This document shows, one piece after another, positions 1 through 64,000 of a stretch of DNA of 64,000 nt. Below the pieces are notes generated by a model. The model was not told the DNA's origin and ran no database searches. It saw nothing but the letters and a program-made list of their open reading frames with translations. A program made the translations under genes and the position numbers. How positions within the stretch are numbered: the first letter of the stretch is position 1; each line of letters begins with the position of its first letter. The stretch spans positions 192 to 64,191 of the forward strand of contig CAYMVO010000005.1 in assembly GCA_964393975.1 (NCBI GenBank). The letters run 5' to 3'. The stretch is from an uncultured Lachnospiraceae bacterium (lineage in GTDB: Bacteria; Bacillota; Clostridia; Christensenellales; UBA1242).

Positions 1-1125
1 TTCTATCACATCGGTTTTATTATCTATTAAAAATTGAATAGAATTTAAAACACTTGTTTTGATTTGAGCCGTTATAGCGTTTTTCATAGTATCACCCACA
101 TAATCAGCATACGAAACAAAAAATAAATCTTTTTCATAAGGTGAAACTATTTCGTTCAATTTCATAGAGGTATTGATATTCAAATTAATCACCGGTCTAT
201 CACCGACAAACTTATACTCTTTTGATATACTTTTATCTTTTACAACAAAACTCAAGTCAGCATTTTTCAGATTTTCATCGCTATAATTAGATAGAAAAAA
301 TTCTAATTTACTCTGTTTTTGCCCCAACCAAAACAACCCTTTCATAATATCGTTGTCAGCGACAGCAACTTTTTTACCATCTAATAAAAGTGTTATTTGA
401 CCTAAATTGCTAACGACTTTCTCCTCATTATCTTGACCACCACTGCTACCACCATCGCCACCGCTATCACTACTACTATCACCGCTACTACTGTCACTAG
501 CACTTGACTCACTCTTTTTGCCGACATCCAAGCCGTCACTCTCATCATCAACCAACTCCATATATGCCATAAAATTGACATTATTACCTGATAATTTACT
601 GTCAATGATTTTTTCAATATTTGCCTCTTCTAAAAACACATAATTACTCAAAAAATCTAGTATCCCAGCGGAATCTACACCATATAATTTTTGCAAGTCT
701 TTATTTGCGTTTAAGAGTTTTTTACTGCTTTTATTTGTGTTGACTATTACGCAACTATTATCCACCTGTGTATCACGGATAAGATAATCTAGCGACTTTA
801 AAATATCCTCTTTCAATGCCTCATCATTTAAAATTATCATTCCACAATGCCCGAGACCTATTTTTTTACCTGTGTGGATGCTGAGTTGATTCATTGCTTG
901 TCTTACGGTCTCGCCTTTTGCGGATATGACCTCCAAACTTTGATTGAACGCACCACTTTGTTTTGGTACAAGCATCATTATCGACGTCTCGTATTCGTCC
1001 TCAATTTTATCTATCCCCAAAGCCACCACCACCAAACTAGTATTAGCTATAGAAGGTAAAGAAATTGCCGTAGGAAATAAAAACAACACACAAATCATAA
1101 AAATGAAATAAATTTTATTTTTCAT
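1..1125 (-). CDS. Ger(x)C-family spore germination protein, N-terminal 375 codons (gene runs off the left edge)
   Basis: Absent from the ORF track because there is no stop in the window. Manual translation from ATG 1125..1123 gives MKNKIYFIFMICVLFLFPTAISLPSIANTSLVVVALGIDKIEDEYETSIMMLVPKQSGAF..., open to base 1. It has an ALGID-type motif and is the third gene after GerAA/GerAB-type genes. Its start overlaps the upstream gene end by 11 nt. Confidence 0.7.
   Translation of the reverse strand, partial: MKNKIYFIFMICVLFLFPTAISLPSIANTSLVVVALGIDKIEDEYETSIMMLVPKQSGAFNQSLEVISAKGETVRQAMNQLSIHTGKKIGLGHCGMIILNDEALKEDILKSLDYLIRDTQVDNSCVIVNTNKSSKKLLNANKDLQKLYGVDSAGILDFLSNYVFLEEANIEKIIDSKLSGNNVNFMAYMELVDDESDGLDVGKKSESSASDSSSGDSSSDSGGDGGSSGGQDNEEKVVSNLGQITLLLDGKKVAVADNDIMKGLFWLGQKQSKLEFFLSNYSDENLKNADLSFVVKDKSISKEYKFVGDRPVINLNINTSMKLNEIVSPYEKDLFFVSYADYVGDTMKNAITAQIKTSVLNSIQFLIDNKTDVIE
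430..515 (-). repeat. Ser/Gly/Asp low-complexity coding tract inside the GerC-like gene
   Basis: Translates to SESSASDSSSGDSSSDSGGDGGSSGGQ from AGT/GGT/GAT-rich cryptic triplet repeats. Confidence 0.6.
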
Positions 1126-2224
1126 TAGTCGTTTTATCATTTTTTCCGCCTCCTTTTTTAGAAAATCTTATACTAGCGACTACAGTTAGCCCAATTATGA
1201 ATATTCCAATAATAAAATCATAAGGACTTAGATACGTACACACAAAGTCAACGTACTTTGAATTATTAAACGGATTTAAAATATATAACAAACTAAACAC
1301 TGCTAAAAACACATAGCTAAATATCTGCGTCTTTTTGATACCTGTAGCCTCCACAAATACACGTTGCATTATGTAGACTTGCACGGCGCACTGTAAAACA
1401 ATGGTAATCATCCAAATAATTACAGTGAACCAATCTACCTTTGTAAACGAAGCGATTTGTGGCGAAAACTGTGTAATATCAGAAATAGCAAACTTATGCA
1501 AGCCTGCAGTAAACTCAAATGACGCATAATATATGACGAAAAACATAACGACCAAGAAAATAGCCAAACTAGATGTAATCATCACTTTTCTAAATAAATG
1601 TTTTGTAACCTTTACATCTCCCAAGCAAAACAATATCACAAAATAATTGCCAAACCAAGTAAAACTTGTATTTAATGCGTTTATGATATCGCCAAAAGGT
1701 CTAGTCCCTAGCGGTAAAATATTTGATATGTCTAGATTTGCAATAGAAAATAAAAAGGTGATAAAAAGTCCAACAAATATTACTCCAAAAAGAGCCTCGC
1801 AGGTACGACCTAATGTTTGTAGCCCTTTATAAGCAATGTACCCTGCTACAAATATTGTAGGCAAGAAAAACAACAGTCTACTATACTCATCGTACATTGT
1901 CGAACCTAAAAACAATTCACTTTCCATAAATAGCGAAAAATTTTTAAATAAATACAATATAAAAATCAATATCGCAAGTATTCTATATCCCACATCACCG
2001 ATAACACTTGAAATCAATTCGCGCAGATTTTTATCGGGATTTTTCATCAAAACCCACATAAGCAAACATATAATTATCACCGCTATTGCAAATTTTATAG
2101 CCACCGCAAAAATCGCATCCTGCCCCGCCTCACCATACAAAATGGAGGGTAAAAGTAAAAGTTTATTGCTTATAATACCTATCGCTATAAGCGCGCACAT
2201 TTGCCCAACAGTCAACGACTTCAT
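1115..2224 (-). CDS. Spore germination protein, GerAB / spore-permease type integral membrane subunit
   Basis: 369 aa with many hydrophobic segments. N-terminus MKSLTVGQMCALIAIGIISNKLLLLPS is typical of B-subunit permeases. 4-nt overlap with the upstream GerAA-type gene. Confidence 0.75.
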   Translation of the reverse strand: MKSLTVGQMCALIAIGIISNKLLLLPSILYGEAGQDAIFAVAIKFAIAVIIICLLMWVLMKNPDKNLRELISSVIGDVGYRILAILIFILYLFKNFSLFMESELFLGSTMYDEYSRLLFFLPTIFVAGYIAYKGLQTLGRTCEALFGVIFVGLFITFLFSIANLDISNILPLGTRPFGDIINALNTSFTWFGNYFVILFCLGDVKVTKHLFRKVMITSSLAIFLVVMFFVIYYASFEFTAGLHKFAISDITQFSPQIASFTKVDWFTVIIWMITIVLQCAVQVYIMQRVFVEATGIKKTQIFSYVFLAVFSLLYILNPFNNSKYVDFVCTYLSPYDFIIGIFIIGLTVVASIRFSKKGGGKNDKTTNEK

Positions 2225-3678
2225 TCCTGCACCTCCTTTTGAACTTCTTTGCGAACGGTGTTCTTATTGTGAAAACTCTTTGGTCGACTCTTCATTTCGG
2301 TGATAGGTGCCATATTGAAAAAGTCTTTCATATCACTCTTTTGGTGCGGAGATAAAGGTGAAAGATACGGAGCGCCATAGCTATCAATAGTGTTTAAATA
2401 AGCAATAAGAAACACGCCACCCAAAATAATACCATACAAACCGAGCAAACCTCCAAGCAGTGTAAACCCGAGCCTCAATATAGATAGTTGGTCACTTAGG
2501 TCAGAGACCACAAAAAGCGTTATCCCAGAAAGCGCGACTATCATCATTGCTGGCGGACTGATAAGCCCTGCTTTTACGGCGGTTTCACCGAGTATTAACG
2601 CACCCACAATAGACATTGCCATACCTAAGTGCTTTGGCATACGAACACTTGCTTCATTCAGTATTTCAAATAAAAGTATTATAAAAAGTGTTTCAAATAA
2701 AGGTGTGAACGGCAATCCCGCAGTGGTGTTCATTATAGTTACTAAAAATTTAAGCGGGACTATATCATAATGATATAGTTGCACTGACACAAAAAACCCC
2801 GGTAATATTACCGCAAAAAATATCCCAATAAGCCTTATCCACCTAGCAAGAGTGGAATGTTGATGCTTAGCGTAATAATCACTAGGACTTTGAAAAGTCT
2901 CAAACAATATAAATGGTAATGTTAACACTATCGGTGAACCATCTACAAATATTGCAACCCTCCCTTCTAGTAGTTTCGCGGTGACTATATCTGGTTTTTC
3001 ACTTGTGCCTATTTGCTGAAATATTGAATTTTTGCGGTTTTGTAAATATTCCGCTATGTAATTACTATCCACAACACCATCAATATTGATAGATTTTATT
3101 TTATTGACTATAGCCTTGACTACCGATTTATCCGCGATATTTTTTAGATACATTACGGTCACGGCGGTAGAAGTTTGCGTGCCGACATTCAAATCTACCA
3201 TAACCAAGTTTGTAGTAGCCATTCTTCTTCGCACCATAGAAACATTGGTCTTTATATTTTCATTAAAGCCTTCACGAGGTCCCTTTAACACTGCACTAGT
3301 CGGTGGTTCTTCTATGCTACGGGTATTGAATTTTGTGCTGTCAATTACGAGCATTTTTTGACAATCTTCCATTGCAAGAATAGTTTTGCCCTTTAGTAAC
3401 TCCTCCACCGCATTGTCAGCGCTAGATACTTCATCAATATTTCCTGCGGTCAACACTGATTTATTAATATAATCTATATCAACATTTTCATCCAACTTAT
3501 CTACTCTAGATAATGGAAGCAGTATATCCTGACTAATTATCTCATAACTACTAATATCTTTGATGTAAACCACATCAATCTTTTTACCACTGATCAAAAG
3601 ATTTCGGCAAACGACATCAGAATTGTTATTTAGTTTATCTAGAATATTTTGTGTGAGTTCAACGCTACCTTTCTCCAT
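2221..3678 (-). CDS. Spore germination protein, GerAA type
   Basis: Track ORF is 2221..3753. I prefer ATG 3678 (MEKGSVELTQ..., GAGG 6 nt upstream) because a terminator and a promoter candidate occupy 3708..3765. GPREGFNENIKTNVSMVRRRM and the C-terminal membrane domain are typical of the GerA family. Confidence 0.8.
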   Translation of the reverse strand: MEKGSVELTQNILDKLNNNSDVVCRNLLISGKKIDVVYIKDISSYEIISQDILLPLSRVDKLDENVDIDYINKSVLTAGNIDEVSSADNAVEELLKGKTILAMEDCQKMLVIDSTKFNTRSIEEPPTSAVLKGPREGFNENIKTNVSMVRRRMATTNLVMVDLNVGTQTSTAVTVMYLKNIADKSVVKAIVNKIKSINIDGVVDSNYIAEYLQNRKNSIFQQIGTSEKPDIVTAKLLEGRVAIFVDGSPIVLTLPFILFETFQSPSDYYAKHQHSTLARWIRLIGIFFAVILPGFFVSVQLYHYDIVPLKFLVTIMNTTAGLPFTPLFETLFIILLFEILNEASVRMPKHLGMAMSIVGALILGETAVKAGLISPPAMMIVALSGITLFVVSDLSDQLSILRLGFTLLGGLLGLYGIILGGVFLIAYLNTIDSYGAPYLSPLSPHQKSDMKDFFNMAPITEMKSRPKSFHNKNTVRKEVQKEVQE

Positions 3679-3707
3679 ACAAACCTCAAAAAAATATTTA
3701 TTTTTAA

Positions 3708-3737
3708 TAGTTTGTAAAATTTTGCAAATTTTTATAC
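3708..3737 (-). promoter_or_regulatory. Forespore-type (sigma F/G-like) promoter candidate for the ger operon
   Basis: Minus strand reads GTATA-N18-CAAACTA, compared with the remembered consensus G[AC]AT[AG]-N17/18-CAT[AT][AC]TA. It lies about 30 nt upstream of ATG 3678. Confidence 0.35.
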
Positions 3738-3765
3738 AAAAAAAGAGACTCATTTGAAAAGTCTC
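3738..3765 (-). terminator. Intrinsic terminator after the CvpA-like gene
   Basis: Minus strand reads GAGACT-N9-AGTCTC followed by a T7 run. Confidence 0.6.
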
Positions 3766-3793
3766 ATTTCACACATTTAAGCATTAGTCGCTC

Positions 3794-4771
3794 CTAAGCC
3801 TGCTCAGCTAAGCCACCACTCTCACCCGACTCGCTACCACTAGTACTCGCGTCACCTGACGCACCTGCATCGCCACCAGTAGATGCGCTTGAGTCACCAG
3901 AACCACTTCCCGATTCGCTACCGCTACCAGATTCGCTACCGCTCGTATCACCACCAGTAGACTCACTACTATCACCAGAATTGCCGTTTTTGAGTAGTTT
4001 GTCTATCAAGGAATTAAAGTCTATATCTCCTATAACCTCTTGCACCTTATCAGCGACAATATAATATCCATATTTAGCGATAACAGTGTTGTTCATTATC
4101 TGAGGAACAGGTAATTTTGCGTAACTTAAGAAAGTGCCTATAATAAATACTATTACGACAATAACCGCACCTTTTGCAAGTCCAAGCAAAGAACCTAGCA
4201 ATCTATCGAGCCCACTCTTACCGCCTCGTTTGTCATTTGCACTATCAAACAACTTGCCTAGCAAGAAAACAATGAGTTTTACACCGAAAAACAAAATAAC
4301 ACCAGTCAACACTACGCCGAGTATCATACCTATACTAGCACTGACCGCATCTAGTGCAGTGACATTCTTAGTCAAATCAATACCGTTTACCACGTTATCA
4401 AGAAAACTCTTTATAAATCCCATATTATCCGAATTACTAATAGCATCTAATACCGTAGCCCTTACCTCTTCCGAGTTGACCACCTCTTTAAACGCATCAC
4501 CGCCACAAAGCTTTGCCCCAAGCCCACTAAACCATGATCCGATATGTATAATAGGATCTAAAAAATTTGCCACCGGTCTAGCGCAGAAAATAGCCACTGC
4601 CAAAGCGCCTACAGTACTGACAAGCTTTAAAATAGCATCAATAAATCCTGACACAAATCCTTTAAGTGTGAAAACTAGTATTATAACCGCAAGAACCACC
4701 TCAAGGATTATGGCGATAGTCTTTGCGGTACCCTCGCTCATAGCTTCACATAACATTAGTGTGTTAAACAT
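3794..4771 (-). CDS. cvpA: CvpA-family membrane protein with a long Ser/Gly/Asp-rich C-terminal tail
   Basis: 325 aa with four or more TM segments. N-terminal LKGFVSGFIDAILKLVSTVGALAVAIF pattern matches the CvpA family. The tail is GNSGDSSESTGGDTSGSESGSGSESGSGSGDSSASTGGDAGASGDASTSGSESGESGG (about 3797..3990). Confidence 0.55.
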   Translation of the reverse strand: MFNTLMLCEAMSEGTAKTIAIILEVVLAVIILVFTLKGFVSGFIDAILKLVSTVGALAVAIFCARPVANFLDPIIHIGSWFSGLGAKLCGGDAFKEVVNSEEVRATVLDAISNSDNMGFIKSFLDNVVNGIDLTKNVTALDAVSASIGMILGVVLTGVILFFGVKLIVFLLGKLFDSANDKRGGKSGLDRLLGSLLGLAKGAVIVVIVFIIGTFLSYAKLPVPQIMNNTVIAKYGYYIVADKVQEVIGDIDFNSLIDKLLKNGNSGDSSESTGGDTSGSESGSGSESGSGSGDSSASTGGDAGASGDASTSGSESGESGGLAEQA

Positions 4772-4919
4772 AATAACCTCCGAAAATATGTTATGATTTT
4801 ATTAATATTTATAATACCACATTACCAGATATTTGTCTAGATATTATGACAAATTTTTTGATAATAAATTTTAAAAAAAATGTAAAGACTCTTTACAAAT
4901 TTAATTTTGGAGTGAAATT

Positions 4920-5447
4920 ATGAATAGGTTTAACGTTATGAATTTAGCTGGAAAGCTTTATGCAAGATTACAAGGAAACACGGATATTGTCTTTTTGTGC
5001 CTTGGGACTAGCAAACTTTTATTAGATGCTTTTGGTCCTATGGTAGGCAGTCTACTAAAAACAAAATACAATATAGCAACTTTTGTGTATGGAGATTTAA
5101 ACCGCAACATCAATGCTATCAATATAGACGATTACCTCGCAATGATTAGACGCTATCATCCTACTAAACATATCGTTATTATTGATAGCGCGTTAGGTAA
5201 CGAATCTAGCGTGGGGACAATAAAATTTTTAAAGTGCGGGACTATTCCAAGAAGCGCACTAGATGACTCACTACACCTTATAGGTGATAGTAGTATTTTA
5301 GCAATAGTAGAATCAAATTCAAAAGATTTTTTATTTATAAAGACAAAAAGAGCGTTTGTTTCAGAACTAGCCGAAACAACCGCATGTGCAATCAATCAAT
5401 ATTTTGCTCTAGCAAAAGCATTACAAGGTAATACGAATGTAGCGTAA
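4920..5447 (+). CDS. yyaC: Sporulation protein YyaC (GPR-like endopeptidase fold, DUF1256)
   Basis: 175 aa. IVFLCLGTSKLLLDAFGPMVGSLLK matches the YyaC signature (CIGTDRxxGDxxGPLVG). RBS is GGAGTG. Confidence 0.7.
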   Translation: MNRFNVMNLAGKLYARLQGNTDIVFLCLGTSKLLLDAFGPMVGSLLKTKYNIATFVYGDLNRNINAINIDDYLAMIRRYHPTKHIVIIDSALGNESSVGTIKFLKCGTIPRSALDDSLHLIGDSSILAIVESNSKDFLFIKTKRAFVSELAETTACAINQYFALAKALQGNTNVA

Positions 5448-5571
5448 AAAATTAAATACGCCACCACAACAAACCTTGCCCTCATAAACATTTTCATATA
5501 TAACAAGCATCAAAAACGACAAAACTTCTAGACATACAATTACTATAAATTTTCTATACAAAACAAAAAAA

Positions 5572-5629
5572 GAGTTAAAGCGGTTGATAATACACTCAAT
5601 GGTGGTAAAAAGTGTATTCGCCTTAACTC
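5572..5629. terminator. Long interrupted hairpin flanked by an A-run and a T-run (bidirectional terminator; also the body of a candidate tiny sRNA on the minus strand)
   Basis: GAGTTAAAGCG..ATACACT-loop-AGTGTAT..CGCCTTAACTC, about 19 bp of pairing. A7 upstream and T5 downstream on the plus strand. Confidence 0.6.
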
Positions 5630-5636
5630 ATTTTTA

Positions 5637-5665
5637 ATTATAGCATATACTTTTATGTTTTGCAA
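5637..5665 (-). promoter_or_regulatory. Sigma-A-like promoter reading into the 5572..5629 hairpin
   Basis: Minus strand reads TTGCAA (5665..5660), a 17-nt spacer ending in TGC, then TATAAT (5642..5637). The predicted start is about 7 nt before the hairpin base. Confidence 0.45.
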
Positions 5666-5700
5666 GAGTTTTTTAAAAATTTTTTAAAATTTTTTCATTT

Positions 5701-5721
5701 TGTTAATTCTCAAAGTAAATT
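5701..5721. promoter_or_regulatory. Copy A of a shared 21-nt upstream motif TGTTAATTCTCAAAGTAAATT
   Basis: Identical 21-mer at 18992..19012. It lies 35 nt from the -35 element of the 5637..5665 promoter, while copy B lies 36 nt from its -35. Confidence 0.5.
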
Positions 5722-5831
5722 CCATAGCAAATTTCAAAAAATACTTTATCCTTTTATCATTTACGCTACCACATAAAATATTCATTAGCGAACGCTATAC
5801 TTGGTGTAGTGATTTGTAAAATATATCTTCT

Positions 5832-8303
5832 CTAAATCTTATCGAGATATATGGCGACTTTTGATACCACCAAACCATTTTTATTTCTTGTGATAGATTT
5901 ACCACTATTGCCGTGAGTACCTATAGCGATATCTTCGGTGTATTTTGAAACGATGATGCCATTAATATCCTGAACGACCACCGTATATGGCCAAGTCACA
6001 ATACTAGCAAATTGAACACACTCATCACCATTAAAGCTAATAAGTTTTAGACCTTTACGATATCTCGCCATAACATCATACTCAGCCACAATACTTCTCT
6101 TTGCGAACGCTTTATTAGTGACGGTCACTATCTCGCCACTACCATCACTAAGTTGAGCCAAAACAACTTTATCATTATCACCGAGAAGCACTCCCTTTAC
6201 GCCACTAGTCATTCTGCCTGTGTCATCAAGTTTATCTGTGGTACACACCAAAACCATACCTTTTTCGGTGACAAACACAAGCCTATCCGCATCCACAAAG
6301 TCTTCCGCTACATCTACGACTTTATCGCCTTCTTTTAGTTTGATAGCGCCAAAACTACTCTTTGCGACATCGTATTCGCTAAATTTAGACTTCTTTATCA
6401 TACCTTGTTCGGTAAACATATAGATAAACTTATCCTTATAAGACTTAGGTACTAGTATCATTTTTAACGCGACTTCATTTGACTCCGCATCGGTGAGTTT
6501 ACTAAATGGCGTACCTTTATCTTTAAACTTCGCCTCCGCAACATCACGCACCGCCACCTTATAACAATTACCCAAGTCGGTAAATATCAAAATCGTTTGG
6601 TCTGTTGTGCATTTGATAAACTGTTTGTGCGCCTCATAAAGCGAACTATTGTTTCCAAATTCCTTTTGACTCATTCCAAAGTTTTTAGGAGTTATTGCCT
6701 TTATCGTGTTCATAGCGGTAAGTCCAACAATGACTTCTCTAGTGATATCCAAATCTTCCTCTTTTGGCGTCACCACGTTATCTTTGGTCAAAATCTTGCT
6801 CTTTCTCTCACTCTTAAACTGTTTCTTTACCGCTAAAAGTTCATCTTTCACGACTTTGAGTTGTAGCTTTTCGCTACTTAAAATTGCGGTAAACTCAGCT
6901 ATTTTTTGTTTGAGTTCGGCGAGTTCTTTTTCTAGTTTTGTGACCTCTAGATTGGTGAGTTTGCTAAGTCTCATATCTAGAATCGCTTGCGCTTGCCTTT
7001 CACTCAAACTAAATCTCTCTTTTAATTTTTGTTTTGCCTCGGTAGTTGATGCTGATTTTTTAATGATTTTAATCACTTCATCAATATTTTTGATAGCAAC
7101 AAGTAGCCCATCTAAAATATGCGCTCTTTCTTTTGCGACCTCCAAATCATACTTTGTACGCTTGACTATCACCCCTTGCCTAAAATCTATATAATGTCTC
7201 AATATCGCGATCAATCCCAACTGCTCAGGTTTTCCATTTGCAATAGCGACCATATTTATATTGAACTGCGTTTGCAAATTGCTATTGATTAATAAATAAT
7301 TAATAATAGGTTCTGGAGCAATATCCCTCTTTAACCTTATGACCGCTCGCATACCTTTTCTATCTGACTCATCACGAATATCTTGCACGCCTGCGAGAGC
7401 AATTTTACCTTTGTCTTCCTTTAACTCTGCTATTTTCTTGAGTAAATTTGCTTTGTTTACTTGATAAGGTAATTCTGTGATAACAATAGATTTTTTATCA
7501 TCATTACTTTCGATACTGATTTTAGCACGCAAAATCACCTTTCCTTTACCTGTCGCATACGCTTGCTTGAGCTCATCGCCTACTATCAAATATCCACCCG
7601 TAGGAAAATCAGGTGCAGGAATATACTTCATCAACTCATCAAGTGTTATTTTTGGTTTATCAATCATCGCGACCGTACCATCTATGACTTCCGCAAGGTT
7701 ATGAGTCGGAATATTTGTCGCGAGTCCCACCGCTATACCATTTGAACCATTCACCAAAAGGTTCGGGTATCCCGCCGGCAAGACATCCGGTTCTTTGAGT
7801 GTATCATCAAAGTTAAAACTCCACGATACGGTATTTTTTTCCAAATCTTTTAGCATCTCAGGTGCAAGTGATGACATTTTCGCTTCCGTATAACGCATCG
7901 CAGCAGCAGGATCACCGTCTACGGAACCAAAGTTTCCGTGTCCACTCACTAATGGCTCACGCATATTAAATTCTTGTGCTAGTCTCACCATCGCATCATA
8001 TACGCTAGTATCGCCGTGTGGGTGATATTTACCCAAGACTTCACCGACTAGTCTTGCACTTTTCTTGTAAGGTTTATCAGGAGTCATACCTAATTCGTTC
8101 ATTGTGTACAAAATACGCCTTTGCACAGGCTTGAGTCCGTCTTCCACACGAGGCAATGCCCTATCTAGTATAACACATTCCGCATAAGGTATCATAGACT
8201 CGTGTAAAACTTTATCTATATCTTTTACTATGATTTTATTGACATCAATAGCTTCACCATTACTATCCAACATAGTAGTTTGTTGATTTTTTGATTTTTT
8301 CAT
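5832..8303 (-). CDS. Type IIA DNA topoisomerase subunit A (GyrA/ParC family; ParC-like because no GyrA box is visible)
   Basis: 823 aa. [18 protein letters not shown] and the catalytic-Tyr context AAMRYTE are present. No Q(R/K)RGG(R/K)G heptad at the start of the C-terminal domain. Confidence 0.85.
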
Positions 8304-8343
8304 ACTCTATCCTTTTATAATAGTATTATGTATAAGACTAAAA

Positions 8344-10296
8344 TCACTTAGCATTATATGTATCGTAAGCGGTTTTCTTATTAAAATTTGCATTTTCAGC
8401 AATATACTCTTTGCGCGCTTCAATATTATCACCCATTAGCACGCTAACGAGTCTTTCCGCCTCAGCTATATCACTGAGTTCCACACGCACAAGGCTACGT
8501 TTTCTAGGATCTAATGTAGTGTCCCATAGTTGTTCGGGGTTCATCTCACCTAATCCTTTATAACGCTGTAGGGTATAACCTTTACCTATTCGCTCTATCG
8601 TCTCAGGTAATTCCTTATCGGAGTAAACATACTCCTCAATCGCCCCTTTAGACACTTTGTATAGCGGTGGCATCCCCATATAGACATATCCACCCGTCAC
8701 CAAATCTCTCATATATCTAAAGAAGAACGTCAAAAGTATCGCTCTAATATGCGCTCCGTCTTGGTCGGCATCGGCTAAAATGATGACTTTATGATATTTT
8801 AAATTTTTAGGATCAAAATCTTCACCTACACCCGCGCCCAAGGCACTAATAAGACTCCTAATCTCTTCATTTTGTAGCACTTGGTCGAGTCTCTTTTTCT
8901 CGGCGTTTAGCGGTTTACCTCTCAGTGGCAACACCGCTTGAAACGCTCTATCTCGCCCTTGCTTTGCACTACCACCTGCCGAATCACCCTCCACGATAAA
9001 GAGTTCGTTAAGTTCGGCTTTCTTGCCTGTACAAGCGCTGAGTTTACCTACCAAATTAAAACTATCAATACTGTTTTTTGCCCTTGTGAGTTCTTTCGCT
9101 TTTTTCGCAGCCTCACGAGCTTTCATAGCAGTCTTTGCTTTTGCTATGACCGCCTCCATAGCACTAGTATATTCTTTGCGTTCTATGAGTTTGCTAAGTT
9201 CATTAGTAACAATATTTTCAACTTCTTGTTTTGCTTCTGGGTTGCCGAGTTTGGTTTTTGTTTGCCCTTCAAACTGTACGTTTTGCATCTTGATACTAAG
9301 CGCTAGCGTGATGCCTTCTCTAAAGTCCTCCCCCATAAGATTTGTTTCTTTTTCCTTTAGAAGATTGTTTTTTCTCGCATAATCGTTAAACACTTTTGTA
9401 ATGGCAGATTTGAGTCCTGTCTCGTGCGTACCGCCCTCGGTGGTAGGTATATTATTGACATAAGAAAACACATTTTCATTGTACCCATCGGTGTAACTAA
9501 CGGCGAGTTCTAGTTTTATCACTTTAGAACTACCCTCAATATACATACAAGCTGGCGAAATCAATGTATTTTTATCCGCATTGATGTATTTTACAAAATC
9601 TACTAGTCCGCCCTCATAATGATAAATTGCAGTCTCGTTGTCTCTCTCATCTATTAGAGAAATCTTTACTCCTTTATTTAAAAACGCTAGTTCTTTCAAC
9701 CTCTTGCTAACGACTTCTTTACTAAAAGTCGCATCTTTAAACACATCACTATCAGGTAAAAACCTCACTATCGTACCGCTCTTTGTGGTTGTGCCAATAG
9801 GTTTTAAATGCTCTTTGACGATACCGCTCTTGACTTTGCCTGATGAGTCCACTACACTCTCAAACTCCATATAATAAGTCTTTCCTCGTCTATTTACCCA
9901 AACCTTAGTCCACTTGCTAAGTGCGTTAGTCACAGAAGCACCTACGCCATGCAACCCGCCTGAATAGTCATAGTTGTCGTTGTTAAACTTTCCACCCGCG
10001 TGTAGTTGCGTAAATACGACCTCTACACCTGATATCTTGAGTGTAGGATGCGGATCGACTGGTATACCACGACCATCATCTTCTACGCTAGCACTGCCAT
10101 CTTTATGTAAAGTAACCTTTATCTCCTTACCGAACCCATTACTGACTTCATCCATAGCGTTATCTACGATCTCCCAAAGCAAATGGTGCAAACCTTTAAC
10201 GCCAGTAGTACCAATATACATACCAGGGCGAAGTCTCACCGCGTCCAACCCTTCTAGTACAACAATGTCTTTCGCATCATAATTTGTCTTAGTCAT
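8344..10296 (-). CDS. Type IIA DNA topoisomerase subunit B (GyrB/ParE family)
   Basis: 650 aa. GHKL ATPase motifs (LEGLDAVRLRPGMYIG, GLHHLLWEIVDNAMDE), Toprim EGDSAGG, and PLRGKPLN. It lies immediately upstream of the A subunit. Confidence 0.85.
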   Translation of the reverse strand: MTKTNYDAKDIVVLEGLDAVRLRPGMYIGTTGVKGLHHLLWEIVDNAMDEVSNGFGKEIKVTLHKDGSASVEDDGRGIPVDPHPTLKISGVEVVFTQLHAGGKFNNDNYDYSGGLHGVGASVTNALSKWTKVWVNRRGKTYYMEFESVVDSSGKVKSGIVKEHLKPIGTTTKSGTIVRFLPDSDVFKDATFSKEVVSKRLKELAFLNKGVKISLIDERDNETAIYHYEGGLVDFVKYINADKNTLISPACMYIEGSSKVIKLELAVSYTDGYNENVFSYVNNIPTTEGGTHETGLKSAITKVFNDYARKNNLLKEKETNLMGEDFREGITLALSIKMQNVQFEGQTKTKLGNPEAKQEVENIVTNELSKLIERKEYTSAMEAVIAKAKTAMKAREAAKKAKELTRAKNSIDSFNLVGKLSACTGKKAELNELFIVEGDSAGGSAKQGRDRAFQAVLPLRGKPLNAEKKRLDQVLQNEEIRSLISALGAGVGEDFDPKNLKYHKVIILADADQDGAHIRAILLTFFFRYMRDLVTGGYVYMGMPPLYKVSKGAIEEYVYSDKELPETIERIGKGYTLQRYKGLGEMNPEQLWDTTLDPRKRSLVRVELSDIAEAERLVSVLMGDNIEARKEYIAENANFNKKTAYDTYNAK

Positions 10297-10536
10297 AAAA
10301 ACTCCTTAATCTATCATAAAATAAACAATTCTATATATTAGAATACCACAAATTTCAACAAAATAAAATAGTTTTTTATTACAATTTTATCATTAAAGTA
10401 AAAAAATTATCCATTTTTATAATCAGAAAACAATCTTTTTCGCCGTTCAATGTGTTTTTACGCTACTTTTGCTATTTTAGCAAATGTTGTAATATTTTCA
10501 TTTACATAGTTTGTTAGCCGTTTAGATGTTTTTTAC

Positions 10537-10565
10537 TTGACTATAGTTTAGTGTCTTGATATACT
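10537..10565 (+). promoter_or_regulatory. Sigma-A-like promoter for the rhomboid gene
   Basis: TTGACT (10537..10542), a 17-nt spacer, then TATACT (10560..10565). Confidence 0.5.
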
Positions 10566-10583
10566 AAATAAAAGGAGGTGCCT

Positions 10584-11654
10584 ATGAGCATTTTGGATAC
10601 AAAGACCAAACAAAAACATTGGTTCAATCGCAATTACCTTTATATTGGCACTATTTTACTTATAGCTATCAATATACTCTTATATAAGTTTTGCGGTAAC
10701 ACTTGGGAAACGTTTGCAGGAGATGTGAATATCCAATGGACAGATTTTGCTAACTTTTCTAATATTTTTAGATCCTTTTTGGACAATTATTCTCATAGTG
10801 GTTGGACACACGTTATTGGGAATATGATATGTCTCGCAGTGGTCGGTATATACCTTGAGCGAAAGTTAGGTAGTGTCAATTTCTTATTACTAGTTGTAGC
10901 AATGTCTTTTATATCGGCTATGTTTGTAACAGGTAGCGATTTAAATATAGACCATCACGGCTTTTCAGGTGTAAACTATTGCTTGTATGCGTATGTTTTA
11001 TTAGATTATATCTTTTATCTTAGACCTAATAAAAGAGATAATCCAAACATAATTCTAGGTGCATTGACTCTTTCCGTTATTTATGTTGCTATGTGTTGCG
11101 GAGACTTTGAGACTTTTACTTTCCTCACTTGGCCGATTGACCTTTTGACAAACGAGGGACACTACACATCGTATTTTTGCGGACTAATTCTTGGACTAAT
11201 TGTACAATTGACTATGTTTTTAAATGATTATAACAATGTTGATGCTTATGGCACGCCAACTTTGAGCAAGAAAACAAAGGCGATATATCTCATTATTTCG
11301 GTGATTTTTATATCATTTATATGCACCGTTCCAGCATATTCCGCGTGGAGATACAACAATTTGGAGTGCAGTATCACTATAGATTGCTCAGTAGATAAAT
11401 ACGACACTGTTCTCATATACAATTATGGCGAATTGTCAAAACAAAGCACATTTTCAGATGAGATAATTTGCTCTAAATGGAAGACTAGAGTAGGACTTAA
11501 TGATGATACAAACGCTATAATTGTAAGCAAATACTATATAGACGACATGGGAAACAAGTTTAACCTTTTACATTTTTCATACGCTCAAAACAGCTTACCT
11601 ATAGCATATCTAAAAAATTACCAAATATATTATGAAATCAGTTTGAAAGCTTAA
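10584..11654 (+). CDS. Rhomboid-family intramembrane serine protease with an extra C-terminal extracytoplasmic domain
   Basis: Track start is 10578 (GTG). ATG 10584 lies 5 nt after AGGAGG. HSGWTHVIGNM and the GFSG serine motif are present. About 120 extra residues follow the last TM segment. Confidence 0.7.
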   Translation: MSILDTKTKQKHWFNRNYLYIGTILLIAINILLYKFCGNTWETFAGDVNIQWTDFANFSNIFRSFLDNYSHSGWTHVIGNMICLAVVGIYLERKLGSVNFLLLVVAMSFISAMFVTGSDLNIDHHGFSGVNYCLYAYVLLDYIFYLRPNKRDNPNIILGALTLSVIYVAMCCGDFETFTFLTWPIDLLTNEGHYTSYFCGLILGLIVQLTMFLNDYNNVDAYGTPTLSKKTKAIYLIISVIFISFICTVPAYSAWRYNNLECSITIDCSVDKYDTVLIYNYGELSKQSTFSDEIICSKWKTRVGLNDDTNAIIVSKYYIDDMGNKFNLLHFSYAQNSLPIAYLKNYQIYYEISLKA

Positions 11655-11720
11655 TTAAAATACAAAAACTACACCACGCAAAAAAAATCCCTCCTTTTAT
11701 GCAAAACACATCATAATAAA

Positions 11721-11772
11721 AACCACTCAGCAATTGAGATACACTCAATCTTTACTGAATGGTTTTTTATTT
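11721..11772 (+). terminator. Intrinsic terminator after the rhomboid gene
   Basis: AACCACTCAG-loop-CTGAATGGTT (9 of 10 bp) followed by TTTTTTATTTT. Confidence 0.55.
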
Positions 11773-11946
11773 TATCATTTAAATTTCTAGTAACCATTTA
11801 TTTAACCATTTTAAATATTCCAACAAAATCTTTCATTGTACATTTAAAACAAATACAACACGATAAATCAACCTCACTTTGCTTGTCATAAAATTAATTT
11901 ACTCTTTTGCTAAATTTGTACTACTCTTATCTCTTTAAATAATTAA

Positions 11947-13764
11947 TTACTTTGCAGTATCACGAATCTTCACAGTACCACTCGTAGTCGTCACAACCAC
12001 CTTTTTTAGCACTTTTCCTTTATTTTCATCAGTATTATCTGTGTAAGTGTTAAGTGCTGGATCCTCGTTGTCGCCTGTAACAATCACTTGATCACTTGTC
12101 AAGTTTAAATAATTACAAGCTACGTCATCTTTCTTCTCGTACTGTATATTAGAAATCCACACATCAGCAGTGCCTGCACCCTTGGTGATTAGCACGGACC
12201 TTTGAAAAGGTAGCGCTATTTCCAAACTCCCACCATTTTCAAAATTAGAATCCGCTAAAATATTTGCAAACCTCACCTTTGAATATGCTCCATCAGTAGT
12301 CTTTAACTTTACAGCGGAACTAATATCGTTAAACACAACATTACCTTTTTTTGTCTCAGCATCTAGCACAGACTCCGCATATTTAGTCATATACTCATCA
12401 CCTTTATCTTCTGTGACAGTGATGTTTCCTCCATCGGTGATAATCTTCGCACTGCTATAGAGCTTTCCTACAGTGACATTGCCACTCTTTGTAGTGATAT
12501 CCGTTGTGTTACTGTCTAGTTTGCCAATATTTACATTACCACTTTCAGTAACCACATTAACGATAGAACCTATTATCTCGTCAATATTCAAAGCAAACGA
12601 CTCACCGCCAATCACACTCAACTCACCCAAAGAACTTTCATTCTTTCTGATCGCATTTAGATTTAACACAGCATTTGGAGAGTCAATCGACACAACGCCA
12701 TACACATTGTTTAGTTTGATATAACTAGCATAACCTTTATATGCAAAAGTAGGTGTTTTACCGGTACTAGTCCATTCAGTACCCAAATCTCCCATAGTAA
12801 TCTTTGAGTAATCACTCTCAACATAGCAACCACCCAAAACCAAACAATTTTCTTGAACTTTTATATTGCCTCTTTGGTTTTTTATGCTCAACTTACCTTT
12901 TACACCGGTAGTAATTTTATCCTTACTAACGCCACTAGGTACATCAAGAGTCAATATTGTATCGGTAATCTTTTTAGAATTTTCCTCATCATCAATCATA
13001 AGTACATTTTTGAGGTTTCCAACATAGACATCGCCACTCTCTGTCTCCAAATCTATATTATTCAACAGCATCTCTTTAATAGTTTGATTACCACTAGTTG
13101 TCTTTACACTCAATGTATTAGTAACAGTAAATGGGTTTACCACATTTTGAGATGAACCAACTCTGTGAACCGCGCTCTCACTAAAAGAAGCATTGAAGTC
13201 TCTACATTCAACAAACACATTTTCAACGTCTCTTAGATGCGTAGGGAAACTTATGTTGATAGTACTATTAGAATAGTTTACAAGACCACTAACCGTATCG
13301 AATACGATATATAAAGTATTGTTCTCCACATAAGGCTTTTTATACTTGAAAACTTGTGATGCTAAATCTTTTGATTCGTCATACCCTTCTATCTTTCTAG
13401 TATCAATAACACCATTAGCTGAAATCTTACCAAAGACTGTCATAACATCATAGGTACCATTGACAACATTGACATCTAAATCAGGCGCAATAATCTTGAT
13501 AGTGTCAAAATCACCTATATAATTAGCGTTATAAGCATCAAGCTTATCACCGCTCAAACCTAACCCGATACTATCAGCTAGTGTACTATCCATATATACT
13601 ACTTGGATATACTCACCCTCTAATGTTTGACTATAACGGAAGTATTTGTACCCGAAGATAGTCACCCCGCCAAACATCATTATACCCATACCAATCACAC
13701 AAATACCTACACCTATAAGTGCTAGCAAAAATGCATACTTAACTATACCTTTTATAATGCTCAT
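11947..13764 (-). CDS. N-terminally anchored protein with repeated (S/G)GN(V/I) beta-strand motifs, DUF4097-like putative adhesin
   Basis: 605 aa with one N-terminal TM segment. Recurrent TESGDVYVGNL / TESGNVNIGKL / TKSGNVTVGKL / TDGGNITVT / KKGNVVFN motifs. Confidence 0.5.
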   Translation of the reverse strand: MSIIKGIVKYAFLLALIGVGICVIGMGIMMFGGVTIFGYKYFRYSQTLEGEYIQVVYMDSTLADSIGLGLSGDKLDAYNANYIGDFDTIKIIAPDLDVNVVNGTYDVMTVFGKISANGVIDTRKIEGYDESKDLASQVFKYKKPYVENNTLYIVFDTVSGLVNYSNSTINISFPTHLRDVENVFVECRDFNASFSESAVHRVGSSQNVVNPFTVTNTLSVKTTSGNQTIKEMLLNNIDLETESGDVYVGNLKNVLMIDDEENSKKITDTILTLDVPSGVSKDKITTGVKGKLSIKNQRGNIKVQENCLVLGGCYVESDYSKITMGDLGTEWTSTGKTPTFAYKGYASYIKLNNVYGVVSIDSPNAVLNLNAIRKNESSLGELSVIGGESFALNIDEIIGSIVNVVTESGNVNIGKLDSNTTDITTKSGNVTVGKLYSSAKIITDGGNITVTEDKGDEYMTKYAESVLDAETKKGNVVFNDISSAVKLKTTDGAYSKVRFANILADSNFENGGSLEIALPFQRSVLITKGAGTADVWISNIQYEKKDDVACNYLNLTSDQVIVTGDNEDPALNTYTDNTDENKGKVLKKVVVTTTSGTVKIRDTAK

Positions 13765-13804
13765 AAGTCACCCACTTTTAATAATTTAACATTTTTTCTT
13801 ATAT

Positions 13805-13833
13805 AGTATATAATAAATCACAAAAAATTTCAA
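13805..13833 (-). promoter_or_regulatory. Sigma-A-like promoter for the DUF4097-like gene
   Basis: Minus strand reads TTGAAA, a 17-nt spacer, then TATACT. Confidence 0.45.
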
Positions 13834-13935
13834 GACATTTAAAAAAATTTAACTCGTTAAACTTCATTTTTATAACAAAAACGAGTAATACCCCATGTAA
13901 AACTTAAAACTTTTTAACTAGTACACTAAAAACAA

Positions 13936-13964
13936 TTGCAAAAATTGTATTTTTTTGATAAAAT
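13936..13964 (+). promoter_or_regulatory. Sigma-A-like promoter for the signal peptidase gene
   Basis: TTGCAA, a 17-nt spacer, then TAAAAT. Its position argues for the ATG 13991 start. Confidence 0.45.
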
Positions 13965-13990
13965 CTATAATAATATTTAAGAGGTTTATT

Positions 13991-14551
13991 ATGGTTATAC
14001 AATATCAAAAATATTTTAATGACGATTACATAACTCTAGGACAAGCGTTTAAAATTGTTTTAGTTTGGGGTGTATATATAATTTTAGGTATATTACTGCT
14101 ATCTATGATTTGTGGCGTAAAGGTTTATACCGTAGTAGGTTGGAGTATGCAACCTACAATAGATTACAAAAGCATTGTGTTTGTAGTGGATGACAAAGAG
14201 ACTTATGATGTAGGCGATATCATTTCTTTTCAATTTGCAGGTTCTGTAAATACACATAGAATAATTGATATAGAGTACAACTCGGATAACTCTATCAAAC
14301 ATTACACGACTAAAGGTGACAACCCAAATATAGATAGCGAGGAATACATTGTCCCATCAAAAGTTTTAGGTCGTGTAATACCTATTTTACCTGATAAAAA
14401 TTTATATCTTACAATTCCATATATAGGTCACGTAATACTATTCGCTCAAGAGCATATAGGCGCACTAATTGTGACCTTAATGGCTGGTTATATTGCTTTC
14501 TATATGACACCAAAACGAAAAGATTACGAAAGATACAACGTAGAAGTTTAA
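13991..14551 (+). CDS. sipW: Signal peptidase I, archaeal/ER type (SipW-like, S26B)
   Basis: Track start is 13955 (TTG). ATG 13991 follows AAGAGG. GWSMQPTI (Ser), HRIIDIE (His) and TKGDNPNIDSE are present, plus a C-terminal TM segment. Confidence 0.7.
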   Translation: MVIQYQKYFNDDYITLGQAFKIVLVWGVYIILGILLLSMICGVKVYTVVGWSMQPTIDYKSIVFVVDDKETYDVGDIISFQFAGSVNTHRIIDIEYNSDNSIKHYTTKGDNPNIDSEEYIVPSKVLGRVIPILPDKNLYLTIPYIGHVILFAQEHIGALIVTLMAGYIAFYMTPKRKDYERYNVEV

Positions 14552-14590
14552 ACCTACAACAATCACTAATAATATAAACTTAACAAACGA

Positions 14591-14627
14591 AATAACTACC
14601 CTTTGTGACAAACAAGGGGTAGTTATT
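14591..14627. terminator. Bidirectional terminator between sipW and thrS
   Basis: AATAACTACCC-N14-GGGGTAGTTATT, an 11-bp stem with A/T runs on both sides. Confidence 0.65.
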
Positions 14628-14700
14628 TAAATATCTTATATTAACTAGCTAGTAATTATCATTAATTTTTCACTATAAAGATACGGAAAAATATCTTACT

Positions 14701-16446
14701 TTACAACTCAAGTGTTCTTTCTTTAATTTCTTTAGAAATCTTACTAACAAACTCATCAATATCATATTCTATCGTATCTTTGTTACTTCGCGTTCTAACA
14801 GAAATTACACCTTTTTCAAATTCTTTTTCTCCAATAATTAAGATATAAGGGGTTTTAAATTTTACTGCTTCTCTTACTCTATAGGATAAACTTTCATTTC
14901 TATCATCAATTTCACTTCTAACACCCTCACGCTCAAGAATGCTGTTTATATTTTTTGCATAATCCACAAATTTGTCATTAATAGTAATAACTTTTACTTG
15001 ATTCGGACTTAACCATAACGGGAAGGCTCCCGCAAAATGCTCAATAATTATCCCCATAAATCTATCTATTGACCCAAAAACAACACGATGGAGCATATAT
15101 GGAGTTTCTTTTGAACCTTCACGCGACACATAATCAATATCAAATCTTTTTGGAAGTTGCATATCTAATTGAATTGTTCCACATTGCCACGTTCTTCCCA
15201 AGGCATCTTGTATATGAATATCAATTTTAGGTCCGTAGAACGCCCCATCCCCTTCATTTATCACAAAATCTTTTCCGCACGATATTAAAGCTTTTTTCAA
15301 ACCATCTTCTGCAATTCTCCATTCTTCAACAGTTCCAACATGATCCTCTGGCATCGTTGATAATTCTAAGTGATATTTCAGACCAAATACATTATAAATT
15401 TTATCCTCAAGACTTAATATATTTATAATTTCATCCGTCAATTGTTCTGGCATAATAAATATATGAGCATCATCTTGAGTGAAGCATCTTACCCTTAATA
15501 GTCCATGTAGTGTACCACTTGATTCTTTCCTATGCACTTTACCTAATTCAGCAATTCTCAATGGTAATTCTTTGTATGAATGCATATTCTCTTTGTAGTA
15601 CAATATTGCACCAGGACAATTCATAGGTTTTATTGCGTAATCATCACCTTCATCTGCAATAAATGTATACATATTATCCTTATAATGATTCCAATGTCCC
15701 GATATCTCCCATAATTTTCTATTCATAGCCATTGGTGTTTCTATCTCTAGATACTTTGCTTTTATATGGTATTCTCTCCACATTTTAATCAATTCATTTT
15801 TAACAATTAATCCATTTGGAAGGTAAAAAGGCATCCCTGGAGCAAACTCACTTAAAGAAAAGAGTCCCAACTCTCTACCAAGTTTTCTATGATCTCTTTT
15901 TGACGCTTCCTCAATAAAGAGTAGATGTTGTTTTAGTTCTTCTGTAGTGTCGTAACAATAAACATACATACGCTGCATCATTTTATTTTTTTCACTACCA
16001 CGCCAATATGCACCGCTAACTCTATCTATTTTAAACGCAATATTTCTTAAAACCTTGGTGTTTTTAACGTGTGGACCGCGACACAAATCATCAAACACAT
16101 TTCCTAAATGATAAATACTAATCTCTTCACCTTCTGGCATCTCATTAATAAGTTCAAGTTTATAGGGTTCATATTTAAATAATTTTAAAGCATCTTCTTT
16201 TGAAATGACTTCTTTTATCATATCCAAATCTTGATTTATTATTTCTTTCATCTTTTTTTCAATTATTCCATAATCGTTAGGATTAAGCGTGTGTTCCATA
16301 TCAAAATCATAATAAAACCCTGTATCAATTGCAGGTCCAATCCCAAATTTCACATTCCCAAAAAGTTCTTTAACAGCGCAAGCTAGAACATGCGCCATCG
16401 TATGACGCTTAACTTTTATTTCGTCATCAATTCCTTTAATATCCAT
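14701..16446 (-). CDS. thrS: Threonine--tRNA ligase, short form without the N-terminal TGS domain
   Basis: Track start is 16464 (TTG). ATG 16446 follows AAGGAG. It begins directly at the editing-domain HTMAHVLACAV motif, followed by class II catalytic and anticodon-binding regions. Confidence 0.85.
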   Translation of the reverse strand: MDIKGIDDEIKVKRHTMAHVLACAVKELFGNVKFGIGPAIDTGFYYDFDMEHTLNPNDYGIIEKKMKEIINQDLDMIKEVISKEDALKLFKYEPYKLELINEMPEGEEISIYHLGNVFDDLCRGPHVKNTKVLRNIAFKIDRVSGAYWRGSEKNKMMQRMYVYCYDTTEELKQHLLFIEEASKRDHRKLGRELGLFSLSEFAPGMPFYLPNGLIVKNELIKMWREYHIKAKYLEIETPMAMNRKLWEISGHWNHYKDNMYTFIADEGDDYAIKPMNCPGAILYYKENMHSYKELPLRIAELGKVHRKESSGTLHGLLRVRCFTQDDAHIFIMPEQLTDEIINILSLEDKIYNVFGLKYHLELSTMPEDHVGTVEEWRIAEDGLKKALISCGKDFVINEGDGAFYGPKIDIHIQDALGRTWQCGTIQLDMQLPKRFDIDYVSREGSKETPYMLHRVVFGSIDRFMGIIIEHFAGAFPLWLSPNQVKVITINDKFVDYAKNINSILEREGVRSEIDDRNESLSYRVREAVKFKTPYILIIGEKEFEKGVISVRTRSNKDTIEYDIDEFVSKISKEIKERTLEL

Positions 16447-16668
16447 ATTAATCTCCTTTCTCAATTATCTAAGCATTAAAGACAAAATCATACAACAATG
16501 ATGAGAGGTTTATAAACAGTATTCGTACACAACATATATTAAACAACAACTCTAAAGCAATTATCCTATTTTAAATTAAAACTAACTTTTACCTACAAAC
16601 AATAATACAATTGTCTTTCACCACTTATTTAATTGCTAATTATATACTATACAATTAAACTTGTTTTG

Positions 16669-17580
16669 TCAACTATTTTTGTAAATTAACTTATTTTGAG
16701 TCTTTAGTTTTTTTAATACATTTGTAGCAAAATTTAAGACATCTAGAAGTTCACTGAAGTCCAAGGGTTTCATTTTGCAATGAAGATAAAAATAATATGA
16801 CAATAACTTTAATGCGGCATAGTTAACCAAGCCATAAAAATCAACCTTTTTTTCACTATAAGCATTGTACACATCTAGATACGAATATATGCTCTTTTTA
16901 TATTTATTAAAAACTAAATTATAATCACTCAAACTAAAATTTCTAGTGAAAATGAGGTCTCCTATATCAACATAAACTGAAGATAATATAGACAAATCAA
17001 AATCAATAAACACATACTCACTATTTTCTAATTTGATATAATTATTTGAAGTTAAATCATTATGAATAATACAATCAGATATACCATATTTGTCTACAAA
17101 ATTATTGTACAAATTGTCAATTAATTGTTGTATTCTTGCCTTTAAGTCCTGTGAGATCTCCAACAACTGCAAACTTTTAATGGGATATGTATAAAATTTC
17201 TCCTTAAACCCTAAAAGAAGTCTATTTAGCTTAATATTTTTAATACAAATATCAATATTAAAAAGATTTTTATTAAAAGATTTTTTATATTTTATTGAAG
17301 CATTATGAAAAAGTGCTAATGACTTAAATATATATTCATCAAACACCTGAGATTTTGCACCATCCACATAATTTTGTATTTCATAGTTTCCATCTTTAAG
17401 CGAGAGTGTTGAAGTAATTGGTGTATTTATTCCGTTATTATTTAAAAATTGTATAAAATCATTTTTACCTCTACACCAAGAATTATCAAAACAATACAAC
17501 AATTTTTTCAAAATATACTTACAATTATTAATACTTATCAAACTCACATCTTCTTGCAAATTAATTATTTCTATTTTCAT
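16669..17580 (-). CDS. APH/choline-kinase-fold phosphotransferase, CotS-like bacterial spore kinase family
   Basis: 303 aa. Brenner-type IIHNDLTSNNYI and downstream FIDFDLS motifs. Own RBS GGGAGG. Confidence 0.55.
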   Translation of the reverse strand: MKIEIINLQEDVSLISINNCKYILKKLLYCFDNSWCRGKNDFIQFLNNNGINTPITSTLSLKDGNYEIQNYVDGAKSQVFDEYIFKSLALFHNASIKYKKSFNKNLFNIDICIKNIKLNRLLLGFKEKFYTYPIKSLQLLEISQDLKARIQQLIDNLYNNFVDKYGISDCIIHNDLTSNNYIKLENSEYVFIDFDLSILSSVYVDIGDLIFTRNFSLSDYNLVFNKYKKSIYSYLDVYNAYSEKKVDFYGLVNYAALKLLSYYFYLHCKMKPLDFSELLDVLNFATNVLKKLKTQNKLIYKNS

Positions 17581-17601
17581 TTTTACCTCCCAAAATACTA
17601 A

Positions 17602-17635
17602 GAAAAAGCAAAAAGATTTAACTTTTTGCTTTTTC
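17602..17635 (-). terminator. Strong hairpin between the mini-ORF and the kinase gene (terminator or attenuator)
   Basis: Minus strand reads GAAAAAGCAAAAAG-TTAAAT-CTTTTTGCTTTTTC, a 14-bp perfect stem followed by a T-rich tail. Confidence 0.6.
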
Positions 17636-17643
17636 CTTCTGTT

Positions 17644-17703
17644 TTATTTAAAACTGCCACAGGTAGCACAAGAATTTTCAATTAAAACAACTTTAACTTC
17701 CAT
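17644..17703 (-). CDS. Unannotated 19-aa peptide MEVKVVLIENSCATCGSFK (candidate radical-SAM substrate or RiPP precursor)
   Basis: ATG 17703..17701 is preceded by GGAGG with a 5-nt spacer. TAA stop at 17646..17644. It lies 63 nt downstream of the rSAM stop on the same strand and is followed by a 14-bp hairpin. It falls below the ORF-track length cutoff. Confidence 0.5.
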   Translation of the reverse strand: MEVKVVLIENSCATCGSFK

Positions 17704-17766
17704 AAAAACCTCCATCAATTTATTTATATTAAACAAGATATATTAAAAATCTCGATAATATACAGT

Positions 17767-18840
17767 TTAATCATCCAGCCAACAAGTCCCATCCGATGCG
17801 AAATAAGAACCTCCAAAGAAGTTAGAGGTAGCCCTACAACCGCCACAGATTCTTTTATGTTTACAATTATTACATTTACCATCAAATTGTCTACTAAATA
17901 GCCTTTTAACTAAAGGACTTGTGACATATGCTTGAACAACTTCTTCCACATCATTATAGTCATTTAAACATAAAATTTTCTCATTAAACACTGAGCAAGG
18001 TGTAATACACAAATCTGTATTCACATTAAAACAATCTATTCCAGCGGTGCAACCGCCAAAGACAGCTGGATTGTTTTCTAATTTATAAACATCTAAACTC
18101 ATCCAAGGATTGTGTTCAACCAAACATTTCAAAGGATCCTCTGTTACAAGTTCTATCTTCCCATTATGCTTTATTGCTAGAGATGCTAAATTATATAAGA
18201 ACTCTTTTTTTTCTTGAGGTTTTAAATGTTGAGAACCCACTGCCCCTGCACCACTTGGTATAACACCACCAACACCTAACCTTTTTACACCTAATGGCAT
18301 TAAAAGATTAATCATGTCCTCTATTTCGTTCATTGTAATTTTATTAATAGTCATTCTCACAGAAGAAGTCAGATGTTCAAAATTCTGAATCATCTTTAAT
18401 GCCTTGATTGCCTTATCGAAAGCACCAGCATAATTTCTATTCTCATCGTGAATTTTACTATTGACACTATCCAAACTTATTTGTATCGTTAAATTTTTAA
18501 AATTCAATTTATCCAAATGAGACAAGTTGTCTATGTTTAATAAGGAACCATTTGTTGTTATAACAACCTCATTAATATCATAAGCTCTCACTAATTCCAT
18601 AATTTTTAAAAATTGAGGATGAATAAATGGCTCACCGCCTGATATTGTTAAATTAAAATTAGAATTACTATTCTGCGTTGCAAAATCTAAAAACAGTTTC
18701 ATCTTTTCAATTGATATTGAAGTCGGTTTTTCATTTATTGCTCTACAATGTTTGCATTTCATGTTGCAACACCCAGTTATTTCAATCTGTGCATGCGAAA
18801 AAGAAGTTGAGTAATTAACGCCATTAGCTTCTATTTTCAT
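17767..18840 (-). CDS. Radical SAM enzyme with a C-terminal SPASM (auxiliary 4Fe-4S) domain
   Basis: Track start is 18855 (GTG). ATG 18840 follows GGGAGG. CNMKCKHC (CxxxCxxC) sits near residue 25, GGEPF is present, and the C-terminal Cys clusters are GGCTAGIDCF..CITPC and CNNCKHKRICGGCRA. Confidence 0.85.
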   Translation of the reverse strand: MKIEANGVNYSTSFSHAQIEITGCCNMKCKHCRAINEKPTSISIEKMKLFLDFATQNSNSNFNLTISGGEPFIHPQFLKIMELVRAYDINEVVITTNGSLLNIDNLSHLDKLNFKNLTIQISLDSVNSKIHDENRNYAGAFDKAIKALKMIQNFEHLTSSVRMTINKITMNEIEDMINLLMPLGVKRLGVGGVIPSGAGAVGSQHLKPQEKKEFLYNLASLAIKHNGKIELVTEDPLKCLVEHNPWMSLDVYKLENNPAVFGGCTAGIDCFNVNTDLCITPCSVFNEKILCLNDYNDVEEVVQAYVTSPLVKRLFSRQFDGKCNNCKHKRICGGCRATSNFFGGSYFASDGTCWLDD

Positions 18841-18927
18841 ATTAACACCTCCCACTTACCCTACAGAATTTCTATCACTTATACAAAAAACATTATTTAC
18901 GTAATCATTAAAATTAATATAATATAA

Positions 18928-18955
18928 AGTGTAGCATAAAAATGTGACATGTCAA
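18928..18955 (-). promoter_or_regulatory. Sigma-A-like promoter of the rSAM operon, -35 overlapped by the palindrome TGACATGTCA
   Basis: Minus strand reads TTGACA (18955..18950), a 16-nt spacer ending in TGC, then TACACT (18933..18928). A 10-bp perfect palindrome lies at 18945..18954. Confidence 0.45.
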
Positions 18956-18991
18956 GTAAATTACAAAACTTTATATTTAAAATTTTGTTAA

Positions 18992-19012
18992 TGTTAATTC
19001 TCAAAGTAAATT
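18992..19012. promoter_or_regulatory. Copy B of the shared 21-nt upstream motif TGTTAATTCTCAAAGTAAATT
   Basis: Identical to 5701..5721. It lies 36 nt from the -35 of the rSAM operon promoter. Confidence 0.5.
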
Positions 19013-19145
19013 TCATAATGAAATTTAAATGAATTTACTATGAAGTGAACCCCCTTTGCACCGCAAAAATGAGGTTTCACTTCACTTTGGTGTATGCATT
19101 GTTTTTGTAATTAGGTTTCCGAATACAAACGCTTTAGGAGTGTCA

Positions 19146-19205
19146 TTGAAAGAATTTTTTGATGATAAGGTTTTTGATTATAGTAATTTTGAAAATTTAG
19201 AATAA
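19146..19205 (+). CDS. Candidate 19-codon mini-ORF (M)KEFFDDKVFDYSNFENLE, TTG start
   Basis: AGGAG at 19136..19140, a 5-nt spacer, TTG at 19146, and TAA at 19203..19205. It lies in the 543-nt gap between the divergent rSAM and ABC-F genes. There is no conservation evidence. Confidence 0.2.
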   Translation: MKEFFDDKVFDYSNFENLE

Positions 19206-19340
19206 TTAAAATTAGATTTCTATCAACTAAAAAAATCAACAATATTTAAAATTATCTCAACTTTTAAAACATTAAAAATATTTAGTGTTTTTGGGTTGAG
19301 ATTTTTATTAAGTTATGCTATTATATATTATAAGGACAAA

Positions 19341-19370
19341 AAGAGGTTTGAATTTTACAACCTCTTTTTT
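19341..19370 (+). terminator. Terminator-like hairpin 29 nt upstream of the ABC-F start codon
   Basis: AAGAGGTT-N10-AACCTCTT followed by TTTT. A second hairpin, ATCTCAAC...GTTGAGAT plus TTTTT, lies at about 19253..19315. Confidence 0.4.
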
Positions 19371-19383
19371 AGAGAATTAATAA

Positions 19384-20979
<1,596 letters not shown>

Positions 20980-20988
20980 GAGGTACTT

Positions 20989-21516
20989 ATGAAAGATAAT
21001 GAAATCTATTTTGCAAAGACCAATCCAAACGCTATCATCCCTACCAAAAAATTAGAGGATGCAGGTTATGATTTTTACGCTTGCTTTGATGATGATTATT
21101 TTGTTATTCAAAGTGGCGAGACAAAGCCTATCCCGACAGGCATAGCGACCGCTTTTAGTCCAAAATATTACGCACAGGTGGAAGAGCGTTCTAGTATGGC
21201 AAAACTCGGCATCAAAAAATCAGGCGGTGTGATAGACTCTGGGTATCGTGGCGAATGGCTTATAATGACCTACAACACAAATAAAAAACCTTTTGTGATA
21301 AGCAAGACCGACTTAGATGCTATCCCTAAGACTTTTGAGATAGATGGCGTGACTTACAACAAAAACGAAGTCATACTCTACCCATACAAAAAAGCAATTG
21401 CTCAAGTAGTAATGCAAGAAGTCCCAGACCTACAAACAAAAGAAGTGTCTTATGAAGAACTGCTCCAAGAAAAATCCGAGCGTGGCACAGGCGGTTTCGG
21501 CTCTTCAAACAAGTAG
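20989..21516 (+). CDS. dut: dUTP diphosphatase
   Basis: 175 aa with DAGYDFYA, ERSSMAKLG, GVIDSGYRGEW and C-terminal ERGTGGFGSS motifs. Confidence 0.8.
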   Translation: MKDNEIYFAKTNPNAIIPTKKLEDAGYDFYACFDDDYFVIQSGETKPIPTGIATAFSPKYYAQVEERSSMAKLGIKKSGGVIDSGYRGEWLIMTYNTNKKPFVISKTDLDAIPKTFEIDGVTYNKNEVILYPYKKAIAQVVMQEVPDLQTKEVSYEELLQEKSERGTGGFGSSNK

Positions 21517-21548
21517 ACAATTAAAAAATCAAAATGAGGCAAATTACA

Positions 21549-22400
21549 ATGAATTGTGTATGTAAAAAAAAGGAAATATTCAAGCAATTACTATCCAAAT
21601 CAACACTACTAATATGCCCAATATGTCACGAGAGTTTAAACATACAAGGTGATAGTTTAAAATGCATCAATAATCACACTTTTAATATTAACAACAAAGG
21701 TTTCACCTGCCTATTAAATAAATCAAAAATTTTTACTAGTGATATCTACAACAAAGAATTATTTGAAAATAGAAGAATTGCCATCTTAAGCGGTTTGTAT
21801 GAAAAAATTCATTTAAGCATTAGTGAATTTATAAACAAAACATTCCCAAAAGGATGCAATATTTTAGAAATTGGTTGCGGTGAAGCAACTCATAGTTACA
21901 AAATCAAATCAATGCTAACAATACCAAATACATTTATCGCAACAGACCTTTCTAAGCAAGCAATTGAATTATCAACAAATTATCTAACAAACGATATCAT
22001 ACCTATTTGTTGTGATGCGAATAACTTACCTATTTTATCAAAATCAATTAATGTAGTATTAGATATATTGTCACCTTATAACTATAATGAAATTAACAGA
22101 GTACTAGCAAATGATGGATTTATAATAAAAGTGTTCCCAGATATAGATTATTTAAAAGAGATACGAGAAATTATTCACAAACAAGAATACACAAAACAAG
22201 AAGAAGTTATGAACAATTTTTGTCAGCACTTTAACATAATATCCTCCACTCTTTATAAACAAACATATGACATTGATGAAGATTTAAGTAACGCATTAGT
22301 TAATATGACTCCGCTCACAAACAAATCAAGCATTAGCGAAAGTTTAAAAAGCATAACAATAAGTTTAAAGATAGTAATTGCACAAATAAAACACAATTGA
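21549..22400 (+). CDS. SAM-dependent methyltransferase, RlmA (23S rRNA m1G) like, with an N-terminal zinc ribbon
   Basis: Track start is 21534. ATG 21549 has GAGG upstream. CPICHESL..LKCINNHTFNINNKGF zinc ribbon and the ILEIGCGEATHS SAM motif are present. Confidence 0.6.
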   Translation: MNCVCKKKEIFKQLLSKSTLLICPICHESLNIQGDSLKCINNHTFNINNKGFTCLLNKSKIFTSDIYNKELFENRRIAILSGLYEKIHLSISEFINKTFPKGCNILEIGCGEATHSYKIKSMLTIPNTFIATDLSKQAIELSTNYLTNDIIPICCDANNLPILSKSINVVLDILSPYNYNEINRVLANDGFIIKVFPDIDYLKEIREIIHKQEYTKQEEVMNNFCQHFNIISSTLYKQTYDIDEDLSNALVNMTPLTNKSSISESLKSITISLKIVIAQIKHN

Positions 22401-22424
22401 ATAATTTTTAACCTAAAACACAAA

Positions 22425-22460
22425 AAGATTAAGCGCGCAAAACCACTTAATCTTTTTTTT
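22425..22460 (+). terminator. Intrinsic terminator after the methyltransferase gene
   Basis: AAGATTAAG-N12-CTTAATCTT followed by T6. Confidence 0.65.
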
Positions 22461-22529
22461 ACTCAACTGCCACCCACAAAAAATGTATAATAATATGCCG
22501 TGAAACAATAGTTTTTGTGTTAATACAAC

Positions 22530-22558
22530 TAGACAAAACGGGCTAAATGTGGTATACT
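22530..22558 (+). promoter_or_regulatory. Sigma-A-like promoter (extended -10) for typA
   Basis: TAGACA, a 17-nt spacer ending in TGG, then TATACT. Confidence 0.45.
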
Positions 22559-22589
22559 TTTAGTTATGTTAAATTAGGAGAAAATTATT

Positions 22590-24419
22590 ATGGAAAACAA
22601 GAACATTAGAAATGTTGCAATCATTGCCCACGTTGACCACGGCAAGACGTCTTTGGTAAACGAGTTACTAAAACAAGGTGGCGTTTTTAGAGACAATCAA
22701 GTAGTCGGCGACCGTGTAATGGATAGCAACGATATTGAAAGAGAAAGAGGTATCACTATCCTAGCTAAAAATACCGCTTGTATGTATGGCGATGTAAAGA
22801 TTAACATTATTGACACACCAGGGCACGCGGATTTTGGCGGAGAAGTGGAACGTGTGTTAAAGATGGTAGACGGCGTGTTACTAGTAGTAGATGCGTTTGA
22901 AGGTCCTATGCCTCAGACTCGTTTTGTGCTAGAAAAGGCGCTAGAGCTCAACCACAAAGTTATTATAGTAATCAACAAGATAGATAGACCTGATGCTAGA
23001 TTAAACGAAGTTCCCGATGAAATACTAGAGCTACTGCTAGATTTAGATGCTAATGATGAGCAGTTGGATAGTCCTATCCTATACGCTAGTGCTCGTGAAG
23101 GTATTTGTTCTACTAGTCCTACCGAGAAAGGTACAGATATGAAGCCTTTATTTGAGGCAATTTTAAATCACATTCCAGCACCTCAAGGCGAGCCAAACGA
23201 ACCACTACAAATGTTAGTATCAGCGACCGAGCCAAACGAGTTTGTAGGTAAACTCGCTATCGGTAAAATCACTCGTGGTTCAGCAAGTGTAAACCAACCT
23301 ATTGTGCTCTGCAACTATCACAACGAGGACCTTAAGACTCGCGGTAAAATAGTTTCAATATATGGATTTAACGGATTGAAACGTGTTCCACTAGAAAAAG
23401 CGGAATGCGGTGATATTGTATTGATTGCAGGACTTACCACGGTTTCTATCGGTGACACGATATGCGCCCCCGAAGATACGACTCCGCTACCATTCGTAAA
23501 GATTAGCGAACCTAGCGTAGAGATGACTTTTGCAGTAAACAACTCACCTTTTGCAGGTAAAGAGGGTAAACTAGTTACCAGTAGACAAATTCGCGATCGT
23601 CTATATAAAGAGGCGGAAAAAGACTTATCTCTCCGTGTCCGTGATGGCGAGACAACCGACCAATTCAAAGTGACTGGTCGTGGTGAAATGCACCTAAGTA
23701 TTTTGATAGAAAATATGCGCAGAGAGGGATACGAGTTTCAAGTAGGTATGCCAAGAGTCCTATTTAAAGAAGAAAACGGAGTAAAGATGGAGCCTATGGA
23801 TAGACTCACCATTGATGTACCAGAAGAGAGCGTTGGCGTAGTAATGGAAAAAATGGGTAGAAGAAAAGCAGACCTAGAGTCTATGGATCCTATCCGCAGT
23901 CGTATGAGACTCACATTCAAAATACCTTCTCGTGGACTATTTGGTTACAAGACCGAATTTTTGACCGACACAAAGGGTGAAGGTGTTATGAATACTATCT
24001 CTATAGGTTATGAACCATACAAAGGTGATATTGTTCGCCGTAGCACCGGTTCACTCATCGCCCACGAGACAGGCGAAGCCGTCCAATATGGTTTATTTAA
24101 CGCACAAGAAAGAGGTCAATTATTTATTACACCAGGTGTTAAAGTATATGAAGGAATGATTGTCGGTGCAAACCCTAAAAACGAAGATTTAGTCGTAAAT
24201 GTATGCAAAAAGAAGCACTTAAGCAACTGTCGTAGTTCTTCTAGTGATGACGCTCTAAGACTTATTCCTGTAAAACCACTTAGTCTAGAATTTGCACTTG
24301 ATTTTATCGGTGATGATGAATATGTTGAGGTCACCCCACAAAGCATTCGTATGAGAAAAATCATTTTGAATGCCGATGAGAGAGCTAGAGCAAGAGTCCG
24401 TGGTATAAAGGTAGAATAA
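22590..24419 (+). CDS. typA: Translational GTPase TypA/BipA
   Basis: 609 aa. [23 protein letters not shown] and NKIDR G-motifs, with a BipA-type C-terminal domain. Confidence 0.9.
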
Positions 24420-24423
24420 TATT

Positions 24424-24660
24424 ATGGACAAGAGAGAATTGAGTAGTCTACTCAAATACTATATGGTATTTATAGCGCTATCCATTATTCCTATACTAGT
24501 CGCAAACATTTTACTCACGGGTAAAGCAAATGAGGGTGTGCTATGGATAATTAGTGCGGTGATAATGCTGTTATTTGTGTTTGTAGGAATGCTATATAGA
24601 CCAAAATATCTAAAGAAAAAAGAAGAAAAGAAAAAGAACAATATTGATCCATTTAAATAA
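24424..24660 (+). CDS. Small two-TM membrane protein with a Lys-rich tail
   Basis: 78 aa with two hydrophobic helices. It is tightly packed between typA and dnaB. Confidence 0.45.
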   Translation: MDKRELSSLLKYYMVFIALSIIPILVANILLTGKANEGVLWIISAVIMLLFVFVGMLYRPKYLKKKEEKKKNNIDPFK

Positions 24661-24693
24661 TTTATACAAAAGAAAACATAAAAGGAGTGAAGT

Positions 24694-26142
24694 ATGAGCA
24701 AAAAAGGTGAACGAATACTACCGCATAATGATGAAGCGGAGCAAACCGTGTTAGGCTGTCTACTATTAGATAATGAAATCAGTTATCAGGTAATGAGTGA
24801 GTTGAAATCTGAAGATTTTTATTCCGAAGCACACAAAACAATATATAGCGCGATGTTAGATTTGTTTGTAAATAACCAACCTATTGATTTTGTCACACTC
24901 AACGACATACTCACCCGTGGAGATTTATTAGACCGAGCGGGCGGGATAGAATACATTACAATGCTAACAAACATTGTCCCAGGGGCATCAAATGTAAAAT
25001 ACTATGTGGAGATAATAAAACGAGACGCTACTCTACGTAGCTTGATTATGGCGTGTAATAAAATCATTGAAAATGCTTTTGAAAACGATCCCAACGAGCC
25101 AACACTTCCGCTCGCAGAAAAGCTAATCTATGATATAGGTCAAAGAAACGAGAAAAAGACACTTGAACATGTAAAACTTGGTGTGGATAGTGTGCTAGAA
25201 AAGTTCGAAGAGCTAGCAAAAAACAAAGGTGCTTTACGAGGTATCACTACAGGCTTTTATGCACTAGACAAAATCACAAATGGTCTACAACGAAGCGACC
25301 TAATACTACTAGCTGCTCGACCAGCGTTTGGTAAGACTTCGCTAGGAATGAACATTTTAACAAACTCAGCTCTTGCGGGTTACAAATGCGCAATGTTTTC
25401 ACTAGAAATGCCAACTAGCCAAATCATTCAAAGGCAACTTTGTGCTATAGGTAGCGTCAATATGACAAAACCACTTGCTGGTGAAATGGAGCCTGAAGAA
25501 TGGCAAGCTATACTAGAAGCAAGTAAAAAACTTAAAAATTTGGAAATATATGTTGATGACGGTTCTATGAACACTCCAATGGATATTCTCTCAAAATGTC
25601 GTAAATTAAAAAGAGAAAATGGTCTAGACTTAATAATGATAGACTATTTGCAACTAATGTCTATGCCAAATGCAAAAGACAATCGTTCACAAGAAATCAG
25701 TGATATGACTCGTGCACTTAAGATAGCAGCGAGAGAGCTAGACGTCCCTATCATTTTGCTATCGCAACTAAATCGTGCGGTTGAGTCTAGAAAAGACCAC
25801 ACCCCTATGCTATCCGACCTAAGAGAATCAGGTAGTATTGAACAGGATGCAGATATAGTTATGTTTATCAATAGACCTGACAAATACGCTGATTATCAAG
25901 GCGAAAAAGATATTGCCGAAATAGTAATAGCAAAACACCGTAACGGACAAACTGGTACTATAAAACTCAAATGGCGTGGAGAAATCACTAGTTTTGTAAA
26001 CCTTAACAAAGACGCGAACGAAGCAAGTCTTGACCGTAGCGTTAGCGGTGGGACAAGACCTCCCAAACCTTCTCGTCCAAAACACGAGGTTGAAGCCACT
26101 GTGACACCAATTAGTGATAATGAAGTCGATGATGTATTTTAA
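24694..26142 (+). CDS. dnaB: Replicative DNA helicase (DnaB family)
   Basis: 482 aa. N-terminal LPHNDEAEQTVLGCLLLDNE, Walker A ARPAFGKTS, and IDYLQLM are present. About 40 aa of charged/Pro-rich sequence extend the C-terminus. Confidence 0.9.
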   Translation: MSKKGERILPHNDEAEQTVLGCLLLDNEISYQVMSELKSEDFYSEAHKTIYSAMLDLFVNNQPIDFVTLNDILTRGDLLDRAGGIEYITMLTNIVPGASNVKYYVEIIKRDATLRSLIMACNKIIENAFENDPNEPTLPLAEKLIYDIGQRNEKKTLEHVKLGVDSVLEKFEELAKNKGALRGITTGFYALDKITNGLQRSDLILLAARPAFGKTSLGMNILTNSALAGYKCAMFSLEMPTSQIIQRQLCAIGSVNMTKPLAGEMEPEEWQAILEASKKLKNLEIYVDDGSMNTPMDILSKCRKLKRENGLDLIMIDYLQLMSMPNAKDNRSQEISDMTRALKIAARELDVPIILLSQLNRAVESRKDHTPMLSDLRESGSIEQDADIVMFINRPDKYADYQGEKDIAEIVIAKHRNGQTGTIKLKWRGEITSFVNLNKDANEASLDRSVSGGTRPPKPSRPKHEVEATVTPISDNEVDDVF

Positions 26143-26175
26143 AAAATATATTTAATATAAAAGGAAAACAAAAAA

Positions 26176-27957
26176 ATGAAAAAATTAACAGTAAAAGAAT
26201 TAAAAGATATGTGGTTATCCTTTTACGAGACACGAGGACACAAAAATATAGGTAGTGCGTCACTCATCCCTGAAAACGATGCGACCGTTCTATTCACAAC
26301 CGCAGGTATGCACCCACTCGTGCCATATCTTCTCGGTGAAAAGCACCCATTAGGCACTAGACTTTGTGACATTCAAAAATGTATCCGCACAAATGATATA
26401 GATGAAGTAGGGGACAAATCACACTTGACCTTTTTTGAAATGTTAGGAAACTGGAGTCTCGGAGATTATTTTAAAGAAGAAATGATACCTTGGAGTTATG
26501 AGTTTTTGACTAGCCCTAAGTACTTAGGTATCCCAGTAGAGAGATTAGCGGTCACTGCATTTGAAGGTGATGAAAATAGCCCAAAGGACACTGAGACCGC
26601 TGACCTATGGGCAAAACAAGGTATGCCTCGTGACCAAATATTTTTCTTGCCAAAATCAGAAAATTGGTGGGCGCTCGGTAGTGGCGTAGGTCCCTGCGGA
26701 CCTGACACCGAAATGTTCTATGTGACCGACAAGCCAAAATGCTCGCCAAACTGCAACCCTTCTTGCGATTGCGGGAGATATCTTGAGATATGGAACGATG
26801 TGTTTATGCAGTTTAAGGTAGACGCACCAAACACACCGGTCAAACCACTCGCCCAACGTAATGTAGATACTGGTATGGGACTAGAGCGTGTTATCTGCAT
26901 CAGCAATAATGTTGAGACTGTGTACGAAACTGAAATATTTATGCCAACTATTCGCTTGATAGAAAGTCTAAGCGGAACAAAATACGAAGATAATAAAAAA
27001 GCGTTCCGTATTATTTGCGACCATATCCGTTGTGCTACAATGATTATGGGTGATGAAAAAGCAATCGCTCCTAGCAATGTCGGACAAGGGTACATCCTCC
27101 GTAGACTTATTAGGCGCGCTCTTAACTACGCTAGGAATATAAACCTTAACGGCTTAGACCTAATCAAAGTCAGTGACTCTTTTGTGGATTACGCAGAATA
27201 CACATATCCAGAAGTTAGAACAAATCAAAACTTTATAAGGGAAGAACTCACAAAAGAAATTAATAAATTCCAAACAACACTTACTAGCGGACACAAAGAG
27301 TTTGACAAAGTGACTAAAAATATGACTACTGACACCATAGACGGCGCTACAGCATTTAGACTATATGACACATTCGGTTTCCCTCTAGAGCTCACTATGG
27401 AACTCGCAAAAGAAAAAGGTCTAAAGGTAGATGAGAACGGCTACAAAAAAAGATTTGCTGAACATCAAAAAATCTCTAAACAAGGTAGCGAACAATTATT
27501 TAAAGGTGGTCTTGCTGACACATCCGACGCATCAGCACATCTACACACTGCGACACACCTACTACTAGGTGCATTAAGAGATCTTATCTCACCTGATATT
27601 GAACAGCGTGGCAGTAACATCACCCCCGAAAGGATGAGACTAGATTTTAATTTTCCTAGAAAACTCACCCCCGAAGAAATCAAAATGTTAGAAGATAGAG
27701 TCAACGAAGCTATCGAGGCGGGTATTGATGTCGTTTGCGAAGAAATGTCTCCAGAAGAGGCACACGCTAGTGGCGCCTTAGGTATATTCAATAACAAGTA
27801 TGGCAACATAGTCAAAGTCTACACTATGGGCAAATACTCAAAAGAAATTTGTGGCGGACCTCACGCGAAAAACACTCGTGACCTACACCACTTCAAAATC
27901 GTAAAAGAAGAAAGTAGCAGTAGCGGTATCCGCCGTATCAAAGCTATATTAGACTAA
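26176..27957 (+). CDS. alaS: Alanine--tRNA ligase, short form ending right after the editing domain (no C-Ala domain)
   Basis: 593 aa. AlaRS catalytic core (FTTAGMHPLVPY, FFEMLGNWSLGDYFK, NVDTGMGLERV). The editing motifs HTATHLL and CGGPH lie near the C-terminus. Confidence 0.8.
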   Translation: MKKLTVKELKDMWLSFYETRGHKNIGSASLIPENDATVLFTTAGMHPLVPYLLGEKHPLGTRLCDIQKCIRTNDIDEVGDKSHLTFFEMLGNWSLGDYFKEEMIPWSYEFLTSPKYLGIPVERLAVTAFEGDENSPKDTETADLWAKQGMPRDQIFFLPKSENWWALGSGVGPCGPDTEMFYVTDKPKCSPNCNPSCDCGRYLEIWNDVFMQFKVDAPNTPVKPLAQRNVDTGMGLERVICISNNVETVYETEIFMPTIRLIESLSGTKYEDNKKAFRIICDHIRCATMIMGDEKAIAPSNVGQGYILRRLIRRALNYARNINLNGLDLIKVSDSFVDYAEYTYPEVRTNQNFIREELTKEINKFQTTLTSGHKEFDKVTKNMTTDTIDGATAFRLYDTFGFPLELTMELAKEKGLKVDENGYKKRFAEHQKISKQGSEQLFKGGLADTSDASAHLHTATHLLLGALRDLISPDIEQRGSNITPERMRLDFNFPRKLTPEEIKMLEDRVNEAIEAGIDVVCEEMSPEEAHASGALGIFNNKYGNIVKVYTMGKYSKEICGGPHAKNTRDLHHFKIVKEESSSSGIRRIKAILD

Positions 27958-27966
27958 CACAGTTTT

Positions 27967-28004
27967 AAAATGTTAATTGCACCAAAAGCAATTAGCATTT
28001 TTTG
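27967..28004 (+). terminator. Intrinsic terminator after alaS
   Basis: AAAATGTTAATTGC-N7-GCAATTAGCATTTT (one mismatch) followed by a T-run. Confidence 0.55.
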
Positions 28005-28124
28005 TGTATTTGATAATAAAATATAATCTTAAAAACCTAAATAAAAATCTTGCACCTAATATGGTATAATTTAACAATAGAAAGCGTACTCTAGTTAATA
28101 GAATAACAAAAAAGTAGGTTGTAT

Positions 28125-28577
28125 ATGGATAACAAATATAATGATTTTGCCATTATTAGTCCTGAAAAAGTAGAGCGTATGGCAAAAGAATACGCACTGC
28201 AAAAAAATAATAGTCAAATCTTAAAAAGAACTGCTGATTTGCACAAACTAAAAAATGATTACAAAGAACGCGATTATTGTATGGGGCTTATCTTAAAGGT
28301 AAATATGTGCATAGATAAATTATTGACTCAACACCCTAAAAATGAAAGTATGCACAAATGCCAAGAAAATATAAAAAGGATAAAAATATTGTATGAAAGC
28401 TTTTTTTGCGAACAAGATATTAACGCTAAAGTGCAGACGCTAACGCTCCCCCTAGACAAAGAAGTTGTGAATGGTTTACTTGACCTAGTGAATGAGCTTT
28501 TGCCACTCACCAAAGAATCAGAAATAAAAGAGATCGTTCACATCTCTATAAAAACTATAAAAATCGCTATTCTTTAA
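28125..28577 (+). CDS. Hypothetical helical protein
   Basis: Track ORF is 28119..28577 with an ATG at 28125. No motif recognised. Confidence 0.4.
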   Translation: MDNKYNDFAIISPEKVERMAKEYALQKNNSQILKRTADLHKLKNDYKERDYCMGLILKVNMCIDKLLTQHPKNESMHKCQENIKRIKILYESFFCEQDINAKVQTLTLPLDKEVVNGLLDLVNELLPLTKESEIKEIVHISIKTIKIAIL

Positions 28578-28654
28578 AAAAATTCGTAAAAATTCAAGAC
28601 AAATATATCTATTATATGTTATAATACAACATCTTAAAAATGTTAGAGGGGATT

Positions 28655-29452
28655 ATGACTACTATAGAATATATTAAATCAAAAATAAAAGATAATTATG
28701 AGTGCGCAATTGTGCTAGGAAGCGGATGGGATGAGGTCTCAAATATTATAAAAAAAGACTGCGTGATAGACTATGCTGATATACCTGACTATCCTACCTG
28801 CACCGTGCAAGGGCATGCGGGGCAAATGGTTTTTGGCACGCTAAAGGGTAAAAAGGTCGTCTTGCTAAAAGGTCGTTTCCATTTGTACGAGGGATATAGT
28901 ATGCAGGACGTTGTAAAGCCGATGACAGTGATGAAAGAACTTGGCATCAAGACAATCATCCTCACAAACGCTAGTGGTGGCTTGAATGCGAGTTTTGCGG
29001 TTGGCGATGTTATGATAATAGCAGATCACATAAACAACACGCAAAAGAACCCACTCATAGGAGTGAAAGCGACTAAAGAATATCCTATCTTTATAGATAT
29101 GAGCGAAGTGTATACACCTAGATTAGTTTTAAAGGTTGCGCAAATTTGCAAAGACCTAAATATAAAATACCACGAAGGCGTGTACATGCAAAATATAGGA
29201 CCTATTTACGAGACACCTGCTGAAGTGCGAACTTTTAGGACTTGGGGCGTTGATGCGGTAGGTATGAGCACTATACCAGAAGCGACTATGGCGCATTATT
29301 TAAAAATGGATGTCATAGGGTTAGCACTAATAACGAATATGGCTGCAGGCATTAGTGAGAGTCCACTATCTCATAAAGAAGTGTTGGAGACTGCACACGA
29401 CAACAAACAAAAGCTCCGTAAACTACTAGAAAATATTGTAGAATCTATTTAA
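28655..29452 (+). CDS. punA: Purine nucleoside phosphorylase (PNP family 2, PunA type)
   Basis: Track start is 28640. ATG 28655 follows AGAGGGG. GRFHLYEGYS, LTNASGGLN and VGMSTIPE motifs are present. Confidence 0.8.
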   Translation: MTTIEYIKSKIKDNYECAIVLGSGWDEVSNIIKKDCVIDYADIPDYPTCTVQGHAGQMVFGTLKGKKVVLLKGRFHLYEGYSMQDVVKPMTVMKELGIKTIILTNASGGLNASFAVGDVMIIADHINNTQKNPLIGVKATKEYPIFIDMSEVYTPRLVLKVAQICKDLNIKYHEGVYMQNIGPIYETPAEVRTFRTWGVDAVGMSTIPEATMAHYLKMDVIGLALITNMAAGISESPLSHKEVLETAHDNKQKLRKLLENIVESI

Positions 29453-29550
29453 AAAAGCAAAAAATCTTTTTAAAAAATAAGACGTAAATATACGACCTTT
29501 ATCCTTAATCATCATTTTCATCTTTACAATTTTGATTTTCTTCAAAAACA

Positions 29551-29580
29551 AAAACGCCACTTTCCTATCGTGGCGTTTTT
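29551..29580. terminator. Bidirectional terminator between punA and the convergent hypothetical gene
   Basis: AAAACGCCAC-N9-GTGGCGTTTT. Confidence 0.65.
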
Positions 29581-29586
29581 CGTTAC

Positions 29587-30495
29587 CTATCTAGACAACT
29601 CGTCGTCTTTTTTGTCTTTTACTTCTTCATTTTTGTTACTGACTAAATTTATTTCATCACTTTCTTTTCGCTTGGCATCTACATACGCAAAAGCATCTTT
29701 TTTCTTTTTAGAATATTTAGATGATTTGTTTAAAGCAAATATATAAAAAGGGTTACCTTTTTCTATAAGTGATTGATACAATTTTGTAAAATTCACATAC
29801 TGCTTGCCTTTACAATTTTCTAGCGCAAGTAAGGCATCAAATTTATTCTTAGATGAATATTTTTTATCACACAAGATATCTACAATTTCGTTTATCTTGC
29901 GATCCTCAATGTCTAACCAACCACCAAAACGAAGAATACTTGACATATACTCGCCGTCACCGCTTTGTATCACCATATCAATATGACCATTTTTATCAAT
30001 AGACTTCGCTAAATCACAATTACTTAGCATAGTCGCTAAATAAAAATTATATTCAGCATTTTTACTACAAAGCACTCTATCATCCATAACGCTTATATGT
30101 CTCATTATTTTTTGACCATTTAGCGTATTGGTCTTAACATTTTTTAAAGTATCGCACCTACTATCAAGCCCTAAACATCTAAGTGCCTCATAACAGTCCT
30201 CTTCACCGCCATAAAGGGCGACCTTTTGTAGCACCTTTTCCACATTATTCCCGTATACCCAATTTTGCTTCAAGAGTCTTATACAAAGGTCCATATCCTC
30301 ACACTCAATCACCTCTTTGTTTAACTCCTCCAAATCAACAAGCATAGGACAAAATTCAAGCACGTCAACTGCAAATCTAGTCTTTAGCCCGTCAGACATA
30401 ACCTCTCTAACAGCATCATACAACTCTTGCACATCTCCGCCACTTGCATCACAAAATTTTTTAAACTTTTTCAACACCCAATCATATTTAAGCAT
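29587..30495 (-). CDS. Hypothetical protein with a Lys/Glu-rich C-terminal tail
   Basis: Track ORF extends to 30507 (TTG). ATG 30495 follows GGGGG with a 5-nt spacer. No motif recognised. Confidence 0.45.
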   Translation of the reverse strand: MLKYDWVLKKFKKFCDASGGDVQELYDAVREVMSDGLKTRFAVDVLEFCPMLVDLEELNKEVIECEDMDLCIRLLKQNWVYGNNVEKVLQKVALYGGEEDCYEALRCLGLDSRCDTLKNVKTNTLNGQKIMRHISVMDDRVLCSKNAEYNFYLATMLSNCDLAKSIDKNGHIDMVIQSGDGEYMSSILRFGGWLDIEDRKINEIVDILCDKKYSSKNKFDALLALENCKGKQYVNFTKLYQSLIEKGNPFYIFALNKSSKYSKKKKDAFAYVDAKRKESDEINLVSNKNEEVKDKKDDELSR

Positions 30496-30961
30496 ACAAA
30501 CCCCCAAATAAAAAAGTATATCATATATAATGTACCATACTTTTTGTAAAAGTCAACCACCAATTTTATTAATTTTTTCTAAAATTTTGCTAAAAACAAT
30601 ATTATCACCTACTTTTCAAATCACCGCATTTAATAATATTATCAAAAGTCAGAGGAAAGCAACACGTTATTTTCAAATGGCTGATGTTTATTCAAACTGT
30701 GACGCCGTTATTTATAACGGATTTGCGTTAGCAAAATTGATTTACGAACATTGTAAGCAAATCAACATCACATAGTTTCTATTATTTATTTTTATCTAAA
30801 GATTGTAGTATCCACAACGATTACAAAAATTTTTGTAGTATTTTGAAATAACGAACAAATGCTTATTAATTTGCTATGAAAAACTTGATTTATTAATAAA
30901 TTTTTGTTAGACTATTCTATAGATAATACAAATTAATTTTTATAAATAAAGAGGTGTCGGT

Positions 30962-31348
30962 ATGAATGGTATAGATATGGCAAAAAGTATGAGAGATAGG
31001 AGTTATTGTCCTTATTCTAATTTTAGAGTTGGGGCGTGCATTGAGTTTGAAAACGGCGAGTTCGTCGGCGGAAACAATGTGGAAAATTCCTCCTATGGAC
31101 TTACCGTATGCGCGGAAAGGGTTGCGGTATTTAGCGCAATCTCACTCGGTAAAGACTTGAAAAAAGCAATTTGCTTATATATTAGCACAGATAGTAGTAC
31201 ACTCACCCCTCCTTGTGGAGCGTGTTTACAAGTCTTGAGTGAATTTTGGGATGATTTGAAAATCGTACTTTGCAATAATGACGAATCAAAAGAGTTTACA
31301 TTAAACGAGCTCCTTCCTACAAAATTTAGCAAGGATAATATAAACTGA
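30962..31348 (+). CDS. cdd: Cytidine deaminase
   Basis: 128 aa with the zinc motifs CAERVAVF and PCGACLQVL. RBS is AGAGGTG. Confidence 0.85.
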   Translation: MNGIDMAKSMRDRSYCPYSNFRVGACIEFENGEFVGGNNVENSSYGLTVCAERVAVFSAISLGKDLKKAICLYISTDSSTLTPPCGACLQVLSEFWDDLKIVLCNNDESKEFTLNELLPTKFSKDNIN

Positions 31349-32031
31349 TGAAGTTAGTAGAACTAATAAAAATACTTTCAGAACTGATTTTATCTTTTGT
31401 AATAAAACAAGTCGTACAAGTAAACCTATCTATTACAGGCAATACAAAAATAGATAGCGTTATTTATGGTATAGTCGCTTATGGATTGATACTGCTTTCT
31501 TTGATTAATTTATTACAAGTATTTATCGCACATAAAAAAGGCGCCGAAAAGAAGAAAATCAGTTTTTTTGGCAGTCTAGGCATATACTCACTCGCTATAA
31601 TTGGCGCTGTTGGATTATGGCAACTCATAAATTTTTGGGTGTTTTGGGTGGTCGTCGGTGTAATAGCTATAATATTCATAATTTATTATATTAAAAACGC
31701 ACAGTATAAAAAAGAGGTACGCTTATATAAAAAATCTATCAAAAAAGCACTAAAAATAGAATATGACTTTTTGGTAAAACGACTAATAGTGTATAAATCT
31801 ACGGAAAACTTTATATCCGTATTGACAAATACGCAAAAATATTATTTATTAGCACTACCAACAGAAGAAATCACTTGTGATGATGAGTATATAAATACTT
31901 TGAATGAAAAATACTCAATCAAGCAAACCGAAATGAATGAAAACTATGTTTTGCTACGCTATTTGACTTTTTTCGTTTTGGAAAACGAAAACGACTTAGT
32001 TCCTCTATATACAGATTTAACCAGCCATTAA
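31348..32031 (+). CDS. Membrane protein of unknown function, translationally coupled to cdd
   Basis: 227 aa with about 4 TM segments followed by a soluble domain. Its start overlaps the cdd stop (TGATG). Confidence 0.5.
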   Translation: MKLVELIKILSELILSFVIKQVVQVNLSITGNTKIDSVIYGIVAYGLILLSLINLLQVFIAHKKGAEKKKISFFGSLGIYSLAIIGAVGLWQLINFWVFWVVVGVIAIIFIIYYIKNAQYKKEVRLYKKSIKKALKIEYDFLVKRLIVYKSTENFISVLTNTQKYYLLALPTEEITCDDEYINTLNEKYSIKQTEMNENYVLLRYLTFFVLENENDLVPLYTDLTSH

Positions 32032-32150
32032 TCAAATGTATCAATATCACATTTATAAAAAACCTACAACCGCACTTTAAATCGCAATAAATACAACGAC
32101 TCTAAATTATTATAATAAGCACCAAAATCTTTGGTCCAATATACAAATAA

Positions 32151-32199
32151 AAAGACACCTTTAGCAAAATAAACCGCGCTCAAATCAGGTGTCTTTTTT
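32151..32199. terminator. Bidirectional terminator
   Basis: AAAGACACCT-N26-AGGTGTCTTT with A/T runs on both sides. Confidence 0.5.
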
Positions 32200-32204
32200 A
32201 ATTA

Positions 32205-32762
32205 TTATTCAGCTATTCTTCTTACCATAACATAGGCAGTCAAGTTTGTTCCAGTCAATGTTAACGTTTCACCCGCTTGCGCTATGCTAATGTAGAACGT
32301 ATCCCCCGCATCCAATCTTAATATCGTTTGCGCAGTGGTTATACCTTCAGTCGTGACTGGTATACGAGTGTTACTCACCAAAGAACCGCCCTCCCAAATA
32401 CCTATGTCAGCTTGTGCGGTTGATGGTCCTACGCCGTATATTATCTCATACACACCGGCATTTGCTACAGTGATATTACCCGAAGAATCTATTGTCACGC
32501 CATTTGCTTCGTTGCTCGCAGTCAAATTGATAGGTATCGCAGTGTCATTGACAGTTTGTGCCACTACTGAGTATCCGTAACCAAACTCAGCCACCCCTGT
32601 CGCACCAGTAGGTCCCGTAGGTCCCGTCGCACCCGTCGCACCCGTCACCCCTGTCGCTCCAGTAGCACCCGTCGCACCCGTCACCCCCGCAAGGCACACT
32701 CTCCTACACTCGTAACCACACGGTTCGCAATACGACCGCCTACAAATATTAAAACACGCCAT
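32205..32762 (-). CDS. Collagen-like (GxT repeat) protein with a Cys-rich N-terminus and a beta-rich C-terminal domain, BclA-like exosporium/spore-surface architecture
   Basis: 185 aa. The N-terminus MACFNICRRSYCEPCGYECRRVC has 7 Cys. About 10 triplets follow (GVT GAT GAT GAT GVT GAT GAT GPT GPT GAT), then roughly 125 aa of globular sequence. Confidence 0.65.
   Translation of the reverse strand: MACFNICRRSYCEPCGYECRRVCLAGVTGATGATGATGVTGATGATGPTGPTGATGVAEFGYGYSVVAQTVNDTAIPINLTASNEANGVTIDSSGNITVANAGVYEIIYGVGPSTAQADIGIWEGGSLVSNTRIPVTTEGITTAQTILRLDAGDTFYISIAQAGETLTLTGTNLTAYVMVRRIAE
32589..32687 (-). repeat. GxT-encoding 9-bp-periodic collagen-like repeat tract
   Basis: On the plus strand, reiterated GTCGCACCC / GTAGGTCCC units. 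Confidence 0.7.
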
Positions 32763-32900
32763 TTATATCCCTCCTTTATGTTTTAATTACTCCATACTAT
32801 TCAATGCGGTTTGATTTTGTTACAAACCATAAAAAACACTCACTTTTTCATTCTTTTAAAAGTCTAAGACATACAATAAATCATATTTTCGCTCGCTTCA

Positions 32901-32936
32901 ATAAAAAAGCCCTCTCACCATAAAGGTCTAGAGGGT
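32901..32936 (-). terminator. Intrinsic terminator after the Cys-rich mini-protein gene
   Basis: Minus strand reads CCCTCT-N14-AGAGGG followed by CTTTTTTATT. Confidence 0.6.
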
Positions 32937-32971
32937 ATTAACTTTTTATAGCAAGAGTAGCTTTTTACAAA

Positions 32972-33211
32972 TTAGCAGTTACCTTTACCGCAACCAAGCC
33001 CGCACACATTAAAGATTAAGTACATCACTATAATAGTGCACCAATCTATGTTGCAATTACAGCAGTTAGTCAAAAGCAACAAGATTAATATGATAGTACA
33101 ACAGTCCATTTCACAGCCAAAACCCTTGAAACCACCGCAATTTCTATCATTGTCACAACCTTGATTGCAACCATAGTTTCCGCAACCACAGTTTCCAAAT
33201 AATCCGCTCAT
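32972..33211 (-). CDS. Small, extremely Cys-rich protein (about 15 Cys in 79 aa) with two hydrophobic stretches
   Basis: MSGLFGNCGCGNYGCNQGCDNDRNCGGFKGFGCEMDCC...CGLGCGKGNC. RBS is AGGAGGA. It lies immediately upstream of the collagen-like gene on the same strand. Confidence 0.6.
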   Translation of the reverse strand: MSGLFGNCGCGNYGCNQGCDNDRNCGGFKGFGCEMDCCTIILILLLLTNCCNCNIDWCTIIVMYLIFNVCGLGCGKGNC

Positions 33212-33368
33212 ATGTATCCTCCTATATTTATCATTATGCTATGTATATCTTTTTATCTTTTGCGCATCTTAAATCTTTCGTACACTACATACTATTATGC
33301 GTCATCAAAAAATGTGACAAAAAAAGAAAATTGTTTTTGATAATTTTCTCCAATTTTCTTTTTACCAT

Positions 33369-34496
33369 TTAAATGATTTCTTTTACCGCTTGTATAAACT
33401 TATCTATTTGCTTTATCGTGTTTCCTCTACCAATGCTCGCACGCACCACCCCACCATCTATCGTACCTAAAAACCTATGCACGAGCGGTGCACACTGAAG
33501 ACCACTACGAACGGCGATATTGTATTTATCGTTTAGTATATCAGCCACCTCGCTAGCATCCTTGCCCTTTATATTAAATGCCACCACTCCATTAGTCGCA
33601 CTATCTGGAGTGTACACGATCACACCGTCTAACGCCTTAAGCCAGCTAATTATCTTTTGCGTTAGATATTTTTCCTTGTAATCTCTTATATCCAATGTTT
33701 TATACGCATACTCACAACCTTTACCCATAGATATTATAGGAATTATCGGTAATGTACCGCTCTCTAGCCCTTCAGGTATGCCGTTTGGTTGCTTTAAGCT
33801 CTCAGAAAAAGTACCCGTCCCTCCATACTTTATAGGTGCTAAGCTAACCCCCTCACCTATCACCAAAGCACCTATTCCACAAAGCCCATACAGTCCCTTA
33901 TGCCCCGCAAGCGCTAGCATATCTATGCTTTGCGATTTTATATCTATTTTTTCGTGACCAGCCGACTGCGCCCCGTCCACCAAAAATAATAGACCTTTTT
34001 CTTTTGCCCATTTACCTAGCGTACTTATATCTTGCTTGACACCTACGACATTGCTTATATGGTTGACTATTAGCATATATGTGTTGCTTTTTAACACCGC
34101 CTCCAGTTCTTCGGTAGTTATAACAAAATCTTTTGATTTTGGACTAACGACTGTATAATCTATCTTGCCTTGCTCTTTTAGATACTCCAGTGTCCTCAAA
34201 ACGGAATTGTGTTCAAAACAAGTCGTTATGATATGACCGCCCTCTCTCGCACTACCCCTTATCGCAAGATTAAGACTCTCAGTACACCCACTCGTAAATA
34301 CCACCCTATCAGGTTCACCACCAAACGCCTTCGCTAACACCTCTCTCACATCATACACCGCATCCGCACTACGACGACTCGCCGTATGCCCACTACGCCC
34401 CGCATTAGCGGTATGCAAAAATAACGCCTTTAAAACCGCCCACTTCACACTCAATGGTTTATAATAAGTGGACGCCGAATTGTCTAAATATATCAT
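33369..34496 (-). CDS. Cysteine desulfurase (class V aminotransferase, NifS/IscS-like)
   Basis: 375 aa. PLP-lysine context LAGHKGLYG and active-site Cys context RSGLQCAP. Confidence 0.75.
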   Translation of the reverse strand: MIYLDNSASTYYKPLSVKWAVLKALFLHTANAGRSGHTASRRSADAVYDVREVLAKAFGGEPDRVVFTSGCTESLNLAIRGSAREGGHIITTCFEHNSVLRTLEYLKEQGKIDYTVVSPKSKDFVITTEELEAVLKSNTYMLIVNHISNVVGVKQDISTLGKWAKEKGLLFLVDGAQSAGHEKIDIKSQSIDMLALAGHKGLYGLCGIGALVIGEGVSLAPIKYGGTGTFSESLKQPNGIPEGLESGTLPIIPIISMGKGCEYAYKTLDIRDYKEKYLTQKIISWLKALDGVIVYTPDSATNGVVAFNIKGKDASEVADILNDKYNIAVRSGLQCAPLVHRFLGTIDGGVVRASIGRGNTIKQIDKFIQAVKEII

Positions 34497-34615
34497 TTTA
34501 TACCCTCCTTAAATTCTCTATATAGTATGATTAAACATTCTTTTTCGTTAATTAATGTATTTAAAGTCAATTTTAAAAAATTTAGAATAAACTAGTAAAT
34601 AAGGAGTCTATTTAT

Positions 34616-34762
34616 ATGAAAGATTGTTACGATGAAGCATTACTCGCCACCGCTATTGCGTGCAAATTGCACGACACATATACCAAAGAAGACCTACACT
34701 GTCTAATCAGTTTTATGCGTTTACTCATGAATAACCTTGAATACTTTATCTATAGAAAATAG
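34616..34762 (+). CDS. Candidate 48-aa protein MKDCYDEALLATAIACKLHDTYTKEDLHCLISFMRLLMNNLEYFIYRK
   Basis: Below the ORF-track cutoff. ATG 34616 is preceded by AAGGAG. It ends 48 nt before repeat copy 1. Confidence 0.35.
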   Translation: MKDCYDEALLATAIACKLHDTYTKEDLHCLISFMRLLMNNLEYFIYRK

Positions 34763-34809
34763 CTCACCTTAAAGCCCACTTTTCAATCACCTAATACATA
34801 GCCCAGCCT

Positions 34810-35108
34810 TTAAAAAACACTACCCCACATCATATTGGGTAGATACGAAAAGTGCTATCGCTAAAACCAACGCATATTAAAATTACATTCAGCAATAGGA
34901 TATAAAACACAAATGCAAATGTCAACCACGCTTTAGGGGACGCACCTTCGCGGGATCACCCTACACAAATATACTGTTTGTCATTAAAAAAAATTATACA
35001 AAGTACTTGACCATTTTCTAGTCGACACCAGCGCAAAGACCACTTGCGGTCGAGCGCGATAGCGTTAGTCTATATCCCCGCCCTATATTACAACACCACC
35101 TTTTAAAA
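34810..35108 (-). repeat. Direct repeat copy 1 (299 bp) flanking the AbiE module
   Basis: Collinear with 36910..37209. By eye there is one substitution (34865 A vs 36966 G) and one A-run length difference. Confidence 0.9.
34812..34986 (-). ncRNA. Candidate ~175-nt structured sRNA inside repeat copy 1 (family not recognised)
   Basis: Minus strand has TATAAT (34998..34993), GC-rich stems (TAGGG..CCCTA with inner CGC-GAAGGT-GCG), and a terminal hairpin CTACCC-N11-GGGTAG followed by TGTTTTTT. Confidence 0.3.
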
Positions 35109-35151
35109 CACAATAAAACACACCGCTATGTATCGTTGTACACATCGGTGT
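35109..35151 (-). terminator. Terminator candidate after abiEii
   Basis: Minus strand reads ACACCG-N20-CGGTGT followed by GTTTTATTGTGTTTT. Confidence 0.4.
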
Positions 35152-35251
35152 ATTTAAAAGTATATGTTTTATTTTTTATAGTATATTAAGCTAAACGATA
35201 GCGTTAGACTGACTTACTAAATCAACACCATTTCTTATAAAATATAAAACT

Positions 35252-36151
35252 TTAAAAAATATTAAATTTTATTATTTTTTGAATAATTTTTATCGTCTCT
35301 ATATAAGGCACATTATCGTAGGTTATTAGGCTAGTAATATTTTCATAATCTTGTTTATAAACATCTTTTTTAATTATTTCTTCTAACAATAGACTGATAT
35401 TATATTTTTGATGCGCAGAAGTGCAAAATCTTTTTAACTTTCGCAAATTTCTTATTTCTTTAATGTACATCTTTAAATCATCATTAAAATTAATGCTATT
35501 AAACAATTTATAAACATCATATAGATGTCTAGAATGTAATAAAATATCATTATTTAAATAATAATCACACAAGGCAAAAATTTTATCAACAAAAGTTCTA
35601 GTAATAGATTGAGTTTTAATCTCAAAAGGCTCAACATCCTTGAATGATATCTTATTTAGTAAATTATTCTTTTTCAAATAATCATAAATTATATTTGAAA
35701 CATATTTATTTTCTATCGGATAAGCGTTTATACTAAACACAGTCTCAATGATAACATTTTGCTTTAAACCATTTGACTCATAAAGCGCTGGATACTTAAT
35801 TTCAAATTTATTATAATCCATACCACTCAAAACATCTTTCTCATTTTCCAAAACAAAACCTAAATCTTTAACAATTTTAACGATACTATGATTTATAGAT
35901 TTTATATCCCTTTGAGACAATTTGCTTTCACAAGATAAATCTATATCCTCGGAAAATCGGTTTACCAAACCAAAACATTTTGAAAGTGATGTCCCGCCTT
36001 TAAAAACTATATTTATATTCGCTTTTGCTATCTCATTTAAAATCAAACTAACAAAATAGTCTTTTTCTATGATTGCTTCGCTAATTCCTTTTTCTTTTGA
36101 AATCTTATTTATTAATTGAGAAAATAATTCTTTATCTTGATACAACTTCAT
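35252..36151 (-). CDS. abiEii: AbiEii/AbiGii-family nucleotidyltransferase toxin (DUF1814)
   Basis: 299 aa. The hallmark is FKGGTSLSKCFGLVNRFSEDIDL. 4-nt overlap with the upstream antitoxin gene. Confidence 0.75.
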   Translation of the reverse strand: MKLYQDKELFSQLINKISKEKGISEAIIEKDYFVSLILNEIAKANINIVFKGGTSLSKCFGLVNRFSEDIDLSCESKLSQRDIKSINHSIVKIVKDLGFVLENEKDVLSGMDYNKFEIKYPALYESNGLKQNVIIETVFSINAYPIENKYVSNIIYDYLKKNNLLNKISFKDVEPFEIKTQSITRTFVDKIFALCDYYLNNDILLHSRHLYDVYKLFNSINFNDDLKMYIKEIRNLRKLKRFCTSAHQKYNISLLLEEIIKKDVYKQDYENITSLITYDNVPYIETIKIIQKIIKFNIF

Positions 36152-36753
36152 AGTATCCCCAAAATATATAAATTTTTAATTGTTTTAGATGGATATTCTG
36201 TTATATATCTCATAACTTGTTTTTTATCTACATTATTTAAAAAATATTGACAAATTTTTTCTTTATTAGTTAGTAATATTTCAATTTTTGTAGAGGTAAT
36301 AAACTCCAAAAACTGCAACGTCAAGCAATTCTCTTTATCTATATCAACTCTTGATTTTCTCAAAACGACCTCTTGATTTTCTACCTTTATCCTTCTAACC
36401 CTTGTAGATTCTTTATTCGTCATAATTTCATAAGTGTTTGGTACTTGCATTGTAACCCCGATATAATTCATAAAAGATATACCACAATAAAAACCATATA
36501 CTTTTTCATCATTTTTAATATACTTTTTCTCAATGACTTTAACAGTAGATAATGTGGATCGCCCTAATACAGTCTTAGTAGGAATATAATAAATACCATT
36601 CTCAAATCTTGCGAGGTTTCCCTTATCGATAGATTCTTGAATTAATTGCGATATTCTGACCTTTGATAGTTCACTAAACATAGAACGGATTTCATCTATA
36701 AATATTGGATTATTCATACTATACTTATTTGCTAAACGCGACACTATTTCCAT
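36148..36753 (-). CDS. abiEi: AbiEi-family antitoxin / transcriptional regulator (type IV TA)
   Basis: 201 aa. N-terminal wHTH-like FIDEIRSMFSELSKVRISQLIQESIDKGNLARFENGIYYIP. Paired with AbiEii. Confidence 0.65.
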   Translation of the reverse strand: MEIVSRLANKYSMNNPIFIDEIRSMFSELSKVRISQLIQESIDKGNLARFENGIYYIPTKTVLGRSTLSTVKVIEKKYIKNDEKVYGFYCGISFMNYIGVTMQVPNTYEIMTNKESTRVRRIKVENQEVVLRKSRVDIDKENCLTLQFLEFITSTKIEILLTNKEKICQYFLNNVDKKQVMRYITEYPSKTIKNLYILGIL

Positions 36754-36790
36754 AATTACCTCCTACTATATTTTATACCTTTTTAAATAT

Positions 36791-36819
36791 ATTATACTCA
36801 TTTCAACATTTTTTGTCAA
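36791..36819 (-). promoter_or_regulatory. Consensus sigma-A promoter of the abiE operon
   Basis: Minus strand reads TTGACA (36819..36814), a 17-nt spacer, then TATAAT (36796..36791). Confidence 0.6.
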
Positions 36820-36909
36820 TAGTAATATAGTATTTTCACATTTATTTTTAACATTTGCCATAGATACATTAAAGCAATCAGCGAGCCTCAAAGCACGTCA
36901 TCCAATCTA

Positions 36910-37209
36910 TTAAAAAAACACTACCCCACATCATATTGGGTAGATACGAAAAGTGCTATCGCTAAGACCAACGCATATTAAAATTACATTCAGCAATAGG
37001 ATATAAAACACAAATGCAAATGTCAACCACGCTTTAGGGGACGCACCTTCGCGGGATCACCCTACACAAATATACTGTTTGTCATTAAAAAAAATTATAC
37101 AAAGTACTTGACCATTTTCTAGTCGACACCAGCGCAAAGACCACTTGCGGTCGAGCGCGATAGCGTTAGTCTATATCCCCGCCCTATATTACAACACCAC
37201 CTTTTAAAA
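36910..37209 (-). repeat. Direct repeat copy 2 (300 bp) flanking the AbiE module
   Basis: See copy 1. Confidence 0.9.
36912..37087 (-). ncRNA. Candidate structured sRNA inside repeat copy 2
   Basis: Same elements as copy 1. TATAAT at 37099..37094 and the terminator hairpin at about 36920..36943. Confidence 0.3.
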
Positions 37210-37212
37210 AGA

Positions 37213-37248
37213 ATATAAAAAACAAACCGCTTTGCATTACGCATAGCG
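37213..37248 (-). terminator. Terminator candidate after the 282-aa secreted-protein gene
   Basis: Minus strand reads CGCTATGC-GTAAT-GCAAAGCG (one mismatch) followed by GTTTGTTTTTT. Confidence 0.45.
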
Positions 37249-37331
37249 ATTTGTATAAATGATATATTTAATTAGATATAGCACATCAAACCTTGCGACC
37301 GCAACCGCAACGCAAGTGATTTCTTCACATC

Positions 37332-38180
37332 TTATACAAAGCCAGCATACAGGGTAAAGCTACTAGTCACCTTAGTACTAAAACTATATATTGTACTACA
37401 GTTACTATCAGTGTACCAACCAGTGAATGTATATCCTAATTTGTATGGATCAGCGGGCTTTTCCACTGTACCATTATTATTAAAGAAAGTCTGAGCGATA
37501 ATGGTGCTATTGTTATTTGTAACGAATGTCACTATATGACCATATTCGGGATCGGCGCCAAACGCCTCAGTGAAGATATTAGAGAGGTTACTTATACTCT
37601 TATCGGTAATATTTTTAGACTGTACAGCTTGCACTTCCGCCCTAAAAACGAGGTCGGTAGGAGCACTTATTTCACCATATAGACCGACTGCGCCTTTGTA
37701 TGTTACCGCCCCGCAAAAGGTCGTCGCGTTTGTGGTATTACTAGCGCTATATACAGTAGGTGTTGTCGTCCCATTACTAGTAGTCGCTAGATAATAGTAT
37801 CCATCTGTATGCTTATACCAACTACTAGTACTAATGTTAGTAGTATCAATGCCTTCATAGTTTACTGACAAAAGGAATTTCTTTACATCATCATTCGCTA
37901 AGTTATTTGACTTGAATACAAGTCTCGCTCTAACGTAGCAATCAGAGGCGCCAGTGTTTTGCTTAAACTTTATGCTATTCACCAACGTATCACCTCTAGC
38001 GACATTTGCCATAGAGTCTGTCATACCATCAAAGGTGACATCTAGACTAACCTTTAACACGCTAAGACTAGTCTCTTTGCTCGCCTTAAAACCCGCCCAC
38101 GCAAAAGTGACACCTATAACGGCGATACACACAAAAGCGACTAATAAAACGATAAGACTCTTATTTCTAAATCTTGTCAT
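37332..38180 (-). CDS. Secreted protein with a TasA/camelysin-style (SipW-type) N-terminal signal region and a C-terminal Listeria-Bacteroides (Flg_new) repeat
   Basis: Track start is 38189. ATG 38180 is better spaced from GGAGG. The signal h-region ends in GVTFAWAGFKAS. The C-terminus carries PADPYKLGYTFTGWYTDSN...FTLYAGF. Confidence 0.5.
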   Translation of the reverse strand: MTRFRNKSLIVLLVAFVCIAVIGVTFAWAGFKASKETSLSVLKVSLDVTFDGMTDSMANVARGDTLVNSIKFKQNTGASDCYVRARLVFKSNNLANDDVKKFLLSVNYEGIDTTNISTSSWYKHTDGYYYLATTSNGTTTPTVYSASNTTNATTFCGAVTYKGAVGLYGEISAPTDLVFRAEVQAVQSKNITDKSISNLSNIFTEAFGADPEYGHIVTFVTNNNSTIIAQTFFNNNGTVEKPADPYKLGYTFTGWYTDSNCSTIYSFSTKVTSSFTLYAGFV

Positions 38181-38223
38181 ATACTCCATACCTCCAGTAA
38201 ATACAATAGATACATTTTTACTT

Positions 38224-38253
38224 ATTATATAATATATTGCCCATATTTGTCAA
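38224..38253 (-). promoter_or_regulatory. Sigma-A-like promoter for the secreted-protein gene
   Basis: Minus strand reads TTGACA, an 18-nt spacer, then TATAAT. A second TTGACA lies 15 nt further upstream. Confidence 0.5.
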
Positions 38254-38296
38254 ACAAAAAACATAAATTGTCAAAATATTTTAAAAAAATTCACAA

Positions 38297-39046
38297 TCAA
38301 AACTCGCCTAATAAAAACTGTACTATACTAGGCACCACGAGTCCTGCGGTCTCAGCTCGCAAAATACGCGTCCCTAGTGAGATCGAAGTCGCACCGCGTG
38401 TGATGAGATTATTCGCCTCTTTTTCACTAAATCCGCCCTCACTACCTACTATGACCGCTACATTCTCACAACCTGACAAATCAATTTCGCTCAAATGCGT
38501 ACTATGCTCTAACTCACTAGCAAAAATGATTTTGTCATAATGCAAAACAATTTCGCCATTATTCGCCACCTCGCTAAGCGTATCTAATAGCGAAGAAAAA
38601 CTAATCGGTTCGCCCACCTCAATAGTACGAGTACGCCTACATTGTTTACACGCGTCCTTTGCTATGAGGTCATAGCGGTCTTTTTTGTGCGAAAGTTTTG
38701 CAGTAGCAAACTCACTCTCAAACGGCACGAGTCTTTTGACACCTATTTCTGTGAGCTTTGTTATCAAAAACTCAAACTTTTCACCCTTAAGACACGCTAC
38801 AAAAACAGTGACATTTGTCTTTGTCTCTTGCGGTGGGTATTCTATACTCATTACTCGACCTATGGTCTTGTCTTTCTCCACTCTTTCAATCGTGACATTT
38901 AGCGTACTACCATCATTTGGTAGACACACAATCATATCACCCGCCCTTAATCTAAGCACTCTTGATATATGTATATGCTCTTGTCCTGTAACGGTGATAG
39001 TCTCGCCAACGTTAGCGGTCATATCCACAAAAAAATATCTTTTCAT
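38297..39046 (-). CDS. rsmE: 16S rRNA (uracil1498-N3)-methyltransferase RsmE
   Basis: 249 aa with HISRVLRLRAGD, VGSEGGFSEKE and LGTRILRAETAG motifs. Confidence 0.8.
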   Translation of the reverse strand: MKRYFFVDMTANVGETITVTGQEHIHISRVLRLRAGDMIVCLPNDGSTLNVTIERVEKDKTIGRVMSIEYPPQETKTNVTVFVACLKGEKFEFLITKLTEIGVKRLVPFESEFATAKLSHKKDRYDLIAKDACKQCRRTRTIEVGEPISFSSLLDTLSEVANNGEIVLHYDKIIFASELEHSTHLSEIDLSGCENVAVIVGSEGGFSEKEANNLITRGATSISLGTRILRAETAGLVVPSIVQFLLGEF

Positions 39047-39174
39047 ATCTTTATTATATATAAAAAAGAGACTTTTGCAAGCAAATTTGTGTAAAAAGCA
39101 AAATGTTATTGCAAAACATCACATTTTGTGATACCATAATGTTTGACTATTTTTGAATATATAAGGATAATAAT

Positions 39175-41589
39175 ATGTTGGATAAAAAGTACAATTTTTT
39201 AGAAAAAGAAGCCAAATGGCAAAATTATTGGTTTGATGAGGATATCTACAAGTTTGATGAGGGTAGTGACAAAAAGATTTATTCTATAGACACTCCACCG
39301 CCTACTGTAAATGGCAAGATTCATATGGGGCACGTGTCGTCATACACACACATTGAGACTATCGCTAGACATCATAGGATGAAAGGTGAAAGGGTATATT
39401 TCCCTTTTGGCTTTGATGATAACGGACTACCTACAGAAAGGTATGTAGAGAAGATTATAAAGAAAAAGGCGTATGAACTACCTCGTAATGTGTTTGTGGA
39501 TACTTGTCTAAAAGAGTCCGCTGTGCTGGAGGATGAGTTTTTTGCTTTGTATAGGAGTTTGGGGTTTAGTTGCAATCTAAAGCAAAAATATTCAACCATT
39601 TCACCAAGCACGCAAAAAATCAGTCAAGCATCTTTTCTAGACCTACTTGCAAAAGGATACATTTATCAAGAGGAAGCACCTACACTTTGGTGTACCGAAT
39701 GTAAAACGGCGACCGCGCAAAGCGAACTAGAGGACAAGGATATTGATAGTACATTTAACTATATCAAGTTTTTTATTGAGGGGACCAACGAATATGTGAC
39801 TATTGCCACTACTAGACCTGAAATGTTACCTGGTGTGTGTTGTGTGTTTATCAACCCAAACGACACAAAAAACGCTCACCTTTTAGATAAAAAATTAGTA
39901 GTGCCGTATTTTGGATATTCTGTACCAGTCCTGCAAGACGAACTAGTCGATCCTGAAAAGGGTTCGGGATTAGTAATGTGCTGTACTTTTGGTGATACAG
40001 TGGATAAAGAGTGGCAAAGAAAGCACAAACTCCCTATCAAAAAATGCTTTACTGACGGTGGACTTATGACTGAGCTCGCTGGTGAGTTTGAAGGTATGTA
40101 TATCACAAAAGCTAGACAAGCTATCATTGAAAAGTTAAAGGAAAACGACCTACTAATAAAGCAGGAAAATATCACTCACGCAGTATCAACACACGACCGT
40201 TGCGGTACCCCCGTGGAGATTACCGTCAAAAAACAATGGTTTATTGATGTGCTCAATCACAAAGACGAACTCTTAAAGGCAGGTTATGACCTAGAGTGGC
40301 ATCCAAAAGCAATGAGGGCAAGATATATAAATTGGGTGGAAAATTTGCAATGGAATTGGTGTATATCTAGACAAAGGTACTATGGCGTGCCTTTCCCTGT
40401 GTGGTACTGCAAGTCTTGTGGCAAGGTAAAGCTCGCATCTTTAGAAGAATTGCCTATAGATCCTCTCCTTACAAAGCCTAGCACACCTTGTGAATGTGGG
40501 TGTAATGAGTTTGAAGGTGAAAAAGATGTTATGGATACTTGGGCTACATCTTCACTCACCCCTTGCATTAGCACCGATCTACGCACATGTAAAGGGCTCA
40601 GTGATAATATGATGCCTATGGACCTAAGACCAAATGCACATGATAATATCCGTGTGTGGGACTTTTACACAATAGTAAAGAGTTTGTATCATTTTGGCAA
40701 ATTACCATGGACCGACCTTATGATATCTGGATATGTTACTAGTTCGGATGGGAATAAATTGTCAAAATCTAAGAGCAACGGACAAATGAGTCCTCAAGAC
40801 CTTATCAAACAATATTCTGCAGATGTTGTGCGCTATTGGGCTGGTGGTCTAACACTAGGTAAAGACACCGCTTTCTCACTCATTCCTTTTGATAATGGTA
40901 AAAAACTAGTCAATAAAATTTGGAATGTTAGCAAATTTGTTTTGTCTTTTCTAGAAGATTATACACCACGAGAAATTACACTAGAAATAATGGATAAATG
41001 GATAATAGAAAAATACAAACAAACCTATGTCAATTTTATTAAAAATCTAGACAAATATGAAATGGCGCTCTCTATCAACAAACTTGAAGAGTTTTTCTGG
41101 GAGTTTTGCGATGATTATGTAGAATTAGTCAAGCGTAGACTCTACAACCCTGATGTGTATGGTGAAGGTGCTTGCGAATCAGCTAAGTATGCGTGTTACT
41201 ATGTTCTTTTAGGTTTACTGAAAATGTTTTCTTGCGTACTACCACATATTACTGAGGAAATCTATATGGATTACTACGCTAATAAAGAAAATAAAAAATC
41301 TATTCACATCTCAGGCTACTTGGATCTTGGTGATAAATATGATGAAAAATTAATTACTCAAGGTGATGAAGTAATGAAAGTCGTTGCCGATGTGAGACAA
41401 TTTAAGTCTGAAAATAAAATCTCACTCAAGACCTTTATAAAAGATGCTCACATCACTACTCACGAAATTGAGTTTATGAAGCAAGCAGAAGTGGACCTTA
41501 GAGCGGTTAGTTCAATAAATGAGTTGTACTTTACAGATGGTGATTACTCAATTACTTTTGGTGAAATCATCCCTGATGAAGAAAATTAA
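39175..41589 (+). CDS. valS: Class Ia aminoacyl-tRNA ligase, ValRS-like (atypical, short)
   Basis: 804 aa. PPPTVNGKIHMGH (HIGH), TTRPEMLPG, WCISRQRYYGVPFPVW and KLSKSKSN (KMSKS) are present. It has PFGFDDNGLPTE where bacterial ValRS has GTDHAGIATQ, and there is no C-terminal coiled coil. Confidence 0.6.
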   Translation: MLDKKYNFLEKEAKWQNYWFDEDIYKFDEGSDKKIYSIDTPPPTVNGKIHMGHVSSYTHIETIARHHRMKGERVYFPFGFDDNGLPTERYVEKIIKKKAYELPRNVFVDTCLKESAVLEDEFFALYRSLGFSCNLKQKYSTISPSTQKISQASFLDLLAKGYIYQEEAPTLWCTECKTATAQSELEDKDIDSTFNYIKFFIEGTNEYVTIATTRPEMLPGVCCVFINPNDTKNAHLLDKKLVVPYFGYSVPVLQDELVDPEKGSGLVMCCTFGDTVDKEWQRKHKLPIKKCFTDGGLMTELAGEFEGMYITKARQAIIEKLKENDLLIKQENITHAVSTHDRCGTPVEITVKKQWFIDVLNHKDELLKAGYDLEWHPKAMRARYINWVENLQWNWCISRQRYYGVPFPVWYCKSCGKVKLASLEELPIDPLLTKPSTPCECGCNEFEGEKDVMDTWATSSLTPCISTDLRTCKGLSDNMMPMDLRPNAHDNIRVWDFYTIVKSLYHFGKLPWTDLMISGYVTSSDGNKLSKSKSNGQMSPQDLIKQYSADVVRYWAGGLTLGKDTAFSLIPFDNGKKLVNKIWNVSKFVLSFLEDYTPREITLEIMDKWIIEKYKQTYVNFIKNLDKYEMALSINKLEEFFWEFCDDYVELVKRRLYNPDVYGEGACESAKYACYYVLLGLLKMFSCVLPHITEEIYMDYYANKENKKSIHISGYLDLGDKYDEKLITQGDEVMKVVADVRQFKSENKISLKTFIKDAHITTHEIEFMKQAEVDLRAVSSINELYFTDGDYSITFGEIIPDEEN

Positions 41590-41598
41590 TATATAAAA

Positions 41599-41629
41599 AA
41601 GCTCACGGAAATCTTCCGTAAGCTTTTTT
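41599..41629. terminator. Bidirectional terminator after the ValRS-like gene
   Basis: AAGCTCACGGAA-ATC-TTCCGTAAGCTT (one mismatch), with A6 before and T4 after. Confidence 0.65.
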
Positions 41630-41663
41630 CATAAAATCTTAACGTATCAATATTAGTGGCGCG

Positions 41664-42284
41664 CTATTTTGACGCCGAAGTGATAACTATAATGATAGTA
41701 TCTTCGGTAATTCGAATCAAAGTACCATTTTCAATAACCCTATCATCAACTAAAATCTTATCAATTTGATATCCGTTATCTGGAATAACTGCCACACGCA
41801 CAATATCTTTCACACCGACTACTGCAATATCACCATTTTCATAATAATCATCATTTATTTGCACTACTGCGTTAGTGGTCTCTATCGTGATACGACATGT
41901 CGCATTTAGAGAAAAGATAATAAGCCATATTGCACCTATAATCACACACAAAGAGATCACCACCGCAAGCACCACGAGAGCTTTGTTTGTGTTTTTATTT
42001 TCTTTTAACTTGTTTTTTGATATAACATTACTCTTTTGATACACTGGCACAGAGACATTCTCTTGCTTATTTTTTATTTCTGTAGATCTATTAGTATTGT
42101 TTTGCTGTGCTTTGGTCTGCTCTACTTGGGACACAGGTTGCTTTGGCAAAGTAGGTGCTTTGGAAGGTACAGGTCGTTTTGGCGGGGTAGGTCGCGTAGG
42201 CGTCACGACTTGCTTAGGTGGTATGACTTGGTTGGGTGGTGCAGGTCGCTTTGGTGGTCTTGGTGGTATCTTGTTATCATCCAT
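41664..42284 (-). CDS. Single-pass membrane protein with a Pro/Lys-rich cytoplasmic N-terminus and a small extracytoplasmic domain
   Basis: Track start is 42314. ATG 42284 (MDDNKIPP) follows GAGGGGAG. PRPPKRPAPPNQVIPPKQVVTPTRPTPPKRPVP is followed by a TM segment. Confidence 0.5.
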   Translation of the reverse strand: MDDNKIPPRPPKRPAPPNQVIPPKQVVTPTRPTPPKRPVPSKAPTLPKQPVSQVEQTKAQQNNTNRSTEIKNKQENVSVPVYQKSNVISKNKLKENKNTNKALVVLAVVISLCVIIGAIWLIIFSLNATCRITIETTNAVVQINDDYYENGDIAVVGVKDIVRVAVIPDNGYQIDKILVDDRVIENGTLIRITEDTIIIVITSASK

Positions 42285-42359
42285 AGTATCACTCCCCTCA
42301 TTTAGTCTTAACATTTATTTATTAATCAAAACAAAAAATATTATTCTTGATTTGTAATA

Positions 42360-42388
42360 ATTGTAAAACATTTTATTTACTTTGTCAA
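42360..42388 (-). promoter_or_regulatory. Sigma-A-like promoter for the Pro-rich membrane protein gene
   Basis: Minus strand reads TTGACA, a 17-nt spacer, then TACAAT. Confidence 0.45.
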
Positions 42389-42514
42389 CTTTTTTAATAT
42401 CAAAATCTCCCCTTAGACATTTTATTTTGATATCCGCTTTTGTAACATTTATAAAGATAAAAACAACTTTTATAAAATGCTAGTATTAAAATTATACTTT
42501 GATTTTAAAATCTA

Positions 42515-43258
42515 TTAGTCACCTTTGCTTTGGTCCGTCATATTTACATTATTAAAAACTTGTAAATGCGCGTTTTCCACCAAAAAACCAACGACCGCAG
42601 TAAATATACTATAACACACCTTTTCTTTATATGCGGTCGTAACAAGCAGTTTTTCATCCTCGGGATTGGTTAAAAACCCACATTCAACTAGCACACTTGT
42701 ACGGTCGGTGCAGTTTAGAATAAAATAGTCACCACTGAGCGCCTCTTTTCGCGCGTTGTCGAGTCTTTCTTTAAATACATCTTGCATAAAAACTGCAAGA
42801 TTTTTACTAGTCTCGACTTTTGGATTAAAAAAAGCACATATCCCCCTTTGATTAGGCAAAATATAACCATTTTGATGTATACTTATCACAATATCGGCAT
42901 TTGCACTAGTTATAATCTCCTCTCGCTTTTTCATATCATCTAACTTTTTATTTTCACTAAACGCACCATACAAGCCGTCGTTGGTCTTTCTAGTTTGCAC
43001 AACATTTATGTTTAATGATTTAAAGTAAGACTCCAAACACATAGCATATTCTAGGTTTATATCGCTCTCTTTTGTATTACCACTAACACCTACGACACCG
43101 CCGTCTATTCCGCCGTGCCCAGCGTCTATAACAATGGTAAAATCATATATCGGTTTACTACTACTAGATATAAAATATCCCCCTAAAGAAGCACTTATAG
43201 TAATAATAATCGCAATAACTACAAAAATGATATTCCTTTTCTTAAAAACACAATACAT
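42515..43258 (-). CDS. cwlD: N-acetylmuramoyl-L-alanine amidase (Amidase_3), CwlD-like germination-specific type
   Basis: 247 aa with an N-terminal TM segment and VIDAGHGGIDGGVVG..ESDINL..VVQTRKTNDGL. Confidence 0.65.
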   Translation of the reverse strand: MYCVFKKRNIIFVVIAIIITISASLGGYFISSSSKPIYDFTIVIDAGHGGIDGGVVGVSGNTKESDINLEYAMCLESYFKSLNINVVQTRKTNDGLYGAFSENKKLDDMKKREEIITSANADIVISIHQNGYILPNQRGICAFFNPKVETSKNLAVFMQDVFKERLDNARKEALSGDYFILNCTDRTSVLVECGFLTNPEDEKLLVTTAYKEKVCYSIFTAVVGFLVENAHLQVFNNVNMTDQSKGD

Positions 43259-43394
43259 ACGCGCTAATCCCCTTATGTATACTTATTATAGATAAAATAA
43301 AAAAAGAACAGCAAAACCATTGATATGTTTTGCCGTGCTAATTTTTTTTATTTTACCTCATAAGATTAACAATACAGCAATCACGACCGCAAAC

Positions 43395-44090
43395 TCACCT
43401 CACAAAAACAACTTTATGATCTACTTGGTCGGTGCTAGTCAAAAAGTATTCTATGCCATTTCTAACTTCGTGTCTTAGACAACGCACTTTTTTACCGTGT
43501 AAGTGACCATATATGACGATATCAACGCCTGCTTTTTCTAGTTTTTCGGTTATGGTGGTATAACTACGCACCGCATCAAATGGTGGATAATGAGTCACAA
43601 ACACCACTGTATCGCCACTCTTTCGCATTTTGCACATAGCGTCCAAAGTCAAGTCCATTCTAACGAGTTCTCTATCTAAAATCTTTTGGTCCTCCTCACT
43701 CAAGGGTTGTCCTTTGTCTGGGACATTCCACCCTCTAGTACCACAAAACAAAAAATCTCCTACTCTGATACAGTCATTTTGAATAGCGTAACATTTTGGC
43801 GGTAACACCTCACGCACTCTTGATACGCTACCCCACCAATAATCGTGGTTGCCACGAACCAAAATCTTAGTCCCTGGTAAATCTGCAAAGTACGCACTGT
43901 CCACGACAAATTCATCCAGCTTCATAGCCCAACTAATATCTCCCGCAATCACAACAATATCATCATCGGTCACTTGCTGTAGCCAACTTTGTTTGATGCT
44001 ACTTAAATAATCATCCCACCCTTCAAAGACTTCCATAGGTTTTTCCCCGCAAAGACTGAGATGTAAATCACTAATTGAAAAAAGTTTCAT
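43395..44090 (-). CDS. Metallophosphoesterase (calcineurin-like)
   Basis: 231 aa with ISDLHL, AGDISWA, GNHDYWW, THYPP and GHLHG motifs. Confidence 0.7.
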   Translation of the reverse strand: MKLFSISDLHLSLCGEKPMEVFEGWDDYLSSIKQSWLQQVTDDDIVVIAGDISWAMKLDEFVVDSAYFADLPGTKILVRGNHDYWWGSVSRVREVLPPKCYAIQNDCIRVGDFLFCGTRGWNVPDKGQPLSEEDQKILDRELVRMDLTLDAMCKMRKSGDTVVFVTHYPPFDAVRSYTTITEKLEKAGVDIVIYGHLHGKKVRCLRHEVRNGIEYFLTSTDQVDHKVVFVR

Positions 44091-44132
44091 ATATAAAAAA
44101 TCCTTTTAAGCCTATCTAAAAAGGCAAATTTA

Positions 44133-45584
44133 TTAGAGTATAGCGCTAAATAACCTACACACTGATTTAGCCATTTTTACAAATGGTGACAAATTTTTAA
44201 ACCACGCCTTTCCCACCACAATACTATGCAAGGCATCATTTTCAAAAATATGAACGAGTTGCATAGATGTCGGTTTATCATAAATCACCACATTCACCTC
44301 AAAATTCAAACTAAATGAACGTACATCCGTATTGCACGTACCCATTGAGGCGACCTCACCATCCACAACGACGACTTTTGAATGAATAAACCCCTCACGC
44401 ATATACACAACCGCTCCATAATCTACTAATTCCTTTAGATAAGATAGCGAGCAGTAATACACAACCTTTTTATCGGGGAGTTTGGACAACATAATACTAA
44501 CTTTTACACCACTACTTATCGCTATTCTAAGTGCGGTCATAAAACTCTCATCAGGTACAAAATATGGACTTTGTATCAAAATGTATTTCTTTGCTTTTGT
44601 AATCATATTGATTAGATTCATTTCAATTTGTGCGCCATCATCATCAGGTCCGCTAGTCACCACTTGCATAGCGACACCAGACTCATTTTTACCTTTTTCA
44701 AAAAATCTATTGATATATGTCTCATCAAAATCTTTCTTTTTGTAACTAAATCTCCAATCTTTTAAAAAGGTCTTTTGTAAATCAATAACACTATCACCCT
44801 CGACTCTAAGGTGCAAATCTGTCCAAGGTGACAATCTCTTCACACCACCCATATGATCGTCACGGATATTTATACCGCCTACATAGCCAATTTTATTGTC
44901 AATAACTACTATCTTTCTATGGTTTCGGTAATTGATACGAATATTAAAAAGTCTCATTCCAAATAGTGGTGGGAAAAACTCAGCATATCTCCCGCCACCA
45001 TGCACAAGTTTTCTAAATTCCCGTCTATCACTTTTTAGCGAACCCACCGCATCTACAAGCAAATTGACCTCCACACCTTGATTTGCTTTTTCAATAAGCT
45101 TTTTTAGTACAATCATACCTATATTGTCGGTCGCAAAAATATAATAGCATATATTGATACTCTTTTTTGCACTGTCAATATCTTTTAATAAAGAATCAAT
45201 TTTATCTTTACCGCTCGTAAAAAACATCAACTTATTATTATGCGTTAATATACTATCACAAGTATTTAGATTGTGCATAATGAGTTGTTTGTATTTTGCT
45301 TCGACACCCGATACGCTTACTTCTTCACTTTGTATTTGCGCTTTTTGCTGGTTTACTAGGTCTTTGAGCTCTTTGCTACGTACCGCCTTTCGTCTAAGCA
45401 TTCGCCTTGTCTTAAAACTAAGACTGCCACCTATGAGCGCATATAATATTAGCCCTATTATCGGCATTAGTAGCATAATAATAGACCAACTAATCACGGT
45501 ACTAGGTTTTTTGCGCTCTATAAACACCATTCCTAATACAAATAGTGTATTTACAAATATTACAACAAAATACGCCCAATGCAT
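44133..45584 (-). CDS. cls: Cardiolipin synthase
   Basis: Track start 45683 overlaps a terminator hairpin. ATG 45584 (MHWAYF) follows AGGGGA. Two N-terminal TM segments and two HKD motifs (NHRKIVVIDNKIGYVGGIN; IHSKVVVVDGEVASMGTCN). Confidence 0.85.
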   Translation of the reverse strand: MHWAYFVVIFVNTLFVLGMVFIERKKPSTVISWSIIMLLMPIIGLILYALIGGSLSFKTRRMLRRKAVRSKELKDLVNQQKAQIQSEEVSVSGVEAKYKQLIMHNLNTCDSILTHNNKLMFFTSGKDKIDSLLKDIDSAKKSINICYYIFATDNIGMIVLKKLIEKANQGVEVNLLVDAVGSLKSDRREFRKLVHGGGRYAEFFPPLFGMRLFNIRINYRNHRKIVVIDNKIGYVGGINIRDDHMGGVKRLSPWTDLHLRVEGDSVIDLQKTFLKDWRFSYKKKDFDETYINRFFEKGKNESGVAMQVVTSGPDDDGAQIEMNLINMITKAKKYILIQSPYFVPDESFMTALRIAISSGVKVSIMLSKLPDKKVVYYCSLSYLKELVDYGAVVYMREGFIHSKVVVVDGEVASMGTCNTDVRSFSLNFEVNVVIYDKPTSMQLVHIFENDALHSIVVGKAWFKNLSPFVKMAKSVCRLFSAIL

Positions 45585-45683
45585 AGCACTTCCCCTTTTA
45601 AAAAATATTGTATAGATAAATCTTACTTTAACTACATAATACAAAGTATAACCCAAACAAAGCAAAAAGTCCACTAAAAACAA

Positions 45684-45710
45684 AAAATTCCTATTAAATT
45701 AAGGAATTTT
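45684..45710 (-). terminator. Terminator after the giant gene
   Basis: Minus strand reads AAAATTCCT-N9-AGGAATTTT followed by TTG. Confidence 0.5.
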
Positions 45711-45766
45711 TTGTAAAACAAGCAAATAAATATTTGCATTTGATATTGTTAATTTTCAGTCACTAC

Positions 45767-48700
45767 TTAATTTTTTATAACTATACACGTGTAAGTCACA
45801 CTAGAACCGTTTAATTTATCGGTAATAGTTATCTTGCACTCCATATTACTTGAAATGCCCGTAATCTTTAACACCCCAGTATTTTTATCGTACGTAAACT
45901 CACCTTTAGCAATATCGCATACCACATCAAAATCAGTAGGAGCAATATCGGCACCTCTTGCAAGTTTTATAATCTCATTAATACTCATACCACCTTCAGT
46001 GTTTAATGAATAATTAAGCACATTAGGTGTCTCATCTATCAACAAAACTTTTCTTGCATTTACTGGAACATTCACCACAAAACTAGTAGTATCACCGCTC
46101 TTTTCCGCAGTTATGATAAATTCAATCGTAACAGTAGTCCCCGCAAGACTTTTGTTTGCCTTAAATGTATAAGTACCATCTTCATTTTTAACCATATCGT
46201 TATCTTTATCCAACCCACCATTTACTTTTATAGTTGTGCTAAAATTATTAGTAGTACTTGGTTTATTTAACCAAGAATTGTAAATGCTATATGAAATATT
46301 TACAGTTCCGTTTTCCTCAATAGCCTCCGCAGTGCAAGTATCATTAGCAGGTTTACCACCTATCATAATATCTTTCACCTCATAGGTAGCAAGGCAATTC
46401 ACATCCATATACCCTACATAAGTTTTATTATCTTTAGACAAAGTAATCTTTAATATTTGTATTGAATTATTAAATATATCCTTTACAGTAAGCTTGCTAC
46501 CAGTAATCGTTGCAATACAACTAGTCGCATCAATCAATTTTCCGTCCTTGTCTACTAATTCAAACTTATAAACAGTCGCATCAATCAATTTTCCGTCCTT
46601 ATCTAAGAACGTAGCCAAAAATGAAGTTAGGTCTATAGATTGACTAGAATATAGAGCCAGCGCTTCACCTTTTCGCTCAAAGTCGTACACGATTTCACTC
46701 ACACTTACGACACAACTATTTGTATAAACATTTTTAGTACCTTTGTAAGAGTAATTAAATACTATCCTGTATTTATTACCTGCAGAACCATCTAAGAACC
46801 TTATATCACTGCCACTTATTGTGACATTTTCATCATCTTCACCGGTCTCAATATTCTCACAACTTATAGTCACACCGTCGATGCCATCAGTTTCGCTAAA
46901 TTCAGTTCCAAACTTTAAAGTACTCGTAATATCTATACCAGATTGTGTCACCTTGATCAATTCTTTTGCATCGATAGTTGAGTCTGGTTCAATATATCTC
47001 ATACTCTCGGTAACCGAAATATCATAAGACGCCTTAATCAATACAACAATATACCCCAAATAAACAGTATCATTGTACTCTACTTTCACTGTCACTTGGA
47101 TATAAGTATCCGCCAAAACATCATTCGCATAGATGGTTTTAGGTGCATTAGTATTTATTACAGCTTCCGCGCCTTCATATTGCAATGAATAATCGACAAG
47201 TGTTCCTTGCGATAAAATATCCAATTCATCGATCATAGCGACCTCATCTTTTACTAGAACGTATGATCCTATTTGACTAAGCGCAACATATCTAGATGCG
47301 TTTGACTCTATCTCAATAATCTCGCTTGATGGCGTAAAGACAAATTCTTGTGCTTTTATACCGTTGGTCTCAAGATTTGTTATGTATTCCAAAGTGTTAC
47401 CTACAACATCGGTCAATACATATCTTACCACATAGACTAGTCTACCCTCCTCATCAACATTATAAGTAATACTATTAATACTTGGCTTTATTGATAATTT
47501 CATTGTAGACGCGCTAGCAGTATTATCTTCTGTCTTGGTCTCTGATGCAATGTCAAGTTCGGTGCTACTATTCAAATCGACCTTTATATCATTAATTGTA
47601 AGCGTCATTCCACTATTGACAGCATCAAATACTTCTTTTGCCCCAATATCAAATGAGGTATTAGCAGTCAAATTGATATAATTACTATTCGTCGAAGTCT
47701 CTTCGACAGTAAATGCGGGTTTCTCAATAGGTAGTATGATAAATGTAATAGGTGTACTTTGCTCATTATATTTGATAGTGACCGTTATATCTGTAACATT
47801 TAACAAGCTCTTAGTCGTTAAAATACCATTCTCATATTCTACCCCATTCTTATTCTTATCATTAATAGTTACTTCGTAATCCTCTAATTTACTCGATGTA
47901 AATATATTATTGCTATATTGTAGCTCATATACCTCTATTAATTTAGAAATATTATATTCCGTATTACTATTTAACACCACACCATTAGGTAAGTAATATT
48001 TATACCAGCTATTTTCGATCGCGTCGTACTTTCCATCGACGCTATTAGTCGTGTATGTTTCACCCCAACCATCAGTATAAGTGGTAGTCGTTATGGTAAA
48101 CACGCCAACACTATTAGTTTTTGACTCTTTCGTAAAGTTTGTGTTTGTATAGCCTGTAGGTGTTACAACAATATTGATAGTCGCATCCAAAATCACATTG
48201 CCAAATAAAGTTGCCTTTAGAGTCGTGATTTTGTTTTTACCATAGATACTCAAAGGTGAAGTAATTTTATACTTTTCAAATGCTACCTTTTTTCCATTTG
48301 AAAGCTCATATATAATATTATCATTGCTATAATAGCCACCTATCCAGTTGGTCAACTTATCCTTTAAAGACATATCACTAATACCTGCGTCAAGTGTTAT
48401 AGTCGTTTGTGCTTTTGTATAGTTAAATACAAAATCTAAATATACAGTATACCATTCATTATTGTCTTTATCATAACACTCAAAACGATAATATAAATCA
48501 CTTTCTTTAAATGCGCTTACAGTCGTAGACTGTTTTGTTTTCAAATATTGATTTAAAACATCTCTAGCATCAGACTCATTGATACTACTTGCGGTTTTTA
48601 ATTTATTCAACGCATCGATATCATTATTATCATCCACAGTCACTGTAATAAATTTATCACTATTGACCTTTTTACTTAAATCAGCATTAATATATACATA

Positions 48701-51700
48701 CAACAAATTGTTTGTAATAGTAATCTCATTACTGGCTTCAACTTTTGTAATAAAATTAATTGTAATAACATACGAATATGCCTTTTTTACAAATGATATA
48801 GATTTACTATCTGATGAAGATACAATCTCTGCATTAGCGACAAATACAGATACATCGTTTAAATCAACACTTTCACCTAATTCACTCTTTATCGCATCAA
48901 ACACATCATTAATAGAGACTTGAGTAGAACCACTAAACAATTTATTTATCTTATTTATATCATAAGATTCTAACACATTGTCTTTTTCAATTATTTTCTT
49001 AGTCGTAGCAGGGTTTATGATAAAGTGAATGATGCAATTTTTATTATTTTCCAACTTACCACTACTAATAGGGGCGTATTCTAAGTAAAGATATGCCTCT
49101 GTTACGTTATCATTAATAGTCACATATTCATTTCCATTTTCTACAGAATACTCGCAATCATTACATACTATTGTATTATTATCTATCGTCCCCTTTATTA
49201 TTTCTTTCAAATCGATCTTTCTATTTGCGTTATCAAACTTATAAATACTAGTGTTACTTATCGCAGATACTTTTTGCGACAAACTCAAGGTCGATAATTC
49301 TTTTTCAGGAATAACAAATGTATACAATTTACTTTGCTCACCACTTTTAAATGTCACGCTAATAGTTTGTTCTTTCAAAACAAGATAGTATTTACCATCA
49401 GACAAACTCCCCGACTCTTCTCGTTCGATCGTATATACACCACCATTACCATTAATAGTCTCACTATCCACTTTGACCTCGACATCAAAGTCGGTAAATG
49501 CACTAAAGTCCAACTCAAACTCACGATCATTTATCTCTTTTAGACAATCACCTAATGTTTCGAAAGTCGGAAAAGTGCTAGGAAATTCTATTTCTACAAA
49601 CGCTACCAAAGGGCGATTACTACTACTATCAGTACCGGTACATTTTACCCAAACCTCTCCACCATTTTTGTTTGAGCATACAACATCACACGCACCAGTA
49701 CCATCCTCCTCTATCGTGACATCGCTTATACCGCTAACAATGCTGTAGCTATTTGCTCTTATTGATTTGCTACCAACCGTATAAGTCACCCCAAAATACA
49801 ACCTATTAAGAGTATATATACTATTTATTTTATAGCTAAGCTCATACTTATCCTTGACGATATAATACTCCCCATCTATTTCATAAATGTAGCCAACCTT
49901 ATCAAAAACGCCTTTCTCATCCTCCTGTGTGACATTTGTTGATTCCACACCTCCGCTAGGTTTGTATATCGTCAAACTTTTAGTATAAGTAAATGGTTCA
50001 CCTTTTGAGACAAATCCCGCTTTAGTGTAAATCTCCGTCATACTTTCGCTACTCGTTTTATTAACGGTAATAGAGAAAGCGTGCGTGAATATACGTTCAC
50101 CATACTTTAACTTAGCGACTAAACCGTAAGTCATATCTTTCAACGCACAATCTATTGTTAATTTATTATTTTTAAATTTAACATTTGTGCTATCAGAGTA
50201 AATTTTTTCAATTTTCAAATCATAAGAGCGACCTTGCATAGAAGACAGTGTAAAAGTAGGAGTAATATTCACATTAGAAGAATACTCATTATCAATATTA
50301 TCACTAATGCTAAAATCATTTCTTAGCATTACATGTATGGTAAGTGTAAATGTTTTTCCATTTTTCAAAGTGTATGTTTTTACGTAATCATAACCTTTAG
50401 TGTTGTTATCCACTGCGCCCTTATAACACAAAAACACACCACCTTTATAATAATCACTATTCTCAGTCTCTTTTGCACTATTATAAAATTTTTCATCTAA
50501 GAAATTTTCCAAATCTACACTATCACCCTCAGACACGCTAAGTTCCGCGCCGTTATTAGTCTCACTAATAACATTTACACCGGAAGGTATAGTATACGTC
50601 AAAGGAGTTATTGTAACCTTTACATTCTTAACACACTTTACGCCTAGTCCAGTAATATTTAAAACGATATCAAAAGACGTTGATATAGTTTCACTTCCTC
50701 TAAGATTCTCATCTACAGATATAGTCCATTTATTATTAGTCTTTTCAATATTTAGATAACCATTAGATAATATGTCAACAGTATATGATGTTTCAGTAAC
50801 ATTTGTAAAACTTAAATAATACGCATCGTTCTTGTTATTAAGAATAGAGATTTGCGAACCACTCATTAGCTCAATCGTGCTAACATCTTCATTACCTTTC
50901 CACAAAGAAACACTATATGTTGTAGTCTCAGTTGCTTGAGTAACCGCTACGAGATCAAATACGACAAGGTTCATTGTGTTATTTAGTGTATAGGTTATGC
51001 TTACATGTACTCTAAATCCTTCAACGGCATTAAATATACTTAGTTTACCACTTGACGTCAAACTCAAATATTCAATTTTAACATTTTTAGAATCAGTTTT
51101 GGATATACTAACAGTTTTATTATTTTCAGAATCAGTTTTAGATATACTAACAGTGCCTATTTCACTAGATAAATTATCATATAATACACAATCAATTTTG
51201 TATGAATCCTCTTTCAAACCGTCTGGTTTCTTGATCGCATTAGAAATCAAATCGAAAGTACCATTCCCGCCCGTATCTAATACGAGATCAAATCTAGACG
51301 CGACTGCACTATAAACACCGCTAGGTTCTACAAGGATACGACCAATAGCGTAATACTTACCACCCACACAAAGTTGTATTTGAGATTCAACGGTTTGTAG
51401 TACATTAGCTCTAGTAATTTTATTATTTTCACCTAAAGTAACCCTTTTGTCCAAACATTTAAACGATATTGTGCTATTATCATCGAACCCTTCAATAGTA
51501 CCAAAATCACTCAATACGAGAGTATCATTCACTTTTTTTGTAACCAATGTTTTGTTATGCACAAATAATGCTTTTTCACCTACAATTCTAAAAGCAAGTG
51601 ATAGTTTATCAATATCATCACCTTTTGATTTAATCTTAATTACACAATCAACAATAACAATGTCACCGACTGCACTATTGCTAAAATCTATAACGCAGTT

Positions 51701-54700
51701 TTGATTAATGGTAGGTTTTTGAGCGTTGTTTTTACCTTGACTATCTACCGCACTAATCACACTAAAGTCATAAATCAAGCCTTCAGTCTCAAATAATGGA
51801 TTATTACGAATAGTTGATATATAATCTTTCAAAGCAAGTTTGTCACCTACATAAGCAGACTCTATACCATTGATATTATCGCTCGCTGAAAAATTGAACT
51901 GAATACTTTTCCTTACAATCACGGTAGTAAAACCAAAATACTCTTTGCCTAACTCATCGGTTAGTTTTACAAGCAGATAGACCTCGGTGTCTGCAAACAC
52001 ATCTTTGTTAATCTTCAAGCAACCATTCTCAATAGTTGCAATACCACTATTATCACCGAACACACTCACAAAGGTGGTAGTACCATCTATCTTTACTTTT
52101 GTAGTCTCACCGTTTTCAGTCTTTTCTATGTAGAACTCACCATTTATGGTATCCAAATCTAAATCTTTGCCCGCACTTGTTTTACGCAAGATTTCATTTG
52201 CTGGCGAATAGTGATAGACATTATCATTAGTCTCTTTTAACATTAATAGTAGAACGACCTTACCACTACCGTAAGTAATAGTCATTGAATAAATATTCTC
52301 GTAAGTACCTACTTGGTTTATTGTAACATATAAACCGCTTACGCCATCAACAGGATATCCATATTTTGTTGTTTGAATATATTGACTGATGTCAAAATTG
52401 TACTTATCACTACCGATAGTCAATATTTTATCTTCTCGATTGAGTGGGGAATCTATCGTTTCATTATTTACCACAGCACTTCTCAAGACACCACTACTAG
52501 AGGTAGTATCCTCAGTGGTCGTCGTCTCAATCTTTTCTAATAAAATATAATCGCTACTACTCGCCTTACTCTCTATACTATAATCGGGCATAACCGTAAC
52601 ACTCGTTATACCCGTATAAATAGTTTTATCAACAGTATATGTAACCAATATTCTAACGGTCGTTGTCTCAGATATACTAATACCAGCTTTTACTTTTAAA
52701 GTATTACTCACCACCTCTACTTTGTCTGTATTGTCTAGCAAACTAAACGCACTCGTCCCGCCAACAATCTTTGTACCATCACTACCAGAAAAACTATCTC
52801 CAAGATAATTCAAATCTAATGATTGACTAGCATACATTTTGTTAAGGTTTGTATTCACCTCAAAGGAATAGTTTTTCTTTATCTTGTAGTATACAGTACA
52901 AACTGTAACATTGCCAAGTTTTATATAAACCTGACTAACCATATCTTCACTAGCCATTACATTACTAAAGTCAACAATATATTTATCATTTTCAGAAGTA
53001 ATAGTAACATCCTCGTTACTATCCTCAATAGTGTATCCTTTGCTTAAAATCTTACCAAGATCAACATCGCCCTCGGCGTTTGTTAGCGTGCTTGATATAT
53101 TAGGATCTATAAAGTCTATACTGAGATAATTGGTCAATTCAAAAGTTGTCACGTCATCCTCAAACTCTGCAGGCTTTACCTCACTAGTATCACTACTAAT
53201 ATAGTTAACATTAGGTAAGATCGCTATAAAGTAAGCACATACCTCACTACCATTATTTTTTACACTTACCTTCTTTTTAGTGATTTTACTTACTGCTTTT
53301 GGAGTAAATACCCCATTTGTAACCTTTTCGTCCTCTACTTCAATAGTAAATACCGTAGCCTTTGAAAGAGATATTGTTTGATATCCACCGTCCTTGTACT
53401 CTTGAAGAATAATGTACATATCATTATTAGTATCAAAGACATTATAATCTTCAAGACTATAAACGCTATCTTGTGCAACATTTTCACTGATTGCTTTATT
53501 GGTCACGCAAATATAGTTTGGTAGTATCGCCACATAATAATTTTCATACTTAATGTAATCAGTAAAAGTAATCTTGACCTTTATTATCAAATCAACTCTT
53601 GTAGCAACATCACTCTCTAGAGTAAGAGTAAACCCATCAGTAAGCTCCTCTATTTTAAGCAAACTACTTGTGTCACCATTTGTATCTTTGCAAGATAAAC
53701 TCGTTATCTCTCCACCACCAAATTGTGTTTGGTTCAAACTATAAGCTTTAGTACCACCTGTTTTGAGGAGAGTAACTTTACTATTCACAGACTGATTTAA
53801 AATCAAAGGGTTATCCTTGCTATTTACCTCACTATTTGCATTATAGAATACTGCAGGGGTAGGGTAAAGCATAAACGTATACTCAGCATTAGCAATTGCA
53901 GTGCCATTTACACAAGCCGTAACAACAAATTTAGTACCATCGATATCCGCCAAATTAGTTAATTGAAAACCAACTTCACCTGTCGTCGTAGTGGTGGTAG
54001 TGACCACTTTGGTATAATCTACTTTATTTTCTTTATTTTCTCCATTAAATGCTTCATAAGTGTAAGATAAGTTATCAACTTTGCTACCATCTATTTTAAC
54101 AACGGTCAAGTAATCTTCAATCTTATAAATAGGATTAGTAGCGCCATCATAGGTTAAATTGGTCATATCTTCTAATTTATTAATAACGTATCCACTCGTA
54201 AAGTATATATTGTATGTAATGTCTTTAAATTGTTCTTTTGAATTATAATAAGAGGTATAAAATCCGATAGATATCTTAGCACGTTCTATAGCTCCACTAT
54301 ACTTCAAAACGTTATCTTCAATATAACAAGTAACATCACTCTTTTGGATAATATACATATACAAACCGCTTGTATAATCTCTACTACCTTTAGTAGCACT
54401 CACATTCGTACCGAATATATCAAGCCTTTGTTCGTTCCCACCTCCACTTGCATCCAAGCACTCAAAAGTCTTATCTGTTTCTATAATATTAGAAGGATTT
54501 GAGTATTGTAAATTAATCTTGACATTATCAATATTATTAACGGTGCTATTATCCATTATGTATACAGAGTAAATATCAAACAATCCGCCCTCGCTAGTAA
54601 TCGCTATCCAAATAAGTGTAGGTATTTTGATATCACTTGTAGCACTGATAGATATATTAGTAGCATTTTTGGATACATCAAGTGAAAGTTTTGTGCTATC

Positions 54701-57700
54701 AGACCAAGAAGTATCGTCATAGTCTAATTCTAGCACTCTAAATGAAAGTTTGTTATTGATATTAGTTTTTTCGCTTTCAACAATATTTACCGCTTCAATG
54801 TATTCACTCAAATCAACACTCTCACCCGATTCCATTTCTAAGTATCCCAAAGTATCAAATTTGTCGCTAGTCAAGGTCGCAATATTTAAGCTATTAAACG
54901 AATTTATCATAGCGTCTTTATCTAGCCCCAACCCGACTAATTTATTTTCCTCAATCGGATAAGTCAAAGTCAATTTTTGTCCCGCGCTCAAACTAAAGTA
55001 CGCACAAAGTGGTTCGACACCCTCCAAGCCTTCTGGAGTAGCCTGTATCTTAAGCTTCACTGTATCAGCTACTTGCGTAAACTTGATATATCCACCCTCT
55101 AAATAAGCAAATGGCACTTCGGTATATTCTGACACCCCAGCACCTAAGTCATCTATCCTATATGCTTTGATAGATAGTTCTAGATCAGATTGCCCATTAT
55201 ACGTCTTTGCACTATATACTTCATTTAACGCTACTAAGCTATTACAATTAACAGAATAAGGATTGCTTTCATTATTAAATCCATCATTAGTCTTGTAATA
55301 ATCACCCTCACCGACATCTTGTAATACTTTGACCTCTAATATTATTCCTGTAGCAATATTATTAATAAACACTTCAATACTTGCAGTATCATCCCCTGAA
55401 TAATTTAGACCTGTTAAATATGCACTCTTACTACCTTTTTCATATAATACGACGTAATATTTTGATTGGTTAGGTTCGCCAAAACTAATCGCATCTTTTA
55501 AAGTGCTTGAATTTGCAATTGTTAAACAATCATACAACGTTTTGGTCTCATTTTTATGTATAATAAACCTACCATCTTCATCCTTATTCTCATTGATTAT
55601 ACTCAACTCATAATATGGTATCACAGTTATCACTCTATCAAACACATATTTAGTAGAATAAGCAGTGTATGTCATTTTTACATTTATAACCAACTCGGTA
55701 AATACCTTGCTAGATGAAATTGTTAAAGATTTTTCAGTCGCATCATAGGTAGCGATTTGGACCTCTTGCGTTATCTCAAAAGTAATCGCTGGTCTTGCAA
55801 CAAAATTGCCGGCAAAGTCTTTTGCAAACATCAATCCCTCATTTGTTTCGCTTTCTTTTAGTAGTTTAACAACCTTGTCTTCACTACCCAACTCAACCGT
55901 ATAACTTGACGAAGTATCAATGTCATATTCACCTGCTAAATAAACACGTCTAGTAACGCCACCAACGTCTTCTTCAATGTATTTAGTCAAAATATCAGGC
56001 ACCAATAGTACTTCAAAACTCTTTGAGAACACTTCAGCCCCGTTTTCATCTTTCTCATAGACACGTATAGTCGCTAAAGTAGGTGAAGTCACAGCCTTAC
56101 CGCTAAAGTTATTATAGGTCATAATGCCTGTAGAGCTACCTATAGTCACATAATTTGATTGGTCTACGCGATAATATATATTACTGATATTATTAGTCGA
56201 TGAACCGTTAACTGCAGTGACATTTATATACGTACCCTTAAATGTAACCTTGTTATCAGATTTGTGTACAAAGGTGATGTAGTCTACACCATTCCACCTA
56301 CTAACCACTGCTTGATTTTGAGTAGAAGATGACGCACTATCGGAATTGATGTATTCATTATAAGCTTTAGATAAATCTAGTTCTACTTTTAGATTATTCT
56401 TCAAGGCAAACCTTACATATAAAACATCATCAAACTCACTTGTGAGAACAATAGTCACAATTTCTGAAGATGCCACATTTTTAACAAACTTAACATCTCC
56501 TCTTTTTGTGAGTCCATTCTCGCCGTCTACATTTGCTATTATAGCGCTATTAGTAGTGGTTAAAAATGAAAGCTCTACTAGACCACTATTTTCTTTGCCA
56601 TTATAGTAGTAACCTACCATATCCAAAACATTCGCAGTCTGTCCGTAGTAAACCTCTTTGCTATAGGTCGCGCCATTTTGATAAAGCTCGCCATCCTTGA
56701 CATCAATGCCTTCATTGCTTAACGCACTTGTGGTTTTATAACTACCTGTCAAAGCCCTTAATATAATAGTAATCTCATCATATATTTGGTCATTTTCAGC
56801 GCTCACTGCGCGAATGGTGACGCCAGTATCTTTGGTCGCTTTTTTAAAGTCCAACATCTGTTTACCATTAATAGTCTTAATAGCAATATACTCAGCATCG
56901 CTACTCACAAGATTATAGTTTGTATTTTGTCCATCTATAGCGACTGAATAATCAAACTCACCTCCCTCGTTCTCTGAGCCATTTACATAATAAATTTCTT
57001 TCCAAACAACAGTAGAATTTGCAACACTTGCTCTATATACAAAAGTCTTTTTCGTCGTTTGATCTTCACTCTTCACATTTAATTTTACACTCTTAACACT
57101 TGTGTCTTTAATAGCATATTCTGCGCTACTACCGACACAATTATTTTCACCATAGTACACCTCAAAGGTGACATGTTTACCATAATCAGCCAAAGAACTC
57201 TTTGGTATAGAAAAATCTATACAATAATAATCATCCAAAGTCTTATACAAAGCACTATCTAGTTGAATTTGTGCTGATTTAGCAGTTTGTTTATCCAAAT
57301 ACTTTATACTAATCTCATCTATTACTCTAGCCAAAACATTGATATCAACATCTTCGCCATTATATACAGGTCTTATATAGAGTTTGTATTCGTTGTTTTC
57401 CAAAAGAGTGTAGTCTACTACATCCTCAATTGACTCATTTTTTTCTTCCACAATACGCACAGCCACTTCTTTTAAAATCGTTTGAACATCCAATTTTAAG
57501 TATGTATATTTGTATGTGTAAGTCCCTGATTGAGCATATTGTATTTCATTACCTTCGTAATCGGTTTGAACTAAAACAGCATAAATATTCACCTCCACAT
57601 CGCGAAGCATAGTAAGTATACCGCTTGCATAGGTTTGCCCGTCGTATTCTCCACCAGCAATTAAAACGCCGTAAATATTACGCTCCAATAAGTATGGGAC

Positions 57701-59398
57701 CTTTTGAGCGTCAGTTAATGATGTAAAATCAATCTTTGTACTTAAATCAGCAAGTCCACTATCAAACTCATCCTCACTTGTGCTACAAACAGCATAAAAT
57801 TTGATCAAATCATAAGTAGGAGTAGCACTATTTTTAGTAACATTTTTGATGTAATTATTTAGATTGATGGTTTTAGAGTTTTCCGGATCTATTGTAACAC
57901 TAAGCACACTCTTTGAGTTATCGTCTTTATTTATAGAAATCTCTACATTATCCGTTTTAGAAGTCCCTTCCGTATAGGTAATATATTCGGTCTCAACAAT
58001 ACCCACCTTAAAAGAGAAATCTTTTGATATGACTTTACCATCATTAGGATTTACAATGTTTAGAGTAATTTTAAATAAATCACTCATATTGTCTTTTATT
58101 GTTAATGTGTAATAATACTCCTTTTGATCGTCGCTTGCAGTCTCCCACTTATTATCCATTATCGGTCTTAGATATTCATTACCCAAATCATCGGTCAAAA
58201 CATCAGCTCCAATCTCTAAAACATCATTTTCATCATCACCTAAATTTGTAGTCAAATAGATATCCTTAATCTTGTCAAACATATCTTTATACGACATACC
58301 CGTTGCGGTGTTAGGGTTGACAGTAATATCAAGATTTATACCATTTTCTTTTGCTAGTTCCTCATCAGTCTTATTTGTCCTTAAATACAACTTAAATGTT
58401 TGTTTGTAAATAACACTGATTTGATCCACTTCGCTAGTAGTAGGATAGTTAATAGAACCAATGCTATCAATATCTATCTCGCAGACATTATAGATTTGCT
58501 CCTTAACCACTTTCATACGACTCAGCTTCTCGGTCTCAGTCTCTTGAGTAACAATCTTTTCTTGCTCCTTATACGTATCGAAAGCATACGCCACGACTTT
58601 AAACCTACCCGTCTTTAAGACCTTGATTTTAGTCTTTTCTTCATTTAACCATTTAGCAGTCTTGACGGAGTCATTATTCACATAGATAGGATTTTCCACA
58701 TCTATCCAAGTATTTCCCACCCCTGGTTGCTCAAACTCAAAATACAACTTGTATATGTATTGTTTGTTCGCTTTTGAAACAATAGGTGAACCTTCGCTTA
58801 CGGCACTAGGATTTACACTTTTGCTAGGTAAAAATGTTGGTGTATATAAATCAATTACTTGGTTTACATGTAAAGTCTCACTAGTATTACTAGCGTTAAT
58901 TGAGATATCCGTTACTGGTATATCAATAAACACTTGACAGGTGTCCACACCATATAAACCGCCATTCGCTATAGCAGTAATTGTCGTAGCACCTCCATAA
59001 GGCAACCCACTTGCAGTCTTTGGTATCAACACTTTGATAGTTTCCCCGATTTGAGCGGTCTTACGCTCCAAGCGAACTATAGAAGAATCCGCAACAGACA
59101 AATCTACATCTTTTACGGTTACATTATCAGGTTCCGCCGTTATTTTTATCTCAAAGTAGTCAATAATCTTTGGCTTGCCGTCCTCACCTAACACTATATC
59201 CCCGTTTTCATCATACTCGTAAATGTCAGGTTCGTATAGAGTCTTTTCAAAATGAATCGCTTTTGGCGTCACTACTATAGGATCAAAAGCACCTGTAAAA
59301 TACATTGTTCCAATTGTTATAGCTATCACGCCGACAAACGAACTTAAAATAATACTTATAGTCATTATAAGTGACTTTTTTAGACCGATATTTTTCAT
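45767..59398 (-). CDS. Giant (4543 aa) N-terminally anchored, beta-rich surface protein; domains not recognisable by eye (some Big_2/Ig-like looking segments)
   Basis: A single uninterrupted 13.6-kb ORF with RBS GAGGAG 5 nt before the ATG. The N-terminus MKNIGLKKSLIMTISIILSSFVGVIAITIGTMYFTGAF is a signal anchor. The sequence is T/N/S/V/Y/D-rich with no long exact internal repeats and no C-terminal LPxTG. Confidence 0.85.
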   Translation of the reverse strand: MKNIGLKKSLIMTISIILSSFVGVIAITIGTMYFTGAFDPIVVTPKAIHFEKTLYEPDIYEYDENGDIVLGEDGKPKIIDYFEIKITAEPDNVTVKDVDLSVADSSIVRLERKTAQIGETIKVLIPKTASGLPYGGATTITAIANGGLYGVDTCQVFIDIPVTDISINASNTSETLHVNQVIDLYTPTFLPSKSVNPSAVSEGSPIVSKANKQYIYKLYFEFEQPGVGNTWIDVENPIYVNNDSVKTAKWLNEEKTKIKVLKTGRFKVVAYAFDTYKEQEKIVTQETETEKLSRMKVVKEQIYNVCEIDIDSIGSINYPTTSEVDQISVIYKQTFKLYLRTNKTDEELAKENGINLDITVNPNTATGMSYKDMFDKIKDIYLTTNLGDDENDVLEIGADVLTDDLGNEYLRPIMDNKWETASDDQKEYYYTLTIKDNMSDLFKITLNIVNPNDGKVISKDFSFKVGIVETEYITYTEGTSKTDNVEISINKDDNSKSVLSVTIDPENSKTINLNNYIKNVTKNSATPTYDLIKFYAVCSTSEDEFDSGLADLSTKIDFTSLTDAQKVPYLLERNIYGVLIAGGEYDGQTYASGILTMLRDVEVNIYAVLVQTDYEGNEIQYAQSGTYTYKYTYLKLDVQTILKEVAVRIVEEKNESIEDVVDYTLLENNEYKLYIRPVYNGEDVDINVLARVIDEISIKYLDKQTAKSAQIQLDSALYKTLDDYYCIDFSIPKSSLADYGKHVTFEVYYGENNCVGSSAEYAIKDTSVKSVKLNVKSEDQTTKKTFVYRASVANSTVVWKEIYYVNGSENEGGEFDYSVAIDGQNTNYNLVSSDAEYIAIKTINGKQMLDFKKATKDTGVTIRAVSAENDQIYDEITIILRALTGSYKTTSALSNEGIDVKDGELYQNGATYSKEVYYGQTANVLDMVGYYYNGKENSGLVELSFLTTTNSAIIANVDGENGLTKRGDVKFVKNVASSEIVTIVLTSEFDDVLYVRFALKNNLKVELDLSKAYNEYINSDSASSSTQNQAVVSRWNGVDYITFVHKSDNKVTFKGTYINVTAVNGSSTNNISNIYYRVDQSNYVTIGSSTGIMTYNNFSGKAVTSPTLATIRVYEKDENGAEVFSKSFEVLLVPDILTKYIEEDVGGVTRRVYLAGEYDIDTSSSYTVELGSEDKVVKLLKESETNEGLMFAKDFAGNFVARPAITFEITQEVQIATYDATEKSLTISSSKVFTELVINVKMTYTAYSTKYVFDRVITVIPYYELSIINENKDEDGRFIIHKNETKTLYDCLTIANSSTLKDAISFGEPNQSKYYVVLYEKGSKSAYLTGLNYSGDDTASIEVFINNIATGIILEVKVLQDVGEGDYYKTNDGFNNESNPYSVNCNSLVALNEVYSAKTYNGQSDLELSIKAYRIDDLGAGVSEYTEVPFAYLEGGYIKFTQVADTVKLKIQATPEGLEGVEPLCAYFSLSAGQKLTLTYPIEENKLVGLGLDKDAMINSFNSLNIATLTSDKFDTLGYLEMESGESVDLSEYIEAVNIVESEKTNINNKLSFRVLELDYDDTSWSDSTKLSLDVSKNATNISISATSDIKIPTLIWIAITSEGGLFDIYSVYIMDNSTVNNIDNVKINLQYSNPSNIIETDKTFECLDASGGGNEQRLDIFGTNVSATKGSRDYTSGLYMYIIQKSDVTCYIEDNVLKYSGAIERAKISIGFYTSYYNSKEQFKDITYNIYFTSGYVINKLEDMTNLTYDGATNPIYKIEDYLTVVKIDGSKVDNLSYTYEAFNGENKENKVDYTKVVTTTTTTTGEVGFQLTNLADIDGTKFVVTACVNGTAIANAEYTFMLYPTPAVFYNANSEVNSKDNPLILNQSVNSKVTLLKTGGTKAYSLNQTQFGGGEITSLSCKDTNGDTSSLLKIEELTDGFTLTLESDVATRVDLIIKVKITFTDYIKYENYYVAILPNYICVTNKAISENVAQDSVYSLEDYNVFDTNNDMYIILQEYKDGGYQTISLSKATVFTIEVEDEKVTNGVFTPKAVSKITKKKVSVKNNGSEVCAYFIAILPNVNYISSDTSEVKPAEFEDDVTTFELTNYLSIDFIDPNISSTLTNAEGDVDLGKILSKGYTIEDSNEDVTITSENDKYIVDFSNVMASEDMVSQVYIKLGNVTVCTVYYKIKKNYSFEVNTNLNKMYASQSLDLNYLGDSFSGSDGTKIVGGTSAFSLLDNTDKVEVVSNTLKVKAGISISETTTVRILVTYTVDKTIYTGITSVTVMPDYSIESKASSSDYILLEKIETTTTEDTTSSSGVLRSAVVNNETIDSPLNREDKILTIGSDKYNFDISQYIQTTKYGYPVDGVSGLYVTINQVGTYENIYSMTITYGSGKVVLLLMLKETNDNVYHYSPANEILRKTSAGKDLDLDTINGEFYIEKTENGETTKVKIDGTTTFVSVFGDNSGIATIENGCLKINKDVFADTEVYLLVKLTDELGKEYFGFTTVIVRKSIQFNFSASDNINGIESAYVGDKLALKDYISTIRNNPLFETEGLIYDFSVISAVDSQGKNNAQKPTINQNCVIDFSNSAVGDIVIVDCVIKIKSKGDDIDKLSLAFRIVGEKALFVHNKTLVTKKVNDTLVLSDFGTIEGFDDNSTISFKCLDKRVTLGENNKITRANVLQTVESQIQLCVGGKYYAIGRILVEPSGVYSAVASRFDLVLDTGGNGTFDLISNAIKKPDGLKEDSYKIDCVLYDNLSSEIGTVSISKTDSENNKTVSISKTDSKNVKIEYLSLTSSGKLSIFNAVEGFRVHVSITYTLNNTMNLVVFDLVAVTQATETTTYSVSLWKGNEDVSTIELMSGSQISILNNKNDAYYLSFTNVTETSYTVDILSNGYLNIEKTNNKWTISVDENLRGSETISTSFDIVLNITGLGVKCVKNVKVTITPLTYTIPSGVNVISETNNGAELSVSEGDSVDLENFLDEKFYNSAKETENSDYYKGGVFLCYKGAVDNNTKGYDYVKTYTLKNGKTFTLTIHVMLRNDFSISDNIDNEYSSNVNITPTFTLSSMQGRSYDLKIEKIYSDSTNVKFKNNKLTIDCALKDMTYGLVAKLKYGERIFTHAFSITVNKTSSESMTEIYTKAGFVSKGEPFTYTKSLTIYKPSGGVESTNVTQEDEKGVFDKVGYIYEIDGEYYIVKDKYELSYKINSIYTLNRLYFGVTYTVGSKSIRANSYSIVSGISDVTIEEDGTGACDVVCSNKNGGEVWVKCTGTDSSSNRPLVAFVEIEFPSTFPTFETLGDCLKEINDREFELDFSAFTDFDVEVKVDSETINGNGGVYTIEREESGSLSDGKYYLVLKEQTISVTFKSGEQSKLYTFVIPEKELSTLSLSQKVSAISNTSIYKFDNANRKIDLKEIIKGTIDNNTIVCNDCEYSVENGNEYVTINDNVTEAYLYLEYAPISSGKLENNKNCIIHFIINPATTKKIIEKDNVLESYDINKINKLFSGSTQVSINDVFDAIKSELGESVDLNDVSVFVANAEIVSSSDSKSISFVKKAYSYVITINFITKVEASNEITITNNLLYVYINADLSKKVNSDKFITVTVDDNNDIDALNKLKTASSINESDARDVLNQYLKTKQSTTVSAFKESDLYYRFECYDKDNNEWYTVYLDFVFNYTKAQTTITLDAGISDMSLKDKLTNWIGGYYSNDNIIYELSNGKKVAFEKYKITSPLSIYGKNKITTLKATLFGNVILDATINIVVTPTGYTNTNFTKESKTNSVGVFTITTTTYTDGWGETYTTNSVDGKYDAIENSWYKYYLPNGVVLNSNTEYNISKLIEVYELQYSNNIFTSSKLEDYEVTINDKNKNGVEYENGILTTKSLLNVTDITVTIKYNEQSTPITFIILPIEKPAFTVEETSTNSNYINLTANTSFDIGAKEVFDAVNSGMTLTINDIKVDLNSSTELDIASETKTEDNTASASTMKLSIKPSINSITYNVDEEGRLVYVVRYVLTDVVGNTLEYITNLETNGIKAQEFVFTPSSEIIEIESNASRYVALSQIGSYVLVKDEVAMIDELDILSQGTLVDYSLQYEGAEAVINTNAPKTIYANDVLADTYIQVTVKVEYNDTVYLGYIVVLIKASYDISVTESMRYIEPDSTIDAKELIKVTQSGIDITSTLKFGTEFSETDGIDGVTISCENIETGEDDENVTISGSDIRFLDGSAGNKYRIVFNYSYKGTKNVYTNSCVVSVSEIVYDFERKGEALALYSSQSIDLTSFLATFLDKDGKLIDATVYKFELVDKDGKLIDATSCIATITGSKLTVKDIFNNSIQILKITLSKDNKTYVGYMDVNCLATYEVKDIMIGGKPANDTCTAEAIEENGTVNISYSIYNSWLNKPSTTNNFSTTIKVNGGLDKDNDMVKNEDGTYTFKANKSLAGTTVTIEFIITAEKSGDTTSFVVNVPVNARKVLLIDETPNVLNYSLNTEGGMSINEIIKLARGADIAPTDFDVVCDIAKGEFTYDKNTGVLKITGISSNMECKITITDKLNGSSVTYTCIVIKN
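46523..46600 (-). repeat. In-frame 51-bp-period duplication inside the giant gene
   Basis: The 27-nt exact repeat AGTCGCATCAATCAATTTTCCGTCCTT starts at 46523 and 46574. At protein level it reads DKDGKLIDAT...DKDGKLIDAT. Confidence 0.8.
51084..51154 (-). repeat. In-frame 39-bp tandem duplication inside the giant gene
   Basis: AGAATCAGTTTTGGATATACTAACAGT and AGAATCAGTTTTAGATATACTAACAGT lie 39 nt apart. At protein level it reads VSISKTDSENNKT VSISKTDSKNVKI. Confidence 0.8.
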
Positions 59399-59455
59399 AT
59401 TATCTCCTCATTGTACATTCAAATTATTTTCCGTAAATTTAGTAAATTTTATACT

Positions 59456-60361
59456 TTAACTAAGAAACTCCCAAATCAAAGAATTCCTACCCACAAGCGA
59501 CCTATCAAACTCAATATCCGACTCGAAAATCGTAAGGTACGCTCCCGCTTCAGCATCATTTTGCGCTATCTTGCCCATTTCATCCAAATAAATAAAAGGT
59601 TCGTACAAATGTGTTGTGTCTATACAGACATCCGCCATTTTTTTGTACGGAGTGATATATTTTTGTTCACCCTCTATGACACCTTGCCACATTTGTTTCG
59701 TCTTAGCTACAGAAGCACCGCGTTTATGGTAATCTCTTATAAGCCTTCTAAAAAATCTAAGCATTGCAGGTGTGATAACCTTGTACTCACTAAGAAAATA
59801 ACTATTAGTATATACATAAAGTCTAAACACCCTATCCCGCATTTCATCGCTTATTATATCAGGGTTAAACGCGTGTATCCCTTCAATAATAATAACGGTA
59901 TCACGAGTTATAGTGAGCTCGTACACATCCTTTCGCATCTCACCATTTGCAAAATCATACCGAGGCATCTTGCTTGTGTCGTGCTTAATTAGATTGTTTA
60001 CACATTCTTTAAACATATCTATATCAAGAGCATTAATGCTTTCATAATCAATCTTTCCATTAATCATTTTCCTATTTTTTGCACTGATATAAAAATCATC
60101 CATACTTATCACGACACAAGGAACACCTTTCGCTTTCAAAACATTTGTAAGAAGATTAGACGTAGTAGTCTTTCCACTAGCACTAGGTCCCGTTATCAAA
60201 ACAATTCTGCTATGCGTAAAATCATTTATCACGGAATTTGCTACGCTTAAAATCTTTCTACGATATTCACTCTCCGACTCCTTTACCACCGCTTTGGGGT
60301 TGACTTTTATCTTTTCAATTAATTTATCATAATCAATCTTTATCTGTTTAAAATCTCTCAT
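59456..60361 (-). CDS. Uridine kinase-family nucleoside kinase with an N-terminal extension
   Basis: 301 aa with P-loop ITGPSASGKTTT, MDDFY, IIIEGIHAF and RRLIRDYHKRG motifs. Confidence 0.6.
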   Translation of the reverse strand: MRDFKQIKIDYDKLIEKIKVNPKAVVKESESEYRRKILSVANSVINDFTHSRIVLITGPSASGKTTTSNLLTNVLKAKGVPCVVISMDDFYISAKNRKMINGKIDYESINALDIDMFKECVNNLIKHDTSKMPRYDFANGEMRKDVYELTITRDTVIIIEGIHAFNPDIISDEMRDRVFRLYVYTNSYFLSEYKVITPAMLRFFRRLIRDYHKRGASVAKTKQMWQGVIEGEQKYITPYKKMADVCIDTTHLYEPFIYLDEMGKIAQNDAEAGAYLTIFESDIEFDRSLVGRNSLIWEFLS

Positions 60362-60611
60362 TAATATTCTGCCTCTATAAATTATTATAAAAATGGTTAT
60401 GGCTGAATTATTACTATTAACGCCTTATACAACCCCAACAAAAAGATTATCCCTTATTTATAAATACAAGTTGGTCCAAAATCTTTTTTAAATTTATTTA
60501 CAAACCACAACTATATAATACTATAAACTAAAAAAAATAGCAAATCAAAATTGCTTTTTTTTACAAATATTTTAGTTTATCTAAAATTCTATATGAATCC
60601 TTGCAATCTAA

Positions 60612-61022
60612 TCAAGGTGTTTCTTTTGCGGGCGCAAAATATTTTTTTGTTGTTTTTAATATAGGTTTCTTTTTCTTTTTAAAAATTTGCACAAACTGAT
60701 ACACGCCTAAGCACACCAAAAACACGCCAAAAAGGACACTCAAACACTCAGTACTTATTAACTTTGTTAGATATGCTCCACCTATCGCGGTTATCAATCC
60801 CGACACCGCCAAAATCCAAACATCCTTATATTTTACTAACCCACTCTTCATCTGCATTATAAGAGCAATTATTGCGGTAGGTAAAAACGCTACTAAATTT
60901 ATACTCTGAGCATTTAATTGCTCAAAACCTAAAAACACGACAAGCATAGGTATCAAAAGCGTTCCGCCACCCATTCCCATTCCGCATATAACACCCGCCA
61001 AAATTCCGATAATTATCGACAT
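60612..61022 (-). CDS. Half-size TauE/SafE-family membrane protein (second half of a split pair)
   Basis: Track start is 61028 (GTG) with an ATG at 61022. 4 TM segments and GMGGGTLLIPML are present. Confidence 0.55.
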   Translation of the reverse strand: MSIIIGILAGVICGMGMGGGTLLIPMLVVFLGFEQLNAQSINLVAFLPTAIIALIMQMKSGLVKYKDVWILAVSGLITAIGGAYLTKLISTECLSVLFGVFLVCLGVYQFVQIFKKKKKPILKTTKKYFAPAKETP

Positions 61023-61068
61023 ACGCACCGCCTAATTTTAAAAATTTAAAAAACTTAAAATTACAACA

Positions 61069-61437
61069 TCAAAACATCATTCTCACCCCAGCACCTATCA
61101 TAACAAGAGCAAAGATAAACTCAATCACCTTTGATTGTAATTTTTTTAAAAGAAAACTACCGACTATTCCACCTAAAAACACGCTAATTATAATAGGTAG
61201 CCCACCTTCAATATTTAAACTATCAGTTGTTATATAAGTAATTGTACTGGCTATACTTATAGGTAATATTACAAAAATTGCCGAAGCGTGACTCTCTTTA
61301 GTATTTAGCCCCAATCTCTTCATCGCAGGGACAGCAATCATTCCACCACCTCCGCCAAAAAAGCCGTTCACAACCCCCACTGCAAGTCCAAAAAGTGCTT
61401 TTTTTAGGTAGTTACTCTTATTTTTTTCTCTTTTCAT
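61069..61437 (-). CDS. Half-size TauE/SafE-family membrane protein (first half of a split pair)
   Basis: 122 aa with 4 TM segments and GGGGGMIAVPAM. Confidence 0.55.
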   Translation of the reverse strand: MKREKNKSNYLKKALFGLAVGVVNGFFGGGGGMIAVPAMKRLGLNTKESHASAIFVILPISIASTITYITTDSLNIEGGLPIIISVFLGGIVGSFLLKKLQSKVIEFIFALVMIGAGVRMMF

Positions 61438-61469
61438 ATAAATATTATTAGTAAATAGTGAAAAAATAT

Positions 61470-61498
61470 TTGCAATCTATCAATTTTTGTAGTATACT
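61470..61498 (+). promoter_or_regulatory. Sigma-A-like promoter for the large secreted-protein gene
   Basis: TTGCAA, a 17-nt spacer, then TATACT. The leader is about 150 nt. Confidence 0.45.
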
Positions 61499-61649
61499 TT
61501 ACGCGTACTTACGATTAACGAACTTGTCTCGTTTGACTATATATTTAAGGATTATATATAAATTTATTCAAATAGTCTTGATTTTTTTTGAATTATAATT
61601 TAAACTAATCATAATCGTTTTTTAACAAAATAATTTACAAGGGTGAAAT

Positions 61650-64000
61650 ATGAAGAAACTTAAATTAAAATCTAAAATCTTTTGCTGTGCTTTATGTCTA
61701 AGTTTGGGCGCAGGTATGATACCTAGCATAAGTCTACCTAAGACTTACGCCTACACTCCGACCTCTTCCATTATCTCTAGCGGTGAGTTTGACACTACTG
61801 AGGACGAATTTCCTGCTAGTAGTTCAGATTGGAGTAGCGCTACAGGTAGTATCTCAAATAGCACATTAAAGAGCGGTATTATCTCTACCGACTCAGACAC
61901 TTTTACAGCCAATCAAAAAGAATATGGTTTAGGTGCCTTACCTAATAATGTCACGACTCCTAACAATTATGTTTATATGATTAATAGCGGGACGACTAAC
62001 ACGCGTAACGGTATTTCAAGTAAAGAGTTTACTTTGGATGCTAATAGTCATTACATTATTAGCGTAGATGTCGCAACTAGTTTGCCAGTGTATGAAGGCT
62101 CAGCGACCAAAGCTATTGATTCGGTAGCATCAATTTATTTAAGTGGCGGTGATGTAGATGATTCATTCACAATGATAAACACTAATGGTGCGTGGAAGAC
62201 TTACAATTTTTACATTACTACTAACAGTTTTGAGTCCGCTAGTGTAAAGCTTGAGATGTGGCTCGGCGTTAAAAATGTGAGTAGCAGTGCAGGTGCCGTG
62301 TTGTTTGATAACGCAAAAGCAGTCAAATACGATAACAAAGAGTTTTACACTCGTGTAAATAGTATTAGTTTCACTGATGAAACAAACAAATTTACCGATT
62401 ATTCTTTGAGCACTACTGATTTGATTACAAACGCTAATTTTGAGGATGCTACTTTATCAGGTTGGACAAAGACTAATGCAAACTACAATATGAGTAAGGT
62501 GTTTACAGGCGTCACTCCACTAAATAATAGTTTTGATAGAGAATCAGTCGGTGTAGACAATCCGGGGACAGATCTAATATATGGGACCACCAACGCATTA
62601 TTTATCAACAATACAGATATCGCAGGTGTTGCTTATACTAGTGATAAGTTTACTATAAAGAGACAAACATATTATAAGATTTCTATGTATGTCAAGACTG
62701 TAGATGTAGTAGACGGTGGTGCTACTATTAGCATAGTGCCTGAGAATGAAGATTTGAGCGCTGTGACATTTAGTAGCGTCAAGACCACGACTTCTACAAA
62801 CTCCATAACTAATAATTGGACAAAATATACGTTCTACCTACTAGGTAGTCCATTTGGGGATGAAAATGTTAGTCTAAAGCTTGCTTTGGGGGATGATACT
62901 ACTGATACAAAGGAAGAAGATTTTGAGGACAAACTAGTAAAAGGCGCTGTATTCTTTGATGATATTCAAGTGTATGAATTAAATTACAAGCAATACACTT
63001 CTGCTAGTGAGGACAGTTACAACAAGAAAGTAAAATTATTTACAGATGGTACTTCTAGCGAAATTACTAATGCGTTCTTCAACCTTGCTGATTCAAACTA
63101 CGAAGGGACCTACCCTCTTTCTCCTGCAAGTTGGACAATAAATAACGATAATACCTTGAGTGGCATTATAAGTACTAACAAGACACATTTTAATGCTAAC
63201 AAATCAAAATACGGTGATTTATCTTTGGAGGACATTGGCTTCACGCGATTGCAAAAAGATACTAGCGATAGTGCAGACAACAACATCTTGATGATTAGAA
63301 ATGTCAACCCTGATTTTACCACTTATACCAGTGCTAGTTACACTTTGAGTGATAGCACCTATTACAAGCTCACTATTGACGCTAAGACCTTGTCTCTAGG
63401 TAAGGCATACATTAAGGTAGTAAGTGGAGATACCACCCTAGCGACTTTTAATGTAAGTAGCGAGGATGATTGGTCGACTTACACCGTTTACTTCAACAAT
63501 GTGTTTGGTTCAAAAGACATCACTATTACCTTGGGACTTGGTAGTGATAGTGAAAAAGCGAGTGGTTACGCATTCTTTGATAATATCATAATCACTTCTA
63601 GTACTTCAGATGATTTTGATAACGCTAACACTAACGAGCAAATAAAGAAAATTGATTTTAGCAAAGAAACATTTAGTTTATTAAGCACTGAGAAAGACGG
63701 TATTTACACTCGCCCTAGCAACTGGTCTATTGATTTGAATAACAATCTTATCAATGCAGGTGTATTAGAGGGAACGAGCAACAAACTCGCAATATCTAGT
63801 GCGGATACTGATGTTGATGTAAGGTTTACATCAAACCTCACCTATACTTTAGATAGCACCAAATTCTACACTTTAAAAATAAAAGTATACGGTGAAGGAC
63901 TTGAAAACCTAGAGGAAAGTGGTATAAACTTTGGTATTGATAGTGAAAATAAATTTACAAACTTGACTCCTAATGAGGAGAGTGAATATATTTTCTATAT
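61650..64000 (+). CDS. Large secreted protein made of tandem ~200-aa CBM/jelly-roll-like modules (5-prime part; gene runs off the right edge)
   Basis: Absent from the ORF track because there is no stop in the window. Manual translation gives MKKLKLKSKIFCCALCLSLGAGMIPSISLPKTYAYTP... (signal peptide). Modules end in GAVLFDNAKAV, GAVFFDDIQVYEL and GYAFFDNIIITSS, each preceded by W(K/T)xY.F and L.LG patterns. Confidence 0.7.
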   Translation, partial: MKKLKLKSKIFCCALCLSLGAGMIPSISLPKTYAYTPTSSIISSGEFDTTEDEFPASSSDWSSATGSISNSTLKSGIISTDSDTFTANQKEYGLGALPNNVTTPNNYVYMINSGTTNTRNGISSKEFTLDANSHYIISVDVATSLPVYEGSATKAIDSVASIYLSGGDVDDSFTMINTNGAWKTYNFYITTNSFESASVKLEMWLGVKNVSSSAGAVLFDNAKAVKYDNKEFYTRVNSISFTDETNKFTDYSLSTTDLITNANFEDATLSGWTKTNANYNMSKVFTGVTPLNNSFDRESVGVDNPGTDLIYGTTNALFINNTDIAGVAYTSDKFTIKRQTYYKISMYVKTVDVVDGGATISIVPENEDLSAVTFSSVKTTTSTNSITNNWTKYTFYLLGSPFGDENVSLKLALGDDTTDTKEEDFEDKLVKGAVFFDDIQVYELNYKQYTSASEDSYNKKVKLFTDGTSSEITNAFFNLADSNYEGTYPLSPASWTINNDNTLSGIISTNKTHFNANKSKYGDLSLEDIGFTRLQKDTSDSADNNILMIRNVNPDFTTYTSASYTLSDSTYYKLTIDAKTLSLGKAYIKVVSGDTTLATFNVSSEDDWSTYTVYFNNVFGSKDITITLGLGSDSEKASGYAFFDNIIITSSTSDDFDNANTNEQIKKIDFSKETFSLLSTEKDGIYTRPSNWSIDLNNNLINAGVLEGTSNKLAISSADTDVDVRFTSNLTYTLDSTKFYTLKIKVYGEGLENLEESGINFGIDSENKFTNLTPNEESEYIFY

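Follow-up and report, generated by a model that had tools for sequence, protein, structure and literature searches.

Organisation of the locus

The window, by which we mean the whole 64-kb stretch of DNA analysed, carries on one strand a gene for a radical SAM (rSAM) protein with a SPASM domain, a mini-ORF, a stem-loop and a gene for a kinase-fold protein, followed by thrS for threonyl-tRNA synthetase (ThrRS) (Table 1). An earlier sequence-only reading had claimed an rSAM gene, a mini-ORF with its GGAGG, a hairpin and a kinase gene for 16669-18955, and all of these are present on the minus strand where it had placed them. The thrS gene lies outside that interval.

Table 1. Coordinates of the features at the locus (positions within the window)
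Feature	Position	Strand	Remarks
Promoter-like site, upstream of the rSAM gene	18928..18955	minus	consensus match, 10/12 positions
rSAM/SPASM gene	17767..18840	minus	ATG start, 357 aa
GGAGG ribosome-binding site	17709..17713	minus	read from the sequence; 5 nt ahead of the mini-ORF ATG
Mini-ORF	17644..17703	minus	60 nt; encodes MEVKVVLIENSCATCGSFK (19 aa + stop)
Stem-loop	17600..17637	minus	16 pairs with extension; directly after the mini-gene stop
Kinase-fold gene	16669..17580	minus	303 aa; own GGGAGG ribosome-binding site
thrS (threonyl-tRNA synthetase)	14701..16446	minus	about 200 nt downstream of the kinase gene; TIGR00418

The rSAM stop and the start of the mini-ORF are 63 nt apart. The promoter-like site, a consensus match only, consists of TTGACA, 16 nt and TACACT with a TG extension. 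The core of the hairpin (17602..17635) is a perfect 14-bp stem with a 6-nt loop, and it scored as terminator-like, three such sites being found against 0.5 expected. Of 56 loci, 66% have a stable hairpin (z < -2) after the stop codon of the peptide gene, with a median dG of -20 kcal/mol over 70 nt, and in the closest relatives it is kept although the stem sequences differ. It is probably a partial terminator or an mRNA stabiliser. Rfam at gathering threshold gave zero matches across the window, a permissive Rfam scan of 16380..19400 gave nothing credible, and the Rfam scans found no T-box ahead of the window's thrS. On balance, we regard the region as a compact, chromosomal, RiPP-like operon.

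The mini-ORF and its peptide

Among 14 GGAGG-N4-9-ATG sites in the window, that of the mini-ORF alone opens a frame of 15-40 aa. An in-frame ATG four codons upstream (MEVFMEVK...), which overlaps the GGAGG, is an alternative start; the 19-aa reading is supported by the closest relatives, which start at MEV(K/E)V. Of 69 genome loci, at least 60 have a matching small ORF next to the orthologous rSAM gene, as do most of the metagenome loci fetched, and the pairing of peptide and rSAM was found at more than 100 loci, bacterial and archaeal. The pairing persists from 75% rSAM identity down to about 33% in Patescibacteria and DPANN archaea, and the mini-ORF co-occurs almost obligatorily with one orthologous rSAM group. 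Within the nine core codons of 12 relatives, the variable sites number 2/2/9 at first, second and third codon positions, and pairwise comparison gives 236 synonymous and 78 non-synonymous codon differences. Purifying selection acts on the 19-aa ORF, which is a real gene. The sequence-only reading had let its proposal hang on conservation and translation signals, and both were borne out: sequence and position are kept next to orthologous rSAM genes, and the signals are present together with a coding-type codon-position pattern.

In the family consensus, a basic leader precedes (S/T)-C-x-(T/I/R)-(C/S)-(G/D/E); the leader has a basic stretch and then a beta-strand-like (K/R)-V-x-(I/V)-x-K-(G/N)-(S/T) segment. 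In the window the core is SCATCGSFK, with the invariant Cys as C11 and Thr13 two residues on. Of the two Cys in the core proposed earlier, one alone is invariant across the family. The residue four after this Cys is Gly in the window's branch versus Asp/Glu in the Patescibacteria branch, whose cores (CSICD, CCRCE) have C-X3-D/E spacing, and the C-terminal tails vary by branch (GSFK, GSYK, D, E). Archaeal and bacterial peptides are nearly identical in the core and in the leader next to it, e.g. ...VRIGKGSC(S/A)ICD.

NCBIfam scans with eight peptide variants returned a weak MovA match alone (18.6 bits against a cutoff of 33). Identity with MovA (NF050127) was rejected, as the peptides of relatives fall below the cutoff and the window peptide has no match, and the similarity is read as a leader-style resemblance: methanobactin-like MovA likewise has a short basic leader and then a Cys core, but the cassette has no MbnB/MbnC-type enzyme.

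The radical SAM enzyme

The cluster motif CxxxCxxC is present as C25-N-M-K-C29-K-H-C32 with all three Cys invariant, and Pfam Radical_SAM matches at E = 3e-19. The C-terminal Cys cluster that had been assigned to a SPASM domain turned out to be a full set of seven (C264, C282, C323, C326, C332, C335 and C353), invariant across 38 homologs, and two auxiliary Fe-S clusters are therefore expected. Foldseek searches with the AF2 model (pLDDT 95.8) gave SkfB, SuiB, CteB, anSME, PqqE and also ChlB as best matches, all of the nearest structures being SPASM/twitch enzymes that modify peptides or proteins. The earlier claim that there is no N-terminal RRE is confirmed by both the motif, which begins at residue 25, and the predicted model, in which three short strands precede the barrel. 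No separate PqqD-like gene is conserved among the neighbours.

The enzyme scored above no family cutoff in NCBIfam, Pfam family or PADLOC searches, its best NCBIfam scores being 125-154 bits against cutoffs of 395-500, and in NCBIfam it belongs to no curated subfamily with a known non-peptide substrate, an outcome that the sequence-only reading had counted as adverse. NirJ2, AhbD and NirJ are among the top NCBIfam similarities. Sub-cutoff similarities extend to PapB (69.9-83 bits against 340), AlbA (89 against 850), StsB (75 against 625), WgkB, the ACGX and GeoRSP systems and mycofactocin maturases. Assignment as a tetrapyrrole enzyme of AhbD/NirJ type was rejected because its scores (99-154 bits) fall short of the cutoffs (500-650) and the conserved neighbours include no tetrapyrrole genes. 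A defence system of prokaryotic viperin (pVip) and kinase was also rejected: PADLOC gave 60-72 bits over residues 20-198 only, the NCBIfam viperin score is 64 against a cutoff of 180, and a SPASM domain is present.

The architectural likeness to anSME pointed out in the sequence-only reading holds in length, in the lack of an RRE, in the full SPASM domain and in structure (TM about 0.69), and action on a Cys in a short motif would be a further parallel. Unlike in anSME systems, the peptide is without the C/S-x-P/A-x-R sulfatase motif and has a dedicated mini-gene instead; no sulfatase gene occurs among the conserved neighbours, and the anSME model is not within the best 25 NCBIfam matches of the enzyme.

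The NirJ/AhbD similarities and the anSME-like length without an RRE are also what would be expected if the mini-ORF had arisen by chance, or encoded an unrelated small protein, beside an rSAM of AhbD/NirJ or anSME type and an unrelated CotS/YtaA-like kinase. Such a reading is very improbable. The coding signature and the conservation of the peptide across the many loci argue against it, as do the missing sulfatase motif, NirJ/AhbD scores of 100-154 bits against cutoffs of 500, and sulfatase and heme genes that are not conserved nearby.

Ranthi- and sactipeptide systems (PapB/freyrasin, CteB/SCIFF-thermocellin, SkfB, AlbA) resemble the cassette in having a short Cys precursor beside an rSAM/SPASM enzyme. 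The fold is nearest to SkfB/CteB, there is partial HMM similarity to PapB and AlbA, and a hairpin after the precursor gene is a shared feature, as is the C-X3-D/E spacing of the Patescibacteria-type cores. PapB substrates carry a C-X3-Asp motif. The cassette differs from these systems in that it is without an RRE domain, PqqD-like partner, protease and exporter, in having one invariant Cys in precursors that span just 19-45 aa across the family, in scores far below the cutoffs of the family models, and in its dedicated small-molecule-type kinase and thrS linkage. Moreover, its core is not hypervariable but conserved in bacteria and archaea alike. From the co-occurrence of the two genes we infer that the mini-peptide is the substrate of the rSAM, presumed to be a peptide maturase.

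The kinase

The Pfam APH (PF01636) match of the kinase-fold protein is weak (18.1 against a cutoff of 23.2). K25, H173-N-D175, N180 and D193-F-D195 are invariant, and the AF2 model (pLDDT 91) has YtaA, LicA, FN3K, APH(2''), AmiN and homoserine kinase II as best Foldseek matches with a fold probability of 1.00. The family is tiny, with 22 homologs among 5.8 billion proteins and, among 1.84 billion representative proteins, about 29 clusters at E <= 1e-30, and wherever the kinase was found it adjoins the rSAM. The protein is a catalytically intact enzyme of small-molecule-kinase fold and the dedicated partner of the rSAM in the Bacillota branch. The sequence-only reading had left it as either a co-modifying enzyme or an unrelated spore-coat kinase; the dedicated partnership stands, while a CotS/YtaA spore-coat kinase was rejected (17% identity to YtaA, TM 0.60; a separate family found beside the rSAM only). 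That YtaA of B. subtilis is the best structural match would suit the chance-ORF reading, but a kinase family of this size that always lies beside the rSAM speaks against it, and with the evidence above that reading is strongly disfavoured.

The core mechanism does not include the kinase, since loci outside Bacillota lack it. The cluster of one alphaproteobacterial locus contains a P-loop kinase that is not homologous to it. Thr13 and Ser16 are conserved hydroxyl candidates in the kinase-bearing loci. Stand-alone kinases of LxmK/SprPT type act in class V lanthipeptide routes, and the cassette is comparable in that its RiPP-like operon includes a stand-alone kinase of the APH family and its core has Ser/Thr and Cys. 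It differs in having an rSAM instead of a HopA1-like lyase/cyclase, and its kinase belongs to a separate, tiny family; by annotation, no HopA1-type lyase or cyclase was found in the window or among the conserved neighbours.

Distribution and accessory genes

The family reaches well beyond Bacillota, human and animal gut members of which are among the carriers, into Patescibacteria, DPANN archaea and others. IMG/VR contains no close relative that would indicate phage carriage, the best match being 27% identical. Relatives frequently have extra genes for an Amidohydro_2-like protein and a GNAT, and a small methyltransferase also occurs among their accessory genes. The window's nearest relatives have the Amidohydro_2-like gene but the window does not, and the cassette here may therefore be reduced. 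A further accessory group, cluster 12 (L011, L014, L019), looked by eye like a CCA-adding-type nucleotidyltransferase, an assignment rejected after Pfam, NCBIfam, PADLOC and PDB profile searches came back empty. The absence of a transporter and a leader protease, already remarked upon for this operon, holds and extends to the conserved neighbours, among which neither an exporter nor a leader protease was found.

With no exporter or leader protease, a nearly invariant core and adjacent leader in two domains, small-molecule-type accessory enzymes (Amidohydro_2-like, GNAT, small methyltransferase, kinase fold) and partial matches to mycofactocin and PqqE maturase models, a cofactor pathway with a scaffold peptide comes to mind. 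The peptide would be disposable: the rSAM would modify the Cys core and a small molecule would be released, as in mycofactocin or PQQ biosynthesis. We consider this unlikely, and the same holds for its details, in which the amidohydrolase of relatives would release the molecule, which would then be phosphorylated, acetylated or methylated and used within the cell. The mycofactocin (MftA/MftB/MftC/MftE) and PQQ (PqqA/D/E) pathways share with the cassette a tiny scaffold peptide whose C-terminal core is conserved, an adjacent SPASM rSAM, the lack of an exporter and, in relatives, a hydrolase with small-molecule tailoring enzymes. The cofactor-maturase scores, however, are far under their cutoffs (MftC 82.6 bits against 265, PqqE 70.9 against 381), there is no RRE chaperone or other MftB/PqqD-like partner, and the amidohydrolase is missing from the window. 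The cassette core is built on Cys instead of Val-Tyr or Glu/Tyr, the hydrolase of relatives is Amidohydro_2, not creatininase or M16, and the window peptide ends in GSFK, not in the GVY of MftA. Branch-specific C-terminal tails would be odd for a single cofactor, and no dependent oxidoreductase is conserved among the neighbours of the cassette.

Linkage to threonyl-tRNA synthetase

The window's thrS scores 687 bits with TIGR00418 (cutoff 384). Loci with Thr two residues past the invariant Cys, as in the window's branch, are referred to as Thr-type. ThrRS is adjacent at 35 of 75 Thr-type loci versus 0 of 48 Ile/Arg-type loci, and at 15/26 versus 0/22 of the loci with full flanks (Fisher p = 7e-6), although clade confounds the match between Thr-type core and ThrRS. 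The linked enzymes include ThrRS of the bacterial type as well as the archaeal type. Gaps within the operon are 3-17 nt at four loci (L011, L018, L019, L021), numerous minimal clusters contain peptide, rSAM and ThrRS alone, and in two lineages the cassette has as its neighbour an odd tRNA-like gene whose anticodon is for Thr. IleRS adjoins three distinct Ile-type loci and ArgRS is near two Arg-type loci, but ArgRS is also near Ile-type loci; on these sequences the relation of core residue to synthetase type appears solid for Thr/ThrRS only, the Ile/IleRS and Arg/ArgRS cases being too few.

The synthetase in the window belongs to a large clade, in which it is unremarkable, and has hundreds of relatives at 64-82% identity, and its close relatives (69-82% identity; thrS regions of three relatives, five contigs) are without the cassette. 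The thrS of one cassette locus (L097) retains its own T-box, which makes the linked ThrRS look like a housekeeping copy, and the window's thrS is probably one as well. A resistant ThrRS borne by the cassette is disfavoured by these two observations. The repeated placement next to thrS nevertheless suggests a role of the product that is tied to ThrRS or threonine-tRNA metabolism.

Microcin C-type compounds are peptidyl-nucleotide inhibitors of tRNA synthetases, with GNAT-type immunity in microcin C. The cassette has in common with microcin C a very short ribosomal precursor, a GNAT and a hydrolase in relatives, and the tie to an aminoacyl-tRNA synthetase, and its kinase fold is like that of antibiotic-resistance kinases (APH, AmiN). 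A Trojan-horse-type effector, in which the modified peptide or a fragment of it would inhibit or engage ThrRS, is in agreement with these features and with the linkage described above, but is quite unlikely in our judgement; equally so is its corollary that kinase, GNAT and amidohydrolase serve immunity or processing and that thrS is placed for dosage protection or co-regulation. The ordinary, housekeeping-like ThrRS, the confounding with clade and the few IleRS and ArgRS cases weigh against it. The core enzyme is an rSAM, unlike in microcin C, and no MccB-like (ThiF/E1-like) adenylating enzyme occurs among the annotated neighbour clusters that recur across loci. It is with little confidence that we extend this to a family coupled to aminoacyl-tRNA synthetases, in which the residue two past the Cys would specify the synthetase: Thr for ThrRS, Ile for IleRS (Patescibacteria/DPANN) and Arg for ArgRS (a Saccharibacteria sub-branch). 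The product of such a family could be an inhibitor, Trojan-horse-like and from host-dependent microbes, or a regulator or partner of its own synthetase, and kinase, GNAT and amidohydrolase would have processing or immunity functions.

A proposed modification pathway

The explanation we favour, and hold to be rather likely, is a new RiPP-like family consisting of an rSAM-modified peptide joined in the Bacillota branch by a kinase. By analogy with known systems, a Cys-derived crosslink is most likely in the product. The rSAM would take the mini-peptide as substrate, with the basic, beta-strand-like leader docking straight onto the enzyme without an RRE, and would act at or beside the single invariant Cys (C11 in the window). 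Most likely, H abstraction would take place at a residue 2-4 positions downstream of the Cys, and a small thioether ring of sacti- or ranthipeptide type would be closed at the peptide C-terminus. The kinase would then O-phosphorylate a hydroxyl of the modified core, for which Thr13 and Ser16 are candidates, as tailoring or as self-protection, and the hairpin may tune the ratio of precursor to enzyme transcript. An acceptor position that is not conserved across branches stands against this proposal, as does the absence of an exporter and a leader protease. The conservation of the core across two domains of life is unusual, and a cofactor-like or target-constrained molecule would account for it better than a typical bacteriocin would.

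The sequence-only reading did not recognise the combination of peptide, rSAM and kinase as a described family, and our literature search, which was of incomplete coverage, likewise found no description of it or of an rSAM/ThrRS combination; the modified-peptide system is apparently undescribed and the family previously uncurated. If the favoured explanation is right, a widespread and so far uncurated family joins the radical-SAM-modified peptides, and the 19-aa precursor is among the shortest known. The maturase, being without an RRE, must then recognise its peptide directly. The three-gene cassette is small enough for a single expression and mass spectrometry experiment, and the branch-specific, repeated placement beside thrS ties a modified peptide to aminoacyl-tRNA metabolism in a way that can be tested directly. 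The family also occurs in lineages with small genomes, Patescibacteria and DPANN archaea among them, which have few known natural-product pathways.

The peptide gene and its conservation

Reading the minus strand of the 16400..19200 region and listing its ORFs recovered all the elements described in the sequence-only reading (see table). Among the 14 GGAGG-N4-9-ATG sites of the window (G+C 34.8%) one starts an ORF of 15-40 aa, and this is the mini-ORF. The proposal that this hidden 60-nt ORF is a real gene is borne out by loci gathered via homologs of the radical SAM (rSAM) protein, from one genome per species and from a metagenome collection. A matching small ORF adjoins the rSAM gene in no fewer than 60 of the 69 genome loci and in the majority of those from metagenomes, being upstream of rSAM in most lineages and downstream in the sub-branch of the window. 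The closest relatives, with rSAM identities of 75%, 67% and 58%, encode MEVEVVMVENSCATCGSFK, MEVKVILIKNSCATCGSFK and MEEKKTVEVVLVENSCATCGSFK, respectively, the gap between rSAM and kinase homolog in Faecalitalea cylindroides (rSAM 61% identical) encodes MENKEVVEVVLVDNSCATCGSFK, and a relative with a 51% identical rSAM has the peptide (MN)KVKEVIKVVVVKDSCATCGSFK. In a comparison of 12 relatives, variation in the nine core codons falls on two first, two second and all nine third positions, and the pairwise codon differences are 236 synonymous versus 78 non-synonymous; the mini-ORF is therefore a coding sequence under purifying selection. A longer start from the in-frame ATG four codons upstream, giving MEVFMEVK..., overlaps the GGAGG and is unsupported by the closest relatives.

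Downstream of the peptide stop codon, 66% of 56 loci have a stable stem-loop (z < -2 versus shuffles), with a median of -20 kcal/mol over 70 nt, and the 75%, 67% and 58% relatives each have a hairpin 3' of the peptide, with differing stem sequences. The terminator scan gave three such sites in 3.1 kb versus 0.5 expected, the hairpin behind the mini-ORF being one of them. The surroundings in the window are ordinary chromosomal genes (gyrB, thrS, an ABC-F protein, dUTPase, an RlmA-like methyltransferase and typA/bipA). An inverted repeat of 11-12 bp, seen by eye only, a second promoter-like sequence and a giant ORF with no Pfam match at E <= 1e-5 are also listed in the table.

Features of the cassette region and of related loci (L numbers denote fetched genome and metagenome loci; other positions are those of the window)
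Feature	Position	Strand	Remarks
rSAM gene	ATG 18840 to stop 17767	minus	357 aa; CNMKCKHC at residues 25-32 (strand read, ORF list)
Mini-ORF	17644..17703	minus	60 nt; encodes MEVKVVLIENSCATCGSFK; start 63 nt past rSAM stop
GGAGG	5 nt before mini-ORF ATG	minus	read from sequence
In-frame upstream ATG	17704..17715	minus	
Hairpin	17602..17635		perfect 14-bp stem; terminator-like by score
Kinase ORF	16669..17580	minus	303 aa; GGGAGG ahead
Promoter-like TTGACA-16-TACACT	18955..18928	minus	consensus match
Promoter-like TTGACA-17-TAGTAT	16672..16644		overlaps kinase stop codon
thrS	14701..~16446-16464	minus	downstream of kinase, same strand
Inverted repeat GTGAAGTGAAACC ... GGTTCACTTCA	~19041..19090		divergent intergenic, between rSAM promoter and ABC-F gene
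Giant ORF	45767..59398	minus	4543 aa
thrS beside or inside cluster	window; L004, L011, L012, L018, L019, L021, L023, L026, L027, L029, L034, L046, L053, L077, L092, L096-L098, L105-L154		
RelA/SpoT-family gene	L018 335..1792; L020; L033; L094 2564..3997; L100; L108; L115; L140; L149		
T-box leader	L097 9145..9341		between cassette and thrS
Different cassette	L087/L088 2183..5557	plus	beside closest ThrRS relative
IleRS gene	L056 1983..4778	minus	
IleRS gene	L060 6129..9719	plus	
IleRS gene	L062 5838..8618	plus	
ArgRS gene	L048 6959..8728; L050 6980..8782		
tRNA-like gene	L004 613..700; also L005, L006	plus (L004)	
tRNA-like gene	L096 5833..5920	minus	
Mobile-element genes	L094 1..1460; L096 1..5399; L001 6529..7269		

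The peptide family and its distribution

The peptides share an N-terminus rich in Lys/Arg and a strand-like (K/R)-V-x-(I/V)-x-K-(G/N)-(S/T), followed by C-x-(T/I/R)-(C/S)-(G/D/E) and a short tail. In a neighbour-joining tree the rSAM proteins fall into two large groups. Group I, with the window, has C-x-T-(C/S)-G-(S/D)-(F/Y/W)-K and variants (CATCGSFK, CCTCGSFK, CSTSGSYK, CSTCGDYK) and ranges over Bacillota, several Patescibacteria, DPANN and Proteobacteria-labelled assemblies. The Group II core, ...(K/R)VRIGKGSC-x-(I/R)-C-(D/E), lies at the extreme C-terminus, and the members of this group are nearly all Patescibacteria and DPANN. The peptide had been read as having a two-Cys core. One Cys is indeed the single invariant Cys of the family, but the second is missing from several Group I members (e.g. 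...NTCSTSGSYK), which excludes a CxxC metal site or disulfide as the common feature.

Taxon names are the labels of the assembly depositors. They include Saccharibacteria, Paceibacterota, Moran-, Falkow-, Campbell- and Doudnabacteria, Woese- and Nanoarchaeota, Rickettsiales, Bdellovibrionales, uncultured Bacilli/'Mycoplasma', Oscillospiraceae, Gemmiger, Planctomycetota and Riflebacteria. Viral contigs of IMG/VR include no close relative (best match 27% identity). Mobile-element genes (phage integrase, RhuM, T4SS-type, ClpP and a transposase-like HTH protein) near the cassette in some Bacillota relatives hint at horizontal mobility.

The radical SAM enzyme

The C-terminal SPASM cluster claimed for the rSAM protein holds across 38 homologs, which retain the cluster Cys and seven more invariant Cys in SPASM spacing (C264, C282, C323, C326, C332, C335 and C353). 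Neither the window protein nor one Patescibacteria member reaches any curated NCBIfam cutoff, and the enzyme thus joins no curated subfamily known for a non-peptide substrate. The best scores are 125 for TIGR04053 (cutoff 395) and 118-154 for NirJ2 (cutoff 500), with weaker partial matches to AhbD, WgkB, the GeoRSP and ACGX systems, AlbA, ScmE/F, mycofactocin, PapB and PqqE. In the PDB, sequence similarity points to SkfB alone. The confident AlphaFold model (pLDDT 95.8) has just three short strands ahead of the barrel, and thus, as had been argued from the position of the first Cys motif, no leader-binding (PqqD-like) domain (RRE). The solved structures nearest to the model are SkfB, SuiB, CteB, anSME, PqqE, ChlB and TigE, which mostly mature peptides or proteins. 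The mini-gene pairs near-obligatorily with an rSAM that has a SPASM domain, no RRE and a maturase-like fold.

The kinase and other neighbours

For the kinase, matches to sequence models are weak: the Pfam APH score of 18.1 bits falls short of the cutoff, and a Bud32 fragment is matched at 1e-5. Judged from the family alignment, with invariant Lys25, H173-N-D175...N180 and D193-F-D195, the catalytic residue set is complete. Its confident model (pLDDT 91) matches YtaA, LicA (choline kinase), fructosamine-3-kinase, APH(2''), AmiN (amicoumacin kinase), homoserine kinase II and aminopropanol kinase, all of them small-molecule kinases. There are 22 homologs in a 5.8-billion-protein index, and a profile search run exhaustively over 1.84 billion representatives gave 29 at E <= 1e-30, beyond which scores drop steadily and full-length proteins all stay at or below ~75 bits. 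Because the family is tiny and every homolog in the fetched loci is clustered with rSAM, the kinase is a partner dedicated to this system among the Bacillota of Group I. The sequence-only reading had left a choice between co-modifier and unrelated spore-coat kinase; the same two observations dispose of the latter. In one alphaproteobacterial locus a P-loop kinase takes its place in the cluster.

When all ORFs of the 69 loci were clustered and annotated, this kinase was found in 11. A ~160-aa class I methyltransferase lies immediately after rSAM in 22 Group II loci, an Amidohydro_2-type metal hydrolase/decarboxylase-like protein with invariant H-x-H, H, H, D ligand positions occurs in 14, a small GNAT in 13 and a ~255-aa protein without annotation in three. 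The nearest relatives of the window have the order rSAM, peptide, kinase, amidohydrolase, thrS; unlike them, the window cassette has no amidohydrolase. A RelA/SpoT-family gene (HD_4 + TGS) adjoins the cassette in nine Bacillota loci, and in two of these (L018, L108) the cassette sits between rel and thrS.

Linkage to synthetase genes

The commonest housekeeping neighbour is threonyl-tRNA synthetase (ThrRS), at 15 of the 69 genome loci including the window, and the linkage is replicated in the metagenome set. All linked copies tested are bona fide and of two types, bacterial (580-617 aa) and archaeal without editing domain (473-510 aa). Gaps of 3-17 nt place thrS within the operon in several loci, and at many loci peptide, rSAM and ThrRS alone make up the cluster. 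When the pooled genome and metagenome loci are typed by the residue two after the invariant Cys, ThrRS is adjacent at 35 of 75 Thr-type loci (the branch of the window) and at none of 41 Ile-type or 7 Arg-type loci; the corresponding counts are 0, 4 (3 distinct) and 0 for IleRS, and 0, 3 and 2 for ArgRS. Restricted to loci with 3 kb or more of flank on each side, the count of adjacent ThrRS is 15/26 Thr-type versus 0/22 Ile/Arg-type loci (Fisher p = 7e-6), and after merging rSAMs at least 70% identical in 18/35 versus 0/10 lineages. The linkage of thrS to Thr-type cassettes is non-random, and it is confounded with clade, since the division into Groups I and II coincides with that into the two rSAM clades.

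The window ThrRS belongs, as an ordinary member, to a large clade of enzymes 575-582 aa long (hundreds at 64-82% identity; named relatives Christensenellales and Caccopulliclostridium), relatives whose ThrRS is 82%, 77% and 69% identical have no cassette in the thrS region, and one locus (L097) has a T-box leader between cassette and thrS. All this makes the linked thrS look like a gene of the host itself, and the cassette has repeatedly settled beside it or been retained there. No T-box or other Rfam element was found ahead of the window thrS (16465..16668). Beside the closest ThrRS relative (82%) a different cassette occupies the same place, between a RelA/SpoT-like gene and thrS, and encodes a 344-aa tRNA-synt_2-family protein, a 371-aa weak radical SAM and a 421-aa TehB-like methyltransferase.

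IleRS lies directly beside rSAM in three Ile-type loci (Woesearchaeota, Campbellbacteria, Nanoarchaeota), and two Arg-type loci from Saccharibacteria have ArgRS two genes further downstream. Such a match of core residue to synthetase type is suggestive, in cases too few to judge. The Campbellbacteria IleRS carries an inserted His_Phos_1 histidine-phosphatase domain (residues 537-710). Just upstream of the cassette in two lineages, and absent from the window, is a non-canonical 88-nt tRNA-like gene. Its anticodon is GGU (Thr), its acceptor stem has 8 bp, and the stem of its long variable arm shows compensatory changes between the two copies; outside this arm the copies are 92-96% identical, while the neighbouring proteins are far more diverged.

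Proposed function and relation to known systems

The peptide is probably the substrate of the rSAM, bound directly via its conserved strand-like segment, and the enzyme would act at the one Cys that is invariant. Since Group II cores have C-X3-D/E spacing and the enzyme resembles thioether formers, a small thioether ring from this Cys to a residue 2-4 positions downstream is the most economical guess. The kinase may phosphorylate Thr13 or Ser16, in the core or in a released fragment. As the earlier reading had noted for the operon, no transporter or leader protease accompanies the peptide, and neither exporters nor proteases are conserved among the neighbours of the 69 loci. This, together with conservation of the core across domains, leaves two real alternatives for the product, namely a cofactor-like intracellular compound and one under constraint from a conserved target, for example ThrRS.

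In its workings the system resembles a pathway for rSAM-modified peptides, and it belongs to none of the named families against which it was tested. The cassette is distinct from those of the sacti- and ranthipeptide maturase models, mycofactocin/PQQ, class V lanthipeptides and microcin C. It is also not an anSME system, though anSME is among the nearest structures, and the rSAM belongs neither to AhbD/NirJ nor to viperin; the PADLOC viperin models match its core domain only. The combination of peptide, rSAM and kinase had not been recognised as a described family, and the peptide, the kinase family and the ThrRS linkage are absent from NCBIfam (June 2026), Pfam, PADLOC and the searchable literature. 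The coupling to ThrRS is a feature that no current model explains.

Follow-up and report, generated by a model that had tools for sequence, protein, structure and literature searches.

At the locus analysed here, which belongs to an uncultured Christensenellales-like species of Clostridia and lies in a window of 64 kb (the whole stretch of DNA under study), a predicted AbiE phage-defence/toxin-antitoxin cassette is placed between two direct repeats of 300 nt, here called copies A and B. The genes and features are listed below in window coordinates.

34616..34762, plus strand: orf48, a small conserved ORF divergent from a cysteine desulfurase gene and next to copy A on its outer side (90% identity in L029, 56% in L030-L032)
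34809..35108, minus strand: copy A of the repeat, a non-coding unit of 300 nt with the terminator T2 of abiEii on one side and orf48 on the other
35119..35152, minus strand: T2, hairpin after abiEii with a T-run ending where copy A begins (fold -14.8 kcal/mol, z -2.4)
35250..36849, minus strand: conserved abiE module, from the promoter to the abiEii stop, the sole part common to the cassettes of other genomes (blastn)
35252..36151, minus strand: abiEii, DUF1814 nucleotidyltransferase toxin, 299 aa (Pfam AbiEii PF08843 3.2e-30; PADLOC AbiEii 1.2e-74, full length)
36148..36753, minus strand: abiEi, antitoxin/regulator, 201 aa (PADLOC AbiEi 7.1e-56)
36791..36819, minus strand: abiE promoter TTGACA-17-TATAAT (12/12 consensus positions; kept in L037)
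36910..37209, minus strand: copy B of the repeat, 300 nt, with the abiE promoter on one side and T1, the terminator of the Flg_new gene, on the other
37222..37254, minus strand: T1, hairpin after the Flg_new gene, with copy B about 6 nt past its T-run (fold -16.3 kcal/mol, z -4.8)
37332..38189, minus strand: gene for a surface protein of the Flg_new (Listeria-Bacteroides repeat) kind, next to copy B on its outer side (Pfam Flg_new 5.6e-16)

The assignment to AbiE follows from profile matches to an AbiEii toxin and an upstream AbiEi in one bicistronic operon; the Pfam DUF6088 match of AbiEi was under its cut-off. AbiE systems have been described as bicistronic operons working as toxin-antitoxin pairs (Dy et al., 2014, PMC3985639), and AbiE reportedly belongs to the toxin-antitoxin systems by which an ICE of Streptococcus suis is stabilised (PMC11062541). 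With its overlap of 4 nt between the two genes (36148-36151), a single strong consensus promoter upstream and strong profile matches, the operon resembles those of type IV AbiE, and there is nothing unusual in the cassette itself. The locus differs from described AbiE loci in its flanking 300-nt repeats, which are not a described feature of those systems and which related cassettes lack. The module has a foreign composition, with a GC content of 24.7% compared to 34.8% for the window. Related cassettes of the same family have a GC content of 24-28% everywhere; the low GC is a property of the cassette family and no sign of recency.

The repeat pair

An earlier note on this DNA, made by reading the sequence, had described near-identical direct repeats around the cassette. 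Repeat search and alignment bear this out, giving two collinear copies with a single internal substitution (A at 34865, G at 36966) and no internal indels, a similarity that could be partly inflated by repeat collapse in assembly because the window contig is probably metagenome-assembled. The difference in A-run length (A6 against A7) which the note also reported falls right on the border of the repeat, where it can equally be read as a T/A boundary mismatch, while the start-to-start distance was measured as 2101 nt instead of 2100. Across the borders of the copies identity drops from >99% to about 60%. The window has exactly two occurrences of a 39-mer of the unit, against none expected in shuffled sequence, and a search with a profile of the unit (nhmmer) found no third copy within the 64 kb.

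Several further observations of the note were confirmed. Gene, promoter and terminator calls agree that only abiEi-abiEii with its own promoter and terminator lies between the copies, no integrase or transposase domain was found among the called genes for about 10 kb on either side (Pfam), and the repeat search reported no inverted-repeat pair at the ends of the unit. On the minus strand each copy indeed starts right after a terminator, 6-8 nt past its T-run. The 3' arms and T-runs of T1 and T2 are alike (ATGCAAAGCGGTTTGTTTT against ATACATAGCGGTGTGTTTT for the arms), and a weak residual similarity extends beyond the borders (p about 0.003-0.005). No target-site duplication was seen at the unit, its flanks being ATATTC/TAATAG and TTGTG/AAAGGC, without a common duplication.

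Six-frame translation of the unit gave stop codons throughout, which rules it out as a coding sequence or a pseudogene. A large structured RNA was also rejected, as the unit folds no better than shuffled sequences on either strand (z -0.44 and -1.34) and the variants between strains are not compensatory. There was no match to Rfam 15 at gathering thresholds in the whole window, and none on the unit at E<=10 when 34500-37400 was searched. ARAGORN detected no tRNA or tmRNA, and a tRNA-type att site is therefore absent. When compared with the regions of T1, T2 and the abiE promoter, the unit showed a marginal likeness (p 0.035-0.8), which was set aside. Two elements on the minus strand of each copy do resemble transcription signals:

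34897..34925 (copy A) and 36998-37026 (copy B), minus strand: promoter-like site TTGACA-17-TATCCT (10/12 positions, a match to the consensus alone)
34811..34842 (copy A) and about 36912-36943 (copy B), minus strand: weak terminator-like hairpin CTACCC...GGGTAG with a T-run at the unit's 3' end, from sequence reading and folding (fold -8.2 kcal/mol, z -0.95)

With such a promoter-like site and terminator-like hairpin, each copy may specify a small RNA.

Beyond this locus, the unit had no match among PLSDB plasmids or INPHARED phages (blastn, distant mode) or in IMG/VR and JGI metagenomes (exact-pattern scans), and was not seen travelling with cargo in any of these collections. A search of the window and loci L001-L037 (nhmmer) returned only the known copies.

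The locus in conspecific strains and in relatives

The sequences used for comparison all came from short-read metagenome assemblies of one study series, in which strain mixtures can yield chimeric contigs. Every conspecific contig crossing the locus (L006, L007/L017, L009, L023, L001/L008 and L003) showed the same layout of unit, abiE and unit. The remaining contigs, which came from about 11 samples in ENA and 6 in Logan, all end inside the unit, as a repeat of 300 nt would lead one to expect at k=141. Neither a deletion allele nor a single-copy empty site was seen among the conspecific contigs reaching the locus, where for some samples the assembly graph is equally compatible with two chromosomal copies and with a deletion allele plus a circle. 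The search for empty sites (one copy, no abiE) in relatives and metagenomes, which had been proposed as a check, found none, and no insertion polymorphism within the species was detected in the one metagenome series sampled.

Within single genomes, copies A and B differ by one SNP in the window, by 3-4 SNPs in other samples, by 7 SNPs and an indel in L007 and by 8 SNPs and an indel in L006. The indel is a 13-nt insertion, TTTATTATTATAA, and its distance from the unique 3' flanks is so short that single 141-mers tie it to them. It is present in copy A alone in L006 and L007, in both copies in samples ..224 and ..217, and in neither copy in the window and sample ..215, and linked SNPs accompany it at A alone, at both copies or at neither, depending on the strain. 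The mean SNP distance between genomes was 1.42% for A-A and 1.80% for B-B, with 1.72% for A-B, and thus no orthology signal was apparent; the flanking DNA of the same strains differs by about 0.3%. The earlier note had taken the near-identity of the copies as the mark of a recent event, and the divergence of 7-8 SNPs and a 13-nt indel in the conspecific contigs L006 and L007 contradicts this. It had set against its own reading the case of relatives that carry the same two copies, mutually diverged, and this is what was observed.

In other Clostridia the abiE module occurs in unrelated contexts. Its identity is 76-78% to loci L033-L036 and 87% to L037 (blastn), with the homology ending at window positions 36836-36852 and 35248-35252 and so excluding the repeat; long flanking direct repeats are absent at all of these related loci (L033-L037). 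At L037, which may represent the syntenic interval of a sister genome, the abiE' promoter region is preceded at about 25 nt by a homologue of T1 with no unit between them, and another gene begins 50 nt past abiEii'. Local alignment of this terminator gave a score of 63, which was reached by 0 of 1000 shuffles, and it is the sole recognisable homology to the locus beside abiE'. A global MAFFT alignment of L037 with the window forced T1' onto the unit, and local alignments were preferred. In the nearest lineage (L029), neither the unit nor abiE is present beside orf48, and cysteine desulfurase relatives at 60% identity (L030-L032) keep orf48 and lack the unit. With RsmE as query, the GTDB representatives gave only relatives at 43-52% identity, without synteny. 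The contigs of RsmE relatives at 85% were too short to reach the locus.

Probable gene conversion and the origin of the repeats

Taken together, we favour, with a probability of roughly 0.6, a reading in which the pair of units is lineage-specific and fixed as far as sampled, its near-identity being due to repeated gene conversion and not to recent integration, and the abiE module is independent of it. Different strains have the same variants at one or the other paralogous position, and paralogues diverge no more than orthologues do. As the polymorphisms are common to both positions, the similarity of A and B would reflect gene conversion and not youth. The copies would then be paralogous non-coding segments, one on each side of the 1.6-kb abiEi-abiEii module, which are homogenised by repeated intrachromosomal gene conversion, that is, by concerted evolution. 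Conversion would be limited to the 300 nt, because the DNA beyond is presumably too diverged for recombination, and the borders of the repeat would thereby stay sharp. The abiE module itself would be an independent AT-rich unit from promoter to stop codon; other genomes have it without the repeat, which therefore does not belong to the cassette. Most likely, abiE was already in place downstream of T1 when the repeat segments arrived on either side of it.

Duplicated rrn or tuf genes are examples of concerted evolution by gene conversion. The locus shares with such intragenomic repeats the exchange of variants, the common polymorphisms, equal paralogue and orthologue distances and a sharp border, and differs in that the unit is short and non-coding and brackets a defence cassette instead of being a housekeeping gene. 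Repeat-associated gene conversion has also been reported in M. tuberculosis (PMC12046097).

The origin of the pair could also be older, by Campbell-type insertion or by duplication and capture before the sampled strains diversified, with gene conversion following and with a secondary loss of the units in the L037 lineage. The geometry fits, and T2 resembles a diverged counterpart of T1, as the orthologous flank of a donor from a diverged relative would. However, L037 would require two separate and nearly precise losses, and no donor carrying the unit and abiE was found in the plasmid, phage, IMG/VR, JGI or GTDB-representative searches, which makes this origin unlikely.

Sharp borders, the placement of both copies just past a hairpin and T-run with similar 3' arms, and the resemblance of L037 and L029 to unoccupied sites would be explained if the unit is, or once was, a small non-autonomous mobile element inserted in two separate events, one on either side of an abiE module already present, a few bases past intrinsic terminators. 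This is distinctly improbable given that there are no terminal inverted repeats, target-site duplications or transposase, that no third copy was found in the window or in any collection searched, and that the residual similarity of the flanks past the border is more like that of an old duplication. MITE pairs are known to flank cargo such as integrons in Acinetobacter, as MITE-bracketed composite elements. The present locus is similar in having two same-orientation copies of a short non-coding element around a cargo module, but in the 64 kb and loci L001-L037 searched it shows none of the inverted repeats, duplications or dispersed family of such composites. It would be a long shot to see in the unit a previously undescribed non-coding recombination or mobility module that would insert just past intrinsic terminators, have a small-RNA-like transcription unit of its own and, when paired, be able to bracket and mobilise or delete defence cassettes such as abiE. 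If the unit were mobile or encoded a small RNA, it would represent a new type of element in a poorly studied lineage of gut Clostridia.

It is very doubtful that the single SNP of the window is an artefact of assembly, with a single consensus path laid through the two repeats of a strain whose real copies differ more. The contig is apparently metagenome-derived, most assemblies at k=141 break in the repeat, and the only assemblies traversing both copies are those in which the copies differ; against this, one SNP and the copy-specific flanks were retained, and a pair with one SNP is within the natural range since the A/B pairs of other samples differ by just 3-4 SNPs.

Least probable, and largely refuted, is the proposal of the earlier note that a circular element with one unit and abiE recently integrated by Campbell-type recombination into a resident unit and is readily excised: the unit-cargo-unit geometry, the single SNP in the window, the foreign composition of the cassette and the lack of a nearby recombinase agree with it, but all sampled strains have the arrangement, with divergence between the copies reaching 2.7% plus an indel, conspecific contigs hold no single-copy empty site or deletion allele, in no other genome is the unit part of the cassette, the low GC is intrinsic to the cassette family, and, contrary to what insertion through the unit predicts, T1' is joined directly to abiE' in L037 and L029 has neither unit nor abiE. 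The locus does resemble CIMEs (integrase-less and att-flanked) and Campbell-type integrants in that direct repeats enclose a small foreign cargo which lacks a recombinase gene. Typical att cores are far shorter than 300 nt, and the locus further differs in that no single-copy target was found and that the repeat does not travel with the cargo.

Under the favoured reading of gene conversion between lineage-specific repeats, the arrangement is an ordinary phenomenon. It shows that the near-identity of repeats flanking a defence cassette is no clock; under gene conversion even old paralogues can stay nearly identical, and population data are therefore needed before an insertion is called recent. 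Such repeats also break short-read assemblies, giving 2.2-kb abiE contigs with overlapping ends (L010-L012) which could be misread as excised circles or tiny plasmids. As for the excisability suggested earlier, repeats of 300 nt could in principle permit the RecA-dependent loss of abiE, although no such deletion was seen; selection against the loss of a toxin-antitoxin module is a plausible reason. The locus is a natural test case of whether a toxin-antitoxin defence module resists loss between recombinogenic repeats.

The repeat pair and the AbiE cassette

Repeat search and alignment placed a 300-nt unit in the window as two collinear direct copies, 2101 nt apart from start to start, with a single internal difference (A at 34865 in copy A, G at 36966 in copy B). 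A 39-mer of the unit occurs exactly twice in the window, with none expected in shuffles, and a profile search across the 64 kb found these two copies only. The near-identical direct repeats of the earlier note were thus confirmed, with its spacing of 2100 nt slightly amended; the A-run length difference it reported lies at the outer edge of the unit and merely marks the end of similarity. The features are as follows.

34809–35108, copy A of the unit, which on the minus strand begins at the end of the T2 T-run
35119–35152, hairpin of T2, the terminator after abiEii, between the two copies
35252–36151, minus, abiEii (Pfam AbiEii 3e-30, PADLOC 1e-74)
36148–36753, minus, abiEi (PADLOC AbiEi 7e-56), overlapping abiEii by 4 nt
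36819–36791, abiE promoter, TTGACA-17-TATAAT, a perfect consensus match
36910–37209, copy B of the unit, which on the minus strand begins ~6 nt after the T-run of T1
37222–37254, T1, terminator of the Flg_new gene, upstream of copy B on the minus strand
34925–34897 (copy A) and 37026–36998 (copy B), minus, promoter-like TTGACA-17-TATCCT, consensus match only
3′ end of the unit, minus, weak terminator-like hairpin with T-run

As had been described, the copies bracket the cassette together with its promoter and terminator, and each starts next to a terminator. The claimed lack of mobility genes and inverted repeats also held, with no recombinase, integrase or transposase domain within ~10 kb of the locus and no terminal inverted repeats or target-site duplications at the unit.

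All six reading frames of the unit are interrupted by stop codons, and it matches no Rfam family, either at gathering thresholds or at E≤10. A tRNA or tmRNA identity was rejected, as none was found. Its fold energy is no better than that of shuffled sequence on both strands, and no match was present in PLSDB plasmids, INPHARED phages, IMG/VR or JGI metagenomes. Because of the promoter-like site and terminator-like hairpin, both consensus matches only, it is conceivable that the unit could specify a small RNA of roughly 85–100 nt. A 12-nt exact match (CGATAGCGTTAG) was observed between the 5′ part of the unit (35058–35072) and the interval between abiEii and T2 (35198–35212), with its inverse, GCTATCGC, near the 3′ end of the unit; its significance is marginal (p ~0.035), and it may be what is left of an older partial copy, or a coincidence.

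Genes around the locus have housekeeping or surface-protein roles (cysteine desulfurase, a conserved 48-aa ORF, Flg_new repeat protein, RsmE, LeuRS), and the interval from RsmE to this ORF (orf48) has the look of a variable hot-spot for surface proteins and defence. The 3′ end of Flg_new (~37330) shows a ~1-kb presence/absence polymorphism among strains (contig L007:2943–4740, also L017–L020); upstream of T1 some strains encode a 307-aa Flg_new and a 299-aa DUF6273 protein, and the window one 285-aa Flg_new protein. A collagen-like (G-X-Y) protein gene (32205–32762, minus) has a 9-nt tandem periodicity (repeats 32583–32689), forms a local GC peak (50–54%) and varies by strain (17 differences per 300 nt against L007; 182 vs 185 aa). 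The gene orf48 (34616–34762, plus; no Pfam match) is divergent from cysteine desulfurase, a pairing kept down to 60% desulfurase identity, with orf48 itself 90% identical in L029 and 56% in L030–L032. This ORF may encode a genuine small protein with a functional tie to the desulfurase.

Variation of the copies among conspecific contigs

Many conspecific contigs were gathered by exact-protein look-ups and come from one metagenome series (ENA ERZ27279213-234 with Logan SRR118808xx). The organism is an uncultured Christensenellales-like Clostridia, the best RsmE matches among GTDB representatives being only 43–52% identical. Every contig crossing the locus (L006, L007/L017, L009 and L023 on the B side; L001/L008 and L003 on the A side) has the order T1, unit, abiE, T2, unit, orf48. 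The remaining contigs all end within the unit, since a 300-nt repeat breaks k=141 assembly. Neither a deletion allele nor a site with just one copy turned up, as 0 contigs in the series join T1, unit and orf48. It should be noted that contigs L010–L012 (2.2 kb each) carry abiE with partial units at ends that overlap by ~135 nt; tools that look for terminal overlap would classify them as circles, but a de Bruijn graph yields such contigs from the chromosomal arrangement. In samples such as ..215, where the 5′ half of the copies is identical, the graph alone cannot tell two chromosomal copies from a deletion allele plus a circle.

In contigs that resolve both, copies A and B differ by 8 SNPs and a 13-nt indel in L006, by 7 SNPs and the same indel in L007, and by 3–4 SNPs in other samples, compared with one in the window. 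The 13-nt insertion (TTTATTATTATAA) with its linked SNPs is found in copy A only in L006 and L007, in both copies in samples ..224 and ..217, and in neither in the window and sample ..215. A distance of ~85 nt separates it from the 3′ flanks specific to each copy, so that individual 141-mers reach from it into the flank and the pattern is not an assembly chimera. Mean SNP distances between genomes are 1.42% (A-A) and 1.80% (B-B), with 1.72% between A and B copies, while these strains differ by ~0.3% in the flanking genes; these values indicate that both positions draw on one variant pool, the pattern that recurrent gene conversion between A and B leaves behind.

The survey supports the reading that the pair represents fixed, lineage-specific paralogous non-coding segments, which would be kept alike by gene conversion. 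Conversion would be limited to the stretch still similar enough for recombination, and such confinement would explain both the sharp borders and the variable divergence within genomes. The window holds either the most homogenised pair or one partly homogenised by the assembler, the latter being considered because it appears to derive from a metagenome contig. Recent integration, as the earlier note had read the near-identity, is not borne out: relatives hold both copies in diverged form (up to 8 SNPs plus the 13-nt indel), a finding named beforehand as telling against it. Loss of abiE through copy–copy recombination, also proposed there, is mechanistically plausible, but no deletion was observed in the sampled contigs. 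AbiE is a toxin-antitoxin system (PMC3985639) and is reported to act as an element stabiliser (PMC11062541), and counter-selection arising from this toxin-antitoxin nature is a reasonable candidate explanation for the missing loss.

Related abiE loci and the origin of the pair

AbiEii relatives in other genomes share 73–86% amino-acid identity. Nucleotide homology with their loci covers only 35250–36849 of the window, beginning ~95 nt before abiEi and ending at the abiEii stop codon, and no long flanking direct repeats were found at them; the cassette is independent of the repeat. In L033/L034 (990–2183 and 11453–12706; Hadza and other gut metagenomes) a related abiE adjoins integrase, Bro-N and GmrSD-HNH genes. 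In L036 (1099–3419 and 7155–9410), from another Clostridia genome, abiE is preceded by an HTH-domain gene, and the two are situated between ftsA-ftsZ and spoIIGA-sigE-sigG. Such different contexts suggest that the 1.6-kb module, which has no recognisable ends, is mobile among very different sites. Its GC content is 24–28% everywhere (host 30–38%), so that low GC in the window is uninformative on arrival time. Several more distant AbiEii relatives (75–78% identity) have longest contigs of only 1.8–2.4 kb, which hints that repeats or strain variation may flank the family in other genomes.

The closest cassette (87% nucleotide identity) is in L037 (sample ERZ27279226), where a clear T1 homologue (T1′; local alignment score 63, reached by 0/1000 shuffles) precedes abiE′ and the homologue of the window's abiE promoter region starts ~25 nt after it. 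The ~330 nt holding copy B are missing at this junction, and copy A and T2 are likewise missing, as another gene begins 50 nt past abiEii′. Just upstream of T1′ are 25-nt direct repeats, GAATAAAAACCC(C/G)ACCTTATA(G/T)AAA (72–96 and 221–245, 149 nt apart). In L029 of the same sample, an 89% identical cysteine desulfurase gene is accompanied by a DUF6273 gene, a different terminator and then orf48, with neither unit nor abiE at this site.

At both ends of the unit, identity drops from >99% to ~60%. The 5′ flanks retain weak collinear similarity, AGCGGT(T/G)TGTTTT and a few further matches (local alignment p ~0.003–0.005). T2 may be a counterpart of T1 that diverged long ago, or the two are simply alike as terminators; T1 is far nearer to T1′ (87%) than to T2. 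Were T2 a paralogue of T1, it would stem from an old duplication or have been contributed by a diverged donor.

Because of the L037 junction, it is favoured, at a probability of roughly one half, that the unit was added around an abiE module already adjoining T1, either by local duplication or by an element that seeks terminators and inserted twice. A distinctly weaker candidate is an old Campbell-type integration, after which the copies were homogenised. An active or recent mobile element lacks the expected hallmarks.

The cassette itself is an ordinary AbiE system, and flanking paralogous repeats under concerted evolution are known genome dynamics in a new place. The residual novelty is the unexplained 300-nt unit.

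Follow-up and report, generated by a model that had tools for sequence, protein, structure and literature searches.

The question raised by this locus, which belongs to an uncultured gut bacterium of the Clostridia near Christensenellales, is what kind of sequence stands, in two nearly identical copies of the same orientation, on either side of an AbiEi/AbiEii operon. The preliminary description read the repeated unit as a structured small RNA gene on the minus strand and took its duplication to be linked to the AbiE module. When we searched the window, by which we mean the whole 64-kb stretch of DNA analyzed, for repeats, we found a direct repeat of 300 nt whose copies were 99% identical and differed by one mismatch; the repeat search and blastn showed only these two copies within the window. 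The physical linkage was borne out, as the two copies bracket the low-GC AbiEi/AbiEii operon. The features of the locus are collected in Table 1.

Table 1. Features of the repeat locus and of the AbiE operon, in minus-strand order (positions of the window).
Feature	Position	Strand	Remarks
RsmE gene	38297-39046	-	First in the local minus-strand order
Flg_new-repeat protein gene, 285 aa	37332-38189	-	After RsmE; ended by T1
Copy 2 leader, spacer S1 and T1	37210..37290	-	T1 stem 37254-37222, then T-run; ends the Flg_new gene
Unit copy 2	36910..37209	-	300 nt; upstream of AbiEi; 99% identical to copy 1
AbiE promoter, TTGACA-17-TATAAT	36791..36819	-	12/12; starts the block conserved in all AbiE relatives
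AbiEi antitoxin/regulator, 201 aa	36148..36753	-	PADLOC AbiEi E 7e-56; weak DUF6088 match
AbiEii nucleotidyltransferase toxin, 299 aa	35252..36151	-	PF08843 E 3e-30; PADLOC AbiEii E 1e-74
Possible degenerate partial copy, unit nt 1-52	35193..35242	-	Directly after the AbiEii stop; holds the recurring 12-mer
Copy 1 leader, spacer S2 and T2	35109..35190	-	T2 stem 35155-35116, then T-run; ends the AbiE operon
Unit copy 1	34809..35108	-	300 nt; downstream of AbiEii; direct repeat; GC 39%
Hairpin A, TCGAC-CGCAA-GTGGTCT-TTGCG-CTGGT-GTCGA	35053-35022	-	Copy 1; z -0.79; three variable positions in the loop
Promoter-like P1, TAGAAA-16-TATAAT	34993..35020	-	10/12; background frequency
Hairpin B, TAGGG...CCCTA, inner CGC/GCG	34934..34963	-	z -1.9; a G-to-A change breaks one pair in 5/9 copies
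Promoter-like P2, TTGACA-17-TATCCT	34897..34925	-	10/12
Terminator-like 3′ end, 6-bp stem, 11-nt loop, then UGUUUUUU	34812..34842	-	-8.2 kcal/mol; z -1.23
ORF, 48 aa	34616-34762	+	Convergent; good ribosome-binding site
NifS-like cysteine desulfurase	34496-33369	-	Beyond the 48-aa ORF

Read along the minus strand, the locus runs from RsmE through the Flg_new gene, its spacer with T1, copy 2, a spacer of ~90 nt, and the AbiE promoter to AbiEi and AbiEii, and then, after ~60 nt, through the spacer with T2, copy 1, and 46 nt to the 48-aa ORF and the NifS-like gene. Both repeat junctions were spanned by independent metagenome assemblies (L098, L099, and L101), which shows that the arrangement did not arise through misassembly of this contig. 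The GC content of the unit was 39%, compared with 26–27% in the adjoining spacers, 25% in the AbiE genes, 39–43% in host coding DNA, and 35% in the window. Thus, the unit is indeed richer in GC than the intergenic DNA around it, as had been proposed, and its composition is that of host coding DNA. The small ORF next to copy 1 is divergent from the NifS-like gene, and the pair is kept in the relatives L089 and L090 (NifS 89% and 60% identical), so that the ORF probably codes for a genuine small protein with a link to the cysteine desulfurase. Elsewhere on the minus strand of the window there were a 185-aa collagen-like protein whose G-x-T triplets are encoded by 9-nt tandem repeats (32205-32762, repeats at 32583-32689), which resembles a BclA-type exosporium protein, a very cysteine-rich ORF of 79 aa beside it (32972-33211), and a single ORF of 4543 aa (45767-59398), for which no Pfam match was on record in the related contig listing.

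The repeats enclose a canonical AbiE pair with the defining features of such pairs: the toxin and antitoxin genes overlap by 4 nt and are preceded by a consensus promoter. It is a horizontally acquired, low-GC (25%) foreign cassette. Among its relatives, homology was confined to the stretch from the promoter (ACTATATTACTATTGACA...TATAAT) through the stop codon, corresponding to about 36850-35250 of the window. The shared block, which starts ~30 nt upstream of the promoter and is 76–87% identical at the nucleotide level in L093, L096, L097, L111, and L112, has no recognizable mobile-element ends; its promoter part was aligned across four contexts. AbiE relatives occurred in at least six unrelated genomic contexts; for six operons that were 76–79% identical, the contexts included an adjacent integrase and Bro-N, the interval between ftsZ and spoIIGA/sigE, the position after whiA, and the neighborhood of a tRNA. 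In these relatives one sees clearly an AbiE operon that moves as a bare block, from promoter to stop codon. Flanking direct repeats were rejected as a general property of AbiE cassettes, since L093, L096, and L097 have none. In L093 (and L094), 184-nt inverted repeats that are 95% identical (4143-4326 and 9223-9406 of L093) surround a 4.9-kb segment, which holds the AbiE operon and a Flg_new surface protein, lies a few kb from a tyrosine integrase, and may be invertible. The same locus has three tandem 21–22-nt repeats (CCTACATTGCGATTGCGCGC) just upstream of the AbiE promoter.

The preliminary description had also considered an RNA functionally tied to the nucleotidyltransferase toxin. The nhmmer and blastn searches showed that the unit was absent from all seven related AbiE operons (76–87% identical) in other contexts; none of L093 to L095, L096, L097, L111, and L112 has it. 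Further evidence came from a sister species in sample ERZ27279226, whose core genes are 81–83% identical at the nucleotide level. Its locus L089 keeps the pair of small ORF and NifS next to another upstream gene and has no unit. Its AbiE operon (87% nucleotide identity) stands at another location, in L096. There, a T1 homologue (87% over 46 nt; score 58, with shuffles reaching at most 36) directly precedes the AbiE promoter, and the unit is missing from both sides. Since the unit is missing from the other AbiE operons and from both matching positions in the sister species, it is not tied to the toxin.

No homologue of the unit was found outside one species-level lineage in any of the collections searched. 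When 112 fetched related loci were searched by nhmmer and blastn, only same-species copies were recovered. A distant blastn search of PLSDB plasmids and GenBank phages gave no match, and neither did exact-motif scans of IMG/VR with four unit segments and of the JGI metagenomes with two. The unit was absent also from 80 GTDB loci gathered via NifS synteny, but these are uninformative for it, because the nearest species representatives are only ~50% identical in NifS; as to RsmE orthologues, the contigs of the sister species were not long enough, and the remoter relatives were rearranged. A search of the literature on AbiE, direct repeats, and small RNA found nothing relevant. The distribution shows that the unit is neither ancestral to the host locus, as far as this is visible, nor a companion of AbiE.

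We then considered the unit as a lineage-specific small RNA gene that has a TAGAAA-16-TATAAT promoter, a transcript of ~175 nt, and a terminator and was duplicated with the AbiE insertion; its product could be a trans-acting sRNA or an antisense or insulating transcript. The layout of the unit speaks for such a gene, as an orphan promoter and a terminator stand in the classic arrangement between strong upstream terminators, in a block that exceeds the surrounding spacers in GC and has no coding potential. When the motifs were inspected one at a time, all were found where the preliminary description had placed them, among them hairpin A, hairpin B with its inner CGC/GCG pairs, and the TATAAT box (34998-34993). 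The TG said to precede this box is present, but it is displaced by one base from the extended -10 position. The CTACCC-N11-GGGTAG stem followed by TGTTTTTT exists as well, but as a terminator it is weak, and the terminator scan did not call it. The proposed pairing of GCGGGG with CCCGC does not hold, because GCGGGG lies upstream of the proposed promoter and cannot pair with CCCGC inside the proposed transcript. Moreover, promoter-like matches were at background frequency, with 26 observed in 3 kb compared with 19 ± 5 in shuffles. Thus, the motifs of the unit that resembled an RNA gene do not rise above background, although the promoter- and terminator-like motifs may still give rise to a short transcript.

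The ORFs of the unit extend to 31 codons with TTG or GTG starts and are not limited to stubs of seven codons, but the statement that none is credible stood. Stops occur throughout all six frames and nothing protein-like was seen, so that a pseudogene seems unlikely. The recurrence of a 12-nt piece of the unit outside copy 1 (35193-35204) was found as described, but alone it is at chance level (blastn E=2.3). It falls within a gapped local alignment of unit nt 1-52 with 35242-35193 that gave a borderline score of 38 (p about 0.02, 2000 shuffles) and begins exactly at unit nt 1. Tandem Repeats Finder (TRF) reported only trivial AT-rich repeats of 10–17 nt with scores ≤53, none of them inside the unit proper; the single nearby one (35104-35122) overlaps the 5′ boundary of the unit by 5 nt. 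The repeat search, too, showed no repeat family.

The evidence from structure did not favor an RNA gene. Rfam 15 gave no match at gathering thresholds in the whole window and, at E ≤ 10, nothing inside the unit in searches with 4 kb and with 421 nt; the only matches at this level were chance-level ones on the T2 hairpin, outside the unit. The unit belongs to no Rfam family. Its fold was no better than that of shuffles, whether taken over 300 nt (z -0.44), over the putative transcript of 175 nt (z -0.34), or for hairpin A, hairpin B, and the 3′ end separately (z -0.8, -1.9, and -1.2); for the opposite strand, z was -1.34.

Covariation was examined in an alignment of nine full-length unit variants from same-species contigs with a mean column identity of 96%, which gives low power. 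No covariation was seen in any of the 24 proposed pairs or of the 90 RNAalifold pairs, and there were no compensatory changes. The variants break two of the proposed pairs: the G148A change disrupts the stem of hairpin B in five of the nine copies, and a G-to-T change disrupts the TCGAC stem in one copy. In favor of a structure, the CGCAA/TTGCG stem of hairpin A was invariant and its three variable sites fell in the loop; in this small sample, such loop-confined variation is mildly compatible with a hairpin.

Comparison of strains pointed in the same direction. RsmE, Flg_new, S1/T1, two spacers, the AbiE operon, the small ORF, and NifS were 99.2–100% identical between near-clonal strains of the species, whereas unit copies at the same position were only 93–98.7% identical. 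The polymorphism of the unit exceeds that of the flanking non-coding DNA by a factor of 3 to 20. This is the opposite of what is expected of a constrained structured RNA. Two unit haplotypes could be distinguished, of which B carries a 13-nt AT-rich insertion, located inside the putative transcript, and several linked SNPs. The window has A at both positions, L098 and L099 have A upstream and B downstream, and L101 has B upstream; either haplotype thus occurs at either position. The mosaic looks like that of repeats which exchange sequence by gene conversion, although part of it could come from short-read assemblers that mis-joined or chimerized the repeat copies. In L099, an extra DUF6273 gene, fused to or overlapping the end of a 307-aa Flg_new gene, stands immediately upstream of S1/T1 (2943-4740, vs 37317-38189 of the window), showing that the region upstream of the repeat is itself variable between strains.

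The claim of a structured small RNA gene was not upheld, since the unit has no Rfam match, no fold signal, no covariation, and no homologues beyond one species, and a putative unit RNA that is structured, conserved, or connected with AbiEii is not supported. With the layout on one side and, on the other, a weak terminator with an 11-nt loop, background-level promoters, an indel within the transcript, and absence from the sister species, we consider a lineage-specific small RNA gene unlikely.

The DNA upstream of the two copies was more informative as to their history. When the 120 nt upstream of each copy were compared, the two leaders were found to be colinear, with about 68% identity over about 75–80 nt (37290-37210 vs 35190-35109). 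The alignment score was 53, compared with a mean of 25.6 and a maximum of 44 in shuffles, none of 1000 of which reached 53. Each leader contains an intrinsic terminator that folded much better than shuffles (T1, -16.3 kcal/mol and z -4.47; T2, -17.9 kcal/mol and z -4.24), and T1 and T2 are true structured elements of the locus. By eye, a paired change seems to distinguish the two stems (AAAUC/GGUUU vs ACACC/GGUGU); if it holds, it would indicate that the terminators are real, selected RNA structures here. Both copies of the unit begin right after the T-run of the terminator. The rise in identity from about 68% to 99–100% falls precisely at TTTTAAAAGG, and similarity ends immediately past the T-run of the unit; the similarity of the downstream flanks was not significant (p 0.08). 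Tests of a junction motif that follows each T-run (TTTTAAWAG..TGG) and of x′ against L096 also fell short of significance (p 0.66 and 0.79).

Some small repeats were seen near T1. A perfect palindrome (TTGCGACCGCAA) lies at 37293-37304, just past the Flg_new stop and ~60 nt before T1, and in the sister species the same 13-mer precedes T1 by a comparable distance (L096, about 178-190); palindromes of this type numbered two in the window, with 0.05 expected. A REP-like family around TTGCGRYCGCAA was rejected, as it had just two matches in the window. In L096, a 25-nt direct repeat (GAATAAAAACCCNACCTTATA; 72-96 and 221-245, 149 nt apart) upstream of T1 surrounds a GTCATCCTGAGC...GAAGGATCTC motif and may be a small repeat element.

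The possibility exists that the core is a non-autonomous mobile or recombination module, inserted twice 3′ of T1 and T2 in a fixed orientation and bringing its own promoter- and terminator-like ends. The razor-sharp edges of the core against the ~68% identical leaders and the start of both copies directly past a terminator T-run agree with this, and L096, where T1 is followed by the AbiE promoter, resembles an empty site; the polymorphism and the shuffled haplotypes would fit an exchange with copies elsewhere in the genome. However, no terminal inverted repeats join the ends of the unit, the flanks (ATATTC/AATAGA and ATTGTG/AAAGGC) show no target-site duplication, and the Rfam search revealed no signature of a group II intron or another ribozyme in the unit. 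No transposase, reverse transcriptase, or recombinase is encoded nearby. The two copies in 64 kb were not joined by others in the 112 related loci, plasmids, phages, IMG/VR, or the JGI metagenomes. Nor does L096 represent a clean insertion, as ~6 nt and ~24–48 nt of extra flank also differ, and the T-runs that bound the unit could equally have mediated its deletion; the T1 homologue without a unit fits insertion and deletion between T-runs equally. A mobile module of this kind therefore appears improbable. More doubtful still is a core that is an undescribed small module, a non-autonomous mobile element or a lineage-specific sRNA gene, which would land or recombine directly 3′ of a particular terminator hairpin with a promoter and terminator of its own and, from its place on either side of the AbiE operon, would make this operon a portable, excisable cassette in uncultured gut Clostridia.

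It is very unlikely that the repeats are the attL and attR sites of an integrative island that targeted an RNA gene, as the preliminary description had suggested for the unit, and then decayed to the AbiE operon: foreign low-GC DNA is indeed flanked by direct repeats, but no integrase or recombinase lies beside the repeats or between them, where there are only AbiEi and AbiEii, the window contains no tRNA or tmRNA by ARAGORN and no Rfam RNA, the whole 300 nt including the promoter-upstream DNA is duplicated rather than the 3′ part of a gene, and the AbiE operon moves elsewhere without unit sequences.

The reading that we favor, and regard as somewhat probable, is that the unit is a non-coding, host-like direct repeat, an ordinary scar of recombination or duplication, which was placed on each side of the foreign AbiE cassette by single-crossover integration or by duplication and whose cores have since been exchanging sequence. 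An intergenic segment of host composition, made up of spacer, terminator, and unit, would have come to flank the cassette either when a circle with a copy of this segment integrated in the Campbell manner or through a local duplication within which the operon then landed. The repeat would accordingly consist of a 300-nt near-identical core and an older, diverged leader of ~80 nt with its intrinsic terminator. Later exchange between the cores, by gene conversion or ectopic recombination, would keep the copies alike within a genome and make them mosaic between strains. The sharp step from 99% to ~68% identity and the lost similarity at the right edge are not predicted by a simple old duplication, which would have to be supplemented by conversion restricted to the core or by a discrete insertion at a later time.

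Such an arrangement may have consequences for the operon. The terminators would insulate each side of the autoregulated toxin–antitoxin operon. With long direct repeats on both sides and a housekeeping region around it, the AbiE operon is in principle excisable or amplifiable by homologous recombination: RecA-dependent recombination could loop out or amplify the 1.8-kb cassette, and the addiction module would penalize its loss. Neither a solo unit nor a circular form was observed. If the core were instead a mobile module that seeks terminators, this would be relevant to the shuffling of defence cassettes, but the present evidence does not require this. More generally, the locus illustrates that a promoter, hairpins, and a terminator laid out in a GC-richer intergenic block are insufficient for calling a structured RNA; here, the informative signals were comparative, namely the absence of the unit from the sister species and from other AbiE operons and its greater variability than that of its flanks.

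Among known systems, AbiE is reportedly a type IV toxin–antitoxin and abortive infection system. It consists of the AbiEi regulator and AbiEii, a GTP-binding nucleotidyltransferase, whose MenT relatives act on the acceptor ends of tRNAs; to our knowledge, no RNA component has been described for it. The cargo analyzed here likewise consists of two genes, which overlap and stand behind a consensus promoter, and since the unit is absent from all seven related operon contexts examined, it does not represent a new RNA partner of AbiE.

Type III antitoxins (ToxI, AntiQ, and CptI) are short tandem arrays with units of ~34–36 nt that are read through into the toxin gene. The present locus resembles them in having non-coding DNA with a terminator immediately upstream of an abortive-infection toxin operon, but it lacks a tandem short-repeat array and the antitoxin of AbiE is a protein, and we rejected a ToxI-like antitoxin. 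Elements that target intergenic regions or terminators include BOX/RUP, Correia elements, REP/BIME, and class C group II introns. Like these, the unit is a small non-coding repeat beside terminators with promoter- and terminator-like motifs; in contrast to them, it has no terminal inverted repeats or target-site duplication, only two known copies, no detected intron domains, and no identified mobilizing enzyme. By the features tested, the unit does not qualify as a MITE, an att site in an RNA gene, or a type III antitoxin.

Long direct repeats flank cassettes after Campbell-type integration or segmental duplication and are later homogenized by gene conversion. The locus shares with these cases the host-like copies in the same orientation around compositionally foreign DNA, the exchange of alleles, and the lack of transposon ends; it differs in that neither a donor circle nor a pre-insertion allele was observed and in the step in identity at the edge of the core, from 99% to 68%, which is steeper than expected from simple models. 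By this comparison, the locus is best read as functioning in the manner of ordinary long direct repeats that enclose an integrated cassette.

Follow-up and report, generated by a model that had tools for sequence, protein, structure and literature searches.

The 64-kb window analysed here (the whole stretch of DNA that was examined) comes from an uncultured spore-forming Clostridia bacterium, and about one fifth of it is occupied by a single gene of 13.6 kb, which is real and under selection. Its 504-kDa product is most probably, at a probability that we set at roughly 0.6, a lineage-restricted, membrane-anchored giant fibre or adhesin of the cell surface, built of diverged Ig-like modules. 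The general kind of protein, a giant Ig-like fibre, is well known, and the conceptual surprise is moderate. The way in which bacteria adhere to hosts, to one another and to phages depends largely on giant surface proteins, and those of uncultured gut-type Clostridia are almost unstudied.

The giant gene, its copies and its neighbours

The gene and its immediate surroundings comprise the following features:

45767..59398, minus strand: giant coding sequence, 4543 aa, 504 kDa, pI 4.6, intact in 5 independent assemblies
59404..59409, minus strand: ribosome-binding site GAGGAG, 5 nt upstream of the ATG
59446..59474, minus strand: weak sigma-70-like consensus match TTGGGA-17-TAAAAT, over the 3' end of the PRK-like gene
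59456..60361, minus strand: upstream PRK-family P-loop kinase-like gene, 301 aa (PF00485)
45675..45714, minus strand: terminator-like A/U-rich 13-bp hairpin with a U run, z = -2.95
44133..45584, minus strand: downstream cardiolipin synthase gene, 483 aa as called in assemblies, a conserved neighbour

As the preliminary description of this DNA had stated, the 4543 codons form one uninterrupted frame with a good ribosome-binding site and a terminator downstream. The hairpin is placed in the 182-nt gap between the giant gene and the cardiolipin synthase gene, and was missed by a consensus terminator scan because its stem has fewer than three G-C pairs. The sigma-70-like match is a candidate only for the gene's own promoter, and such consensus matches are not more frequent here than in shuffled sequence. 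The composition is dominated by the same eight residues that had been listed before (T 9.9%, S 9.0%, I 8.7%, V 8.5%, N 7.8%, K 7.7%, D 7.2% and Y 6.2%), and the chain is acidic and T/S/N-rich along its whole length.

The absence of both annotated homologues and domain hits could be taken to mean that the ORF arose by faulty assembly, belongs to a pseudogene in decay or does not code for protein at all. We give this explanation practically no weight, and consider it already refuted as far as sequence data allow. At 33% G+C one stop is expected per about 12 codons, so an open frame of this length cannot have arisen by chance (odds of roughly e^-400 from base composition), and no ORF longer than 114 aa was found in the other frames across the same region. 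Full-length copies are intact in 5 independently assembled metagenomes, at 4540-4553 aa and with every indel in frame, which excludes the misassembly considered earlier; partial copies are carried on at least 4 Logan contigs. Within the species, pN/pS is 0.14 over aa 1-1880, which clearly points to purifying selection on the base of the protein. It is from the intact assemblies, the in-frame indels, this low ratio and the syntenic full-length orthologues in two further lineages (25-40% protein identity) that we conclude that the gene is real. An identical protein product is recorded as P0005, and the source samples carry the accessions ERZ27279213-24 (ENA) and SRR118808xx (SRA).

The upstream gene had been called uridine-kinase-like. 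It does belong to the PRK/uridine-kinase family, and its position next to the giant gene is conserved across lineages, the PRK-like gene adjoining the giant gene also in L073, in the same order and with 47% identity; however, its product scores 93 bits against a cut-off of 220 bits for a true uridine kinase, and it classifies as a divergent P-loop nucleoside-kinase-like protein, not as a bona fide uridine kinase. The whole upstream block, i.e. a gene for a 1061-aa protein, two TauE genes and the PRK-like gene, is the same in P0008/L073, while in L071 a cardiolipin synthase gene (80% identity) lies directly 3' of the orthologue, together with a metallophosphoesterase gene (64%). The neighbours within the window are kinase-like, TauE, cardiolipin synthase, phosphoesterase, amidase and LeuRS genes, in a core-chromosome context with gyrA, gyrB, dnaB and aminoacyl-tRNA synthetase genes. 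Dedicated secretion or assembly genes, including ABC, MFP and TolC genes, were not found within about 10 kb on either side, in agreement with the preliminary description. Smaller Flg_new (Listeria-Bacteroides repeat) proteins are encoded nearby; the window also holds a GerA germination gene and, 2.5 kb downstream of the giant gene, a gene of the amidase_3 type.

Cryptic modules and predicted fold

No recognisable domain family had been seen in the protein, and profile scans of its whole length agree with this: Pfam-A at E<=1 returned only a spurious 11-bit Glyco_hydro_42C line (E=0.35), far under the cut-off, and NCBIfam gave 0 matches at E<=1. In particular, the Pfam scan matched none of Big_2, Big_3, Cadherin-like, DUF11 and similar families, no SLH, CWB2 or other wall-binding domain, and no collagen-like or known spore-coat domain. 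No lectin, CBM or other ligand-binding domain was recognisable by Pfam, NCBIfam or the module consensus described below, which itself matched nothing in Pfam below E=0.004 and nothing Ig-like. Neither the whole protein nor the module profile had a significant match in sequence searches of the PDB.

The protein had also been described as non-repetitive, with only two tiny in-frame duplications. Both of these were found:

51076..51154, minus strand: in-frame 39-nt duplication, two copies (TVSISKTDSENNK / TVSISKTDSKN), from Tandem Repeats Finder
46523..46603, minus strand: DKDGKLIDAT, two copies 17 aa apart (aa 4266 and 4283), seen in the sequence

Apart from the 39-nt duplication, Tandem Repeats Finder reported only trivial short ones. 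Near-identical repeats are indeed lacking, as self-BLASTP gave no off-diagonal match, and BLOSUM lag autocorrelation revealed no periodicity. The description does not hold, however, for strongly diverged repeats. Plain jackhmmer stalled at 4-6 modules and a tile-versus-tile comparison with hhsearch reached probabilities of up to 94%, while an orthology-consistent profile iteration led to the acceptance of 18 cryptic modules about 90 aa long, 13 of type A and 5 of type B, at thresholds at which 20 decoy pairs yielded no more than 0.25 hits apiece. The modules, all from the profile search, are:

56924..57169, minus strand: B module, aa 744-825, same position matched in the untrained P0008
55610..55843, minus strand: A module, aa 1186-1263
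54545..54838, minus strand: A module, aa 1521-1618
54227..54472, minus strand: B module, aa 1643-1724
53207..53467, minus strand: A module, aa 1978-2064
52580..52840, minus strand: A module, aa 2187-2273
51899..52180, minus strand: A module, aa 2407-2500
51320..51544, minus strand: A module, aa 2619-2693
50603..50872, minus strand: A module, aa 2843-2932
50051..50335, minus strand: A module, aa 3022-3116
49310..49477, minus strand: partial A module, aa 3308-3363
47735..47974, minus strand: A module, aa 3809-3888
47426..47695, minus strand: B module, aa 3902-3991
47024..47314, minus strand: A module, aa 4029-4125
46688..46981, minus strand: B module, aa 4140-4237
46382..46654, minus strand: A module, aa 4249-4339, all-beta in AlphaFold, pLDDT 60-70
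46049..46333, minus strand: B module, aa 4356-4450, best-modelled AlphaFold region, pLDDT 72-86
45770..46015, minus strand: A module, aa 4462-4543 (the end of the protein), AlphaFold pLDDT 57-83

The two types alternate at the C-terminal end. The module profiles match the orthologue P0008, on which they were not trained (best 41.7 bits), and have no other match in the rest of the window or in the loci of 44 relatives; they could seed new domain families. Together, the 18 modules account for about 1650 aa, and the remaining 60% or so of the chain could hold other folds.

The AlphaFold model of aa 3800-4543, which was made from a 3-sequence alignment and covers 16% of the protein, consists of all-beta modules and is confident only for about aa 4250-4543 (pLDDT 60-86), with low confidence over aa 3888-4170. 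A single-sequence prediction of aa 1-1200 (pLDDT 32) yielded no usable model and was left out of the fold search. With the C-terminal model, Foldseek retrieved protocadherins, titin, DSCAM and the S-layer arrays Sap, EA1 and SbsC (E 1e-10 to 1e-7), and the top viral fold matches were phage 'T1SS secreted agglutinin RTX'-like Ig arrays. About 300 aa at the C-terminus are predicted to form all-beta Ig-like modules, and we infer that the rest of the protein shares this fold. The giant Ig-like fibre or adhesin proposed in the preliminary description is in this respect supported in part, by a predicted string of beta-sandwiches that resembles Ig and cadherin arrays over about aa 4250-4543; for the N-terminal 3800 aa an Ig-like fold is a conjecture, and so is adhesion.

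Conservation gradient, anchoring and role

When the last 1200 aa were compared with 1.84 billion representative proteins, only three clusters came up, two of which are syntenic orthologues in sister lineages: that of L071 (36% identity by tblastn, 40% in a MAFFT alignment) and that of P0008/L073 (5196 aa, 25-34%). A 504-kDa protein whose gene order is conserved across at least three lineages can, as this one shows, escape every domain library. The closest relatives are MAGs of gut type, which bear the labels Clostridia, Christensenella or Catabacter. Further relatives were not found in a protein collection queried with aa 1-1000, aa 900-1200 and the C-terminal alignment (a weak negative, which also missed near-identical members), in a scan of GTDB species representatives (also weak, with only 6 exact 8-mer patterns) or in metagenome pattern scans, and the LeuRS neighbourhoods of 44 related MAGs displayed neither synteny nor a relative of the giant gene.

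Along the protein, conservation and polymorphism follow a gradient, on which four parts can be placed:

59309..59374, minus strand: N-terminal hydrophobic helix, aa 9-30, after the basic stretch MKNIGLKK, from hydropathy
53759..59308, minus strand: conserved membrane-proximal part, aa 31-1880, from identity, polymorphism and pN/pS
45905..53758, minus strand: fast-evolving distal part, aa 1881-4498, from identity, polymorphism and pN/pS
45770..45904, minus strand: conserved C-terminal end, aa 4499-4543, ...DKxxGxSxxYTCI, from orthologue alignment

The proximal part is about 50% identical to L071 over aa 500-1700 and 34% identical to P0008, and its polymorphism (1.4-3.6 per kb) equals that of the housekeeping flanks (1.9-3.0 per kb). 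Beyond aa 2700 identity to L071 falls mostly to 17-35%, and the middle is unalignable to P0008. Within the species, the distal part carries 3.8-21.6 polymorphisms per kb, 4-10 times the proximal level, and contains 113 of the 125 variable alignment columns as well as all the in-frame indels; its pN/pS of 0.79 would fit relaxed constraint equally well as diversifying selection. Conservation returns at the very end, where the last 43 aa are 58% identical to L071 and the residues of ...DKxxGxSxxYTCI are invariant across three lineages; a conserved end of this kind suggests that the tip has a specific function. Close to aa 1880 the conserved, putative stalk gives way sharply to the hypervariable outer part, and this boundary offers a concrete starting point for studies of how surfaces vary between strains, for instance in IgA coating, phage receptors and strain typing.

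The other end is conserved as well. As had been claimed, the only hydrophobic anchor is N-terminal: aa 11-29 form the sole segment above 1.6 on the Kyte-Doolittle scale (19-aa window, score 2.42). The helix and the motif that follows it, Y(F/L)TGAFDP, are kept in P0008 at 34% overall identity, and in this orthologue the helix is preceded by a 22-aa basic N-terminal tail, which is atypical for a cleaved signal peptide. Several features are consistent with a type II signal-anchor (the basic MKNIGLKK, a 22-aa helix, its conservation and the basic tail of P0008), and we regard the helix as more probably a signal-anchor than a signal peptide that is cleaved off. The earlier statement that sortase and SLH motifs are missing was confirmed: the protein has no C-terminal LPXTG (similar strings occur only at aa 125, 361 and 731), and its C-terminus, ...YTCIVIKN, is without a hydrophobic segment. 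RTX GGXGXD motifs number 0 in the protein.

We propose the following arrangement. The basic N-terminal stretch and the 22-residue helix would direct Sec-dependent export, the helix most likely staying as an uncleaved anchor in the cytoplasmic membrane, with its N-terminal side facing the cytoplasm and the bulk of the chain outside the cell. This bulk, some 4500 residues, would form an extended string of about 40 beta-sandwich (Ig-like) modules, each about 90-110 aa long; divergence would have left only 18 of them recognisable, as two types that alternate at the C-terminal end. The conserved proximal third could act as a stalk that crosses the cell wall. The distal 60% would be exposed. It changes fast through amino-acid substitutions, small in-frame indels and patchy substitution clusters that resemble recombination tracts, as expected where a surface is in contact with ligands, antibodies of the host or phages. 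The conserved C-terminal module would cap the protein. Both the uncleaved anchor and the extended fibre geometry are what we infer from these features. The adhesive or interaction role is presumed: the word 'adhesin' rests on analogy, as no cell-wall- or ligand-binding domain was identified.

Other arrangements have to be weighed against this one. The helix might be a cleaved Sec signal peptide and the mature protein be released as a secreted matrix, biofilm or S-layer-like coat. Gram-positive signal peptides may be long, a possible signal-peptidase site exists (ITIG|T, with G at -1 and T at -3), and S-layer arrays are among the Foldseek matches. Yet these matches reflect a generic similarity of tandem beta-sandwiches, with TM-scores of 0.1-0.2, the scans found no wall-binding domain that would hold a released protein, and the 22-aa hydrophobic core, its conservation across lineages along with the downstream motif, and the basic tail of one orthologue all speak for retention, so that we judge release to be unlikely. 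To the same degree we doubt that a protein of the proposed topology is a passive barrier, spacer or decoy, keeping phages, antibodies or cells at a distance or spacing the envelope, with no specific ligand. The lack of a recognisable binding domain, the acidic T/S/N-rich chain and a variability that spreads over 2600 aa and spares the tip would all be compatible with such a role, but the conserved end module hints at a specific tip function. A spore-associated structure, i.e. an exosporium fibre or appendage made in sporulation, is brought to mind by the GerA and amidase_3 genes. It appears very improbable in view of the N-terminal membrane anchor, the housekeeping-type neighbours (kinase-like, cardiolipin synthase, LeuRS) with no sporulation link, and the absence of collagen-like and spore-coat domains from the Pfam scan.

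Two further candidates were considered and rejected. In a polymorphic toxin or contact-dependent inhibition system the C-terminus would be variable, and here it is conserved, with a conserved cardiolipin synthase gene downstream and no immunity gene. For a target of a diversity-generating retroelement, no reverse transcriptase was found among the genes scanned and the variation is spread over 2600 aa. A phage tail-fibre, decoration or prophage protein is likewise not supported: the context is core chromosome, aa 1-3000 had no tblastn match in 50,697 phage records, and an IMG/VR pattern scan found no relative.

The membrane-anchored surface fibre remains the preferred reading. Tentatively, it can be extended further, although we consider the extended version possible rather than probable. 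The protein would then represent the first of a hitherto undescribed family of half-megadalton fibres that are membrane-anchored at the N-terminus and confined to one uncultured Christensenellales-like Clostridia clade. Two new alternating Ig-like module families, which escape all current domain libraries, would build these fibres. Their proximal third would be a conserved stalk and the distal 2600 aa an antigenically variable surface, in which antibodies of the host or phages select for change and recombination adds to it, with a conserved tip module as the cap. A syntenic and equally polymorphic 1071-aa orphan, lipoprotein-like protein would be its functional partner.

Comparison with known systems

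In the giant Ig-repeat adhesins of Gram-positive bacteria the signal peptide is cleaved, a C-terminal LPXTG provides the wall anchor, and intramolecular cross-links are often present. That of Mobiluncus mulieris has 7651 aa and 51 Ig-like domains (PMC10619420). The present protein shares with adhesins of this type that it is the largest of its neighbourhood, is probably extracellular and would form a long string of Ig-like beta-sandwiches; however, their repeats are recognisably similar whereas the modules here have diverged beyond detection by Pfam, and the anchor here is an N-terminal helix, without LPXTG.

SiiE, LapA and MpIBP are giant type 1-secreted BIg/RTX adhesins of Gram-negative bacteria. 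Like the fibre proposed here, they are giant rods of many non-identical Ig-like domains with a distal interaction region. In contrast to them, the present protein has 0 GGXGXD motifs, lacks a C-terminal secretion-signal context and neighbouring ABC, MFP or TolC genes, comes from a Clostridia bacterium and has an N-terminal membrane anchor. The S-layer proteins Sap and EA1 (Bacillus) and SbsC (Geobacillus) have beta-sandwich arrays such as are predicted here and are among the best PDB fold matches (E 3e-10 to 6e-7), but they measure 600-1100 aa, carry SLH or other wall-binding domains and form 2-D lattices, whereas the present protein is 4-7 times longer and has a membrane anchor and no SLH or CWB2.

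Finally, the giants found in metagenomes include Clostridia gut proteins of 10,000-30,000 aa with Listeria-Bacteroides repeats, and Omnitrophota proteins that have SecA-DEAD domains and cross the membrane many times (West-Roberts et al. 2023, bioRxiv 10.1101/2023.11.21.568195). The protein described here differs from these in its one helix and in having no Pfam domain and no Flg_new, and resembles them in being large, mostly unannotated, probably extracellular, encoded by an uncultured bacterium and in need of structure prediction tile by tile.

A single giant frame and its product

The gene runs as a single uninterrupted frame of 4543 codons from its ATG, preceded at a short distance by a ribosome binding site, as the preliminary description had it. 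The longest ORF in the other frames of the region does not exceed 114 aa and, judging from base composition, a frame of 4543 codons in DNA of 33% G+C could not have arisen by chance. The features of the window referred to below are the following.

45767-59398, - strand: giant gene, 4543 aa
5 nt 5′ of the giant-gene ATG: ribosome binding site, GAGGAG
59456-60361, - strand: PRK/uridine-kinase superfamily gene, directly upstream of the giant gene
60612-61028 and 61069-61437, - strand: two adjacent half-size genes of the TauE/SafE sulfite-exporter family
61651-64000, + strand, continuing past the window end: gene for a 1071-aa orphan protein
41664-42314, - strand: 216-aa ORF
35252-36753, - strand: AbiEii-family toxin gene (type IV toxin-antitoxin)
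26176-27957, + strand: alanyl-tRNA synthetase-like ORF
28119-28577: separate 152-aa ORF
2221-3753, - strand: GerA-family spore germination protein gene (E 2e-151)

Using the flanking proteins, kinase-like on the upstream side and phosphoesterase on the downstream side, as exact-match anchors, we retrieved the locus from many independent assemblies (ENA ERZ27279213-24; several Logan SRA runs). Full-length giant genes were joined from five assemblies (4540, 4543, 4544, 4549 and 4553 aa; 99.3-100% DNA identity), one being identical to the window copy. All length differences are in frame and none of the copies contains a stop. With strain pairs pooled, pN/pS comes to 0.14 over aa 1-1880 vs 0.79 over aa 1881-4543. 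As far as sequence data can show, this excludes a misassembly, a pseudogene or a non-coding frame, and the probability that the ORF is an artefact is negligible.

The product is an acidic protein (504 kDa, pI 4.6) in which T, S, I, V, N, K, D and Y abound. Its sole hydrophobic helix spans aa 9-30, the rest of the chain having none, and a motif scan of the whole protein revealed neither a C-terminal LPXTG nor an RTX motif. The Pfam-A scan of the whole protein (E<=1) gave no real match, just one spurious line at E=0.35; the NCBIfam scan gave zero matches and the PDB sequence search no significant one. The composition, the lone N-terminal anchor, the missing C-terminal sortase motif and the unrecognizable domain families, all proposed from the sequence beforehand, are thus borne out.

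Fold and cryptic modules

The protein had been described as non-repetitive. This holds for near-identical internal repeats, of which there are none; indeed, TRF found in the gene nothing but a two-copy 39-nt duplication and trivial short ones. It does not hold for the architecture. Phmmer, jackhmmer and an hhsearch tile comparison disclosed 4-6 related modules, and an iterative search, in which a match was kept only if the aligned orthologue matched at the same place and thresholds were set with 20 column-shuffled decoy pairs (<=0.25 matches per pair), converged on 18 modules of about 90 aa, 13 of type A (consensus VYSGQSLDL...YVGY..I.I.P.Y) and 5 of type B. In the last 740 aa they follow the order A-B-A-B-A-B-A with a period of ~215 aa. 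The profiles match the full-length orthologue P0008, on which they were not trained (best 41.7 bits), and gave no other match, either across the window or among the loci of 44 relatives. The consensus sequences matched no Pfam family, nor did module searches match PDB sequences. The protein is therefore repetitive in architecture, with repeats diverged almost beyond detection.

The AlphaFold model of aa 3800-4543, built on a three-sequence alignment, is all-beta with units of ~100 aa; its mean pLDDT is 51, reaching 60-86 in the last ~300 residues, and a single-sequence model of aa 1-1200 reached only 32. Foldseek with the former model retrieved tandem Ig/cadherin arrays (E 1e-10 to 1e-7), including protocadherins, titin, DSCAM, contactins and the S-layer arrays of Sap, EA1 and SbsC; phage Ig-like arrays were also matched. 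The TM-scores were low, as expected of flexible multi-domain strings.

The locus and its relatives

The window is core chromosome (gyrA, gyrB, dnaB, typA, ThrRS, LeuRS, AlaRS-like, rsmE, GerA). The LeuRS is at best 76-81% identical to those of gut MAGs (human, Hadza and rabbit) that carry the labels uncultured Clostridia, Christensenella or Catabacter, and the GerA-family gene indicates endospore formation. The source is therefore an unrepresented, Christensenellales-like and probably spore-forming Clostridia bacterium.

As previously noted, no secretion or assembly gene adjoins the giant gene and a terminator follows it: no such gene, nor a sortase gene, lies within ~10 kb, and the terminator-like A/U hairpin stands ahead of a bona fide cardiolipin synthase gene. 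The upstream gene, called uridine-kinase-like, does belong to that superfamily but is not a bona fide uridine kinase: its score against the equivalog is 93 bits, far short of the 220-bit cut-off, and its N-terminus is extended by ~50 aa. In L073, a distant lineage, its counterpart (47% identity) likewise adjoins the giant gene on the upstream side. The half-size TauE genes cover positions 2-117 and 121-237 of the profile, one half each; L073 has the same split, so this is a conserved arrangement of two genes and not a frameshift.

Elsewhere in the window, the gene upstream of the AbiEii toxin encodes 201 aa without Pfam match. Beside this locus lies a Flg_new (Listeria-Bacteroides repeat) protein of 285 aa in the window and two assemblies; in others, among the strains compared (L009-L017), it has 307 aa and a 299-aa DUF6273 gene is added after it. 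The AlaRS-like ORF has only 593 aa (tRNA-synt_2c and tRNA_SAD), where bacterial AlaRS usually has ~870, and the 152-aa ORF follows it. Neither Pfam nor NCBIfam gave a match for the 216-aa ORF that lies between LeuRS and an amidase_3 gene; this ORF is called in all strain assemblies.

When 1.84 billion cluster representatives were scanned in full by HMMER, with the final 1200 aa as query, three clusters only were matched, one being the window's own species. The second, P0002 (756 aa, 39% identity), is the tail of a ~4560-aa orthologue on the sister-lineage ENA scaffold L071, its gene call broken by N-gaps; this orthologue is 36% identical to aa 462-4542 by tblastn (40% in a MAFFT alignment) and is followed by cardiolipin synthase (80%) and phosphoesterase (64%). 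The third, P0003 (28%), includes the 5196-aa P0008 of the L073 lineage, upstream of which lie, as in the window, a ~1060-aa divergent orphan, two half-size TauE genes and the PRK-like gene. P0008 is 34% identical over aa 6-1867 and 25% over the last 500 aa, the middle being unalignable, and the neighbouring genes are 43-54% identical. Other searches, several of them weak (the word-index search missed known relatives), gave no further relatives. Such syntenic orthologues indicate an old, vertically inherited feature of a small clade, and the giant gene evolves faster than its neighbours.

Two related MAGs carry, a few kb downstream of LeuRS, open frames of >1850 and >2000 aa reaching the contig end (L040:5014-10584 and L041:16404-22424, +); neither tblastn nor the module profiles showed them to resemble the giant protein. 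Large surface proteins of other kinds seem common in the group.

The 1071-aa orphan, complete in another retrieved locus (L001:1802-5017, -), is transcribed divergently from the TauE/PRK/giant block. It has a lipoprotein-like N-terminus (MKKLKLKSKIFCCALCLSLGAG...), matches nothing in Pfam or NCBIfam and does not resemble the giant protein in sequence. Its position is kept in L073 (43% identity), and its polymorphism is 6.4-8.5 differences per kb, the flanks showing about 2-3. Perhaps this gene, linked to the giant one, encodes a second variable surface protein.

A putative fibre with a variable distal region

Identity to the L071 orthologue is ~50% over aa 500-1700, mostly 17-35% beyond aa 2700, and higher again, at 58%, over the final 43 aa. 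Within the species, polymorphism over aa 1-1880 (1.4-3.6 per kb) equals that of the housekeeping flanks (1.9-3.0), vs 3.8-21.6 per kb over aa 1881-4543, where 113 of the 125 variable alignment columns and all indels fall. The distal excess is mainly non-synonymous (pN 0.0092, pS 0.0116; proximally 0.0012 and 0.0085), and its patchy substitution clusters (e.g. aa 2316-2324, 2554-2568, 4396-4401) resemble recombination tracts. P0008 has kept the N-terminal helix and the subsequent Y(F/L)TGAFDP motif, and in it a 22-aa basic tail precedes the helix; a signal-anchor that stays in place is thus more plausible than a signal peptide that is cleaved off.

We consider it likely (probability about 0.6) that the protein is exported by Sec, anchored in the membrane through this helix, and forms a fibre of ~40 Ig-like modules. 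It would comprise a conserved stalk of ~1900 aa, an exposed, fast-evolving distal region of ~2600 aa and a conserved terminal module and, at an assumed ~4 nm per module, could extend over ~100-200 nm. Cleavage and release, as matrix or S-layer-like material, is improbable, with the helix pointing to retention. A passive barrier or spacer is just as doubtful. The variability of the distal region suggests that it interacts with ligands, host immunity or phages. A fibre associated with the spores of this presumed endospore former is very unlikely. Returning to the anchored fibre, we propose only tentatively that it founds an undescribed N-anchored family, with two new alternating Ig-like module types, a positively selected variable surface, a conserved tip and the 1071-aa partner.

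Adhesion is the usual role of giant Ig-repeat proteins, and by analogy ours is a putative adhesin. It may work like the 7651-aa Ig-repeat adhesin of Mobiluncus (PMC10619420), or like SiiE and LapA. Unlike these last two RTX/T1SS adhesins, however, it has no RTX motifs and its locus no T1SS genes; unlike sortase-anchored proteins it has no C-terminal LPXTG, unlike S-layer proteins no SLH or CWB2 domain, unlike the Big_2, Big_3 and cadherin families no profile match, and the traits of the Omnitrophota giant proteins are all missing. Though it fits no known family tested, the protein is probably of the giant Ig-repeat adhesin type.
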